Shown in pieces: positions 1 through 64,000 of a DNA stretch of 64,000 bases. This stretch comes from Octopus bimaculoides. Taxonomy: Eukaryota. Location: NCBI RefSeq assembly GCF_001194135.2, contig NC_068991.1, positions 53,554,308 through 53,618,307 of the forward strand, read 5' to 3'. The position numbers and the translations under genes are program-made. Position 1 is the first letter of the stretch, and each line of letters starts with the position of its first letter. The notes under the pieces are model-generated. The model ran no database searches. It was given only the letters and a program-made list of their open reading frames with translations, and had not been told where the DNA came from.

Positions 1-1732
1 TCTCGATAAAAACTAGTCTAGCAAATTAAATTTAGAGTAATTTTACAAAATTTCCCTACTTAAACTTAAGTCACTTAAATGTGATACTTTTCTGAATTTA
101 GCTGTTTTGCTTGGATAATGTGACTCCACCTTAAATTGTTTATTCCCTACTTTAGATAAGGACTTGCTTAGGAAGCAAATTCTTGTCAGATTTAATTAAG
201 ACCGAAGAAAATTTATTTTCAGTGAACTTCATCAATATAGAATCCAAAAAGTCCTTGGAGTGTCTTAATGACTCTAAATTTTGCTGACAGCTAAGTTTTA
301 CACATTTTTTCCACAGAATTTAATTTTGGGTGGTAGTTCAGGACATTTTTTTTAATTAAGATTTTTTTCAATACATATCAATTTGCTGTGCACTTGAAAT
401 ATCAAGCATTGGTAACTCCTGGCTGTTTTCAGATTGTGCCATATCTTGTCAGTTCCTTACTCCATTGGTAAACAATCTATAGATTCAACAACTTTTTAAA
501 AGTGTTATTAATAGCTTTGAGTTTTAAATGAAAAATCTCATATCCACTCTAGTAAGAGTTGTACTAGAATTCTTTTGTGTTGTGGGAAGGTCATTATGCT
601 AATAATAAACACACAAACTGGTTCTATTTCACTTCTCTATTTTTATTTTTCAATTAGTTAACATTTAAGCCGTAAACTAATTGATCGATTAATTGTTTGG
701 TCAATCAAGTAGGTTTGTCAAAGTCCTTTTGTTGCAGTCGTTACCTCATCAGTAACATGTTCTGTTCAAGTCTGTCTAGAAGTTTCTCATTTACTGTCAA
801 AGTTACAGGAAATGGTTTGATCATCAGATATACAACTGCATAAGATATGCAGTTTCTATATATTTCCAAGTGTTCTTGTCTTTTCTTGAGAGAGGATGTA
901 GATACCCATATCCTTGACCTCCTTTAGCTGTTCTGTAATGCAGATGTGAATTGCATGATTATCTTTGGTATCCCTTGTCAATCAAGTCAAGTATTACAGA
1001 TGATGATGTTGAGGTTATTATTGCATCATTGCTGAGAAGCAAAACAAAATCCTTCAGTTTTTTTTTATGTGAGATCTTTATCATCTGGAAAAGGTCAAAT
1101 GTCTTTTGATCATTCTATGGAATTTTTTTTTTTTTTCTGTAGTATGGCAGCAGTTTAACCATAATTTTCCTCCTTGAAACATTTTGTCAGTTATGNNNNN
1201 NNNNNNNNNNNNNNNNNNNNNNNNNNNNNNNNNNNNNNNNNNNNNNNNNNNNNNNNNNNNNNNNNNNNNNNNNNNNNNNNNNNNNNNNNNNNNNNNNNNN
1301 NNNNNNNNNNNNNNNNNNNNNNNNNNNNNNNNNNNNNNNNNNNNNNNNNNNNNNNNNNNNNNNNNNNNNNNNNNNNNNNNNNNNNNNNNNNNNNNNNNNN
1401 NNNNNNNNNNNNNNNNNNNNNNNNNNTATATATATGTTTGTATATATTTATGTGTGTCTTTGTATCTGTGTTTATCCTCCTGCCCATAGTTTGATAACCG
1501 ATGTTGGTGTGTTTATGTCCCACACATTTTTTTCTCTCTTTACTTTTTTGTTCTCTCTTCATTTTTTTCCCTCTTCATTTTTTTCCCTCTCAGCCCTTTC
1601 TGCCAAAGAGTGTAGACTTGAAATATCAAAGACTTTTCCATTCTTCCCAAGCATCATACTAATACACCTGCTTGTTGTTCCCTCATCTGTCTTCATTTTC
1701 TGTTTCCTGTAAATTTGAACTATATATATATA

Positions 1733-2982
1733 TTGGGACATCCCATAAATAATGCGATTTTTACAATTGCATGAACTAAAAGTCGGAGGAGGGATGGGAT
1801 AAACTACCTGCATCAATTTGTTATAAAAGCAGGTAGTAATTTTACCTTGTACTTATTCTCAGTGCAAGTTTTGAAGAGTGCAATTTGATTTTAACAGTTA
1901 TTTTTTCAAAGCTATAATGCGGGTGACAAAGGAGCACATTTGGCATATTTTGCTTTATGAGTTCAATAAAGGCAACAACACAATGGAAAGTGTGAGGAAT
2001 ATTAATGCAGTATATGGGGATCAGACAATAAGCATAAGCCAGTGTCAAGAAGATACGCCTCATCCAGGAAGATCCGTAAAGCTTGACGAGGACATCCTGA
2101 AAACTCTGGCAGAAGAAAATCCCATTGTAACTGCTGAGGAACTAGCAGAGATGCTTGGATTTGGTCATTCAAACATTCATCGACACCTGCGTGCCATCGG
2201 AAAAGTCAGCAAATTGGGTCAATGGGTTCCTCACAAACTTTCTGAGTAAATCGCATGTAGAGAGTGAATGTGTGCTCTTCTTTACTGTCACATTTCACGA
2301 ATGAACCTTTTTTGGACTGAATAGTGACTGGTGGTAAGAAATAGGTTCTCTATAAAAATGTCATGTGCCGAAGACAGTGGGTAGGGAAAGGAGAAAAACC
2401 AACACCCCAGACTAAAGACGCTCTTCACCCACGTAAGGTGTTGTTATCTGTTTGGTGGAATATGGAAGGTTTAGTCCACTTTGAACTTTTAAACCCAAAC
2501 CAAATGATAACAAAGGAGATCTTGTGCAAGCAGCTTGAGCGGCTTAAATCAGCGCTAGAAGAAAAATGACCTTGTTTGGTTTCAAAATGAAAGGTGTTCT
2601 TCCATCAGGATAATGCTCTGCCACATATAGTGAGGATGACATTCTAAAGGCTGGAGCAACTTGTATGGGAAATGATGCCCCACCCACCATTTTTGCTGGA
2701 CATTGCCCCATCTGATTATCATTTATTCCACAGTTTTCAAAATCATTTGGACAGAAAAGATATGAATTCTGTAGATGAGGTCAGAACAGTACTGGAGGCA
2801 TATTTTTCATGACAGACAAGTGAATTTTGGAAGAGGGGCCTTGCAAGTCTACCAGATAGATGCAAGAGCATTGTAAAAAATGAAGGAGAGTATATTTTAG
2901 ATTAAAAAAGAACTTCGTTTGTCTTAATTTTGAAAAATAAAAGAAGTATAAAAAAAACTGCATTATTTATGGGATGACCCAA
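1733..2982 (+). mobile_element. Full-length mariner (DD34D) DNA transposon, inactive
   Basis: TIRs TTGGGACATCCCATAAATAATGCG (from 1733) and its near-perfect reverse complement ending at 2982. TA on both sides, inserted in a (TA)n run. About 1.25 kb. Confidence 0.95.
1917..2905 (+). pseudogene. Mariner transposase pseudogene (stops, frameshifts, one internal deletion)
   Basis: Motifs MRVTKEHIWHILLYEF, HPGRS, WVPHKLSE, HPRKVLLSVWWN, FHQDNA and DIAPSDYHLF, spread across several frames. Confidence 0.93.
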
Positions 2983-3059
2983 TATATATATACATATATA
3001 TAAAAGTGAGAGAGTATATATATATATATATATATATATGGAGAATGTACGAAAAAAAC

Positions 3060-3200
3060 AACAACAGACGAGGACAGGTGGTGTAAACAACAAAAGGATG
3101 TATTAGTATGACGCTCGGGAATACGGAAAGTCTTTAACGTTTCAAGCTACGCTCTTCAACAGAAAGAATACGGAGACAAGGAGAAAAACACGGAGAAAAA
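3060..3200 (-). mobile_element. Penelope-like element terminal remnant with minimal hammerhead-like motif
   Basis: Minus strand TCTTT-CTGTTGA-A-GAGC-GTA-GCTT-GAAACGTT-AAAGA at 3131-3167. Sits between (TA)n and a gap/(CA)n. Confidence 0.55.
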
Positions 3201-3210
3201 NNNNNNNNNN

Positions 3211-3279
<69 letters not shown>

Positions 3280-4029
3280 GTTAGTAAATCATAATTCTGA
3301 AAGAGAAATACATTCAAAGTTATATAGCAGTAGAGTAATTAGGAAGTCCTGAGACGCACAAGCCAAACAAGTCAATTATGGATTGTAGTCTAAGAGAGAC
3401 AATCCCTTGCACTTAACCCTTCTCCTTTATCTGTGTGTTCAACAACTAGCCACGAGGTCTTTTCTCCCTTCACTTTGAAGAGACGTTATAGGCCACTGGC
3501 CATTGGGGTCTGAAGAGACACTGTAAATCTAAGCGCTTTATGGACATAAAACCCAGGGTAATCCTCTTAGACTAGCCATAACTATCTTTATCTAATTATA
3601 TATAGTGTGTGTACCTGATTCTTTGATTCTCTTCTAGCTATTTTATGTTTTTCTCTACCATTGATTTTCAGCCTTCTGAAGCCTGTCTCTTAGTTGTACT
3701 GCTTCTGTTTACAATATTGTTTCAGCATCACATCACTTGGCATTTTTTATTTAAATGAGGTACTAAAGATGCTACAGGATGTTTTTAAACATTCATGTTT
3801 GTCATTGGTATTTGTAGCCGGACAGGAAATTAGCTATGATAATATCACCTCAGGTCACATCATCATCATTGTCATCATCTTCACCACCACCACCTATTTT
3901 CTATAGTCGGTATACAGTGAAAGCTTATAATTCTATTTAATAAATCTTCAGTCACTACCATTTTCTAATTCATGCATAATTCGCACACGTTTACATGTAT
4001 ACACATATATATATTTGTGACATCATGCA

Positions 4030-4245
4030 GGAAATGATAGTATCACCATCATACAAGAAGCACCTTTTGTTTCCATTCTTCCATGTAAACATATTTGGCC
4101 ATAGGGAAATATTACCTTGCTTGGAAGCATGTGTAGGTTATTAACAGGAAGAACCTCCAGCAGTAGAAAATCTTCCTCGATGAATTTCGTTTGACCCATG
4201 CAAGCATGCGAAAGTGGATGTAAAACGATGATGATGGTGATGATG
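4030..4245 (+). repeat. RTE-type 3' tail fragment ending in (GAT)n
   Basis: Similar to the RTE tails at 17490-17645; ends GTAAAACGATGATGATGG. Confidence 0.7.
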
Positions 4246-4967
4246 GTACTCACTGGAAGAATATTTTAAATCTTATCTTTCAAATACAAATTGCTGAGCA
4301 ATTTCTTGTATGAAATGCAACCAGTTGTAAATTGCTTCTTGATCTTAACCTTTGTTGCAATAAAAGCAGAAATTCTTAAAATAGTAATTATGCTGAGAAA
4401 ATGAGTTACCTTTTTTTTCCCTTCTTTTTATTATCCTTAAAGTTTGAGTGGAAACAAAGTGATTTTTTTGCTTTTGGTTCCTGTTGTATCCAGTTTATCT
4501 CTGAACTGATTTGTACTTTGTCGTTCATCTAATGAAGCATGCTTTCTTCATTTCTTTGTAGTCTTTGTAGATTCTCTGAATTCAAGGCTCGTGTTACACT
4601 GAAATGCTGTGAGACGGGCCTGGATATGGGCCCTAACTTAAACAAACATATACTGATGAGGGAAATATTTGCATTCTGAAATATAGTTATCAAAGAATAT
4701 TTAATATCAGGAACTATTCATACAATAATGGAACTACATTTATTAAGATTATGAATGTTCTGATATTCATTATATTGTGGCTGATTTCATCTCTAAGGGT
4801 TGTCAGGCATCTTATTCCAGGTTCTCCACATAGTAAACCTGACACCTGCCTTCAAGAAAAATGAACGTTAAATAATGATGATGATGATGATGATGAGTAA
4901 TTTATTGACAACCGCTTATTTCAAACATTTAGACATTTACATTCATGAATTTTATTTTATTTTTAAG

Positions 4968-5098
4968 GGATTGCTGGATTTGAAATAGAAACAAAACTAA
5001 ATTATTGTCAAAGCTCGGTAATGCTCAACAGAAATAATTGAAAAGGAATGGAATTTTACCGTTTTTTTCGCATGGAAATCCCTATCCTTCAAAACAAG
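4968..5098 (+). other. Candidate upstream exon of the glycosyltransferase-like gene (5'UTR or short N-terminal extension MEFYRFFRMEIPILQNK)
   Basis: T-rich acceptor ending AG at 4967. In-frame TGA at 5039, then ATG at 5048. Donor AAG|GTAGTG at 5099 is phase 0, matching the 19198 acceptor. Alternative donor at 5018. Confidence 0.35.
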
Positions 5099-5673
5099 GT
5101 AGTGGGCTTTGAAATTATTTTGTAAATTTCATACATTTTCACTAAACCTTTCTCTCTTTATCTCTCTCTGCCTACCTACATATTAAAATATCTCTTTTAT
5201 GCTCTCTCCATATATTATTCTACCTATTTTTCTCATTGATTTTTTTTGCATTCAATCATTTCTTGCTACCAGTCATAACATAAGTATCTTTTCTTTACTC
5301 CCTAGTTTTCATTGTTTATCATAATTGCATAAAATTATTCTTATTTCTAATAATTTTTGGTAGTTTTTCTTGTTTGCCTGTAAAAATTAAACTACAATTA
5401 GTAATCATCCATAATTATTTCTACAGAGAAAATTAACAATAGGATTTCTTCTATGTAAAACGGCAGTAGTAGTTTTACAGTTTATTCCAGTAATGTATGA
5501 GTAATCTATTATAAGATGCAGGTGTATTCTATACCTGTATTTTGCCAATTCCTAAAGGATAATCTACAAATTTAAGGCTGTTTCTAGATTTCCATAAACT
5601 AAGGCTCCCTTTCACCTTAGCGTCCATAATTCAGGTGATGCAGGAATTATTAATGAATGAACTGGCTGATTAA

Positions 5674-5893
5674 CCCTTTAGCAATTAAACTGGTCATATC
5701 CATTTCAAATATTCTACCTGTTCAAACTGGCCAGTCTAGACTTTCACACCTACCCTACAATGCCATTCTAAAAATAAACCATTACATCATTGAAATCTCA
5801 TGTTTTCAATTACATCATTGAAAGTTATGAGATAATACATGATTACTTCAAAACAATGTGAATAAATAAGCATTAGATTCAAATGCTAAAGGG
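5674..5893. mobile_element. piggyBac-like MITE (TTAA-CCCTTTAGCA...TGCTAAAGGG-TTAA)
   Basis: TTAA at 5670-5673 and 5894-5897, with CCCTTTAGCA terminal inverted repeats. Related copies near 9935, 18887, 25484, 29850 and 30976. Confidence 0.85.
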
Positions 5894-6654
5894 TTAAAAA
5901 TAAATGGTAACAAAGTAACACTTGGTGTAAGTTTGACTTTTCTCATCAGGGTGGAAGATTAACTTTTGTGAAGGAAGTGTTATCATTTGAATAGCTTGCT
6001 GTGTTTTACTGTGTTTTATTTGACTGACAAGAAGAATGGTAAAATCAATTTTGGCAGGAATAGAAGTGTGAATGGATGACATCAGTTACTGTTATATTTC
6101 TGTCAATTCACTAACTCATGGGATCATTAATAAAATAAGTTAAAAAGTATTGTTTGACATTTAGATGCAAGCTGCAAGTTGTGGTGTTGACTATTTTAAA
6201 TTTGAATTAGTTTTGTTTCATCAAAGTCAGTATAATTACAGGCTATCATTAAATATTAATTCATGCTCTTGTCATTATAGACAAAGATTTTAATATAGAT
6301 CCTGGCAGCAATTCCACATAATGTAATGAAACAGTCATATAATGACTGTTATCAGAAATGAGTAAAGTGGTCTTTTCTCTTAAAAATTACAGTGTAGAAG
6401 AGACACATTAACCACTGAAAAACACAGGCGTCGAAATTCTTGTCACCAACTGTGACCCACTCTCTAACAGGATACTACAGCATGTGGAATCCCACTAAAC
6501 CTGCTGCTATTTTTGACTAACAGCCAAGCTCTACATCAGTAGACTGATGAACATTGAGGAAGTTGATTAAATACTGGGAAACAAGTAACAAGATCAACCT
6601 CTGAAGTAGTCTTCTTCTTCAATGTGCACTCTCCATTACACAGTGGTTGCTTGT

Positions 6655-6907
6655 ATGTGGTTTGGTTATGACTGTGTAGCTAAGAAGCTTGCTTTGCAAC
6701 TATGTGGTTTTGGGTTCAGTCCCATTATGTGGCACCTTGGGTAAGTGTTTCCTACTATAGCCATTGGTCAATCTATGCCTTGCAAGTGAATTTGGTAATT
6801 AGAAACTGTGTGGAAGCTCATGATATTTATGCATGTGTGTGTGTGTGTATGTATGTGTGTGTGTGTGTATATATGTATGTGTGTGTATATATGTATGTGT
6901 GTGTATA

Positions 6908-6940
<33 letters not shown>

Positions 6941-7458
6941 GTGTGTGTATATGTGTATATATATATGTGTGTGTGTATGTGTGTATATCTATGTATAATA
7001 TATATATATATATATATATAATAAATATGTATAATAGGCGCAGGAGTGGCTGTGTGGTTAGTAGCTTGCTTACCGACCACATGGTTCTGGGTTCAGTCCC
7101 ACTGCATGACACCTTGGACAAGTGTCATCTGCTATAGTTTCGGGGCAACCAAAGCTTTGTGAGTGGATTTGGGAGATGGAAACTGAAAGAAGCCTGTCGT
7201 ATATATGTATATATGTGTGNNNNNNNNNNNNNNNNNNNNNNNNNNNNNNNNNNNNNNNNNNNNNNNNNNNNNNNNNNNNNNNNNNNNNNNNNNNNNNNNN
7301 NNNNNNNNNNNNNNNNNNNNNNNNNNNNNNNNNNNNNNNNNNNNNNNNNNNNNNNNNNNNNNNNNNNNNNNNNNNNNNNNNNNNNNNNNNNNNNNNNNNN
7401 NNNNNNNNNNNNNNNNNNNNNNNNNNNNNNNNNNNNNNNNNNNNNNNNNNNNAAAGAG

Positions 7459-7498
<40 letters not shown>

Positions 7499-7692
7499 CA
7501 AATAGTAAATGAGTATATGCATATATACGTACAGGTATGTGCATACCGACATCCACCTGTATGTATAGGTGCATATCTGGGTACAGGACATTGCAAACAA
7601 AACGTAGATGAGAAAACACACAAGCCACATAGAGAACATTCTACTTCATCAGCTACCCCTGTTTTAACACCGGCGTTTCGAAGAGCTGGGCA

Positions 7693-7734
<42 letters not shown>

Positions 7735-7935
7735 GTGTCTGTGTTTATCCCCCCACTATTGCTTGATAACTGATGCTGGTGTGTTTACATCCCCGTCACT
7801 TAGCAGTTGGGCAAAAGAAACCGATAAAATAAGTACTAGGCTTACAAAGAATAAGTCCTGGGGTCGATTTGTTTGAGTAAAGGCAGTACTCCAGCATGGC
7901 CACAGTCAAATGACTGAAACACGTAAAAGAATAAA
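6655..7935 (+). mobile_element. Tandem copies of a composite tRNA-derived SINE (family A: GGCGCAGGAGTGGCTGTGTGG head, internal microsatellite, ...GACTGAAACAAGTAAAAGA tail)
   Basis: Heads at about 6655 and 7036 with a GGTTCAGTCC B-box-like motif and CORE-like CCTTGGGCAAGTG; tail at 7700-7935. Homologous to 14020-14425 and 43635-44040. Confidence 0.85.
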
Positions 7936-8516
7936 AGAATATATATATTTGTATATGTATGTATACGTATGTGTGTGTGCTTGTCCCCCTCCACTTTTGT
8001 CTGTTTCTCTCCCTGTAAGTGAGCAGTTTAGCAAAAGAGACTGCTGTTTGGCTAAGACAGTGCCCCAGCATGGCCATGGTACCATGACTGAAACAAGTAA
8101 AAGATAAAAGATAAATCTGTGTCTGCTCAAAGAACTACTTTTAGACCTGCTGCAGAAACTGGAAAAATAGACCTAGAATGCAATTATCTTGATTAGCCAG
8201 GAATTTACTAAAATTGAACAACCAAATCTGAGGTTGGTATTTACCTGTCTTTTGTGTATGTTTTGGTTCCAGTCCTAGACTGGTGACCCTCGATGGACAA
8301 TTGCTGATATTTCAGTTTGGGCTTGTTAATCTGACAAGTTCTCTCCACAGTATGCAGGCAGAACAGTTAAAGCTAGGAAGCCTATTTAAATGATATTAGA
8401 GGATACAAAGCAAGCTTAAATCTACCCAACCTCTAACAGCTATCATGTTGGTGTCATGTTTCTTAACAACATGTAGAAATATTAACCATTTCTGCCCCTG
8501 TACTGTTTGGAAGCAT

Positions 8517-8886
8517 GGAGGCGCAATGGCTCAGTGGTTAGGGCAGTGGACTCGCGGTCATAGGATCGCGGTTTCGATTCCCAGACCAGGTGCTGTGAGT
8601 GTTTATTGAGCGAAACCACCTTAAGCTCCACGAGGCTCCTTCAGGGGATGGTGGCAAACCCTGCTGTACTCTTCCACCACAACTTTCTCTCACTCTTACT
8701 TCCTGTTTCTGTTGTGCCTGTAATTCAAAGGGTCAGCCTTGTCACGCTGAATATCACCAAGAACTACGTTAAGGGTACACGTGTCTGTGGAGTGCTCAGC
8801 CACTTGCATGTTAATTTCACAAGCAGGCTGTTCCGTTGATCGGATGAACTGGAACCCTTGACGTCGCAAGCGACGGAGTGCCAACA
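8517..8886 (+). mobile_element. tRNA-derived SINE (octopus OR-like family) with 14-bp TSD
   Basis: A box TGGCTCAGTGG, B box GGTTTCGATTCC. TSD ACTGTTTGGAAGCA at 8502-8515 and 8887-8900. Near-identical to 57238-57620. Confidence 0.92.
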
Positions 8887-9539
8887 ACTGTTTGGAAGCA
8901 CCACAATATTGCTTTCTTCTTTAGATATAGGTCAATTTATGTTGGAGATCAATATAGTTAACCGAATTAATCCTGGTATATCAGTGATTCTTATATATCT
9001 CCGAGAGACATAAGATAATGTGAATTGTGCAAGGATTTGATTCTAAAATTCTGAGAACCAAAACTAATGTTATCTTTCTTTTCAAACATTGCATTTCTGA
9101 ATAAAGGATAATTTTAAATATCTTATCTTTTATATTTTACTTGTCTCAATCATTGGACTGCAGCCATCCTGGGGCTCTACCTTGAAGGGTTTAGTCAAAT
9201 AAATTGATATCAGTACTTACCTTTTAAGCCTGGTACTTATTGTAATGGTCTCTTATGCTGAATTGCTAAGTCATGGGGACTGACATTGGTTACCAAGTAA
9301 GCTGGAGGATCACACACACACTTATATATATTTATATATATATATATATATATATGATGAGCTTCCACATGGTTTTCATCTACCAAATACACTTACAAGA
9401 GACTGAACCTGAATCCCTGTGGCTATGAAACGATCTCCTTTGCATTTTCCTGCTAACAGAACAAGCTACTGTTACTTGGTAGAAATACTGAATTCAACTG
9501 TATTCAATTATTACAGCTGTATGTTTACTGTTAAACATG

Positions 9540-9800
9540 AAGCATTTCATGTTAACATTTACTTGCTACTGTCATCTCTAACAACCTTCACTGTTTTCTA
9601 GATGACACCTCACCTTTCATACAAGCAACTGTCATCTACACCTAACTTTGACATCCCTTGTCAAACATGCAACTAGACTTACTGACCGGGCACAATCTTT
9701 CCTACCCAGAATGTCAGCCTTTGAAATACTCTTCCTGTAAACATTTTTCCTGTAGACAATATTGACTACGAAGTGTTTAAACCAAGCATCAACTGCTGTT
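9540..9800 (+). mobile_element. Decayed L2/CR1-group LINE 3' end
   Basis: Conceptual translation RAQSFLPRMSA...IFP resembles the SFLPRTxxLWNxLP terminus of CR1/L2 ORF2. Confidence 0.5.
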
Positions 9801-10121
9801 ATTTGACTACCAGTCTTGGGTATTCAAACAATAACTTTGGGACAGTCCCTTCTTTCCCACTTAATACACTCCATCCTATCCAAAAATGGGAAACAAAGAA
9901 ATGATATGAGTCACATATAAGTAGCAGATGTCATTAGCATCCAGATTACTATATCAAATGCAATGCTTATTTATTCACATTGTTTTGAATGAATCATGCA
10001 TTATCTCATAGCATCAAGATTTTGATGAAGTGGTTTTGATGTGTAGTTTTAAAATGACATTGCAGGGTAGGTGTAAAAGGGTGGATATGATCAGTTTGAG
10101 CAGAAAAAAGGTAGATTTTAA

Positions 10122-10349
10122 AGTTTATCTCTGTAGATTTTTTACAGAGTTTAGAGCCAGCTCTGAAATTTATATTTCATATATAGGAAGCATCTATGTA
10201 AACAATGCAATCAAAGATAGAAAGATAGGTAATGGGTGTATATGGATATTTCAGGAGTTATTACTCCTTTTTCAGTGCCACATAATCTCATTATGTACTT
10301 TTCAGTACTGGCTCTAAATTCTATGAAACGAAATCTGCTGAGATAAATT
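10122..10349. mobile_element. 228-bp MITE with TTAA TSD and AG-start TIRs (Kolobok-like)
   Basis: TTAA|AGTTTATCTC...GAGATAAATT|TTAA; inverted arms of about 45 bp. Confidence 0.7.
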
Positions 10350-10544
10350 TTAAGATGAAAACAGCACACTGCGAACACAGAAGTAGGATACGGATGCATA
10401 CATATAGTTGCTCTTTATCCTTTTGCTGCCAACTCACCCAAGACTGTCCCTGATTCTATGATAAAACCTTATTGTGATAGAATTAAAACTATTCATTGAA
10501 GTTACATGCTAATTTATGTTCCAAACACTAGCTTAATAATGACT

Positions 10545-11095
10545 GTTATGGCGATCTTTCGATACCAATCCTCCCTTTTGCTTCAGCGTTTGTTTACATC
10601 AATTCGGCAATTTCCGTAATGAAAGAGGGAAAGGGCGTTAGTCAGCGACAGCTTTGATCTGTTAAGAACACATGCCAGTTATCTCTCTTTCCCCCCCTCT
10701 CTTAAGAACACATGCCAGTTATCTCTCGCTTTCTCTCTCTATCTCTAACCCTAACCTACATGTGTTTTTAAGAGAGTGTGAAAGAGATAGATAGAGAGAG
10801 AGAAAGCGAGAGAGTGTGAAAGAGATAGACAGAGAGAAAGCGAGAGAGTGTGAAAGAGATAGACAGAGAGAGAGAAAGCGAGAGATAAGTGACGTGTTTT
10901 TAAGAGAGGGGGAGGGAGGAGGAAAGAGAGATAACTGGCATGTGTTCTTAAGGGATGGGTTTTCCTGCTGTCTGCTTACCTAACAGATCAAAGCTGTCAC
11001 TGACTAACGTCCTTTCCCTCTTTCTTTACGGAAATTGCCGAACGATTGTCAAACGATTTGGCATTTAGAGAACTTGTACCGAAAGATTGCCCAAC
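10545..11095. mobile_element. Foldback MITE with ~150-bp imperfect inverted arms and internal (AG)-rich minisatellite
   Basis: TTCGGCAATTTCCGTAA...GCTTTGATCTGTTA at about 10603-10663 mirrored at about 10981-11043. Terminal GGCGATCTTTCGATAC versus GTACCGAAAGATTGCC. Confidence 0.85.
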
Positions 11096-12523
11096 GTTTC
11101 GCTGAAACCATTATTATAATAGAATTACATTGGTCTGTTGTTAAGAGTTGTTTAATTACGGAAAAAAACCAGATTTTCTTTTTAGTAACAGCTTTTTTTT
11201 TTGCTTTTAATAATTTTGATTGTATTAAATTTGTAGGTTATTAATTCTTATTTATTATTTTATAACTTTATCCACTTTAAATTTGTAAATTACATTTACT
11301 ATGCCATTCCAAGACTAATTCTTAGTCTGCTTTATTCCTCTTTTCAAGATGTGATATCTTCATTTTGCAAAGTAAGTGAATTTATATAATTTTAATGCTT
11401 ATGATACTGACTGGCTCTACAGATGTCACAAAACAATGGTGATGCTGCTACTGCTAAATATGTATAGTATTTAGATAGTGTTTTGGGGTATTATTGAAGT
11501 TGGTTAAAGCCTAGAGATAATATTTTGCATTGGTGAAAAGAGACGGTTTTAGTTTCCTTTTCAAAGTTTAAGATAATCCAAGATTTTTAAACAGTAATTT
11601 TCAGCCCGTAATATCTTAAATATCGTTTTCAATGGTCATTTTTAGACAGTTTTCGATTGAAAAGGTTTCTCAAAGAAGAGCTCAATGAAGTGAGAAATAA
11701 ATCATGTACTCCTTTCTTTTTCCTTTTTCATGTTCTTTCCTTGTTTTGCAAATTACTTAGTGATCTTACTGGTGCTGATGACATGAAAAAAAAGAAAGCA
11801 CCCAGTACACACCTTATGGTTGTGGGTATTAAGAAGGACATCCAGCTATAGAAACCACACCAAAGCTGACATTGGAGCTTGATGCAGCCTTACAGATCAC
11901 TGATCCTGCCCTTTCTATGCCAGCATTGAAAATGAATATTAAATGATGATGATAATGAAAGATACTTTTGGAGCTTAGAACCATATTTTTAAATGTAGAT
12001 ATAGTCATGTAATAGTAATTAATCTTGCCCACATTTATTAATCTTGCACACATACTTCTTTGGAAGAGAATTCTAACAATAATACAAACAAAATTGTATT
12101 GTTATTTACTTTCCAATTTTTTCTTATCAAAAATTGGGTTGGAATTTCAGCAGTCAGTTTTGGAAATGACAATAACATGAACAAGAACTTCAGTCTTAAT
12201 AAAGGTTAAGAAATTTCCATGTTCATTTTGTTGATATTTCAATCTAGAGAACATAGTTTTCAGAAATATTGATGTTTGTAATATTGCAATAGATTGTTGA
12301 ATGGTAAAACTATAATTTGATGTTTGGCATTTATTTGAAAGTAGTTAAATATTAAAAATAAGTGATATTTTTTGCTTGAGAATGATAGCAAATACTTAGA
12401 GGAGTTGATGTCCTGTAGAAAATGTGGTAAAGTATAAGATAATAAATGTAAATGTTGAGGAAAATATAACCTAGGATTTAATTTAGGGTATTTTTATGAG
12501 TAAAGACTGTTCTTGTCTTTTAG

Positions 12524-13760
12524 TTATGGAAAAGTTTACTATAAGTTAACAAATGAGATGTCTTATTACTTCAGCAAGTAAGGTGAAAGCTAGGCTTTGC
12601 TGGGGAGGTCTAATAAAATAAAAACATATCTGGAATTGTCTCTCCTATTTACCAAATACTTAAAGTAATATTTTCTTTTATTCTCTACCTTTTTTTAATT
12701 AGATTTTTGTTGCTCTACCTTAAATATGTTCATCCCTACTGAATTATTGATCTTCATGAAGATGACATTTTTGAGTAATTAAAATATTGCATATGAGCAT
12801 GTAAAAAATTAGGAGAGAAAATAATTGAATCTAAGAATGACATTTTAGTTCCTATAAATGTTTAAATTATCTGTGTAAAAGGTAACAATTAAACAGATGT
12901 TTCATCAAAGTTTTCTTTATATTAACATTTTCTAAATGTTAAAGCATTATTTACCATAAGGTGTATTTATATAATATTGAATAATTTCCATGACATTTAG
13001 TAGAATATATTGTGGAAGTCTGTAAATGCCACTTTTATTTTGTTTTATTTTGTTTCAGAAATTTACCAAGCTATATATTTACTCATAATTTTTCTCAATA
13101 CAGTTTTATTTGTAAGTTCGTTGTATTATTTAGTTTGTATTTTAATTTTTTTATGTTTCTACAAGAGTCATTTCATAGGTGTGTACATGTTTGCATAAGA
13201 TCATAATTACTATTTAAAAAACAAAAGCAATTCCCCTCCCTGCCTCCTTCCCCCATATTACTCGCTATAAAAAGAGGTGAAATTAACATTAATTTCTGAA
13301 GTAGAACTTCTCTTTAATATATAAGCTTATATATAATTTCATCTACTTGACACATTTGTTAAAGTATTGTTTTATAGGCTCTTTCACTCTTATCAAATTC
13401 CCATTTTTATATGATTTACTGTTATTAAAAAACAAAAAAAAAAAAATAAAAGATGGTTTGTACTTATTAGGAACCTTTCTGTTTAAATTTATTTCGATAT
13501 TTACTGAATAGCCAGCACAAGTTTTTCTGTTTTGACAAGGAATTTTATAACTTTCAATGAAACCTAAGTAGAACACAACATATTTTTGTGAAATCTACTC
13601 GACTTGGCAGTTCTTAGACTACTATTACAGCTAATAAGAAAAGTTATATTATACTATTTATTTATTACATTTATTAGTTATACATACAATTCATTAGCTG
13701 TTAAAGTACTCGAGCATTGATGCAGTCAGAATTCAAGTAGGTATCAGACCCAATAGTATG
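12524..13760 (+). other. Cluster of candidate short exons (12524-12577, 12703-12774, 13059-13111, 13698-13760)
   Basis: Each is bounded by AG (the first three after clear pyrimidine tracts) and GTAAG/GTAAT. Phases chain into an open frame from ATG 12553 into the 19198 exon. Confidence 0.35.
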
Positions 13761-14019
13761 GTAAGTCCTGGTTATATAATAATGCTTTCTTTCTCTATTG
13801 AACAACTACTTAATTTTATTGATATCAATGAAGTAGGGGCAGTTATGTTTCATTAGTCTGCAGTGCTCAGTTGAAGTTCTTTTAATATATAGTTAATGGA
13901 ACATCTCATCTCATATCCTTTATCAAGTCTCATGATATAGCAACACTTTTTCGCCATAGTGCACAGACTAAAAAAAATAGTTTACATCAAAGTTAACCTT
14001 TTAAGAAATGAGGTGATAT

Positions 14020-14425
14020 AGGAGCAGTAGTGGCTGTGTGATTAGAAGCTTACTTCCCAACCACATGGTTTCAGGTTCAGTCCCACTGTGCAGCACTTGG
14101 GCAGGTGTCTTCTACAATAGTCTCAAGCCAGCCAATGTCTTGTTAGTGGATTTGGTAGACGGAAACTGAAAGAAGCCCATCATACATACATATATATATA
14201 TATGCGTGGGTGTCTGTGTTTGTCCCCTACCATACTTGACAGTGCCCCTTTAACTTAGTGGTTCAGCAAAAAAAGACTGATAGAATAAGTACTAGGCTTA
14301 AAGAAAAAAGGAGGGGGGGTGGAAACAAGTACTGGGGTTGATTCATTTGACTAAAAAAAATTCTTCAAGGTGTTGTCCCAGCATGGCCTCAGTCTAACGA
14401 CTGAAACAAGTAAAAAGATGAAAGG
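14020..14425 (+). mobile_element. Family A composite SINE, complete copy
   Basis: Head, internal (TA) tract and tail are all present. Confidence 0.85.
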
Positions 14426-14689
14426 AAAGATATGACTTTGGTAAATGACACTAACAACTTTTACAACCATTTTAACCATTTTATCAAATGAGTATTGATG
14501 TATTTATATCATTGACCCTTGTACATGTATGTTTAGCAAATTGTATTACATCAGTGCAGCTTTTCTGCAACAAAAACTGTTGATCAAGCTAATTTTTTCA
14601 TTGTCTACAAATGTTACATTTCTAAAAGATAAATCTATTTTTTGCTTTCTGGTAATATCAATTTCTCTGGTCTAGTCATACAACTGGCA

Positions 14690-15000
14690 CTGTGTTGGTT
14701 ATGACAAACTGTGTTCCAGCTGATCTGATCAATGGAACAGCCTGCTTGTGAAGTTAATGTTCAAGTGGTTGAGCACTCCACAGACACATGTATCCTTGAC
14801 ATAGTTCTGAAGGAGATTCAGCATTACACAGAATGTGTCAAGATTGGCCCTTTAAAATACAGGTACAACTCATATTTGCCAGTTGAGTGAACTGGGCAAT
14901 GTGAAATAAAGTGTGTTGCTCAAGGACACAATGTGTCATCAGGAATTGAACTCACAACCTTATGATCATGAACCAAATGCCCTAACCACTAAGCTACACA
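14690..15000 (-). mobile_element. tRNA-derived SINE with CORE-like body and the same 3' part as the OR-like SINE
   Basis: Minus-strand head GTAGCTTAGTGGTTAGG...GAGTTCAATTCC. The 3' part is homologous to 8760-8850. Confidence 0.8.
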
Positions 15001-15004
15001 CGTT

Positions 15005-15445
15005 CATTTAGTCTGCTTTCCATGCTAGCATGGGTTGGACGATTTGACTGAGGACTGGCGAACCAGATGGCTGCACCAGGTTCCAGTCTGATCTGGCAGA
15101 GTTTCTACAGCTGGATGCCCTTCCTAACGCCAACCACTCTGAGAATGTCATGGGTGCTTTTACGTGCCAGTCAGGTGGTACTGGCAACGGCTATGCTCAA
15201 GTGGTGTTTTTTATGTGCCACCTGCACAGGAGCCAGTCCAGCGGCACTGGCAATGACCTTGCTTGAATGTTTTTTCACGTGCCACTGGCACAAGTGCCGG
15301 TAAGGCGACGCTGGTAACGGTCATGTTCGAATGGTGCTTTTTACATGCCACCGGCACAGAAGCCAGACAACTGCCCTGGCAGCAATCATGCTCGGATGGT
15401 GCTCTTAGCGCTCCACTGGCATGGATGCCAGTCATCGAATTTGCA
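15005..15445 (-). mobile_element. RTE LINE 3' UTR fragment with ~65-bp tandem subrepeats
   Basis: Colinear with 20690-21075. Confidence 0.85.
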
Positions 15446-16519
15446 ATAAATATATAACCCTTTGATCAATAAAAGAAGACCCAAACTGAAATAAGTAGGA
15501 TGTAAAATTGATTGCCTAAATTCTTTGAAGACATTGCCCTGACATAACTGCTGTTCAATGACTGAACAAATAAAAATGAAATAAATACATATATGTTAGG
15601 CTTCTACACAGTTTCCATTTCCTGAATTTTCACTCTCAAAGCCTTGTTCAATGTGAGGCTACAGTAGAAAACACCTTTTTCATGAGTGCCATACAGTGGA
15701 ATGAAACCTAGAACCTTGTAGTTACAAAATGAATTCTTTAACCACACAACTATGCTTGTGCCTATTGTTTTAACATTTTTTTTCTTTTTGTTTAAATTTT
15801 GAGCATTATGTATGATTTGTGTTGAAAGTTACTCTGTCATAACTTTATCAGATTTATGATGTTTTTGGTGATGAGCAGCCATTTGAATTTCTTAAGTAGT
15901 TTCAAATCTCAGTTTCTGTAAACTGAATGCAACACATGTTCAAAATATCTAGTTGATAAGAGCGTTGTAGTTTGCTTGAAGCATATTCGTTCCGAAGAAT
16001 GAAAATAAAAGGGAAAATAAGAAAGCTTCTAAGTAGGAAGCAGTCTTGGAAAAGTCCAGTTGCACTGATTCAAGACTGTTTTCTTTTGAGGAATGGCCTT
16101 TTTGCCTGAAATATAAAGGTTTTTGTAAAAGTTTCTGCATTCATAGAAGTTTTCTTATTTTCTCTTTTATTTAGTTGAACTTCAAACTAGGTGTTTGTGT
16201 AGTTACCTCATTCTATCAAATAATTTATTTTCTAGTTATACTTTAAATCATTGTTGTCATCTCTTTTGTTGTTGTGTTTGTTGTTTGTCTCAGATCAGTT
16301 CAGAATGAATAGATTTATAATGAAAATATTCTAGCCAGCAACATGTGTACTTATTTTCTTTCTGAAGTTTGTAAACTGTCTCAACTCTTTGTCTGTCTTG
16401 TGTATCACATATGACACACAAGACATATTTCCCTGGCACTCATGTATTAAACATGTTAGACATTCCCAATTTTTTCAACCACCAGAGTAACTTGGGACCT
16501 ATGAAATGAAAACTCAGTA

Positions 16520-16830
16520 GAGGTTAGTGCTTCTGGCTCACAACCATGAGGTAGTGAGTTTGATTCCCAGGATAGACAGTGTGTTGTGTTCTTGAGTAAG
16601 ACACTTATTTCATGTTGCTCCAGTTCACTCAGCTGTAGAAATGAGTTGTGATGTCAATGGTGCCATGCTGTATCAATGTTTGCCTTTCCCTTGAATAACA
16701 TCAGTGGCATGAAGAGGGGAGGCTGGTATGCATAGGTGACTACTGGCCTTCCACAAACAACCTTGCTTGGACTTGTCCCTCTGAGGGTAACTTTCTAGGT
16801 GCAATCCCATGGTCATTCATGACTGAAGGC
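16520..16830 (+). mobile_element. tRNA-derived CORE-like SINE
   Basis: Contains GAGTTTGATTCCC (B box) and TGTGTTCTTGAGTAAGACACTT. Confidence 0.7.
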
Positions 16831-16846
16831 GGTCTTTATGTTTTTA

Positions 16847-17645
16847 CTCAGAAAGTATGAAACAAGGCAGTGAAACATGGGCCGTGACTGCTGAGGATAT
16901 GCGTAAACTTGCAAGGAATGAAGCCAGTATGCTCCGTTGGATGTGTAATGTCAGTGTGCATACTTGACAGAGTGTAAGTACCTTGAGAAAAAAGTTGGAC
17001 CTAAGAAGCATCAGATGTGGTGTGCAAGAGAGACGACTGCGCTGGTATGGTCATGTGGATGAGGATAGCTGTGTGAAAAATTGCCACACCCTAGCGGTTG
17101 AGGGAACCTGTGGAAGAGGTAGACCTAGGAAGACCTGGGATGAGGTGGTGAAGCCCGACCTTTGAACATTAGGCCTCACCAAGGCAATTACTAGTGATTG
17201 AAACCTTTGGAGATAAGCTGTGCTTGAGAAGACCTGGTAAGCCAAGTAAGACCATAACCTGTGGCCTATGCCAGGGGTGTAACCAACCCATTTATGTGTA
17301 CTTTTCCTTCATTGGATACTAAATTCTGCTTGCAATGACATGTTGAGACAAGTGAAATTGAAATCAAATTCGATGACAGCACTGCTTGACTAGCATCCGT
17401 GCTAGTGGAGTGCTAAGAGCACCATCCAAGCGTGATTGTTGCCAGTACCGCCTGACTGGCCCTCATGCCGGTGGCACGTAAAAGCACCCACTACACTCTC
17501 GGAGTAGTTGGCATTAGGAAGGGCATCCAGCTGTAGAAACTCTGCCAGATCAGATTGGAGCCTGGTGCAGCCATCTGGCTCGCCAGTCCTCAGTCAACTC
17601 GTCCAACCCATGCCAGCATGGAAAGCAGACGTTAAACAATGATGA
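16847..17645 (+). mobile_element. 5'-truncated RTE LINE (RT C-terminus plus 3' UTR, (GAT)n tail)
   Basis: Peptides LRSIRCGVQERRLRWYGHV and GTCGRGRPRKTWDEVV; tail GACGTTAAACAATGATGATG. Confidence 0.92.
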
Positions 17646-18886
17646 TGGTTAACAAGTAAAAATGCATAACAATAGATAAATCCAAGTTGAGGGGCGAGAA
17701 CCAGTAGAAATGCATGCTGCATATGTTTCTCAGCTAGCTGAAGCTATTGATGTAATAGTTATGCAATAGTTATGTTCTCTATACCTGCTACTCACTGCTT
17801 AAAGCTTATGAACCTCTTATATTGGGATGCCCAGATTGTGTATGTGTATATTTATATATATTCTTTCATTCATTTTAGTCATGTGGCTTGAGTCATGCTG
17901 GAGCACCACTCTGGTTTTGCACCATCACTTATGATTATTCTTCAGCTGATTTCCTCAGGCTGCAGGGTTTCACATCACCACTCCTGTATGTGCGTTTGTT
18001 TCGGCTGTTGGCTCATTTGGTGTATGAGAGAGTTTGATTCCGCTGCCCTTGTCTGTACCTCATGCCAGGTTGTATATATATATATATATCACAGTATTGG
18101 CCAGACATCAGATGCTGTTATACACTGCTGATCACAGTGCACTTCCAAATCTGTCTTGATTGTGCCATTTTTTTCCATCTTAACCCAAATTGCTGAACAA
18201 GATCAACTTCCCTTTGTTGTGGAGGCTTTTGCACTGGCCTTTACTGATCTCTTGGATACCACTTGCCAACTGCATGGGTCCATCTGTGAATCTTGTGATG
18301 TGTCTGGCCCAGTGGAACTTGTGCTTTCAATATTCTGCAATTACATTGTTCACTCCACTCCATTCTCTAATTGCTTCACTTTGAATATGTTCTCGTAATG
18401 ATATTCCTAGCATGGATCATTCTGGAGTAGATGCGAGATGTCAAATCTGGCCTGTTTGAACTTTGTCCTTTGCTTTGCAGCCAGTCAATGTTCTGTCCTC
18501 TTCATAGTAGCCCACACCTCACTTGCATATAAGGATGTGCATAAAACAAAGGTAGTCAATACCATATATGTAACTCCTTATATATTTTAGTTAATTTCTC
18601 TGTTTCATCTCCATGACTCATCATCTTCATGTTGAATTTATTTATAATCCTCAGGTGTCAGATTACTTTTAACTCTAATTCAGTTCAATTAAAAACAGTA
18701 GATTTTCGAATTTGGCTTACTCTGGTTCCATAAGGGGCAAGTGACTTCTTAGAATGTTAGAATCCTTACTGTATCACTTGTGTACTTTGACTCTTGCTAT
18801 TATTTTTGTTTACTAATATCTGGACTGTAATTTAATTGTATTTTTATTAAAGATGTATTTACAATATTAACAAATTGCAAAATTAA

Positions 18887-19037
18887 CCCTTTCACATTCA
18901 GATTATTCTGTTAAATGTAATGTGTATCTATTCACATTGTTTTGAATTTATCCTGCCTTCTGTTTGAACTTAAAGAAAGTAGAATATTTTGGCCAGACAT
19001 GGCCAGATTAAATGTTAAACAGTTAAATGCTAAAGGG
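18887..19037. mobile_element. piggyBac-like MITE, internally deleted copy
   Basis: TTAA-CCCTTTCACATT...AATGCTAAAGGG-TTAA. Confidence 0.8.
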
Positions 19038-19118
19038 TTAATGAATGTATCTGAATATTTTCTCTTATCTTGATATCCATTTGAAAAGAAATTCTTACTA
19101 AACAATATTAAAAATTTT

Positions 19119-19195
<77 letters not shown>

Positions 19196-19215
19196 AGAGT
19201 ATCTTGGATTGCTGT

Positions 19216-19421
19216 ATGTCTACGCTTCGAGAATGGAAAAAGTTAGCCTGGTTTGGCACAATTGCGTTCACACTTTTTACGTTAATGAACTTTTTTCAAT
19301 ACACAAAGAACCAGACTAGCATCGATGCCAGAAATAATATTCCAGCTGGAAAGGAAAAAGGACATCTGAAGACCATCATCGACATGTTATGTCCAAACAG
19401 TGGGACACTCTGCACTGAGAG
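19216..19421 (+). CDS. Coding exon of a type II membrane, GT-A-like putative glycosyltransferase (cytosolic tail, TM anchor, stem)
   Basis: Acceptor TTTTAG at 19197, ATG at 19216. Peptide WKK-LAWFGTIAFTLFTLMNFFQY-TKNQT. Donor AG|GTTTGT at 19422 is phase 2, matching the 26207 acceptor. Confidence 0.8.
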
Positions 19422-19843
19422 GTTTGTTAGTCTTATTTCTATCCACCCATAATATGTAGCATTAGGAATGTTGCTTCTCTCAAGTACTTTTCCATCGTTG
19501 AATAAAGTTTTGAGCACCAAAACATTTTTGACTATGCTTATTTATTTCCATCATAAGTTCTTCAGATTTTACCATTTCAAAACACAAATACTTCATAATG
19601 CCCTGTTTCTCTTCTATAAGTCGATCACACTGACCCCAGTACTTAACTGGTACTTAATTTATTGACCCTAAAAGGATGAAAGGCAAAGTCGACCTTGGCG
19701 GAATTTGATCTCAGAACGTAACGACAGGTGAAATACCACTAAGCATTTTGCCTGGTATGCTAATGATTCTGTCAGCCTTATGAATGATTAATAATGAAAA
19801 AAAAATTGTGTAGATGTAGATGTATTCTTATTTATCTGAATTG

Positions 19844-19892
<49 letters not shown>

Positions 19893-20133
19893 TACTATTG
19901 TAAATATAAGGGTAATAAATTAGAATAATTTATTACCACTAGTTAGCATACATAAATAATAGTCATAAGACGTGACGTATTTTTAAAAATATAAGAGTGT
20001 ATAAAATATTTTCATACACAAAGAGGAGACCATTGGCAGGACTCTTTACATTCTAAAAAGGCCAGTTAAAGCTCAAACCACAAAAAGAATTCATGAGGCA
20101 TGCTGTTATAACACTAGAATGAAAAAAAAAATG

Positions 20134-20205
20134 AATTAGTTAATCCTGAACTTGAGTTTCGCTATTAACTGCCAAATCTGTAGCTCATCAGCAGAATTGC
20201 TAATT
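20134..20205 (-). ncRNA. Type I hammerhead ribozyme (structurally intact candidate)
   Basis: AAUUAG-C-AAUUCUG CUGAUGA GCUA-(16 nt)-UAGC GAAAC-UCAA-GUU CAGGAUU-AA-CUAAUU. Full core, 4-bp stem II, 7+6-bp stem I, short stem III. Confidence 0.7.
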
Positions 20206-20392
20206 AATGAATAATTATGTAATAATTTTAATTCTGAGGCTATATAGGATACAGTTTTAAATTTCTTTATTTACTGCTGGACTATATATCTATGCTCATG
20301 CACTAAGTTCAAACCCTTAATGGATAAAGATGTAACTGACTTACTTGCACACGTGTTTTCAGTATGTATTTGCAACTACATAATTATTCATT

Positions 20393-20479
20393 AATTAGTG
20401 ATTCCACTGATGAGCCACAGATTCCAAATTAGTGCATTTGGCAAATAATAGCGAAACTCAAGTTCAGGATTAACTAATT
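20393..20479 (+). ncRNA. Second, degenerate hammerhead copy in the right arm
   Basis: Core CTGATGA...GAAAC-TCAA-GTT is intact, but stems I and II have mismatches next to the core. Confidence 0.5.
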
Positions 20480-20629
20480 AAATTTTTTTTTTGTTCTAGT
20501 GTTATAATGGCATGCCTCATGAATTCTCTTTTTTGTGGTTTGGGCTTTAACCGGCCTTTTTAGCATGTAAGAAATCCTGTCAGTGGTCTCTTCTTTGTGC
20601 ATAAAAATATTTTATACACTTTTATATCT

Positions 20630-20672
<43 letters not shown>

Positions 20673-21862
20673 CATCATCATCATCGTTTAACGTCCACTT
20701 TCCATGCTAGCATGGGTTGGGCGATTTGACTGAGGACTGGTGAACAGGATGGCTGCACCAGGCTCCAGTCTGACCTGGCAGAATTTCTACAGCTGGATGC
20801 CCTTCCTAACGCCAACTACTCCGAGAGTGTAGTGGGTGCTTTTACGTGCCACCGGCACAAGGGCCAGTTAGGTGGTACTGGCAATGGCCACGCTCAAAAT
20901 GGTGTTTTTTACGTGCCACCAGCACAAGTGCCAGTGAGGTGACGCTGGTAGTGATCACACTCAAATAGTGCCATTTACATGTCACTGGCATGAAAGCCAG
21001 ACAGCTGCTCTGGCAATGATCACACTCGGACAGTGCTGTTAGTGCTCCGCTGGCACAGGTGCCGGTCATCGAATATGGTTCAATTACGATTTCGATTTCA
21101 CTTTCTCCAACAGGTCTTCGCAAGCAGAGTTTAGTGTGAAATGAAGGAGAGATTGGCATGGGTGCCAGTCGTCGAATTAAATTCGATTTCGATTTCCTCA
21201 ACAGGTCTTTGCAAGCGGAGTTTAGTGTCCAATGAAGTAAAGATACGAATAAGTGAGCTGGCTACACTTCTGGCAGAGGCCACGGATTATGGTCTCACTT
21301 GGCTTGCCGGGTCTTCACACGTACTGCATATTTTCAAAGGTCCCGGTCACTAGTCATTGCCTCGGTGAGGCCTAATGTTCAAAGGTTGTGCTTCACCACC
21401 TCATCCCAAGTCTTCCTGGGTCTACCTCTTCCACAGGTTCCCTCAACCACTATGGTGTGGCAATTTTTCACACAGCTATCATCACCATTCTTGCCACATG
21501 ACCATACCAGCGCAACCATCTCTCTTGTACACCACAACTGATGCTTCTTAGGTCCAACTTTTCTCTCAAGGTACTTACACTCTGTCGAGTATGCATATTG
21601 ACATTACACATCTATCGGAGCATACTGGCTTCATTTCTTGCAAGCTTACGCATGTCCTCAGCAGTCACGGCCCATGTTTCACTGCCATGCAGCATGGCAG
21701 TTCATACACATGCGTCATACAATCTGCCTTTTACTCTGAGCGAGAGGCTCTTTGTCACCAGCAGAGGTAAGAGCTCTCTGAACTTTGCCCAGGCTATTCT
21801 TATTCTAGCAGCTACACTTTCAGCACACCCTGCCCCGCTACTAACTTCGTCATCTAGATAGT
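20673..21862 (-). mobile_element. 5'-truncated RTE LINE
   Basis: Minus-strand translation RIRIAWAKFRELLPLL...ETWAVTAEDMRKL...RGRPRKTWDEVV. (GAT)n tail at 20673, next to (TA)n. Confidence 0.93.
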
Positions 21863-24764
21863 GGACTACTTCTAGTTTTTCTTCCNNNNNNNNNNNNNNN
21901 NNNNNNNNNNNNNNNNNNNNNNNNNNNNNNNNNNNNNNNNNNNNNNNNNNNNNNNNNNNNNNNNNNNNNNNNNNNNNNNNNNNNNNATATATATATATAT
22001 CAATAATAATAGTGATTGTTTCTTATTAGGAACAAGAGGGTTAATAGGACTGCAAGAGAAGTGCTCAAGTAAGTGAGACGAGTATAACAAACTTTTGTTG
22101 CAGAACAAACAACAAATTTATGGTCATCCAACTAATATAGCACATATCGAACATTTAATCACATATAAAGAAACATAATACTTTTTCTATACATAGAATA
22201 CGGAAGCACAAAATCACAGAAGATGAAACAATACTTGATTTAGACAGGTATAAAGAAAAAAAGTGAGTACAGTCTATCACGTATAAAAAAAATTTTTTAA
22301 ATTAGTAAATTAATACTTCAACGTCTAAAAAAATTTTTTTTACATTATAAAACCTAAAATAAAATAATAAATATATAAAAATATAAATAGATAAATATAA
22401 AAATACGTATATAAAAAACATAAATACATAAGGTATAGATAAATGTTCATCGATTAAGAATATTTTATGATTAAAAGTTACTTTTTAAGGTAGAAAGAAA
22501 CCTTTTAAGGTAAAAAGAAACCTTTTAAGAAAAGCTGGTATCCAAGCAAAAAAAAAACAACATAATTACAGTCCCTATGGCCATTTTAGGGGTTCATTAA
22601 CGTAGTCAATGCACGGGGGTGCATTACGGTAATGACTCCTTCGTCGGGGGAAAATAGTAACACCACATACCAATACGAGATTTCTTTGTAATTTGAGATC
22701 ATTGTGATGAATGGTCAGTTTACCCTAACACACCACTAAAAATTACTAACTTTATAAACTTATTTATTACATGGGTACATACACTTACTTAGAAGTCATA
22801 GTATATGTATATGTGTGCATACACACACACACTCATATAGACACATACGCTAACATGCTCGAGCGTATACAAGTACGCCTCATTATACACAGCTCTAAAT
22901 ACATGAATATACACATACATCTCCACACATATCTACAGTTACACCCTAGTAACCATATACATACACTCACATATCCACATATCCTTAAGCGCACGTACAG
23001 ATATAGATATATCTCCATGTATAGTATCCGCATACATGCACACACGTCCATCCATGTATACACACATACAGTACACCTTATAAGTGTATATCTTGTTTAT
23101 GAGTACATAACAGTTATATTTAATATACTATTCTCAATAGATCGAGTTACATATATTTAAAAAATTAAAAAAAAAAGTTTTTTTGATCTGTCTATGACAT
23201 TGAAATGAGGGATGATCAATAAAGGAAATGGTTTAAAAAGAAAAGAAATATGTGATAAAAGGGAGCAGCAAATTAACAATAAGTGAAATAATTGATATAG
23301 AGATATAAGGTTCTATAGGAATAGAGTTTTAAAAGAATCATTTTAAAAGAAATAGAGTTTTACAAGAATCGTTTTTAAAAAATTAATAGTGGAAGAGCAT
23401 TAGAAGTAGTAAAAATACTGATAGAATAAACCGGTGATATTAGAAAGATGTTGTAAAATATTAAAAATATCAAAACCCATCAGATATATTTGGAAATTCA
23501 TAAAAGATACATGACAAGATACATAAAAAGATAAATAATGATAGGTTACAAAGAGGTGAAAATAAGATGAAAGGGTAAAAAGTAAAGAGAAAATGTAAAA
23601 AAATAAAATAAAATGAAATGAAAATTAAGATGGAAGTTAAAAATAAAGTATGAAGAACAATTATAATAGTCTGTTGTGTCTGGGGAGAGTCATTTTCTCA
23701 TTGTGCCTTAAAATTTAACACACTCACCAGTAAAATTTCACTTATTTCTTATAATAGTAATAATATAATAGTAATAATATAGTGATTGGAAAAATATTGT
23801 GATTGGAGAAATTTCAGGTCTATCTACTTGTGTAAATTATATGTCATTGGGCAACTTCTACTATATTCCTATTTTAATTGTTTAGGAAGTGTTATATGAA
23901 GTTAAAAGAGTCTAGGTTCCTATCAACTAATGATTACTAGTATAATATTGTTATAAACATTATTGAAGTTATTAGTGCTAGCTAATAGGACTTATGCGTA
24001 TGGTAGTGTTATTCGAAATTTTAAAGTCAATCACTATATTATTTAGATATGTTCGTGCCAGGTAAAAGCACCACTGATGCTATATTTCTAGTGAGACAGC
24101 NNNNNNNNNNNNNNNNNNNNNNNNNNNNNNNNNNNNNNNNNNNNNNNNNNNNNNNNNNNNNNNNNNNNNNNNNNNNNNNNNNNNNNNNNNNNNNNNNNNN
24201 CATACATATATATATATATATATATCTAGCATAATGGTTTGACAAAAGAGACTGATAGAATAAGTACAATACTAGAAATATAGTACTGGGATTGCTTTGT
24301 TTTACTAAAAACCTTTCAAGGTGATGCCCCAGCATTGTCACAGTCCAATGACCGAAACAAGTAAAAGATAGATGAAAGATGTTATTTTTTCAAAATGGCA
24401 TTTGTCAGTGAACTGGACTTTTAATGAATTTTGTTAGCTTTTATTTAATATCTGATTGAGTAGATTTATGTATGAAAATCAATCTTGGCCTGACCATCCT
24501 GTTTTTATATGGATATCTAGGTGATTCCATTATTTATTATGTCCTTTTCCTTTTAAGAAGTGAGCATGTAATATGAAGGCAACATAGCCACTATTTCTAG
24601 CAGGTTCAGTCATCATATAGCAGACTCGCTTGTTGATTGTTTCTGTTTAACATACATAATTAATGATTCTTATTTGTGATAGTTTTATAAAAAGTATCAT
24701 TATTTTGATACTCTGATAATTAGAAATAGCTTTAATAACATTCATTTACTATTAGACTCAAGGC

Positions 24765-25190
24765 AGTATGCTGGCAGAATTGTCAGTATCTTGGACAAAA
24801 ACCTTAGCAGTATTTTGCCTGCCCTTATGTTCTGAGTTGAAATTCTGCTGAGGTCGACTTTGGTTTTCATCTATTCAGGATCAATAAAATAAATACCAGT
24901 TGATCACTGGGGTTGATGTAATCAACTAGTCTCCTCCCCCTAAATTTCAGGCCTTATGCCTATAGAAGAAAGGATTGTTAGACTTGAGTAGGTGACCTAG
25001 CAGAATCATTAACGTGCTAGACAAAATGCTTAGTGGCATTTCGTCTGTCTTTACATTCTGAGTTCAAATTCTACCAAGGTTGACTTTACCTTCCATCACT
25101 TTGGGGTAGATAAAATAAAGTACCAGTCAAGCTTGTCTCTTCTCAAAATTGCTGACCTTGTGCCAGAATTAGAGAGAGTTATTAAAATTT
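24765..25190 (+). mobile_element. Two tandem family B SINEs (GGCGGCGAGCTGGCAGAATCG head; (ATT)n tail), CpG-decayed
   Basis: GAGTTCAAATTC B box and the GCCTTTCATCC...GATAAAATAAGTACCAG body. Confidence 0.8.
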
Positions 25191-25483
25191 AAGAAATAGT
25201 TAGTTTTAATATGGTCCCAGGTCAGTTTGTTATTGAGCAGACCTGTGACATGCAGATATCCAGTTGAATGACCAAGAATGACCTATAAATCTGTTGTTTC
25301 TGGTATACTGTGCTTGTGTGTCGTTGAGAAGCATACTGCATGCTCTGACATCCAGTGATGCATTCTCGTGGGACTTACCTTGTCATCTTAAAAAAGGAAT
25401 ACAAAGAAACCAGCTGAATATTTCTGGGTGAAGTTGTTGAAGGAAAAGGTTGTGATTGTTGTTTATTTTCAGGTGAACCTTAA

Positions 25484-25703
25484 GCTCTTTAGCACTCAGG
25501 TTACTCTGTCAAATGTAAAGCTTATTCATTCACATCGTTTTCAAGTAGTCATGCATTATCTCATAACTATTATATTTTGATGATGTGATTGTTTATTGTT
25601 AGAATGACATTGTAGGGTAAGTGTGAGAGACTAGATCTGGTTGGTTTGAACATAAAACAGAATATCTGAGGGGCCTGATATGGTTGGTTTAAATGCTAAA
25701 GGG
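25484..25703. mobile_element. piggyBac-like MITE
   Basis: Ends AATGCTAAAGGG-TTAA; colinear with 30976-31191. Confidence 0.8.
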
Positions 25704-26206
25704 TTAAAGAGCTGACCTATAATTAAAGGTATTGCTGCTGTGATTATCTCATCTGCTTCTCAGATTGTGTATCTTGGACTACATCATTCAGTGTATCTTT
25801 TTCTTATTTAAGATGGTGGGGCATGTTTTCAATTGGAAATGGAGGTGAAGATTTGACTGCTATTTCTATCTGTTTAAATGACCACATAAAGCACCTTCTT
25901 TGTTCAGTTTTGTAGATTTGAGGTTCACAAACTTGTGGGTAGTTTACAGGATTTTTTTTTTTAAAGATGGTGGTGGGGTGGGAGAATATATTTTGCTGTC
26001 ATTAGACTGTGTGACCATACTGGAGCACTGCCTGGTAGAATTTTTAGTTGAATGAATCGATACCAGTATTTATTTTTTTTAAAGCCTGGTACTTATTCCA
26101 TTAATGTCTTTTGCTGAACTGCTGTGTTACAGGGATGTGAACCCACCAATACTGGTTTTGAGGTTTCTTGTTTTTATTAATCATAATTCTTCTTTTCCTT
26201 TTGAAG

Positions 26207-27149
26207 GATTGAAATGAATGGCAAAGAGGATATATTCTCTGACTTCAGTGAAAAATTACGACGCCATGTGGAACAATGTATTGAAAAGTTGCAAAACTTT
26301 CCTCCGGTTACTTACCAACACACCCTTTTGACTCTCTTCACAACATGGGATTATCATGATTCTAAGAAAGAACTCCATGAAAACACCGTCCGTAATTGGC
26401 TTGCATTAGGTCCGTCCGTCAAGGTGATTGTCTTCTCTACCAATCCTGAGACAAGAATTTTCTGTGAAAAGATTGGTTGTAATTACCAGTCTATCACTGT
26501 TCAGCGTGTAACTGGAGTGCCTTTATTGAAATCAATGTATTTAGAAGCACAGAAATCATTTGATAGCTTTTTTTATGCATTTGCCAATGCGGATATTTTA
26601 TTTGAAGCAAATCTAATCAAGACATTGGAGCGTGTTTTGTATATGTTTAATAATACAGAAAAGGCAATTTTGATAATTGGACAACGGACAAATGTTATGA
26701 ATGTTACCAAAGAAGAAGCTGTTCCAGTTGATTCTGTGACTAAAATTGCCCTGGACCGTGGAACTATATTCCGAACTGATGCTGAAGATTATTTCATTAC
26801 ATCAAGGCCATTTCCATGGAAAGCATTTCCAGATTTCATTGTTGGAAGTCCAGCATATGATAATTGGTTAGTTGCATATGCTATTCATAATAATTTCTTA
26901 ACGATAGATGCCACAAATTCTATCATAGCTGTACATCAGACCACGAGGTCTGGAAACTATGATGGGCATCACAAACGCTTTACGGATTATAATCTTAAAT
27001 TAATTAGAAAAATACGCTCACGGGTTAATGTCCTTGCTGGACACACAATTTGTACAAAATATTTTGCTCAAAAAGACTTTTGTGGGCTCACAGAAATTCT
27101 TCTGCGCAGAACAAATCCTTGTGCCAAGCCAAAATCCAGAAGAGGATGA
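26207..27149 (+). CDS. Terminal coding exon: putative GT-A-fold glycosyltransferase-like domain; spliced product 382 aa
   Basis: 311-codon ORF after the acceptor TCTTCTTTTCCTTTTGAAG. Motifs LLTLFTT, RNW, GVPLL, FANADILF (DxD-like), IGQRTNV, EDYFIT, PW, GSPAYDNWLV, IDAT, AVHQT. AATAAA signals follow the stop. Confidence 0.9.
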
Positions 27150-27177
27150 TGGATATATATCTATTTTTGGAAAAAAT

Positions 27178-27268
27178 AATAAAGTTGTATAAATCACCAC
27201 ACACTTTTAAAAATAAAAGAACAACAAAAATCCAATAAATTTATTTTATATGTTTATTTTACAATAAA
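27178..27268 (+). terminator. Clustered polyadenylation signals
   Basis: AATAAA at 27178, 27212, 27234 and 27263, just after the stop codon. Confidence 0.65.
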
Positions 27269-30200
27269 AAATTATTGAAAGTTTTGTTAGAGCACTGTGT
27301 TTTGCTTGGTCCTACCAACCAACAGCACATGTTTGGGCATCAGGTCATTGGTAATATATAATTTAAAAAAATCATAATTTTATAAAAAAATTTTGGACCA
27401 GACTGTTCAGTAGTTTCCCTTCAGAGCATTTTTGAATGATGGGCAACTCTTCAGTAAGGAAAGTATTTGTAAATAACTGAAACTGCTTAAATTATAGACT
27501 TGGTGCCTGACAATTCCTTGATTCCATGACAAATGTATTTTCCTGTTATATAACCCCTAAATGCTGTGTTTCTGCTGATGTGATGTCAGTGTTGTGTTTG
27601 AAATTGTCAACAGTTAGCAATATTTTGAGAATGGTTAATAATTTAAATTTTGGTGTTTGATTAATATATTGTCTTATTGAAACTATGATGTAAATGGTAA
27701 AGGAATGAATCTACAGGAAAGATTTCTGTGTCTGTATAAAGGTTATTCACTGAACATATGAAGTCTTCATTTATCACTTATTACCAAGTTTGAATACATT
27801 TGAAAATACATCCAAATATCTTCTATAACTGATTTCGTTAGTATCATTTTAGCCATTTCTATGGCTTTCATTTAATATCCTTGAATCCATATTTTTGTCT
27901 TCATTTTTTTGTTACATTCCTTTTTCACTATTCCAGCATGAGTATGTTTGGTGATGCTTAAATATATAATTACATACACATCATTAACAGCTCATTAACA
28001 GCTGGGGGCTTCTCCTCACAAGAATTCATGTGAAAAAAACCATGGATCTCAGTCTAATTTTTTTATGAGTCACTCTTATATTTATGAGTGATTCTGGTAG
28101 CTACAAGTGAATCTGGTACTTACAAATTACTCTAGTATTTACCAGTGACTCTGGTATTGGTATAACATTATGACTTACTGAAGGGATATCCTTCTTGAAG
28201 AGGTGTGCCAAATACCCAGTCACCTAACTCTTTTAGTATCCTCTTATATGATCTATGGTTGGCTGGCTTGGTTTCAAAGTTGACCTTGATAATTAGAAAC
28301 ATTTCAATGTCATCATAGAAGAGTAATTACACCAGTATTTAATTGGTAAACACTTATGTGAACTTTATATTTAGATAAGAAGTCATATTTTCTTTTGTTT
28401 CATTCCAAGTCTCTGTGTTTAAATACACTGTTTTTAGTAAAGTGGGTGCTAAACATATTTAATGCAATGAGGTAAGAAACTGTAATTAAATATAATTTCA
28501 CTTATACTAAGAAGAAATAATTATCAGCTAAATGATTAATTCTGGTCAAGAAAGGCATGGGACACATTCCTGGAATTAAATTCAAATTGATAATAAAAAA
28601 AATAGAATACAGTGTTGGAGTGTTTTTAGAGAGTTACTTTACCTTTAGATCTACATTGAATTCATAGAGATTAATCTTTAGGGTTAAAACAAAGGTCTTG
28701 GACAGACTTTCCTTAGAAATAAGGTGGGATAGCCATGGTTGAAATGCCTGGTCATAGATCTCAGAGTTGACATGAGGCTAATCAGCAACAAGATGGAATG
28801 GTCCTGTTTGGAATACTTTGATCATGTCTTCCTTATCAGCGTTAAACAAAAATAAGATTGGATGGTCACAAATGGATTGCCTTAATCATGTGTCTGATCA
28901 GTCCTGTGATTTAAGTATAGAAAAATCCAAACAACATTGTCTTAATAAAAAAACAATAAAATAGAGGCAAATTAAAAAGAAATATTTTATGCTTAAATGA
29001 ATAAATGCCAAGGAATTTTTTGCTTAACCTTTTGTCAGTTAATAGTCTCTTTTCTTTGTGAGAAGACGTCTTGGCTATGTAAAGAATGTTTGGTTAACAT
29101 GAAAGGTTACTTGAGATTGTATATATTAACCTTTGTAAAAAATGAGAAGCTGTGTGTTGTTGCTTGAGATGGAGATCTGTTTTGGGTAAAATAAACATAG
29201 AACAATATCATCCATCATCTTCACCATCATTTAATGTTTAAGTTAGATGGTTTGATAGGTTCAAGGACTGCATCATACTCCAGTATCTGCTTTTGTATGA
29301 TTTCTAGGGCTGGATATCCCTTCCTAATGCTATCCACATTACAGAGTGTATTTGTCACTGGTGCTAATGAGGTCATCATGCACTTTGCAAGACTACAAAA
29401 CATGAGGGGGGGGGATGTAGGCTTTATGCTAGGAAATGAGGGTTATTTTATGAGAGAAAGGAGTGGGGCAGAGCTGGTTCTTGTTACAGTGGGGCAACAT
29501 GGCTACTAACAATTAAACAGGAGTTGCTTTAGGTTTTTTCATTACTTAAGACTACAAAAACTATTCTAATTCCTAAGTAAGTCAAATTCCATCAGAATCT
29601 GGTTCTTTGTAATACCTGGTGGTTGACAGTAAAAAAATTCTAAAAGTGATTTGTCTGAAAGTGTCATATAAGACCTCTCCTAGTTTCATTGATGTCATTC
29701 TTTTTGAATAGCTTTGATCATCAATTCTTTAGTTAGACCTATGACACAGGGGTACCTCTTTAGTGCTTAGTGTCTCTCATATGCTTATTATATGATGCCT
29801 GACCTATTGACTTGAGACAAACTTCATTGTTTTAAGGCTTGAAGCTTTAAGACATGCATTCAATTTACTCTGTCAAATGTAAGACTTGTTTATCCATATT
29901 ATTTTGAATTATGTATTATTACATAGCTACAAAATTTCAATGATGTGATTGTTTATTTTTAGAATGACATTGTAGGGTAGGTGTAAGAAGCTAGATCTAG
30001 CTGGTTTGAACATAAAACAGGTAGAATATCAGTACCAGATATGGCCACTTAAAATACTAAGCGGTTAAACATGTGGTCCATAATCTAAAGACTATAGGGA
30101 GAGTTTACTGCTATGATTTGCTACTGACAATGTGAAGGAAATTTCCTGTGGTCCTCAATTTCAATGCAGATCCAATATTTTCCACAATACAGTTAAATTA

Positions 30201-30975
30201 CTTTCTACAAAAAATAAACTGGAATAGTATTACCACATCTCTAACAAATACTGTTGGGATTGTTGACTATTTTGTATTGTGGTTCAAACTTAAAACTGGG
30301 CTTCGTTCAACATTCTACTTCTTTTCATTCCATATTCATCACATACTATATTACATATTATACTAAATGCATAGACTTCCTGATAAGGATTCAGACTCTT
30401 TTTTGCTTGTGGATGTTAATTTAAGCATCATAGTGAAACTGGCAGACATTATATATTATTATATATTACAGAGTAACTGCTAAGCAGTGATGTGTATAAA
30501 TACAAACTTGTTACCAGTTCAAATATGCCTCATGCATCTTTGAACTGGTAACAGTTAATATTATATTTTGTTATATATTATAAAACATAATATGTATTAC
30601 TATGATAATATACCATGTCTGCTGGAATAATATATTATAATTTGTCATTTGTGTTGTTCGTTCATTACCCGTCCTGTTCTCAACAAAATATGGCATTATG
30701 TTTTTAGTTGAGTACCCCATTGTCATAAATATTCCATTGATCTACAATTTGTTTTAATCCTTTTGGTACCAATTCACCTGAAATGACTCCTGGTTCTGTG
30801 ATACAAAACTGTCTATTTTAAAGTGCTCATATTTAATTTCAAAACTTCCATCATAAATGTTAGAATATTTTCCTAAGTCATCAGCTTAATAATGAAAATG
30901 TTATTTTATGAATACTTTCAAAATTTTAATTATTTTTAAAGCTAATTGAAGTGCATAAGCAGTATATTTCATTAA

Positions 30976-31191
30976 TCCTTCAGAATTCAGATTACTCTGT
31001 TTAATGTAATGTTATTTACATTGTTTTGAATTAATCATACAATTATCTTGTAGATTTAAGATTTCAATGATGCATTTGTTTACTTTTAAAATGACATTGC
31101 AGGGTAGTTGTGAGAGGCCTGATCTGGTCAGTTTGAACACAAAACAGGTAGAATATTTGGGCTAGATATAGCTGGTTTAAATGCTGAGGGG
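30976..31191. mobile_element. piggyBac-like MITE
   Basis: TTAA-TCCTTCAGAATT...AATGCTGAGGGG-TTAA. Confidence 0.75.
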
Positions 31192-32234
31192 TTAAAAGTA
31201 TTGTATGAAATAGTTAAGGACAGCAGTAAGATGTATAAAATATTGTGTTTTCTTCCATTCATTTGTGAGGATTTTTCTTCAGTGGTAATTATAATGGCAA
31301 TATGTTACTCTGGTACTGGTATCTTTTGTGGTTGCCTTGTCTGGATATAATAACAGCTAAACTTGTTGCTGATTATTCTGTTGTGGAGTGTGCACTTGTT
31401 GAAAAAATATTCTTCATATCTGCACTTATGTGAGTGTTGTAATGTTTCTACTTCTGGAAGTCACATGTTAGTTAAAAACTGAAAACATTTGAAGAAGTTA
31501 TATCATTAAAATAATCATGAAAAGACAGACTTTACTAACTAACAATTAACCCTGTTTTTCTCACTGGGGATATTTGCAAGGTCACTTGACTGTAAATAAA
31601 CTTGTTCCAATACCAACTTATTCATTATTGTTCCATAATAACACAAGTGTATTGTACCAATCATGGAACTATTGTCCAAAGTGAATTAGTTGTTTCAAGA
31701 AAAAAGTATCTTTTTACACCTTCATAAACGACATTTTATAACTAAATCCCCAAACCAAATTTTTATTCACAAATGAAAACAATCAGTTGTATATTGTATT
31801 CTTTTAATGGATTTTTACCAAGCTGATATCAAATTTCTCTTACAATATTATTGGTTTTTTACCCGCCTACTTGCATTTGGCTGATGTTTATGATACCATA
31901 AAATATCCTCAACAATTATCTGAATTTTTTTTCCTGTTTTACATTCATTTTTCTTTTTACCTTGTTGATTTTCTTTTTCATGACAGACCTAAGCAAATGT
32001 TGAATTTGTTGGCTGTCAAAATAATTGGACTTTCAAACAATATTACAACATTATTCTGTTTCTCTGTTTCTGTCTTCCTTGTTAAAAATTAACCCTACTC
32101 CATCTCGGTGAATATTAAGAAGGTAATAATAAAATAAACTTACTCCAATAATATGCAAGTACTCCAATTTGGAAAAAAACAAAACAAATTTCCTTATGCT
32201 AGTTAAAATAGATCAAACCATTATTATTATTTTA

Positions 32235-33020
32235 AGGCAGTGAACTGGCAGAATTGTTAGAATGCTGGACAAAATTTCTGTTAAGGTCAACTTTGCCTTT
32301 TGTCCTTTCAGGGTTGATAAAATAAGTACCCTTTGAAATGAGCAATTGATTTATCCCCTCCCCTGAAATTGCTGGCCTTGTGCCAAAAGTTGAAACCATT
32401 ATTATTAAGGTGGTGAGCTGGCAGAATCGTTAGCATGCCAGGCAAAATGCTCAGTGGTATTTTGTCTGTCCTCATGTTCTGAGTTCAAATTCTACTGAGG
32501 TCGACTTTGCCTCTCATCCTTTCGAGGTCAATAGAATAAGTACCACCTCCAAAATTTCAGGATTATCATTATTATTATGGTGACAAGCTGAGAGAACTGT
32601 TAGTGCACCAGGCAAAATGCTGAGCAGTATTCTTTTTGGCCCTTTTCATTCAGAGTTCAAATTCCGCTAAGGTCGACTTTGTCTTTTATTGTTTTAGGGT
32701 TGATAAAATAAAGTACTGGGGTTGATGTAAGCGATTATCTCCCTTCCCCAAGATTTCAGACCAAAGCATTATTATTACTGTTATTATTCAGGTGGTGAGC
32801 TCGCAGACTATAACTGTATCAAGCAAAATGCTTTGCAGCATTTCTTCCATTGGCTTTTTATGTTCTAAGTTCAAATTCTGCCATGGTCAACTTTTCCTTT
32901 CATCCTTTTGTGGTCAATAGAATAGGTACTAGTTAAGTACTGGGGCCAATGTAATCAAGTAACACCCTCCTGCTAAAACTGCTGGCCTTGTACCAAAATT
33001 AGAAAGAATTATTGTTATAA
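32235..33020 (+). repeat. Head-to-tail array of 4-5 family B SINEs separated by (ATT)n, CpG-depleted
   Basis: Heads at about 32235, 32409, 32579 and 32791. Confidence 0.88.
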
Positions 33021-33029
33021 TTTCCATTT

Positions 33030-33830
33030 CACTTCTCAGAGCTGTTGATTTTACATTCTCCTGTTAATTCTGTAAGAGCAGACAGCAACCAATTGTCAAT
33101 GGCCTCATAGAGTCTCTTTCCACGATACTTAACACCAATCTCAAAGTCCTCTCTGTCTCCGATAGAGCAGTTTTCTGAGCATGTTCTACCCTCATGTCTG
33201 GTCCAATTTCTCCAATATTTCTCAAACCTGGTTGTTAGTGTTCCCAGTGCCCCTACACTACTGGGATGACAGTTACTCTTCATCGTCCTACAATATTCCT
33301 ACAATTTCGTCTTTTAGCAGCTTGTACTTTTCAATCTTTTTCAATTCTTTGTCACCCACTCATGCATCCCCGGGTATAGCAATATCTATGATCTTGGTTT
33401 CCTTTTTATTCAATACAACAATGTCTGGTCTCTAAGTATCAATCACTGAGTCACACTGGATTGTAAAATCCCATAAGATCTTATACTCGTTATGCTCGGT
33501 GATGCCTCCTGGTTTCTACTTGTACCATTTCTGTGTTCTTTCAAGACCGTACTTCTCACACACTCCCCAGTGAACAAACTTAGCTATGTTACCATGTTTC
33601 CTTTTGTATTCCTTTTGGGCCAGTTTGCTACACTCACTCACAATTTGTGAGATTGTTTCATTTTTTGCTGCCATACATCCTACAAAGGATCTATTTGGAA
33701 CTTGGTGTAATAACTTCCCAGAGTTTGTCCCTGGACGCTGAATATCAGTGCCTTGGTACATCCTTTCAAGTATTTTTCCTTAGCCACCTTCCAGTATTGG
33801 TCTTGTTTGTAGTAGAATTGTTAGAACTTC
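33030..33830 (-). mobile_element. Dong/R4-like non-LTR retrotransposon 3' fragment (CCHC motif plus restriction-like endonuclease)
   Basis: Peptides ETISQIVSECSKLAQKEYKRKH, VHW and PDIVVLNKKETKIIDIAIPGD. Confidence 0.88.
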
Positions 33831-33973
33831 AGTTGAAATGCCTTGCGAAATTTGTTCTGGTTATATATTTTCTGAGATCAAATCCTACTGAGGTCAATTT
33901 TACCTTTTCTCCCTCTGGGGTCGATAAAGTAAAATACCACTCTAATACTGGGTCCACTTCACTCAAAATTGCT

Positions 33974-34011
<38 letters not shown>

Positions 34012-34379
34012 GCGAAGAGTCGAATGCATTCGCCTCAAGACACGACTGATACTTATTTTATCAACACCAAAAGGATGAAAGGCAAAATCATCCTCGGTGG
34101 AATTTAAATCAGAATGCAAAAACAGACGAAATTCCACTAAGCATTTTGCCCAGCGTATTAATGATTCTGCCAACTCGCCCAATTTCCAGCATAGATAGAA
34201 AGCTTCAAATTTGAGGAGTGGGAATCGATTAAATTGCCTCCAGTGCATGACTGGCACTTTATTTACCATTCCCAGATGGATGAATGGCAACACTGACTTT
34301 GGTAAAATTTGAACTCAAAATATAGAGCCAGAAAAAGTACGCATTTTATCTAACATTGTAATGATTCTGCCAAATAATA

Positions 34380-34670
34380 GCAAGAGAAAACAAGTGTCTA
34401 AAACACAGAGAAAAGGTGCCACGCTACTGAACGACATGTCCTTCAGATCAATGCTGGGTTTCTACAAACCCGAGAAAAATATGTGATACGAGGAAGAAAA
34501 TAATTTATTATAACGTCAAACAAAAACATTAAGGTACTGGAAACGCTTTAGTTTGGCCAACGAGTAAAAAATGTTCTTAAAGGCTTTTTGAGTGTAGCCA
34601 GTTTCAGTTAAACTAGTAGCAGACGAGAAGAGCCACGGGAGACACACAGTCGACCTAGGTAGTGATTCTT
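34380..34670. promoter_or_regulatory. CpG-containing unique segment, candidate promoter or first exon at the CpG-decay boundary
   Basis: Non-repeat, CpG-retaining, contains an AGCAGACGA motif; possible donor CCTAG|GTAGTG. Confidence 0.3.
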
Positions 34671-34679
34671 CATCCAGCT

Positions 34680-34905
34680 TCTGTTTTCCTTGTTTGAATT
34701 TTATCTTGTGTTCATTATTGTATATTTTTAAATATAATTTTATATTTATTTTGTGTTATTTAATCCTCAAAATTTTAAAATAATCATATAATATTTTCGT
34801 TTCAGTACAAGTTTGTCTTGTCCACCCTCAAGTTTTTACGTTATATTTGTATGTATATATGAGCCCTTGTGACAAATAAAGAAATTATTATTATTATTAT
34901 TATTA
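34680..34905 (+). mobile_element. LINE (Tx1/L1-like) 3' end with AATAAA and (ATT)n tail
   Basis: GAGCCCTTGTGACAAATAAAGAAATTATTATT matches the reverse complement of 60545-60575. Confidence 0.55.
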
Positions 34906-34937
34906 GTGTTATTGTTATTATTATTATTATTGTTATT

Positions 34938-35860
34938 AGGGCGGCGAACTGGCAGAATCGTTACACGTTGGGTAATATGCTTAGCGGTATTTCGTCCATC
35001 TTTACTTTGCCTTTCATCCTTTTGGGGTCGATAAAATAGTAACAGTTGAGTACTGAGATCAATGTAATCTACTTACACAATGCCTTGAAATTACTGGCCT
35101 TGTACCAAAATTTGAAACTATTATTATTATTAATATTATTATTATTACAAGCTGGCAGAATTGTTACCGCGCCAGATAAAACGCTTAGTGACATTTCTTC
35201 TGGCTTTACGTTCTGAGTTCAAATGCCGCCGAGGTTGACTTTCTTTTTCATCCTTTCGGGATCGATAAAATAATGTATCAGCATTCGATTATCTCCTCCC
35301 GCCAAATTTCAGGCCTTGTACCTATAAAAGGATTATTATTATTAATATTATCTCGTGATGGCAGAATCGTTTGAGTGTCGGAGAAAATACTTTGTTTTCT
35401 TCTGACTCTTTACGTTTCGAGTTCAAATCATGCCAAGATTAACTTTGTTTTTCATTTTTCCGGGGTTGATAAAATAAAGTTCCAGTCAAGCGGTGAAGTT
35501 TATTTAATAGACTAAACTCTGTTCCCCAAATTCAAGGTCTTGTACCGATATGAGAAAATTATTATTTTAGTATTATTATTGTTGTTGCTATTGAATGTTG
35601 CTGTGAGCACACGTACCTTCACCCCACTCCGTAGTTTTCAATATTATTATCAAACACTATTGTTTGGTAATATTATTATCAAGGATAATATTATTATCAA
35701 TATTATTATCAAGGCGGCGAGCGGGCAGAATTGTTAGCATGCTGAGCAAAATGCTTAGCGGCATTTCGTCCGTCTGCACGTTCTAAGTTCAAATTCCGCC
35801 GAGGTCGACTCTATCTTTCATCCTTTCGGTGTGGATAAAATAAGTTCTAGTTGAGCACTG
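34938..35860 (+). repeat. Head-to-tail array of family B SINEs, CpG-intact
   Basis: Heads at about 34939, 35150, 35358 and 35713, separated by (ATT)n. Confidence 0.88.
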
Positions 35861-36584
35861 GGTCAATGAAAGGTATTTATAGGAAATTTCATAAAAAATT
35901 TCCCATTTTTCTGACAGCTATGAGGAAACAAAACCGACTCATGTGAATTTTCCGAAACTCCTCACTCCACCATCGGAAAAATATTTTTGCTACATACTCC
36001 GATATAATCAGAATCTACACCATCTGAAGCGTATTTGTAGGAAATGTCATTAAAAAATATCCATTTTTCTGGAAGATATGAGGCAATAAATTTGGGCGGG
36101 GCACACATGTACAAGAATGCCCATTTTCTTATTTAAACTCATTCGTTCAGGCATGAAAACAAAATGAAGAAACCAAAAGAAGATGATAAAAAAAATCTCA
36201 ACGAAAAGAGTAAATCTTGCAACAAAATTTAATCGTTGTTGCATGTTTTCAACCGTAAGAGAAAATTGAGGTTTTGTAATGGGTTAGTAAGGCATTATAA
36301 TTCTTTGACCCTTTCACAGATACCTAATCAAATCTCAGAGGAACCAAAAGCAAAGAAGATCACCTAAATAATTCCACGCTCAGGAATTACAAATATCTTG
36401 AGTGAATGTAAAATGACGTTAAATTTATTAAAAGCTCTACATAATTAACGTCCTTTCTACTAGGAATGTCGGAAAACTTAAAAATCACATCAGGATGCAA
36501 AATATCTGGACTGATACACGACAGATAAACGACGAGAAAGTAAATGTATTTATTTACTAGATTCAAACTGAATTAAACGGGATT

Positions 36585-36634
<50 letters not shown>

Positions 36635-37311
36635 ATCATGGATATATATATATATATATATTAGTTGGCATTAGACAGACGAGAAAGTAGGTAGAAACAG
36701 AACAAAACGGATTTAATGAAAGACAGCCGATCAACGTAAGGGCTATAAGGAAGAGAGGTTAATTGATGAAGAACGATGTTGCTATAAATTGATATAGGGA
36801 AATATAAAATATTTATGGATAAACTCAAAGCAGGATATAATGAACAGCTTTAGGTCTGTAGCAATTACGATATGGATTGCAGGATATTATTCACTTAAAG
36901 ATAAACATAAAATGTGGCTGTAAATATTTAAACATAATATTTATTGACTGACAAATAATATATGCATCTCTGATCATGAGTGTTAGTGGGGGAGCATCAT
37001 AACCAAGAATTGAGAGGAATTTTTGGCGGGTTTGAATAATTAACTTCTAGAAACGTAAGTGTTTCGTTCAATCATCCTCAAACAACCCTTTTTCAGAGAC
37101 CTTTGGAGAGGAGTGGGAAACTCGACCCGAAGAAATGTCTAACTGAGCTCCACCTGCAAAGTCATGTGCTGTTTATCTTGAAACGAGATCACTATGTCGA
37201 GCACATGCCAGATGTATCCTTATCAGACACGTAGTCACGATGGGCATATTGGGGTTCGTATATTTGTACCCCAGCGTCAATTTGATGGTTTGTGCTGTTC
37301 ACTCACTCACT

Positions 37312-37351
<40 letters not shown>

Positions 37352-37639
37352 GCTACTACTACTACTACTACTGATCTACTGATGATGATGATGATAATAG
37401 CTTGATATGTTTGGTATTTACGATTTTGAATGTCAAAAGACAAAATAGATAGCAAATAAGGTAATGGCTAGCATTTCTAATGTTGTAATAAACTAGGGAA
37501 ATTAATTTAATTAATATTATATTCTTGAGGGGAAATATTTATTTGGTTAATTATCAGTTCCGTTCAAGAAAGAGAAGAAAATAATCCCTAAAAGTTCATT
37601 AATATAAATCCATTCTGTTTAGGAGAAATGGGTGGCATT

Positions 37640-37830
37640 TGTAGTAACGCCTGCGCATGCGTAGAATTAAACAAGCAAGCGTTTCCCGCTCAATTCATTC
37701 TCTTTCTCGCTGGCCAGCGATTGAGCATGGACGTGTGTTTAAAGCTGTCTCTACATCTTTCGGTCTTACGCTCGACAGCTCGTTATTCTCACCTCTAAAG
37801 ATGTATAACTAAAGATATGTATGTTTTACC
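37640..37830. promoter_or_regulatory. Candidate housekeeping-type promoter or first exon
   Basis: TGCGCATGCG (NRF1-like palindrome), local CpG enrichment, possible donor GATAT|GTATGT. Confidence 0.4.
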
Positions 37831-38394
37831 AAGTAAATAAATGTTGTTTAAGTTGTTTAGTCTGGAGTTCAGCGTTCCGTCTATTTCTTTAATTTTTTAG
37901 TAGAAAGTCAGGTATACAATCTAAAGATGTATAACCCACTTTCTACTAAACATTCTTTTNNNNNNNNNNNNNNNNNNNNNNNNNNNNNNNNNNNNNNNNN
38001 NNNNNNNNNNNNNNNNNNNNNNNNNNNNNNNNNNNNNNNNNNNNNNNNNNNNNNNNNNNNNNNNNNNNNNNNNNNNNNNNNNNNNNNNNNNNNNNNNNNN
38101 NNNNNNNNNNNNNNNNNNNNNNNNNNNNNNNNNNNNNNNNNNNNNNNNNNNNNNNNNNNNNNNNNNNNNNNNNNNNNNNNNNNNNNNNNNNNNNNNNNNN
38201 NNNNNNNNNNNNNNNNNNNNNNNNNNNNNNNNNNNNNNNNNNNNNNNNNNNNNNNNNNNNNNNNNNNNNNNNNNNNNNNNNNNNNNNNNNNNNNNNNNNN
38301 NNNNNNNNNNNNNNNNNNNNNNNNNNNNNNNNNNNNNNNNNNNNNNNNNNNNNNNNNNNNNNNNNNNNNNNNNNNNNNNNNNNNNNNNNNNNNN

Positions 38395-38436
<42 letters not shown>

Positions 38437-38441
<5 letters not shown>

Positions 38442-39600
38442 AAGTAAGTTAAAAATTAAATGCACTTTTGTTTCCGTAATTTATTTTTAAAAAGCAGGAT
38501 ATGAACAATTATATTATTTTTCGACATAGTCTTCTTGCTTTTCGATGCACGTCTTCCAGTGGTCCACTAGCTTGCTTATTCCATCGGAAAAGATTTTCGG
38601 CTGGTCGCGCTGGATGTTTGAGCGGTCCAGAGAGGTAATAGCAGAAAGGGGTGAGATCTGAGCTATACGCAGGTTGCTCTAGCAACTCGATTTTTGTTAT
38701 CGAAACTCAATTTTTCAATGTTTCAACGGTGTGGGCGGCCGTATGAGGGCTTGCATTGTTATGCAACAATAACACTCGCTTTGACATTAGACCTCGGCTT
38801 TTGGTGCGAATTTTCTGGTGTTACTTTGTCCTCAGTATTTCACTGTAGCCTGCACTAGTAACTGTAGACCGCTTTGCTAGGTAATGTTCCAGTATAGGCA
38901 TTTTTGCGACCCCAAAATGGTTAGCATCACCTTTTCCAATGGAAGGTTGAGTCTTGAATTTCTTTTTTGCTGGCGATTCCGGCTGTTTCCATTCCATAAT
39001 ATGCCTTTTGGATCCTGGCTCAAAGTAATGGACCCAGGTCTCATCCCTTGGGACTATTCTCTCCAAAAATAACCTCGCCTTCATCGTTGTAGCGGTCGAA
39101 TAAACGTTGACAGATCTCCACATAATTGCGCATATGCGCTTCGATAAACTCTCTTGGTACCCCTCTCGCACAAACTTTACAAGGCAAAACTTGGCGTGGA
39201 TTATTTCATAAGCAGAATCATGACTAATCTGCAGAGAACATGTCACCTCATTGGTGGCCATTCATCGGTTCGCCAGAACCATCTCTCGAACTTGTTGAAT
39301 CTTCATGTCAGTGGTGGAGGCTATTGGGCGCCCTGCTTCCTCTTCGTGCTTCACGCTTGTCCGGCCATTTTTATATTTCACAATTCACTCACACACACTC
39401 CTATGCAGCAGAGCGATGTTCCTGTATGTAATGAAAGCCTGTGATAAATTTCAGCCCTTGACACATCTTCAGACCCCCCAAAAAATCGTACTAGTGATCT
39501 CTGTGCTTTCTTGGTGCTCATTGCCAGTGCAGCGGTCACGTTTTCTCTGTAACACAAGAAAGAAAACTTGAGCAATCAAAATCCATCTTCGGTTACGTAA
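38437..39600 (-). mobile_element. Decayed mariner transposon (second lineage)
   Basis: Minus-strand GRPIASTT, IVPRDETWVHYFEPGSK, KKFKTQPS and DNNASP...PDLTPSA-type motifs. One TIR-like end near 38437; the other was not resolved. Confidence 0.88.
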
Positions 39601-41559
39601 CAACAAGAATCCCACTTTTTAGTACGTACTAAGATTGCACTAAGGCATTAGACGTGTTAAAAATGCTGTGTCATTAGCTTCATCGCATGAAACTAATAGT
39701 ATCACATAAAAACATATATTGTGTTTATTATGACCGCAGTTTTAAAGCTGAAACAGGTTAAAGAGTTTCCTGAGCGTCCAATAATACTATCCATATCACG
39801 TCCTCACTTTGTTGTTTTTTTTTGTTTTTTTGTTATTGTTTTTTTGAACTATATATATATNNNNNNNNNNNNNNNNNNNNNNNNNNNNNNNNNNNNNNNN
39901 NNNNNNNNNNNNNNNNNNNNNNNNNNNNNNNNNNNNNNNNNNNNTATATATAAAACTGTGCCGTTAAAAATGACGGCTAATTGTAGTATTTTATATATAA
40001 AAAGGGTATAAAATAAGGGTACATAATAATCACAGATACAAACATTTACATACTTCTCTTCTACATTCATACACATACACATATATACTCACACAGAGTT
40101 GAAATGCTGTTTGATTTTCCTTTTGAGCGTTGAACGTTCACCATCCAATTTCCATTACACACACATTCACACACACACACACACACATTCACATACCTCC
40201 CTTTTACATACACACATATACTCACACGGAGTTGAAACGTTGATTTTTTTCACACCTTTCGATATTCATCTATCACCCCTTCCTTTCTCATTCATATATT
40301 GTGACGGAGAAAAGTAGAAGATACACGACGCTCTCTTTGCCAATTCCTTTTTCTCATTGCTATTACTTTCTCTCACTCTCTCTCAGTCAGGGCTATTACT
40401 CTCACAACTCCTCCTTCACTGAATTACTATTTTCTCTCCTCTCCCTTCACTTATACTACTCTTTCTCCTACGTCCTAGTCCTACTCTGTGATTTTGGACA
40501 AATATATGTATGTATGTATGTATGTATATATATACTTACTTGGAAATGGATGCGCCGCGTTCAATTAAATAATAAATAATATATATATATATATGTATAC
40601 ATACATGCATATATGGGTACAGGACGTCACCAACGGTGCAAACAACATGATATACGTTAACAAACGTGTCAAATACGCAAACAACGAGAAAAATAGCAAA
40701 CAGGACAAGTAAACACAGAGAAAGGACCCTTCATCAGTTGTCAGCTGTCTGTCTACTCCTCATTTCGAGCATTCAACAATAATATGAGCCTTCAAAGACA
40801 GTTGCTCCCATAAATTCTAAAATAAAATTTAGGATTTATGGAGGATCAAAGTTGGGAACAAAAACATGACAGTGGAGACATATAAGGAAACTGAACGAAA
40901 ACAAATATATAAAAACACTACGCTCATTATTCTATTAGGAGATTAGATGTCAGAGGCCCAAATTGTGTGTTGGCTGGGGCCATGGGAGGGTCGTGGTGAC
41001 TGTCAGATATGCCCATTCAAAAAATTTAATACAAGAAATACTAAGAAATACTATGGAATTACCAAGTGCTGTATTGTGTTGTGGCTATTTATAATGGTCA
41101 GTTGTGTTTATGCAAACAATCTGGCATGTAGTCTGACTATGACGTAATTTGGCGCCTTGTAACGGAACTGCTATAAACATTGATAAAAAGGAGTGCAGAA
41201 AGTAGGCCATATAAATTTAAAAGAACAAGGAAAACGATTTATGTGAAGAAACAATTTCCGTCAAATCAACTCGATGGATTGTATTCAATGGAGATAACCG
41301 AATCTTTAAACGTCTATTTCTAGTAATCAATAATTGTATCTCCCCATCAAAACGTTAATAAAGTCTATACTGTCGGCTGTAATGCTTTGTATTCGAGGTC
41401 AGAACTTCCAAATTACCCAATCGACCAAGATGTAAACAGGATGGAAGAGGAAAAAAAAATTATGCCTGTCCGAAGGAGTGGGGAAAGACATTGGTTTATT
41501 GACAAATGTCTTCTGCTGCAGATGCCTATCGACCACATTTCTCTTTGAGAAACGTCTTC

Positions 41560-41850
41560 CCAAATAGAAGCTGCGCGGCAGCGAATTACAGTTTATTATA
41601 GGCCATTTGTGTTTTATACTTAACGCAAATACATCGCAAAAAGCAAATTTACTACGGTATTCGTCCGAAGATAAATCTTTTATGGACGTGCTGCGTTTAA
41701 AAACATAAATACATCAGTAGCAGACGAAGACTGTTCATCAGCAGTGGCGAGAATGCTGCATGCGCATCTCTGTCCCTTTGAGCTTTATCCGTAGCATGTT
41801 CACTCTATCATATAACGAAATCCGTCGCTACTGATATAGGAAAACAGTGA
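41560..41850. promoter_or_regulatory. CpG-rich unique segment, candidate promoter or enhancer
   Basis: AGCAGACGA, GCATGCGCA and GGCCATTT (YY1-like) motifs. Confidence 0.3.
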
Positions 41851-42374
41851 TTAAATAATCACTGGCGCTGCAATTAGATTCAGACTGAATAAAAATCTGT
41901 TACATGCAACAGAAAAAGTATAGAATTAAAATAGACAGCTGTGTATCATATTCAATGTAAATACAGCAAGAAAGAGTTGAATTTACTGCAGTATTCGTCA
42001 TCTTTGCTTGTGCACAATATGTATGTGATGACAAAGAGAAATTAAACTGTGCATGAATATATACGAGTCGACAACTTGGGCAAGTGTCTTCTACTATAGT
42101 CTCGGAGCAAACAAAGCCTTGTGAGTGGATTTAGTAGACGGACACTGGAAGAAACCCCGTCGTATATATATCGACCTCACTACTTGGATTTTCAAGGCGG
42201 TGCCCCAGCATGGTCGCAGTCTAATGACTGAAACAAATAAAAGATAAAAGATACAAGATGAATATACGGCCAACTTAATCGTTAGAAACTGAAGGTGTTC
42301 GTCATTTGCAGTTTACAACCTGCCTTGGGTAATGCTCTGTTATCCCCAAGTACCTCGTTCAACTAAATCACTGT

Positions 42375-42510
42375 CTTCTTCTTCTTCTTCTTCTTCTTCT
42401 TCTTCTTCTTCTTCTTCTTCTTCTTCTTCTTCTTTTTCTTCTTCTTCTTCTTCTTCTTCTTCTTCTTCTTCTTCTTCTTCTTCTTCTTCTTCTTCTTCTT
42501 CTTCTTCTTT
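42375..42510. repeat. (TTC)n microsatellite
   Basis: About 45 near-perfect units. Confidence 0.95.
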
Positions 42511-43634
42511 AATAAACCGGTTGATCTCTTGAGAGTTAAGTGTTATGGCATCTACTCAGAGTGAAATACTTCTCAATTGTTATTTTAAGGAGAGAATATA
42601 TTTTATGTCCCAGTAATCTGTTGTCAGGTCAACAACTTCAACAGTTAAAATATTTTATAGGCTTCTAGTCACTTACTTTTGATGCGATGATTTTTTTTTA
42701 CGTCTTTGACACTTAGAAATTGGTTAAGGATGGGGTTATGGCCCATTCAATCAATATCAGTAAATGGTGCAGGTGTGGCTGTGTGGAAAGAAGTCTGCTT
42801 GCTAAACACGTGGTTCTGAGTTCAGTTCCACTGCGTGACACTTTGGGTAAGTGTCTTCTACTGTACCTTCCTCGGGCCGACCAAAGCCTTGTGAGTCAAG
42901 GATTTGGTAAACAGAAAAGCCCATCGTATATGTGGGTGTGTTGTAAGAAGCTTGTTTCTCAACCACATGGTTTCAGGTTCAGTCCTACTGCGTGGCACCT
43001 TGGGCAAGNNNNNNNNNNNNNNNNNNNNNNNNNNNNNNNNNNNNNNNNNNNNNNNNNNNNNNNNNNNNNNNNNNNNNNNNNNNNNNNNNNNNNNNNNNNN
43101 NNNNNNNNNNNNNNNNNNNNNNNNNNNNNNNNNAATTCAGAAACATAAAGACAGACGAAATGTCGTGAAGCATTTTACCCGGCGTGCTTACGATTATGCC
43201 AGCTCACCACCATTCTTTGGGGAATATTCTTTTCTAGTCTCAGCACAAGGCCCAAAATTTTGGGGAAGGGGGTCAGTCAATTAGATCGACCCCAGTACGC
43301 AACTGGTACTTAATTTATGGACCCCGAAAGGATGAAAGTCAAAGTCAACCTCGGCGGAATTTGAACTCAGAACATGAAGACGGACGAAATGTCGCGAAGC
43401 ATTTTGCCCTGCGTGCTTACAATTCTGCCAGCTCACCGCCACTTGTTTGAAATATTGACATTTCTGTAGAACAGTAGTTTCCAGTTGGGGTTCATATGGC
43501 ACTTGAGGGTCAATGTAAGATTCTGCTGTTAAAATTTATGTGCAATAAATTGGTCATATAATTACAATACACGAAATATCTGAACAATTTTTTTTTGTAC
43601 AATTTCATATAATATTTAATTATGAAAATATAAT

Positions 43635-44040
43635 AGGCGCAGGTGTGGCTGTATGGTAAGAAGCTGTGTTCCCAATCAATGGTTCAGGGTTCAATCCCAT
43701 TTTGTAGCACCTTGGGCAAGTGTTTTCTACAATAGCCTCGGGCTGACCAAAGCCTAGTGAGCGGATTTGGTAGACGGAAACTGAAAGAAGCCCGTCGTGT
43801 ATATATATATATATATATATATATAAGTGTGTGTGTGTGTTTGTCCCCGACCGCTGTTTGACAACCGGTGCTGGTGGGCTTAGGTCCCTGTAAGTTAGCG
43901 GTTCGGCAAAAGAGACCGATAGAATAAGTACCATGCTTTAAAGAAATAAGTACTGGAGCCGATACATTATCCGACTAAAAATTCTTCAAGGTGGTGCCCC
44001 AGCATGGCTGCAGTGTAATGACAGGAGCAAGTAAAAGATG
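43635..44040 (+). mobile_element. Family A composite SINE, complete and CpG-intact; inverted copies at 44065-44215 and 44445-44830
   Basis: Head GGCGCAGGTGTGGCTG, (TA)n(GT)n interior, tail. Confidence 0.88.
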
Positions 44041-44607
44041 AAAGATAGGAATTATTTTGTAAACATCTATTGTCTACCAAATCCATTCACAAGGCTTTGG
44101 TCGGCCCGAGGCTATAGTAGAAGACACTTGCCCAAGGTGCCACACAGTGGGGCTCAATCCGGAACCATGTGGTTGGTAAGCAAGCTACTTACCACACAGC
44201 CACTCCTACGCCTAAAATTTTGGGAAGTGGGAGGGGATAGTCGATTACATCAACTCCAATACTTGACTGGTACTTATTTTATCGACCTCGACAGGTTTAA
44301 AGGCAATGTAAGCCTCGGTGGAATTTGAAATCAGAACGTAAAGAAGGACAAAATGCCGCTAAGCATTTTTCCAGGCGTGCGAACGATTCTGCCAGCTCTC
44401 CTCTTTGGTTTCAAATTTTTCTTTTGCTTTTATTTATTATTTTTGTTTTTTTACTTGTTTCTGTTATTAGACTACGACCATGCTGGGCGCACCGCCTTGA
44501 AGAATTTTTTGTCTAATGAGTCCACTCCAGTATTATTCTACCGGAATCTTTTGCCGAACCGCTATGTTGTAATGTGTGTGTGTGTGGGAGTCAAACACAA
44601 ACACAAA

Positions 44608-44702
<95 letters not shown>

Positions 44703-44864
44703 AGGCCTCTTTCAGTTTCCATCTACCAATTCCACTCACAAGGCTCTGATCGGGCCGAATCTGTAGTAGAAGACATTTCACGAAGATGCCACGCAGTGGG
44801 ACTGAACCCGGAACCATGTGGTTAGGAAGTACACTTCTTACTACACTGGCACGCCTGTGAAAAA

Positions 44865-45680
44865 TATTTCAAATTTTGGCACAAGGCCAGCAATTCCAGT
44901 AGAGGGGGTAAGTCGATTACATCGACTCCAGTGTTCAACTGGTACTTTTTTCATCCACCCTGAAAGGATGAAAGGCAGAGACGACCTCGGCAGAATTTGA
45001 ACTTAGACCGTAAGGATGGACGAAATGCCGCTAAGCATTTTGCCCGGCGTGCTACGATTCTGCCAGCTTGCCGCCTTAATAATGGTTTCAAATTTTCGTG
45101 GGGAAAGGGGTAAGTCGATTACATGGCCCCCACTGATCAAACGCTACTTATTTTAAACACCCCGAAAGGATGAAAGGCAAAGTCGACTTCGGTGGAGTTT
45201 GAACTCAGACCGTGAGGACGGACGAAATGCCGCTAAGTATTTGACTTGGAGTGCTAACGATTCTGCCAGCTCGCTACCTCAATAACCCTTTTTACTATAG
45301 GCACAGGGACTGAAATTTCCTGGGAAGGAGTATGTCGATTACATCGACCTAACGTCGCCCTCGATGGCATTTGAACTCAGAATGTAAAGACGGACGAAAT
45401 GTCGCTAAGCATTTTGCCCGGCGTGCTAACGATTCTGCCAACTCACTGCTTTAATAATCATTTCTATTACAGGTACAAGGCCCGACATTTTGGGGGAGAG
45501 TCCAGTCGATTAGATCGACACCAGTACGCAACTGGTATCTAATTTATTGACCCCCCCGAAAGGATGAAAGATATAGTCGACCTCGGCAGAATTTGAACTC
45601 AGAAAATAGCAGCAGACGAAATACTGCTAAGCATTTTGCCCGGCGTGCTAATGATTCTGCTAGCTCACCGCCTTTCGCCG
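44865..45680 (-). repeat. Head-to-tail array of 4-5 family B SINEs
   Basis: Repeated ATTTGAACTCAGA...GACGAAATG...GCATTTTGCCCGGCGTGCTA...GATTCTGCCAGCT blocks. Confidence 0.88.
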
Positions 45681-46796
45681 CTTTAATAATAACTAAACCT
45701 TGACTGTTCTCCAAATGGCGGTGTTAATGTAACACTTATTCCCTTGACGAAGTACTGTGACTATCAGAAAGAGTCACTGGAATGAAAACATTGAAATGTA
45801 CTGACTTGCACATTTTCATTCTTTAGCCGTGAATGCAAAAAAAACCCCAGAAATATGAGCTGCTCTCTAGTTGCTATTAGCTTTCTTTCTCTTAAATACC
45901 AGTCGTTTTCTTTCAAGTAACATTCCTTGACCCATATAGATTCCCTAACAAGAAATATGGTTTCACTTACAAATCCCCAGCCTAACCCATAAAAAATAAG
46001 CTATCGTTCACTCCAGCTTTTTCAACGCAACAATTGATGAAAAGGGAATTTTTCACGTTCTGTTCCTTGACTTTCGCTCTCTGAGAAAGCAAAGTGATTG
46101 TCTGGTGCTGAAAGTTGGCATATTCTGTTGTTATAGAGTTAAAGGGTAAAATATATAGCGTTCTGAGTAGACTATTTTTGTTTCTCATCCCTCCGGGATC
46201 AATAAACTGGGATCGATATCATCCACTAACATTCTCCTCATATATATATATNNNNNNNNNNNNNNNNNNNNNNNNNNNNNNNNNNNNNNNNNNNNNNNNN
46301 NNNNNNNNNNNNNNNNNNNNNNNNNNNNNNNNNNNNNNNNNNNNNNNNNNNNNNNNNNNNNNNNNNNNNNNNNNNNNNNNNNNNNNNNNNNNNNNNNNNN
46401 NNNNNNNNNNNNNNNNNNNNNNNNNNNNNNNNNNNNNNNNNNNNNNNNNNNNNNNNNNNNNNNNNNNNNNNNNNNNNNNNNNNNNNNNNNNNNNNNNNNN
46501 NNNNNNNNNNNNNNNNNNNNNNNNNNNNNNNNNNNNNNNNNNNNNNNNNNNNNNNNNNNNNNNNATTTGGCAAATTCGTTAGCACGCCGGGCAAAATGCT
46601 TAGCGGCATTTCGTCCGTCCTTACGTTCTGCGTTAAAATCCACCTAAGTCGAGTTTGTCTTTCATCCTTTCGGGTCGTTAAAATAAGTACCAATCAAGTA
46701 CTAAGATTGATATAATCGACTAGTCCCCTTCCTACAAATTTCAGGCCTTGTACCTATTGTAGAAATAATAATTATTATCATTATCATCACCATCAG

Positions 46797-46844
<48 letters not shown>

Positions 46845-46845
<1 letters not shown>

Positions 46846-48985
46846 TACTTTTAATTTGCATGTTTGTTACAGTCCCTTGCTGAGACACACCCAACGTCCT
46901 AGGGTGAGTGAAGGATAAGAGATGTTACAGTACAACTGAAAGCTTGGGAAAAGGAAGTGGCAGGGGTAGTAGTGAAATATCTTCATGCTCTAAAAGAACA
47001 CAGACATTTAAATAGATAAGTTTTTTTTTTTAAGGATGTGAGTAGTACTTGTTAGTACAATCTTTTGGATTTCTTTGAAGCATGGTTCTCCTGGGATCTT
47101 ATCTAGATGTTTCTGACATCCTTTTTTTATCATACCTGAGGCGCCTACAATAACAGGAACAGTTCTCGCTTTAAAATGCCACATCATTTGTATTTCAATT
47201 TCCCGGCCTTTAATTTGACAACTTCCTTTACAGATATATTTTTATCAGTAGGAACACTTACATGTATTAGTCTACAAGTATTTTCTTCCCCGTCTTTAAT
47301 AATTATATCTGGTCGATTAGCCTGGATAGTTCTGTCAGTGTTGACTGGAAAATCCCAGAGGATAGTAACATTTTTACCTTCAATGACTGGCTCAGGATGA
47401 TGTTCATACCAGTAAGCAGGAGTGCTGATTTTGTAATGTTTACATATTTTCCAATGTAAACACTGTCTTACCATATCGTGGAGATTTTTGTATTCGTTTG
47501 GTGACAATACAGGACATCCCGAGACGAGATGGTCTATTGTATCGTCAAATGTGTCACAGAATCTGCATTTAGGGTCAGAACCGTTTTGAAGAACGTTAGC
47601 CTGGTAGTTTTTGGTAAGCAAGCTTTGATTTTGTGCCGCCACTATGAAACCTTCAGTTTCTGCTTTCAGTCCTGAACTTCTCACTGATGGGTTGTTGCTT
47701 GGTCTACATCAACATTTCGACTTCGAAGTATATACTGTCCATGCAGAGGCTTCTGGTTCCACCGCTCCTCAATTTGTTTCTGCCTGTTCTTTTTTGCAGT
47801 CTGCTCGATCCGTTTTGCTTCTTTTTGGCAGTGGTTTCAGGTTCTTCATCTAATTTAGGGTTAATGCCAAGTTCCCTTGTGAATTTGCAAGCTTCCTTGT
47901 CAATAGAATGTGATTTTTTGCTGCTTTCGTGTTTGTACACAAGCCGCAGCATCCAGTCCTCTGTACTAGACAAGTACCAGTTCGTTGCTATTGTGGAGTT
48001 CTTAAAGCACAGTTCTACCTGCATCATTCTTCTCCCCCCCCCCCATTACTTCTAGGCAGGTACAGACGATCAACGGCTGCTTTTGGGTGGTGCATGTTCT
48101 TTGATGTTAGTAGTTTTCTTGTCTTTTCTGTCCAGGCATTGGAGCTCTGTAAGATTCCAGTTAACGATGTTAAAACTATATAAGACTACTGGAAGTGCCA
48201 GGATGTAAATGGCTGCGATACGATTTTTGGAGTTGAGTTCAGTTTTTAGTATGAGTCTTATTCTCCTGTAATACTGTTTTCTTATTTTTTCATTTATAGT
48301 AGCATGTTGTGTACCATCTCCTTCGTTTATCCCCAGGTATTTATAACTTTCTTGTGGGTCAAGCTCCTTGATGGTAGCGTCGGTATCTAATTTAATGGAA
48401 GCTGTTTGCCTGAGCTTGCCTCTTACAAAAGTTGCTCTAGCACACTTATTAAAGCCGGAATCCATCCCGATGTCATTGCTGAACTCTTTAACGGTTGTTA
48501 GCAGCCCTACTAGCGCTTCGTCATTTCTAGCAAACAGTTTCAGGTCGTTCATATAAAACAGATGGCTTATTGTCGTAAACCCATATTCAGTTCGTTTGGG
48601 AGTTGGATCAGTGCCATGCAAAAGAGTAATTGGGAGAGGGAGTCACCTTGAAAGATACTTCGTTTGATGTTGATGTTAGATTGGCTCATCCCATTACTAT
48701 GGTTTAGGAGGAGACGTGTGTTCCACTTGGCCATGCCTCCTTGTAAGAATTTGGAGACGACAATAGAGATCTCATATATTTCAAGGACCTTGAGTAGCCA
48801 ATTATGTGGGACACCATCAAACGCTTTCCTGTAGTCTGTCCATGTCACACTCAGGTTCTTCTTTTTGCTCCGGCAATTCTCTACAATCATTTTATTTACG
48901 AGTAACTGATCTTTTCACCCATAAGAATTCCTTTCACAACCTTTTTAAGCTTGTGGAAGGATAGACTTCTGTTCAAGGAAAATAG
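46845..48985 (-). mobile_element. Dong/R4-like non-LTR retrotransposon, 5'-truncated, ~2.1 kb (RT, CCHC, REL)
   Basis: Peptides WTDYRKAFDGVPH, IFQGDSLS, HLFYMNDLKL, YKYLG, CRFCDTFDDTIDHLVSGC and NRPDIIIK. Ends in (TAA)n. Confidence 0.95.
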
Positions 48986-48999
48986 TAATAATAATAATA

Positions 49000-49063
<64 letters not shown>

Positions 49064-50992
49064 CAATAATTTCAAATTTCATCTCGTAGTTATATTACAA
49101 AGTGAGGTGAGAATTTGATTTTAAATTCCACCCTGCAGTTTGGATTAAAGAAGATATATTTGATCACTTTGTGTTAATTAGTTAATGGTCAATCAAAAAT
49201 GATGTCGAGAGATCGGGGCAATATTTTCTCCTCAAAGAAAATCTGAAACGAACAGAACCGCAGCCAGGGCAAACAGCAATGCACACGAGGTTTGAAGGCA
49301 GTCTGTTAGCTAACGTGTGAGTGAGTAAGTGAGGGTGGGGGTTGGGTGAAAGGGGGCGGTCTTGACCAAGTGATACGTTTATGAAGGTGGCACTTTTGGA
49401 CATACTGTATATGCCTGTATGGGATGTGGGGGCGAGGTAAGGGCGACAAATCCATGGACTGACTCGGGTGGCACACACTCGAGCTACGCCATTCTTCGAA
49501 AGAAGATATAATAATGATATTGCTGTAGACTTTAATACTTGAGAGTGCATTTTTAGTAACGGTTTCGGCATTACTACCACTACCCACCCCACGTTACCGT
49601 CACCACCACTGCCAACGTCACCGACAGCGTCACCTCCGTCGCCGCCATCACCATCATTAGTAACACCACCACCAACAACAACGACACTGATGCACATATG
49701 TGCATTTTTAGGGCCACCCTGACCATTTCTGTATATTTATCTCAGACTCACCAACAACATAAGGGACAATTTCCCTTGTCATCTGTATTCAAGTACATAC
49801 CATTCCAGGATCAGACTGCTTTCATACCTATCAACTCACAAAATGTAGGACAAGACTCCTCGAGGAAAACATCATCAACAGCTTTTTTTTTTCATGTAGT
49901 ATTTCATATTGTTTCTTCCTCTAATTGCTGTAGCTACACAGCCCACAACAAATTTATATGTCAATAGATTATCCTTAGATTAACCTTAACACCCTTTATT
50001 CCTATTATTGTCATTATCAGTTTTATGTAAGTGTTACCAGGCAGTTTGAAATTAGTCTGAGCTAGTAGACCTCTGTAATTGTCGTTCCTGATGTTGCAAT
50101 TTTAACCATTTTTGTTATTATTTGACCATTTATACCCAAATAATTTCCAAGATTCATTTATATTTTCTATCCTCCTATAAGGGAGAAGGGAAGCAGGGAA
50201 CTGAGGTTATAGAAACAACTTTCAATGTCTTCATCGTAGCCATATTGGAATGCTTTCTGAAATTGTTTTGATAACACAATTTTCTCTTCAGAAATTAAGC
50301 TTTCTTCCTTTTTCTTAATTAATTATCCCTAGGATTAGCTAAAGGCAACTAATTTTGTGGGCTAATTACAAATCATAAAAAAATGGGTGCAGTCGATCAA
50401 GTCCTTCAGAAATTAAGTTTTCTTCCTTTTTCACAATTAATCATCCCTAAGATTAGCTAAAGGTAACTAAGTCGATCAGGCCCTTTCTCGACTACAACCA
50501 GAAGAATAAAACAGTAAGTGACTTGTTTCTACACATCAGTTTTGCGGCCATGCATCCACTTTTCATCAAATTTGCTTGAGTTGAGTTGAGTGAGAGTCTT
50601 GTCCGCAATACTTACAATCGTGTTTACACTAAAAACCCCCACTATATATANNNNNNNNNNNNNNNNNNNNNNNNNNNNNNTTGTCCTCCACACCACCTGA
50701 CGACTAGTGTTGGTGTGTTTATGTCCCATAACATAGCAGCTCGGCCAAAGACACCGATAGAATAAGCACCTAAGGTCGATTCGTTCGACTATAAAATTCT
50801 TCAAGGCGGTGACCCAGCATGACCGCAGTCTAATGACTGAAACAAGTAAAACGTAGAAGATAAAAGGCACCTAAAAGAAATAGTAAGCAACAGTAGTAGC
50901 ACGTGCAATCTAGAATCCTTCATTCAGACGTTAGATCTCTAACTATAGCTGCAAATGAAGCAGCTTTCGTATGACACACAGTTGCACATTTA

Positions 50993-52270
50993 CGAGAGGT
51001 GTTCATCAAAGATTCCCTCTGACCCACTTCCAGTTATTGCAGGAAACGGAACTTGTACGAGTATAATTATACATGTCTCTACATGTCACGTTGTAAATTG
51101 CAGCTTTCCACTAGTAATAGTTTGTCTTTTACGGCTGCTGAAGTGGACTAAGGTGTTATAATGGAGGCAGTTGAATGCAGATCAGTAATCTGGTTCTTAT
51201 ACCTGAAAAGTCGTACACCAAAAGAGATTTTCGATGAGATGAAAGAAGTCTATGGTGACGATGCACCATCATAGGACGTAGTCAAACACTAGCATCGCTA
51301 GTTCAAATGTGGTGGGACATCGGTGGAAACTGCTCCTATTCCTGGACGACCACATTCCGCCATTTCCATAAAGTAGAAATAGTCATTTTGGAGGTTAGCC
51401 GCATAACTATTCGGCAACTAGCCCAAGACGTGAAGATAAGTGAAGGGTCCGTGAAAAAAATAATTCACGACCAATTGTACATGCAGTAGTTGTCTGCACG
51501 ATGGATTCCCCGTTTGCTCACACCTTTTCAGAAGCAGGAACGAGTCAATTGTACTCAGGCTCTTTTGGCAATGAGCCAAAAAAATGAAGAGGACTTTTTC
51601 GGTAGACTTATCACACAGGATGAAATATGGGTCCATTACTATGATCCTGAGATTAAAGTCCAGTCGAAGTAATGGAAGCACGATAACTCACCACCTCCAA
51701 AGAAGGCTCGTGTTCTACCCTCAGCAGGCAAGATGATGCTCACAGTCTTTTGGGATCAATGTGGGGTAGTGATGATGGATTTTCTAGCAAAGCGCACCAC
51801 AGTTAACGGGGAATATTATACTTCTCTGCTGCAGAAATTGCGTGACGCCATGAAAGCAGAGGTGCGTGGCATGTTGACCAAAGGAGTCCACCTCTTCCAA
51901 GACAACGCCCCAATTCACAATGTGTATGTTGCCCAGATGAAAGCACACCCCTGCGGCTATGAAATCCTTCCTAATTCTCTTTACACTCCTAACCTCGCAC
52001 CATCTGATTTCCACCTCTTTCCAATCATGAAGTCTTTTTTGAAGGGAAAGCACTTTTCAGATGATGAACTTATTTCCGAGGTAAAGTCTTGACTCCAGAC
52101 GTAACCTACCGACTTCTACAGATGAGGTCTTCACAGCTGCATAAAGCGATAGGAGAAGTGTGTCACTTTTGGTGGTGGCTATGTAGAGAAGGACTTATAA
52201 TTAAGCCAAGTTTCGCTTATCCCAGTCCTTGGGAAGGGGGTCAGGGGAAATCTTTAATGAATATCCCTCG
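50993..52270 (+). mobile_element. Full-length mariner (irritans-like, DD34D), inactive
   Basis: About 40-bp TIRs (CGAGAGGTGTTCATCAAAGATTCCCTCTGACCC and its reverse complement), TA TSD at 50991 and 52271, 1278 bp. Confidence 0.96.
51161..52200 (+). pseudogene. Mariner transposase pseudogene
   Basis: MEAVECRSVIWFL, PGRP, WIPRLL, QDEIWVHYYDPE, FQDNAPIH and YTPNLAPSDFHLF, with 34 residues between the last two Asp. Several stops. Confidence 0.93.
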
Positions 52271-52921
52271 TATTAAGTTTTTAAACATCACACTTTAAGT
52301 AGGGAAGCATAAAAAGATAATGTTATGGCATTATTTTGATTAACTATAACAGTTTCAAATTTTGGTACAAGGTCAGTAATTTTAGTGCGAGTAGGTTAGT
52401 CGATTACATCGATCCCAGGGCTCGACTGGTACTTATTTTACCCCCCCCACCCCATGACGGACGGCAAAGTCAATTTCGGCGGAATGTGAACTCAGAATGT
52501 TGTAGAGCCAGAAAAAAATGCCGCTAAGTTAACGATTCTGCCGGCTCGCTGCCTTATTAATGGTAATAATGGTTTCTTATTTTGGTACAAGGCCAGCAAC
52601 CACGGCGGAATTTGAACTCAGAGCATGAAGACGGACGAAATGCCGTTAAGCAATTTGTTGCACTTAAATAGAAAGAAGTGGAGAAAGATTGAGCACTCAA
52701 TAAGTAGACTAGTTACGTAACCACACATGGAATCGAAAAGAAATCGAAGAGATCGGTCAAGAAGAACCTGATTGAGTGTTTACTGGAGGATGTCAAGGAA
52801 GTAGAGGTACGCTAAGGGCGAACTAGTGAGCCTGGCTCAAGACAGGAAACGGTTAAAGAACACTACCAGTGGTCAAGGGACAATAACAACAACAACAACA
52901 ACAACAACAACAATAATAATG

Positions 52922-52964
<43 letters not shown>

Positions 52965-53170
52965 TAATAATAATAAGAAAAAACAATGAACATCAGCAGA
53001 AACAGTGTCACATGAATTGCTTCCAACAGAACAGAAATCAAACATTTGTCGATAACTGTTCAATATTTGACTTTTGTCATAGAAAAATGTAACGGTTAAA
53101 TAGCTCAAGTTGATTTCATTGAGGGAGAATTCATGAAAAATTAGTAGAGCCTTATTTTCTGTTTTTAATC

Positions 53171-53807
53171 NNNNNNNNNNNNNNNNNNNNNNNNNNNNNN
53201 NNNNNNNNNNNNNNNNNNNNNNNNNNNNNNNNNNNNNNNNNNNNNNNNNNNNNNNNNNNNNNNNNNNNNNNNNNNNNNNNNNNNNNNNNNNNNNNNNNNN
53301 NNNNNNNNNNNNNNNNNNNNNNNNNNNNNNNNNNNNNNNNNNNNNNNNNNNNNNNNNNNNNNNNNNNNNNNNNNNNNNNNNNNNNNNNNNNNNNNNNNNN
53401 NNNNNNNNNNNNNNNNNNNNNNNNNNNNNNNNNNNNNNNNNNNNNNNNNNNNNNNNNNNNNNNNNNNNNNNNNNNNNNNNNNNNNNNNNNNNNNNNNNNN
53501 NNNNNNNNNNNNNNNNNNNNNNNNNNNNNNNNNNNNNNNNNNNNNNNNNNNNNNNNNNNNNNNNNNNNNNNNNNNNNNNNNNNNNNNNNNNNNNNNNNNN
53601 NNNNNNNNNNNNNNNNNNNNNNNNNNNNNNNNNNNNNNNNNNNNNNNNNNNNNNNNNNNNNNNNNNNNNNNNNNNNNNNNNNNNNNNNNNNNNNNNNNNN
53701 NNNNNNNNNNNNNNNNNNNNNNNNNNNNNNNNNNNNNNNNNNNNNNNNNNNNNNNNNNNNNNNNNNNNNNNNNNNNNNNNNNNNNNNNNNNNNNNNNNNN
53801 NNNNNNN
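53171..53807. other. Largest assembly gap; other N runs start near 1196, 3201, 7220, 21886, 24101, 37960, 39861, 43009, 46252 and 50651
   Basis: N runs, most of them abutting microsatellites. Confidence 0.99.
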
Positions 53808-54375
53808 TTAAGTGCAGCGGTTCTCAACCACAACTACCAGGGATGTATACGGCCTTCAAGCAAGCATCCTTCCGGCGAGCCCCGACAGTCTTCCTGCTAT
53901 AAATATGACAAATTCTTCTTTAATTGTTTTACTTTTTTTTGGTTCGGCCCACCAAAAATTCCAGACTTTGGATCTGGTCCGGGTATTTAAAAAGTTGTGA
54001 ACAAATGGTTTAGTGACTCAGAATACGAGGAAAACATGAGGAAAATATGAGAACTTTTCCAATTTTTCTTGCGTTGTGGGTTACTGAATAAGAGTAATTT
54101 TCAGCAATGATGAAGAAGATCATACCAAGAGTTGTAAATGTTTTGTTAATAGGTAAATCAATTTGTGGAGTTAAAATATTTTGATGAAAATAATATGTTG
54201 ATGTTTAACCCGAGACATCTTTAATCTTTTATTTGTTTTAGTCATCAGACTGCAGCCATGCCTTGAAGAATCGATCCCAGTACTTATTATTTTCTAAAGC
54301 CTGCTATTTATTCTATTGGTCTTTTTTGTTGGACCGCTAATTTATAGGTGATGCAAACACACCAACGCCGGTTGT

Positions 54376-55211
54376 CAAGCAGTTTCGCAACCATAGGATG
54401 AATTTGATTAGATAAAATGCTTAAATAGTCTTGACTATTAACTTTGCCACGAAGGGAAACCATTGGGCCGGCGGATTTCCAAGATATAACCCCCCAGATC
54501 ATCATAACAGTTGGAAGAAGGCAGTCTGGGTTAAATGCTTCTTTTGGTTGTCTCCATACGTATACTCAGCCAGTGGTCGGAAATAAGGTAAAGGATGACT
54601 CGTCCAAGAAAATAACATTCTTCCACTGCTCTAAGGACCAATTCTGTAGGTTTTTACTCCACTCTAAATGCTTTGCAACGTTTGTTTTTGAAAGTAGTGG
54701 TTTTCTGACTGCAGCCCTCCCGTGAAATCAGGTTTTGTGCAGTTCCCGGAGAATACTTTTTGTTGAAACTGGGTTCTTGAGGTGGTCATTAAGCTCTGCA
54801 ATGATTTCTAACAATTCGCGTAAGAGTCCGACGGTCCCTATCTGAAAGTTTTGGTTTTCTTCCAGAGTTTTGTTTCGACGAGGAGGTTTTTTCCTCTTTC
54901 TGAAAGGCTGTCATTACTTTTGAGACAGTACTTCTTGATACACCAAACATTTCGGCTGTTTTCGTTACGCTAGCGCCTGCCATACGAGCACCAACAATTT
55001 GACCTCTTTGAAAGTCCGATAGATCTGTCATTTTAATGAATTTTAATTTCCTCATTCTGATGATATAACAAAAACCCAGCAATTTTAGCAAAACGTATTA
55101 AGCAACACTAATAATAAATCAAAAAGCATAAAAATAAACAAGCTTTTGACGGTTTTATAGATATTTCAAAATTATGATGGTAGGTGTTTCCATTATTTTG
55201 TCCAACCTCTG
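54376..55211 (-). mobile_element. Tc1-like transposon, 3'-truncated, nested in a family A SINE
   Basis: TIR CAGAGGTTGGACAAAATAATGGAAACACC plus TA. Peptides MTDLSDFQRGQIVG, GRKPKLSDRDRR, IFLDESSF and MIWGVIS. Confidence 0.93.
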
Positions 55212-56472
55212 TATATATATATATATATATATGACAGGCTTCTTTCAGTCTCAGTGTATCAAGTCCACTCACAAGGCTTTTGTTGGTTAAAGTAAAAAAA
55301 CACTTACTCAAATTACCAAGCAGTGGGACTGAACCTGTAACCGCGCGGTTGGGAAGCAAGCTTCTTACCAACCAGTCACTACTGCACCTATGTTTAAAAA
55401 TAAAATTAAAATGAACATTACTGGATATGTTAAAACAGTGAAACTAATCTTAAATGATATCTGTTATATTTTTGTCCAAAGGTCAATTCAATAATCAGTT
55501 TATTATCGTTTTAATAAATTCAGTCCATATAAATATATGTAGTCTTAGAGTATAAGAAATTTCAATTGAAAGTTCAAAAGACGAAGCATTGGATCAGGAT
55601 AAGAGTATTTCAATTTCCATTATTGCGGGAGCCACGTCACAACTCTAATACAACCTAAGTCTCGTGTTCTCTCAGACAAAAATAAGTCACTGAATTATGT
55701 ATAAGGCTGAATAATAATGGTATAAAATTCTCTCATTTTCTTTTACTCACTCATTTCTCTTCCCTCTATTTTCTATCCTTTTCCCCTCACATCTCTTCCG
55801 CCGAACTATAACACTTGTTCTTTCCTTTCTCTCGTTGTTTCTTTTTTTTTTTTTTTTAGTTTATTTACGCAATGGCTTTTATTTCAAGTTTTGGTGCACT
55901 CACTGGCTACATTGTACTGTGCAACTACGATGATGTGTCTTATATATCTTACATAATGTGCATTATATACAAGAGAGTTACTATGTTGTACTCTAACATA
56001 TTATATTACTCCCGGGGCTTACAATAGCAATGACGATTTTTCACACACTAAAAGGAAATTAATATTTGGTTAATTATTATTTATCTGCTTCAGACTGACA
56101 AACTAATCTTTATTAAATCGTGTCATTGTCTGGCGAAATTGAGGAACGGATTAAACTGTATTGATAATTCTTGCTAGATTTCCTGTTTATGCTCTCTATA
56201 GTTCATTAAGACTTTCATACAGAAATCATTCCAAACTGGTTTTGATTATCAACGGATAATTGTTTTAGAGAGGCATTTACGTTGCATCAGGGCTTTCAGT
56301 GTGGTCACGTGATAATATCAACTTCTAAATCAGGCCGTGTGGTTAAGAAGCTAGCTTTGCAGCTACATGGTTTCAAGTTCAGTCTCATTTTCGTGGTACT
56401 TTGGAGAAGTACCCTGGGTTGGTCAATACCCTATGAATAGATTTGAAAAGCAGAAACCGTGGAAACTCGTCG

Positions 56473-56555
<83 letters not shown>

Positions 56556-56558
56556 CTA

Positions 56559-56590
<32 letters not shown>

Positions 56591-56859
56591 GAGGGGTATG
56601 TATGCATCTCTGCGTTTGTGTATGCCTACACTACCACTTGACAACCAATGTTATTTTGTTTGCCTGTTTCGGCAAAGAGGGCGATAGATTAAGTCCCAGA
56701 AAAAGTAAAGCGTACGGAGAAAAATAAACGAAAGAAGTTAATGTAATAGTATCATTTTGATAGTTATTTCGAGTGCCCCATGGCTTATGCTGTAACCATG
56801 TCCCTATATAATAAAGACACATGTTGTATATAATAACAAAAGTTCCTATGGGTCTGCCA

Positions 56860-57230
56860 GGTTACCCTCGTCAGAAGATGACAAATGTATATTTTGTAGC
56901 AGTGTTTATAAATATAAAGGTTTGCAGAGAATAGTATGGGCTAGTAAGGAAATAAGTAGAGAAAAGAAAGGGAACTGAGACAGAGTGGGGAGGTTAAACA
57001 GGAGTTAGTGTAATGAAGACATCAGTTGATGAATACCAGAGACAGATGGGAGATAAAGTTTAATGTAATAACGCCAAGGAAGGCATCAGCAGTAAGAGCC
57101 GGTAGGAAGATAAGAAGATTCTAAAAGAAAACAGATACAAGTCAATAGAATGGTAGAGGAGGTACGGCGCATTGGTAAGAGAGGGGTGGGGAGAGGAAGG
57201 AGTTTGAGAGAATTACAGTCTGTAAAAAGG
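56860..57230 (-). mobile_element. Decayed L2/CR1-group LINE 3' fragment
   Basis: LKLLPLPTPLLPMRR-type C-terminal signature. Confidence 0.45.
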
Positions 57231-57237
57231 AGGTTGT

Positions 57238-57620
57238 GGAGGCGCAATGGCCCAGTGGTTAGGGCAGCGGACTCGCGGTCATAGGATCGCGGTTTCGATT
57301 CCCAGACCGGGCGTTGTGAGTGTTTATTGAGCGGAAACACCTAAAAGCTCCAAGAGGCTCCGGCAGGGGATGGTGGCGAACCCTGCTGTACTCTTTCACC
57401 ACAACTTTCTCTCACTCTTACTTCCCGTTTCTGTTGTGCCTGTGATTCAAAGGGTCAGCCTTGTCACACTGTGTCACGCTGAATATCCCCGAGAACTACG
57501 TTAAGGGTACACGTGTCTGTGGAGTGCTCAGCCACTTGCACGTTAATTTCACGAGCAGGCTGTGCCGTTGAACGGATCAATTGGAACCCTCGACGTCGTA
57601 AGCGACGGAGTGCCAACACA
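57238..57620 (+). mobile_element. OR-like tRNA-derived SINE, CpG-intact
   Basis: Near-identical to 8517-8886; approximate TSD AAAAAGGAGG. Confidence 0.92.
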
Positions 57621-57629
57621 CCCAAAAAG

Positions 57630-59200
57630 GAGGCTAGTTATACTTTAAAAATTATGATTTAAGGCAACAAGAGAAAGTTTTGTAGTACTTATGTTAGCAC
57701 GCGAAAATTACGTGAGAGAAGCGATTTAGTCGAGAGCATTCGATGTGGTGTACAATAATGAGTCACTCATGGTAACACAGTTGGCAGGTTCACCTGACCT
57801 CTGTGTAGGAAATTATATCACACACTGTAGACTAGAACAGGTTATAGGCTAAGTCGTCAGCCTTGAGGTGCATATGTCGGTGGCGATGGAGGGTGGATTA
57901 TTTCGTGTTGCACCTCGAAAAATAGCTCAGGTGTGCAAATTAACGTCGTTTAAAATAAATCGTACCGCCATTGTAGACTATGGATGTGTGGGTCTGTGGG
58001 GGTTGTGACAATATATTTATGCAAACCGTTATAGCGCACACAATAGTCATTCAATGAGCAATTCCGTGGTGCTTTACAATTGCATGCTTTCTTATTGTAG
58101 GTTAAACGTGGTTTCATTTAAAGCTCATGATAATTATTTCAATTATTAATCTTATAGATGGAACCAGAGGTATGAGCATCACTGTTTGCGAGATGGAGGG
58201 GGTTAGCGTATTTAGGATGAAGAAAGTCAGGTTTATAGTTATTGCAGATAGGTGCACCTAACTTATTACAGTTGGCGGCAATGATATTTTGTCGAGAGTT
58301 ATGTTTATTTACATTGCTAAGTTTGACATTATGATAATTGTATGCTACGTTGTAAGTATTTGTTATTTGACTTAAATATATTCTATTTCTCTTATTTGTA
58401 TAACTATGCTCGGAAATGCAATTAACTAGGGAATGCAATTAAATAAATTTGTACAGAAGACGATGAATTACGAGATTTCAGTACGTCATCAATAGGAAAG
58501 TATTGTGTCTACACTACACACATATCTGTTCGCTTCTTGATCCTAAACTACTAACCTAATCCATTCGCTCCCTATGGATCTTAGGCCATTGACGACCCTT
58601 CTTCACTATTCTTGACTCAGGGCTGTCTTTTCTGGTTTTCTCCCTTTGGATCTCTTATCTTTCAGCTTTGCTTCCAAATTTTTGTAAGACGTCCTCTCTC
58701 CTACTTCCCTTGTGAGTTCCAGATCAGGACCTGAAGCATACAACAGGACATTCGTTTCATTAAGGTGTGGCATATCCATCTTCACTTGTGCTTCAGGGTC
58801 TTTTCTTCCGCTGGCACCTACCCCATCCGCACCTTCTGCCAAAGCCCTTCAATTTTGATGTTTCTCTTGGTTGTCAGAAGCTTACTTGTAGTTTACTTTT
58901 GAATTTTGCTGCACCGCCTCATTCATATGTATCCCTGAAGGAAGGTCTTCCTCTATTAAGTCTTGTTGGTTTTGAACTGCCATCGATGCTTCTCTAACTT
59001 TGCTTTAGATAGAGGTGTTGGCCCTACGCAAACTCATTTTTACCGCTGTGAAAAAGCGGCTCTTATTAGTCTGGCTTCTATCCTTAGACCTGTCAAGCAT
59101 GGGAGCCATATCAGGGGTTTGTGCTCTGCTTGCATAACTCTCTGGGTCGTTTAGGCACACAGGCCACTATATTGCAGCAAAGACTGGACCTTGTGTTAAT
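57630..59200 (-). pseudogene. Mosaic of decayed LINE coding fragments (I-like C-terminal Zn motif, SGNH-like ORF1 piece, low-complexity ORF with in-frame stops)
   Basis: TCQLC...HHIECSRL at about 57730-57830; IYLSQIT...LHL at 58139-58438; one frame with 3 stops at 58606-59150. Confidence 0.4.
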
Positions 59201-59761
59201 TGATTCTTCATTAGTGTCTCACACAATTTTATCCATGATAAATAGATATTTATTGAAGAGTTATTTTACAGAATGTCAAAATAAGATAAATATATGCCGA
59301 AAATGTGAACTTCAGTAATTTTTTAAATACCTTAAAATGGTAAGAATAGCTAAAATATATTTGACTCTTCTGGTTATTTATAAACATAAGTTACTGACTT
59401 CTCTCATTCTGATTTCAAATTTTGGCACCAGGCCAGCAATCTTGGGAGAGGGCAGAAATCAGTTATACAGACTCCAGCAAGTACCAATTGGCACTTATTT
59501 TATCGACCCCAAAAGGATAAAAGATAATGTCGGCCTCGGTAGAATTCGAACTCAGAACGTACAGACGGACGAAATGCCGCTAAGCATTTTGCCCGACACG
59601 TTAATGATTCTGCCAGCTCACCGCCTTACTGACCCCTATCATTTTAATTCATCATCAAAATGGGAACTTCCTAAATTACAGCATTGAAATCAAATCAAAT
59701 GAAATAATTCTATATATAGCGTATGCAAAACTGACTGTTTGGAAAATATTGTTATTACCCG

Positions 59762-59810
<49 letters not shown>

Positions 59811-60411
59811 TTCTAATTTTGGTTCAAGGCCAATAGTTATAAGGAATGGTGGAAAGTCGACGACATCAACCCAAGTACTTGTCCGGCATTTATTTTATTG
59901 ACTCCGAGGGAATGAAAAGCAAAGTCGACTTCGGAGGAATTTGAACTCGGAACTCAAAGAACCTGAAGTAATACCGTTATGCATTGTGTCCGGCGCGCTA
60001 ACGATTCTGCCTGCTCGCCCCCGTCATTGAGTATGCAATTAAGGAGATACGTTCATTATCTTTTGTTAACAAGGCCAGCTGTTGGAGTGATCATAATATA
60101 ACAGCTGTTCTAATCGATTCTAGTTAATATGATAGATTACAAGAGCGATTCAAATAAACAAAGTTGACAGACAGCTAAAGAAATCACATGTCTCTTAATT
60201 GTATGTCTTCTCAGTGATTTAGTTCTGTAAATACAGAACTAAACAACTAAGGTGTGTAAGCAAAAGTATGGGTGGGAAAGAGTCCTAAACAAAAGCAACA
60301 CATTGACCGGTTCAATAAACTTTTTGTGAACATAATAATTGCGTTTGAAACCCCGAGAAATCGTCATTTTATGGTAATATCACTTGTAAAACAGAAAAAG
60401 AAATGCTGCTG

Positions 60412-60483
<72 letters not shown>

Positions 60484-60544
60484 ATAATAATAATAATAAT
60501 GATGATGATGATAATAATAATAATAACAATAATAATAATAATAA

Positions 60545-60865
60545 TAGTAATTTCTTTTATTGACCACAAGGGCCCAAAACATGGAGGACAATATCAAAGG
60601 ACGAGTTACAGCACATAAAAACAAAAGAAAAACAAAAGACGAAAGAAAAATAAAATACAGAACCAGGTGGGGGTTTACATCGATCAAAGGGACATACTGC
60701 CTCATTAAAGGATATAACAGAAGATATATAATAAAAATTAGAGAAATAAATAATAAATAAATAAATAAATAGAATCCCCTATAGCGGGGCAGTTCACTTA
60801 GGGTAATTCGGGGTAAACCCCACGCAAAAATCCCAGATTAGACCGCCATACCCAAGGCATGGGAA
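60545..60865 (-). mobile_element. Tx1/L1-like LINE 3' end with (ATT)n tail
   Basis: Minus strand GGGCCCTTGTGGTCAATAAAAGAAATTACTATTATT; same terminus as 34860-34900. Confidence 0.5.
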
Positions 60866-60866
60866 A

Positions 60867-61745
60867 GGGTGACCGGACAATTCCCCGTAAACCAATTCGC
60901 CGTAGGATTATTCGCTGTAAGACAATTCGCCGTATAGATATTTCGCTGCAAGGACATTTTGCTGTAAAGCTTAGAAACTTGAAATTGCGTCGTTAATTAA
61001 ATAAGGTAGAAAAAAGAATAGTATTTCCAGCAGTCATTTTCGGTAATTGCTGAAATGATAATTTAAGAACAGAAAGGTCGTTAAAATTTGAGACTGCATC
61101 GTTAATTGCTGAAATGAGAATTTAAAAGCAGAAAGGTCGTTTAACATTTATTTAAAAATAACAAGCTTATTTTGAAAATTCAAAAGCAAAATACTTGTTT
61201 TGAGAGGTTATCTCAACCGTTTACATTACTTATATTATTTTTCTTTGAAAGTTGAAACTTAAACCCTTACTATTAAAAGCAGCAGAGGTTGTGATAAGTT
61301 CGTAAATGACTCAAACTTTATTTATAGGCAAGAAAGAAAATATGGAAGCAAGGTCTATTGGAAGGATGTTGATACAAATTGTAAGGCAGGAGTTCATGCA
61401 AAACTGAATAGTGAAGCGATTTCTATTTGTAAAATTGTAAGTGAGCATACACATCCATCGAATCCTTGCCAACCAAAAATGCAAGAAACAATAGCAAATA
61501 TGAAACAGAATGTACTTAAATCCCAGTTAGCTTCAAAATGTTTGATGGGTGCCGCATGTGGAGAATTAGAGGATGAAGGATGCTCTCTTATGCCGTCAAC
61601 TTCAAGTTCATCAAGAAACAGAAGACGGAGACAAAAGAAAGAAAAGATCCCTCCTATACCTAGATCAAGAATCGGCTATGTAATTCCCGAGGAATTTACG
61701 TGTTTACAGAACAGAGAAAGATGTTTGTGTTATGTTCAGATGGAG
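60867..61745 (+). mobile_element. MULE/Phantom-like DNA transposon 5' half (subterminal tandem repeats, FLYWCH domain)
   Basis: About 15-bp repeats ACAATTCGCCGTA at 60875-60970. Open frame about 61263-61775: SSRGCDKFVNDSNFIY...VYW...CKAGV...EHTHP. Confidence 0.75.
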
Positions 61746-62965
61746 GACATAACACAAACAAGAAATCTTCTCTGAGCTATTGCACTACTTGTTGAGGAAC
61801 AGAAATAAGCAGTTCGAGGAAAAAGATTGTTCAAAAATAACCCGAAGCAATTCTTCCGAACGTTAGAAGGAGACAATGGGGAAAATGTTACTCTTGATGC
61901 AAATCAAGCCAAGGAGCTCTGGAGCGGATTATGGGGAAACAATGTGGCGCATAAAAGGGATGCAATGTGGATAGGAACTATCAAGACAGAATTACAAGGA
62001 GGAAAGAAACAAAGGAATATTGTCATAAGCACGGTTGACGTGAAAGAACAAGTGAGTAGAATACCTAATTGGAAAGCCCCCAGACCAGATGGAATTCATG
62101 GCTTTTGGCCGAAGAGATGTCACGCGGTGCATGAAAGACTAGCTGCCCAATTAAATGAGTGTGTCCAGAAAGGTACAGTCCCCGCATGGATGGTGACTTA
62201 GAAGACAACACTTATAATGAAAGATAGAAGAAAGGGGAATATTGTAGGAAACTGCCGTCCCATAGCATGCCTAAACATAATCTGGAAGATACTCACTGGA
62301 ATATGTATGGCAATGACATACTTTCCTGGCACAAGAAGAAATACTACGAAGGAAACAAAAAGGATGTAAGAAGAGTTCTCAGGGTACCAAGGATCACCTG
62401 GTCATCGAGAAAACAGTTTTGAGGCATTGTAAAAAACATCATACAAACACGTCTATGGCTTGGATTGACATTAAGAAGGCATATGATATGATGCCTCATT
62501 CTTGGATCGTTGAATGCCTGCAGATGTTTGGTGTTGCTGACAATATCACAGATTTTCTGATGCACAGCATGAAAGAATTGAACACCAAATTGTACTCAAG
62601 TAATGTATTCCTTGGAAAAGTTAATATTAAAAGGGGAATCTTCCAATGTGACTCGTTTTCTCCGCTACTATTTGTAATTGCCCTAATACTCATAACAATG
62701 ACACTTAGGAAAGTTAAGATGGGTTACCGATCTAGGAAGAAAGGCCTACCATCGAACTTTTTTCTGTTTATGGATGACCTGAAATTGTTTAGGAAATCTG
62801 AAAAACAGATAGATTCCTTAACCAAAACTGTCCAGAAGTGTGGTAGGGACATTGGTATAGAATTTGGGATTACCAAATTCTCAGTACTTAATATGAAAAG
62901 AGGATAGAAAGCAGCCTACAAAGGATTGCGGTTACCATCTGGAGAGACCATGGGTGAACACAACG
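61745..62965 (+). mobile_element. Dong/R4-like LINE RT fragment interrupting the MULE
   Basis: Peptides KAPRPDGIHGFW, WIDIKKAYDMMPH, GIFQCDSFSPLLF and LFMDDLKLF. Confidence 0.92.
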
Positions 62966-63379
62966 ATAGTGTCTCCTCTTGTTCTTTAATGAAAAAGCTA
63001 TACATAAATATATTTTTTTCGCTTAAAATAATGTGCATTCTACAAGTGTAGACAATTATGATATTGTTGTTAGGGTCGCCCTTTATTGCATTGATGCAGC
63101 AAGGGTCAGTTGCCTGCAGCTCAATGGTTTTAGCTTTCTTCCACTTCCTCCACTTGACGCAATTAAATCTGAAAAATAAGTATCGAGGTTCCTGTTTTTG
63201 TTATTGTTGTTGTCGTTGATGCCGACCTTTTAGTTGTCCTGTTTCACTTTCTCACAATATTTTTCAGATCACTTTTTAACTCGTCTTCCTCAGTTTTCTA
63301 ATCAACTACTGACCAGCTATATACATCTAAGCCTCCTCTCCCCAAACTCTATCTCTCACTCTTATCTCTCTCCTACTCC

Positions 63380-63424
<45 letters not shown>

Positions 63425-63769
63425 TCTCTCACACACACACTTTTGTCCAATTTCTCGGACGCCTCATACTAATAACGAAAGCAATTATCTCCAGTGACAT
63501 GTTCCAACAAATATAATAAATCAAACTCGAAATGTTTTAATTGGTTCACCATTTTCCATAGAAATGAATTCAAACGAATAAAACAATTAGCAAACTCAGA
63601 GAATAAAAGCATAGTTTAAAAGTTACAATTAAAAATGCTTTCAAGATCGTATTTTTCAATTCTGCTTCATCTTTTGTCTTTCGTTACAGTTATTGGCCTG
63701 CGGTCATACTGGAGCACCGCCTTGAACGGTTTTAGTTAGACAAAATTAGACAAAAGTGTGCGTGTGTGT

Positions 63770-63813
63770 GTAAGAGAGAGAGAGAGAGAGATAGAGAGAG
63801 AGAGAAAGAGAGG

Positions 63814-63850
<37 letters not shown>

Positions 63851-63965
63851 GGGAGCGGGAGAGAGATGAGAGAGAGGGTGAACGAGAGAGAGAGAGACAA
63901 GGTAGGGCGGGAGAGAGATGAGAGAGAGGGGGAGCGGGAGAGAGAGAGACGAGAGTGAGAGAGAC
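63770..63965. repeat. (GA)n-rich microsatellite; other major tracts: (TAC)n 37315-37375 and 60410-60482, (AAT)n 48990-49070 and 52885-52975, (TATC)n 56473-56560
   Basis: Direct inspection of the sequence. Confidence 0.9.
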
Positions 63966-64000
63966 AGTTTGGGGAGAGGGGGCTTAGATTTATGTAGCTG

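What the first reader, a model, noticed from the sequence alone, without database searches (positions are those of the whole stretch)
19978..20635. Intronic foldback element carrying two outward-facing hammerhead ribozymes
Seen: the ~245-bp inverted arms each contain a type I hammerhead. The minus-strand copy (20134-20205) has the full CUGAUGA/GAAA core, a perfect 4-bp stem II, a 7-bp stem I extended by 6 bp past an internal loop, and a very short quasi-palindromic stem III with a GUU cleavage triplet. The plus-strand copy (20393-20479), in the host pre-mRNA sense, keeps the core but has mismatches beside it. Known: Penelope-like elements carry minimal type I hammerheads with short palindromic stem III that often cleave as dimers, and they can have inverted pLTRs. 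Inference: this is a non-coding, ribozyme-bearing PLE or retrozyme-like family. The sense copy may have been disabled because it would cut the host transcript. Caveats: GUU is a suboptimal triplet, and the long foldback would sequester both motifs in a read-through RNA.
Basis: partly seen in the sequence, partly recalled or inferred. Interest (0 to 1): 0.85.

Follow-up and report, generated by a model that had tools for sequence, protein, structure and literature searches.

The report
Decayed hammerhead-ribozyme foldback in octopus intron
A 655-bp inverted-repeat insertion in an intron of an Octopus bimaculoides gene has a hammerhead-ribozyme-like motif in each arm; it is most likely a dead, truncated head-to-head copy of a Penelope-type retroelement, a known kind of ribozyme carrier, not a working or new ribozyme system.

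Summary
Window 19981-20635 is a foldback with arms of 242 and 260 nt (88% identical) and a 153-nt spacer. Each arm carries an outward-facing type I hammerhead (HHR) motif with an intact core. The minus-strand copy satisfies a complete descriptor; chance expectation is about 1e-4 per window. The plus-strand copy has three stem mismatches.

The window is Octopus bimaculoides. The element lies in the last intron of LOC106870604 (+ strand), so "intronic" and "sense copy" are both correct.

Support for a working ribozyme is weak. Rfam scores are about half the gathering cut-offs. The HHR fold is 9-20 kcal/mol above the predicted MFE, as monomer or dimer. Loop 3 is not palindromic. The two copies are inverted, so they cannot form a double hammerhead in cis, and read-through RNA folds into one long hairpin (-335 kcal/mol).

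No second copy was found in about 270 kb of octopod DNA, including the orthologous introns of O. sinensis and O. vulgaris, so covariation is untestable. The arm differences are mostly CpG decay, not targeted disabling.

The best reading is an old, inert, 5'-truncated head-to-head insertion of a Penelope-like or PLE-mobilised HHR-bearing retroelement into a (TA)n microsatellite. It is a known kind of element and of low to moderate interest.

The parts
19981..20635 (.). Whole foldback element (655 bp, 30.5% GC, CpG o/e 0.26, no ORF of 50 codons or more)
19981..20222 (-). Left arm. HHR-sense reads on the minus strand, from the centre outward.
   Evidence: 88.0% identical to the right arm over 242 nt
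20223..20375 (.). Non-palindromic spacer. Under the PLE model it is the extra length of the less 5'-truncated copy; which arm it belongs to is undetermined.
   Evidence: no similarity elsewhere
20376..20635 (+). Right arm. HHR-sense reads on the plus strand, which is the host pre-mRNA sense.
20134..20205 (-). Complete type I hammerhead-like motif. Stem I is 7 bp plus a 6-bp extension, stem II 4 bp, loop 2 16 nt. Helix III is ACU/AGU with a 2-nt loop, and the triplet is GUU. The predicted cleavage site is between 20149 and 20148.
   Evidence: Rfam HH9 26.9 bits, below the gathering score of 52
20393..20479 (+). Degenerate hammerhead-like motif. The core is intact. There are 2 mismatches at the base of stem I, 1 in stem II, and a 15-nt longer loop 2 containing a 6-bp CCAAAU/AUUUGG hairpin. 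The notional cleavage site is between 20464 and 20465.
   Evidence: Rfam Hammerhead_1 23.3 bits, below the gathering score of 34
19849..19893 (.). Left flanking microsatellite, (TA)16 followed by (CA)n
19894..19980 (.). Unmatched 87-nt stretch between the microsatellite and the left arm, with a perfect 11-bp hairpin at 19911-19937. Its relation to the element is unknown; it may be an insertion 'tail' or older sequence.
20633..20672 (.). Right flanking (TA)20 microsatellite directly abutting the right arm, followed by the (ATC)5 end of a SINE-like repeat
19198..19422 (+). Upstream coding exon of the host gene LOC106870604 (Octopus bimaculoides)
   Evidence: 100% tblastn matches of isoforms X1-X3; conserved in Argonauta
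26205..27149 (+). Last coding exon of the host gene. The intron 19423-26204 contains the element.

Best explanation
The element is an old, non-coding relic of a hammerhead-bearing retroelement of the Penelope-like (PLE) type. It may derive from pLTR-region sequence of a PLE or from a PLE-mobilised non-autonomous derivative.

Two 5'-truncated copies were laid down head to head in a (TA)n microsatellite inside the last intron of O. bimaculoides LOC106870604. Each copy's 3' end faces outward. PLE enzymes nick and extend both target strands, which yields this geometry: an inverted repeat, sense HHRs pointing outward, and an unpaired centre where one copy is longer.

In the source element the HHR, with its very short helix III, would have processed multimeric transcripts as a double hammerhead. 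At this locus the motifs do nothing as ribozymes:
- They sit on opposite strands, so no RNA carries two sense copies.
- The host-sense copy has three stem mismatches.
- In the pre-mRNA the two arms pair into a hairpin of about 250 bp.

Since insertion the arms have drifted neutrally, mainly by CpG decay. The only likely present-day effect is a long intronic dsRNA hairpin.

Shown: the anatomy, orientation, intron location, absence from the sister species' introns, decay pattern and fold predictions. Inferred: PLE origin, the double-strand priming mechanism, dimeric cleavage in the source element, and inertness here.
For: The HHR motif is real and unlikely by chance.
- Both arms have the full core, and the left copy has a complete type I helix set.
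- Chance expectation is about 1e-4 per window at the observed quality, and 0.006 for a relaxed descriptor.
- It is the only hammerhead-clan hit in the window.

The geometry matches published PLE features.
- HHRs lie in the terminal repeats, and pairs of HHRs 100-700 bp apart on opposite strands have been reported (PMC4209133). Here the predicted cleavage sites are 316 nt apart.
[quoted passage not shown] 6 and Fig. 1-2 legends).
- PLE protein cleaves and extends both strands, and reverse transcription starts roughly 85-125 nt downstream of the HHR cut site (PMC11167929). Here the arms end 168-171 nt downstream of the predicted site.
- The right arm directly abuts (TA)20, and (TA)16 lies 100 nt from the left arm. 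Such tracts occur only about once per 4.6 kb in the window.

Penelope elements are among the most abundant TE groups in octopus genomes (PMC8967140, PMC13282606).

The element is non-coding and has low GC.

Decay looks neutral. The arms are 88% identical with a 23:6 transition:transversion ratio and 4 CA/TG discordant sites, including both stem I differences. CpG o/e is 0.26.

Inertness is supported by the opposite-strand arrangement, by a read-through RNA MFE of -334.6 kcal/mol as one hairpin with z=-29.6, and by an HHR fold disfavoured against the MFE.

The element is not conserved at the orthologous intron in O. sinensis or O. vulgaris.
Against: - No homology to any PLE could be shown. No PLE RT/EN sequence or other HHR exists in about 270 kb sampled, and no octopus TE library was available.
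- No second family member was found, so HHR conservation and covariation are untested.
- Rfam scores are well below the gathering thresholds.
- The motif resembles the 'canonical' metazoan type I HHR of retrozymes more than the min-HHR typical of animal PLEs. It has a 4-bp rather than a long helix II, and no extra nucleotide between A9 and 10.1 (PMC4209133).
- Loop 3 (CA) is not palindromic as published dimer-type HHRs require, unless it is a decayed CG.
- The unmatched stretch on the left is 87 nt, longer than the 30-40-bp PLE tail.
- Long terminal inverted repeats in TA-rich DNA are also what a DNA-transposon MITE looks like.
- Arm divergence (12%) is at least as large as the divergence of the flanking intron from O. 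vulgaris (6-8%). This sits awkwardly with the element's absence from that species.
Confidence: 0.55

Rival explanations
1. The element is a non-autonomous DNA transposon (a MITE or foldback element with about 240-bp terminal inverted repeats, for example a Tc1/mariner-type TA-targeting derivative). Its arm merely resembles a hammerhead by chance. The inverted repeat is the transposase substrate, and RNA catalysis was never involved.
For: - Long inverted arms with a short unique centre, no ORF, and ends embedded in TA-rich sequence with a possible TA duplication.
- Mariner-like transposase fragments occur elsewhere in the window (read by eye), and Tc1-Mariner elements and MITEs are abundant in octopus (PMC13282606).
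- Rfam scores are sub-threshold, and the HHR fold is not thermodynamically favoured.
Against: - A complete type I HHR descriptor match is expected only about 1e-4 times per 64-kb window, i.e. about 1e-6 per 650-bp element.
- There is no internal direct-repeat (IR/DR) structure in the arms.
- The termini do not begin with the CAGT-type ends of Tc1-like elements (my knowledge of the family).
- No clean TSD can be read.
- The sense orientation of both motifs is outward, as in PLE insertions.
Confidence: 0.15
2. It belongs to a live ribozyme-bearing, retrozyme-like family. The minus-strand HHR still self-cleaves, as a dimer in trans or with cofactors, in antisense transcripts. The host-sense copy was inactivated by selection to protect the LOC106870604 pre-mRNA.
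For: - The left copy has no stem mismatch and an intact core.
- The only CpG kept in both arms is C11.1-G12 of the HHR. By my own rough estimate from the site counts, the chance of that is about 0.1.
- All three stem defects are in the host-sense copy.
- Metazoan HHRs with weak helix III are known to need dimers and to show low activity in vitro (PMC4209133, PMC7229834).
Against: - There are no tandem direct repeats, which is the defining retrozyme layout (PMC7229834).
- The two copies cannot pair as a double hammerhead in cis.
- The helix III string ACUCAAGU is not self-complementary at its centre.
- The HHR fold scores -6.5 against an MFE of -15.9 kcal/mol as monomer, and -17.0 against -37.2 as dimer.
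- The differences that 'disable' the sense copy are ordinary CpG-decay transitions. The same process produced the U2.2 that makes the left stem perfect.
- HHR-region divergence equals the arm average.
- One locus cannot show selection.
- No family copies were found.
Confidence: 0.07
3. It is a local palindromic duplication or rearrangement of ordinary intronic DNA, not a mobile element. The HHR-like string is a coincidence that the inversion copied.
For: It is a single copy in all DNA that could be searched. The whole 4.6-kb segment around it has no counterpart in sister species, so local rearrangement has occurred.
Against: This needs the same 1e-4 coincidence for the motif. It does not explain the (TA)n tracts bracketing the unit. 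A non-palindromic 153-nt centre with clean arm boundaries is more typical of two joined copies than of a snap-back duplication.
Confidence: 0.08
4. It is an exapted host intronic ribozyme, analogous to the amniote HH9/HH10 hammerheads, regulating processing of the LOC106870604 pre-mRNA.
For: The best Rfam match is to the HH9 model. It is intronic, with one copy in mRNA sense.
Against: - It is absent from the orthologous introns of O. sinensis and O. vulgaris, although flanking intron sequence aligns at 92-94%.
- The sense copy is the degenerate one.
- It is sequestered in a long hairpin.
- The HH9 match reflects shared type I topology only, at half the gathering score.
Confidence: 0.02

Closest known systems
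Hammerhead ribozymes in the pseudo-LTRs of Penelope-like elements (Cervera & de la Pena 2014, PMC4209133; Craig et al. 2021, PMC8557442; PMC11167929)
   Same: - Type I topology with a very short helix III that implies dimeric action.
- The HHR lies in a terminal repeat, about 100-200 nt from the insertion's 3' end.
- Frequent heavy 5' truncation, and inverted head-to-head copies forming inverted repeats.
- Pairs of HHRs 100-700 bp apart on opposite strands.
- (TA)n microsatellite targets.
- Most genomic copies are isolated relics.
- Penelope elements are abundant in octopus.
   Different: - No RT/GIY-YIG ORF here or nearby, and no demonstrated sequence homology to any PLE.
- Helix II is 4 bp without the unpaired nucleotide after A9, so it is not the animal 'min-HHR' consensus.
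- Loop 3 (CA) is not palindromic.
- The unmatched end piece is 87 nt rather than a 30-40-bp tail.
Metazoan non-LTR retrozymes (Cervera & de la Pena 2020, PMC7229834; bioRxiv 10.64898/2026.07.22.740005)
   Same: - Non-coding and of low GC.
- 'Canonical' type I HHR proportions: helix I of 6-7 bp, helix II of 4 bp, helix III of 2-3 bp.
- Unit size of a few hundred nt.
- Proposed to derive from PLE pLTRs and to be mobilised by PLEs.
- Dispersed monomer copies exist, and intronic copies occur, though they are depleted there.
   Different: Retrozymes are defined by head-to-tail tandem repeats that give circRNAs. Here the two copies are inverted and there is no tandem unit. Tertiary loop-loop contacts were not identifiable. 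Expression is unknown.
Amniote intronic hammerheads HH9/HH10 (Rfam RF02275)
   Same: Best-scoring Rfam model; type I; extended helix I with an internal loop; located in an intron.
   Different: The score is half the gathering threshold. There is no orthologous conservation even within Octopus. The sense copy is degenerate. The motif is part of a repeat, not a unique conserved element.
Long-TIR MITEs / foldback DNA transposons
   Same: Two arms of about 240 bp in inverted orientation, a short spacer, no ORF, and TA-rich insertion context.
   Different: It carries a full hammerhead motif in each arm, has no readable TSD or canonical termini, and no other copies were found.

Membership tests
Hammerhead ribozyme, type I (Rfam clan CL00010) | Conserved core C3-U4-G5-A6-N7-G8-A9 ... 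G12-A13-A14, A15.1-U16.1 pair, H17 not G | tested here: met
   Both arms read CUGAUGA ... GAAA ... U-U. G10.1-C11.1 is also present.
Hammerhead ribozyme, type I (Rfam clan CL00010) | Three helices in type I order closing the core | tested here: inconclusive
   The left copy has stem I of 7 bp (+6), stem II of 4 bp and helix III of 3 bp. The helix III loop is only 2 nt, which cannot close as a hairpin, so it could form only in a dimer. The right copy has 3 mismatches.
Hammerhead ribozyme, type I (Rfam clan CL00010) | Score at or above the Rfam gathering threshold | tested here: not met
   HH9 scores 26.9 against 52, and Hammerhead_1 scores 23.3 against 34. Nothing appears in gathering mode.
Hammerhead ribozyme, type I (Rfam clan CL00010) | Stems supported by covariation among homologues | not testable with these tools
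   Only the two arms exist in all accessible DNA. Their differences break pairs in one copy and are CpG-type changes.
Hammerhead ribozyme, type I (Rfam clan CL00010) | Active fold energetically accessible | tested here: not met
   HHR stems I+II score -6.5 against an MFE of -15.9 kcal/mol. The double hammerhead scores -17.0 against a dimer MFE of -37.2. An alternative hairpin AUUAGCA/UGCUGAU buries the CUGAUGA box. Tertiary contacts are not modelled.
Hammerhead ribozyme, type I (Rfam clan CL00010) | Site-specific self-cleavage | not testable with these tools
   Needs an in vitro transcription or cleavage assay.
Penelope-like element (PLE) | ORF with telomerase-like RT and GIY-YIG endonuclease | tested here: not met
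   No ORF of 50 codons or more lies in the element. A GIY-YIG regex search and tblastn with Poseidon_Ac protein found nothing in 270 kb. A heavily 5'-truncated copy would lack the ORF, so this excludes an autonomous PLE, not PLE origin.
Penelope-like element (PLE) | HHR in the terminal repeat (pLTR), sense with the element, near its 3' end | tested here: inconclusive
   Each arm has a sense HHR 168-171 nt from its outer end. Whether the outer end is a retroelement 3' end is inferred, not shown.
Penelope-like element (PLE) | Inverted 5'-truncated copy head to head, forming inverted repeats | tested here: met
   The arms are inverted with outward sense around a non-palindromic spacer. This matches the description in PMC8557442 sect. 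6, but a MITE would give the same structure.
Penelope-like element (PLE) | Insertion into a microsatellite such as (TA)n; optional 30-40-bp tail at one end | tested here: inconclusive
   (TA)20 abuts the right arm. (TA)16(CA)n lies on the left but is separated from the arm by 87 unmatched nt, longer than a typical tail.
Penelope-like element (PLE) | Sequence homology of the arm to a PLE pLTR of the same genome | not testable with these tools
   No octopus TE library or whole-genome DNA search was available.
Metazoan non-LTR retrozyme | Head-to-tail tandem repeats (150-450-bp units), each with a sense type I HHR | tested here: not met
   There is no direct or tandem repeat of the unit; the two copies are inverted.
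Metazoan non-LTR retrozyme | Low GC, non-coding | tested here: met
   GC is 30.5% and there is no ORF.
Metazoan non-LTR retrozyme | Expressed as small circular RNAs | not testable with these tools
   Needs RNA data.
MITE / foldback DNA transposon | Terminal inverted repeats with defined ends and a target-site duplication | tested here: inconclusive
   Long inverted arms are present. The ends fade into AT-rich or (TA)n sequence, so no TSD can be read.
MITE / foldback DNA transposon | Multiple dispersed copies | tested here: inconclusive
   There are none in about 270 kb. The whole genome was not searchable.
Exapted intronic hammerhead (HH9/HH10-like) | Conserved at the orthologous intron across related species | tested here: not met
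   It is absent from the O. sinensis (L002) and O. vulgaris (L003) introns, although the flanks align at 92-94%.

The most novel reading that the evidence does not exclude
The foldback itself could be the functional unit of an undescribed cephalopod class of ribozyme-bearing mobile element. In that case the family consensus would keep two outward-facing, dimer-competent hammerheads, with CpG-restored helix I (CCG/CGG) and a perfectly palindromic helix III (ACUCGAGU). Transcripts started in the centre or read in from either side would be trimmed on both strands. That would be an inverted-repeat counterpart of the tandem retrozyme, possibly moving as DNA rather than through a circRNA.
Probability: 0.06. 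Interest if true: 0.55.

Novelty: new member of a known kind. Interest (0 to 1): 0.25.

Why it matters
If the reading is right, this is an ordinary fossil of a known association between hammerhead ribozymes and Penelope-type retroelements. It adds a cephalopod example; the searched literature contains no report of hammerheads in cephalopods.

Its practical value is as a seed. The arm can be used to pull out the family from the octopus genome and to ask whether octopus PLEs or retrozymes carry canonical rather than minimal HHRs.

The locus also places a near-perfect hairpin of about 250 bp inside a pre-mRNA, in an animal known for heavy A-to-I editing. That makes it a plausible ADAR substrate. 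It does not open a new mechanism or settle an open question.

Tried and rejected
1. Other copies of the element. I ran blastn with small words against the window, then against L001-L004 and L006. I also ran nhmmer --max with an arm profile, the spacer and the left extension against 272 kb. The only hits were the element itself, its identical copy in L004, and microsatellites.

2. Family copies through spurious ORFs in the protein collection. I aligned the 44/45-codon stop-free frames that both arms share and searched with the alignment. No candidates came back. I did not repeat this with the HHR-frame peptide, because even the window's own ORF is not indexed.

3. Exact-pattern scans. GCGAAACTCAAGTTCAGGAT gave one GC-rich bacterial chance match in metagenome contigs and none in viral contigs.

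4. Orthologous empty site. The flanks align to O. sinensis and O. vulgaris only up to 19619 and from 24225 onward. Insertion boundaries and a TSD therefore could not be defined.

5. A nearby PLE. A GIY-YIG motif regex and tblastn with the published Poseidon_Ac protein found none. I ran no further search on Poseidon_Ac, because the 120 listed hits would be vertebrate PLEs, not octopus ones.

6. Other hammerheads in the sampled octopod DNA. Canonical and min-HHR descriptors found none.

7. tRNA-derived SINE origin. ARAGORN found nothing.

8. Exapted host ribozyme. Rejected for lack of orthologous conservation.

9. Selection as the reason the sense copy is disabled. Rejected as unsupported, because the changes are CpG-decay transitions at the arm-wide rate.
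Full report
**What is there**

- A self-reverse-complement alignment gives a left arm at 19981-20222 and a right arm at 20376-20635, around a 153-nt spacer that is not palindromic.
- In HHR-sense orientation the arms align over 242 positions at 88.0% identity. There are 23 transitions, 6 transversions, a 15-nt indel and a 3-nt indel.
- The element is 30.5% GC and strongly CpG-depleted (o/e 0.26, against 0.54 for the window).
- It has no open frame of 50 codons or more on either strand.
- A (TA)20 tract directly abuts the right arm. On the left, a (TA)16(CA)n tract is separated from the arm by 87 unmatched nucleotides that contain a perfect 11-bp hairpin.

**The hammerhead motifs**

On the minus strand, 20134-20205 reads:

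AAUUAG-C-AAUUCUG-CUGAUGA-GCUA-(16 nt)-UAGC-GAA-ACU-CA-AGU-U-CAGGAUU-AA-CUAAUU.

This gives the full conserved core and the G10.1-C11.1 pair. Helix II is 4 bp. Helix I is 7 bp with one G.U, continued by 6 bp after a small internal loop. Helix III is the A15.1-U16.1 pair plus two more pairs around a 2-nt loop. The triplet is GUU.

The plus-strand copy (20393-20479) has the same core and the same 3' half. It differs in three ways:
- its 2.x strand is GAUUCCA, giving two mismatches next to the core;
- helix II is GCCA/UAGC, with one mismatch;
- loop 2 has 15 extra nucleotides that form a 6-bp hairpin.

Both motifs read from the centre outward, and the predicted cleavage sites are 316 nt apart.

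**Is it more than chance?**

Rfam finds nothing at gathering score. With permissive thresholds:
- The left copy matches Hammerhead_HH9 at 26.9 bits (gathering 52). E is 2.2e-4 in an 801-nt search and 0.018 for the whole window.
- The right copy matches Hammerhead_1 at 23.3 bits (gathering 34).
- These are the only hammerhead-clan hits in the window. The other sub-threshold hits there are microsatellite artefacts.

A type I descriptor I wrote finds this site and no other in about 247 kb of octopod DNA on both strands. In 1200 Markov-1 simulations of the window, the relaxed descriptor hit 0.0058 times per window. The observed quality never occurred, which extrapolates to roughly 1e-4 per window.

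So the motif is very unlikely to be a coincidence within this window. A few such coincidences would still be expected across a 2.7-Gb genome, and formal Rfam membership is not met.

**Where it is**

The 311-codon ORF at 26214-27149 is 96% identical to an Octopus sinensis protein. It falls in one 90% cluster with O. bimaculoides LOC106870604. The chromosome-level O. bimaculoides locus (L004) contains the element with 100% identity.

Exons of all three isoforms map to 19198-19422 and 26205-27149 on the + strand. The element therefore lies about 560 nt into the last intron, and the right-arm motif is in pre-mRNA sense. "Intronic" and "host sense" are confirmed.

In Argonauta the introns of this gene together total only about 290 nt.

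**Relatives**

The orthologous introns of O. sinensis (L002) and O. vulgaris (L003) align with the window at 92-94% up to 19619 and again from 24225. The 4.6 kb in between, which holds the element, has no counterpart in their 1.46-kb segment.

Neither blastn nor nhmmer finds any other copy of the arms, spacer or left extension. The DNA searched was:
- the window
- 37 kb of additional O. bimaculoides sequence
- L001-L003
- a paralogue locus.

Attempts to reach family members elsewhere all failed. These were a search of the protein collection with the stop-free frames the arms share, and exact-pattern scans of metagenome and viral contigs. No PLE coding sequence and no other hammerhead, canonical or minimal, occurs in the sampled DNA.

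This is the main gap.

**What the two arms say**

Four of the differences between the arms are CA-versus-TG discordant dinucleotides. That is the footprint of an ancestral CpG decaying independently in each arm. These four sites include both stem I differences: UG in the left copy against CA in the right copy at positions 2.2-2.1, and CA against UG just upstream.

The inferred ancestor read ...AGCGAUUCCG|CUGAUGA.... Two consequences follow:
- The right copy's mismatches next to the core are ordinary CpG decay.
- The left copy's perfect U2.2-A1.2 pair is a product of the same process.

Divergence inside the HHR (about 10%) equals the arm average. Keeping all 11 core bases in both arms has a chance probability of about 0.24.

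The one CpG retained in both arms is C11.1-G12. That is mildly unexpected (about 0.1, my own estimate from the site counts) but not significant. Nothing here calls for selection against the sense copy.

If two concordant CA dinucleotides are also decayed CpGs, the ancestor would have had a fully paired helix I and a perfectly palindromic helix III (ACUCGAGU). About two such sites are expected from the discordant count. This is a prediction for the family consensus, not a result.

**Could it work now?**

Predicted folding argues against it.
- The left monomer's MFE (-15.9 kcal/mol) is an alternative structure in which AUUAGCA pairs with UGCUGAU and buries the catalytic box. The hammerhead stems score -6.5.
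- A double hammerhead scores -17.0, against -37.2 for the best dimer.
- The CpG-restored version does not change the ranking.

These energies ignore tertiary contacts.

The 2-nt loop cannot close helix III in a monomer. The helix III string is not self-complementary at its centre. Because the two copies are on opposite strands, no transcript of this locus carries two sense copies.

The + strand RNA of 19975-20640 folds into one long hairpin of -334.6 kcal/mol (z=-29.6). Many of the transition differences become G.U pairs in it.

**Best explanation**

Published descriptions of Penelope-like elements match the anatomy point by point.
- HHRs lie in the terminal repeats, most genomic motifs are isolated relics, and pairs occur 100-700 bp apart on opposite strands (PMC4209133).
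- The PLE protein cuts and extends both target strands and starts reverse transcription about 100 nt downstream of the HHR (PMC11167929).
- Penelope elements are among the abundant repeat groups in octopus genomes (PMC8967140, PMC13282606).

I therefore read the element as an old, 5'-truncated, head-to-head double insertion of a PLE-type HHR-bearing retroelement into a (TA)n tract. The source may have been a PLE-mobilised non-autonomous relative; see bioRxiv 10.64898/2026.07.22.740005 for the PLE-retrozyme link. The copy is now inert and has been decaying neutrally.

The PLE assignment rests on geometry and context, not on sequence homology, so I give it 0.55.

**Rivals**

- A long-TIR MITE with a chance hammerhead look-alike fits the inverted arms and the TA-rich ends. 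It requires a coincidence of about 1e-6 per element (0.15).
- A live retrozyme-like family with a selectively disabled sense copy fails the tandem-repeat criterion and is not needed to explain the differences (0.07).
- A local palindromic duplication is possible, because no other copy was found (0.08).
- An exapted HH9-like host ribozyme is excluded by the lack of orthologous conservation (0.02).

**Unexplained**

- The arms differ by 12%, at least as much as the flanking intron differs from O. vulgaris, yet the element is missing there. Either that segment was lost or replaced in the other lineage, or the arms were not identical at birth.
- The 87-nt unmatched piece on the left is longer than a PLE tail.
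- The motif looks more like the canonical retrozyme-type HHR than the animal PLE min-HHR.

**Verdict**

The element is a new (cephalopod) member of a known kind, most likely a dead one. Interest is 0.25.

Noticed in passing
window 20672-21126, and inverted at 17385-17647: A SINE-like repeat starts with (ATC)5 right after the (TA)20 tract. It has many copies in both orientations in the O. sinensis and O. vulgaris loci (82-87% identity). It contains an internal 67-nt tandem duplication at 20840-20965.
   Followed up: partly
window 19617-19776; L003 37951-42257; L002 41375-45675: A repeat unit of about 160 bp lies just upstream of the element. The same unit occurs many times, apparently in arrays, downstream of the orthologous gene in O. 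vulgaris and O. sinensis.
   Followed up: no
window 21278-21865, and inverted at 17000-17266: Another dispersed repeat, about 88% identical to several places in L002 and L003. Together with the items above it shows that the 4.6-kb lineage-specific part of the intron is a stack of transposable-element insertions.
   Followed up: no
window 19423-26204, versus L001 10001-11439: This host-gene intron is 6.8 kb in O. bimaculoides. In O. vulgaris and O. sinensis the unalignable middle part of the same intron is 1.46 kb rather than 4.6 kb. In Argonauta hians all introns of the gene together total only about 290 nt. The host protein belongs to a nucleotide-diphospho-sugar-transferase-like family with many mollusc paralogues.
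   Followed up: partly
window 10718-10815: A hairpin of about 90 nt gives sub-threshold matches on both strands to several unrelated miRNA precursor models (mir-4716, MIR1023, mir-320), with E from 0.004 to 0.4. It is probably a small palindromic repeat.
   Followed up: no
window 1878-2249 (+), 38821-39261 (-), 51733-52092 (+), 54789-55091 (-): ORF fragments whose translations look like mariner/Tc1-type transposase pieces. This is by eye and was not tested against Pfam.
   Followed up: no
window 47184-48890 (-), 61479-62907 (+): ORF fragments that look like non-LTR (LINE-type) reverse transcriptase. This is by eye. They are not PLE-like, since tblastn with Poseidon_Ac found nothing.
   Followed up: partly
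window 40499-40622, 6829-7024, 44541-44734, 36584-36660: The mir-297, mir-466 and mir-3149 hits, and the SCARNA7 hit at 44541-44734 (28 bits against a gathering score of 65), all lie far below their gathering scores. They fall on (TG)n, (TA)n or (CA)n microsatellites or run across them, and are composition artefacts.
   Followed up: yes
window 19911-19937: A perfect 11-bp hairpin, GGTAATAAATT-AGAAT-AATTTATTACC, lies in the unmatched stretch left of the foldback. Its origin is unknown.
   Followed up: no
window 1190-1440, 7220-7460, 37950-38420, 46250-46570, 53170-53810 (approximate): Runs of N (2299 in total) sit next to microsatellites, as in a short-read draft assembly. The window matches the 2015-type O. 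bimaculoides scaffold rather than being cut from the chromosome-level assembly.
   Followed up: no
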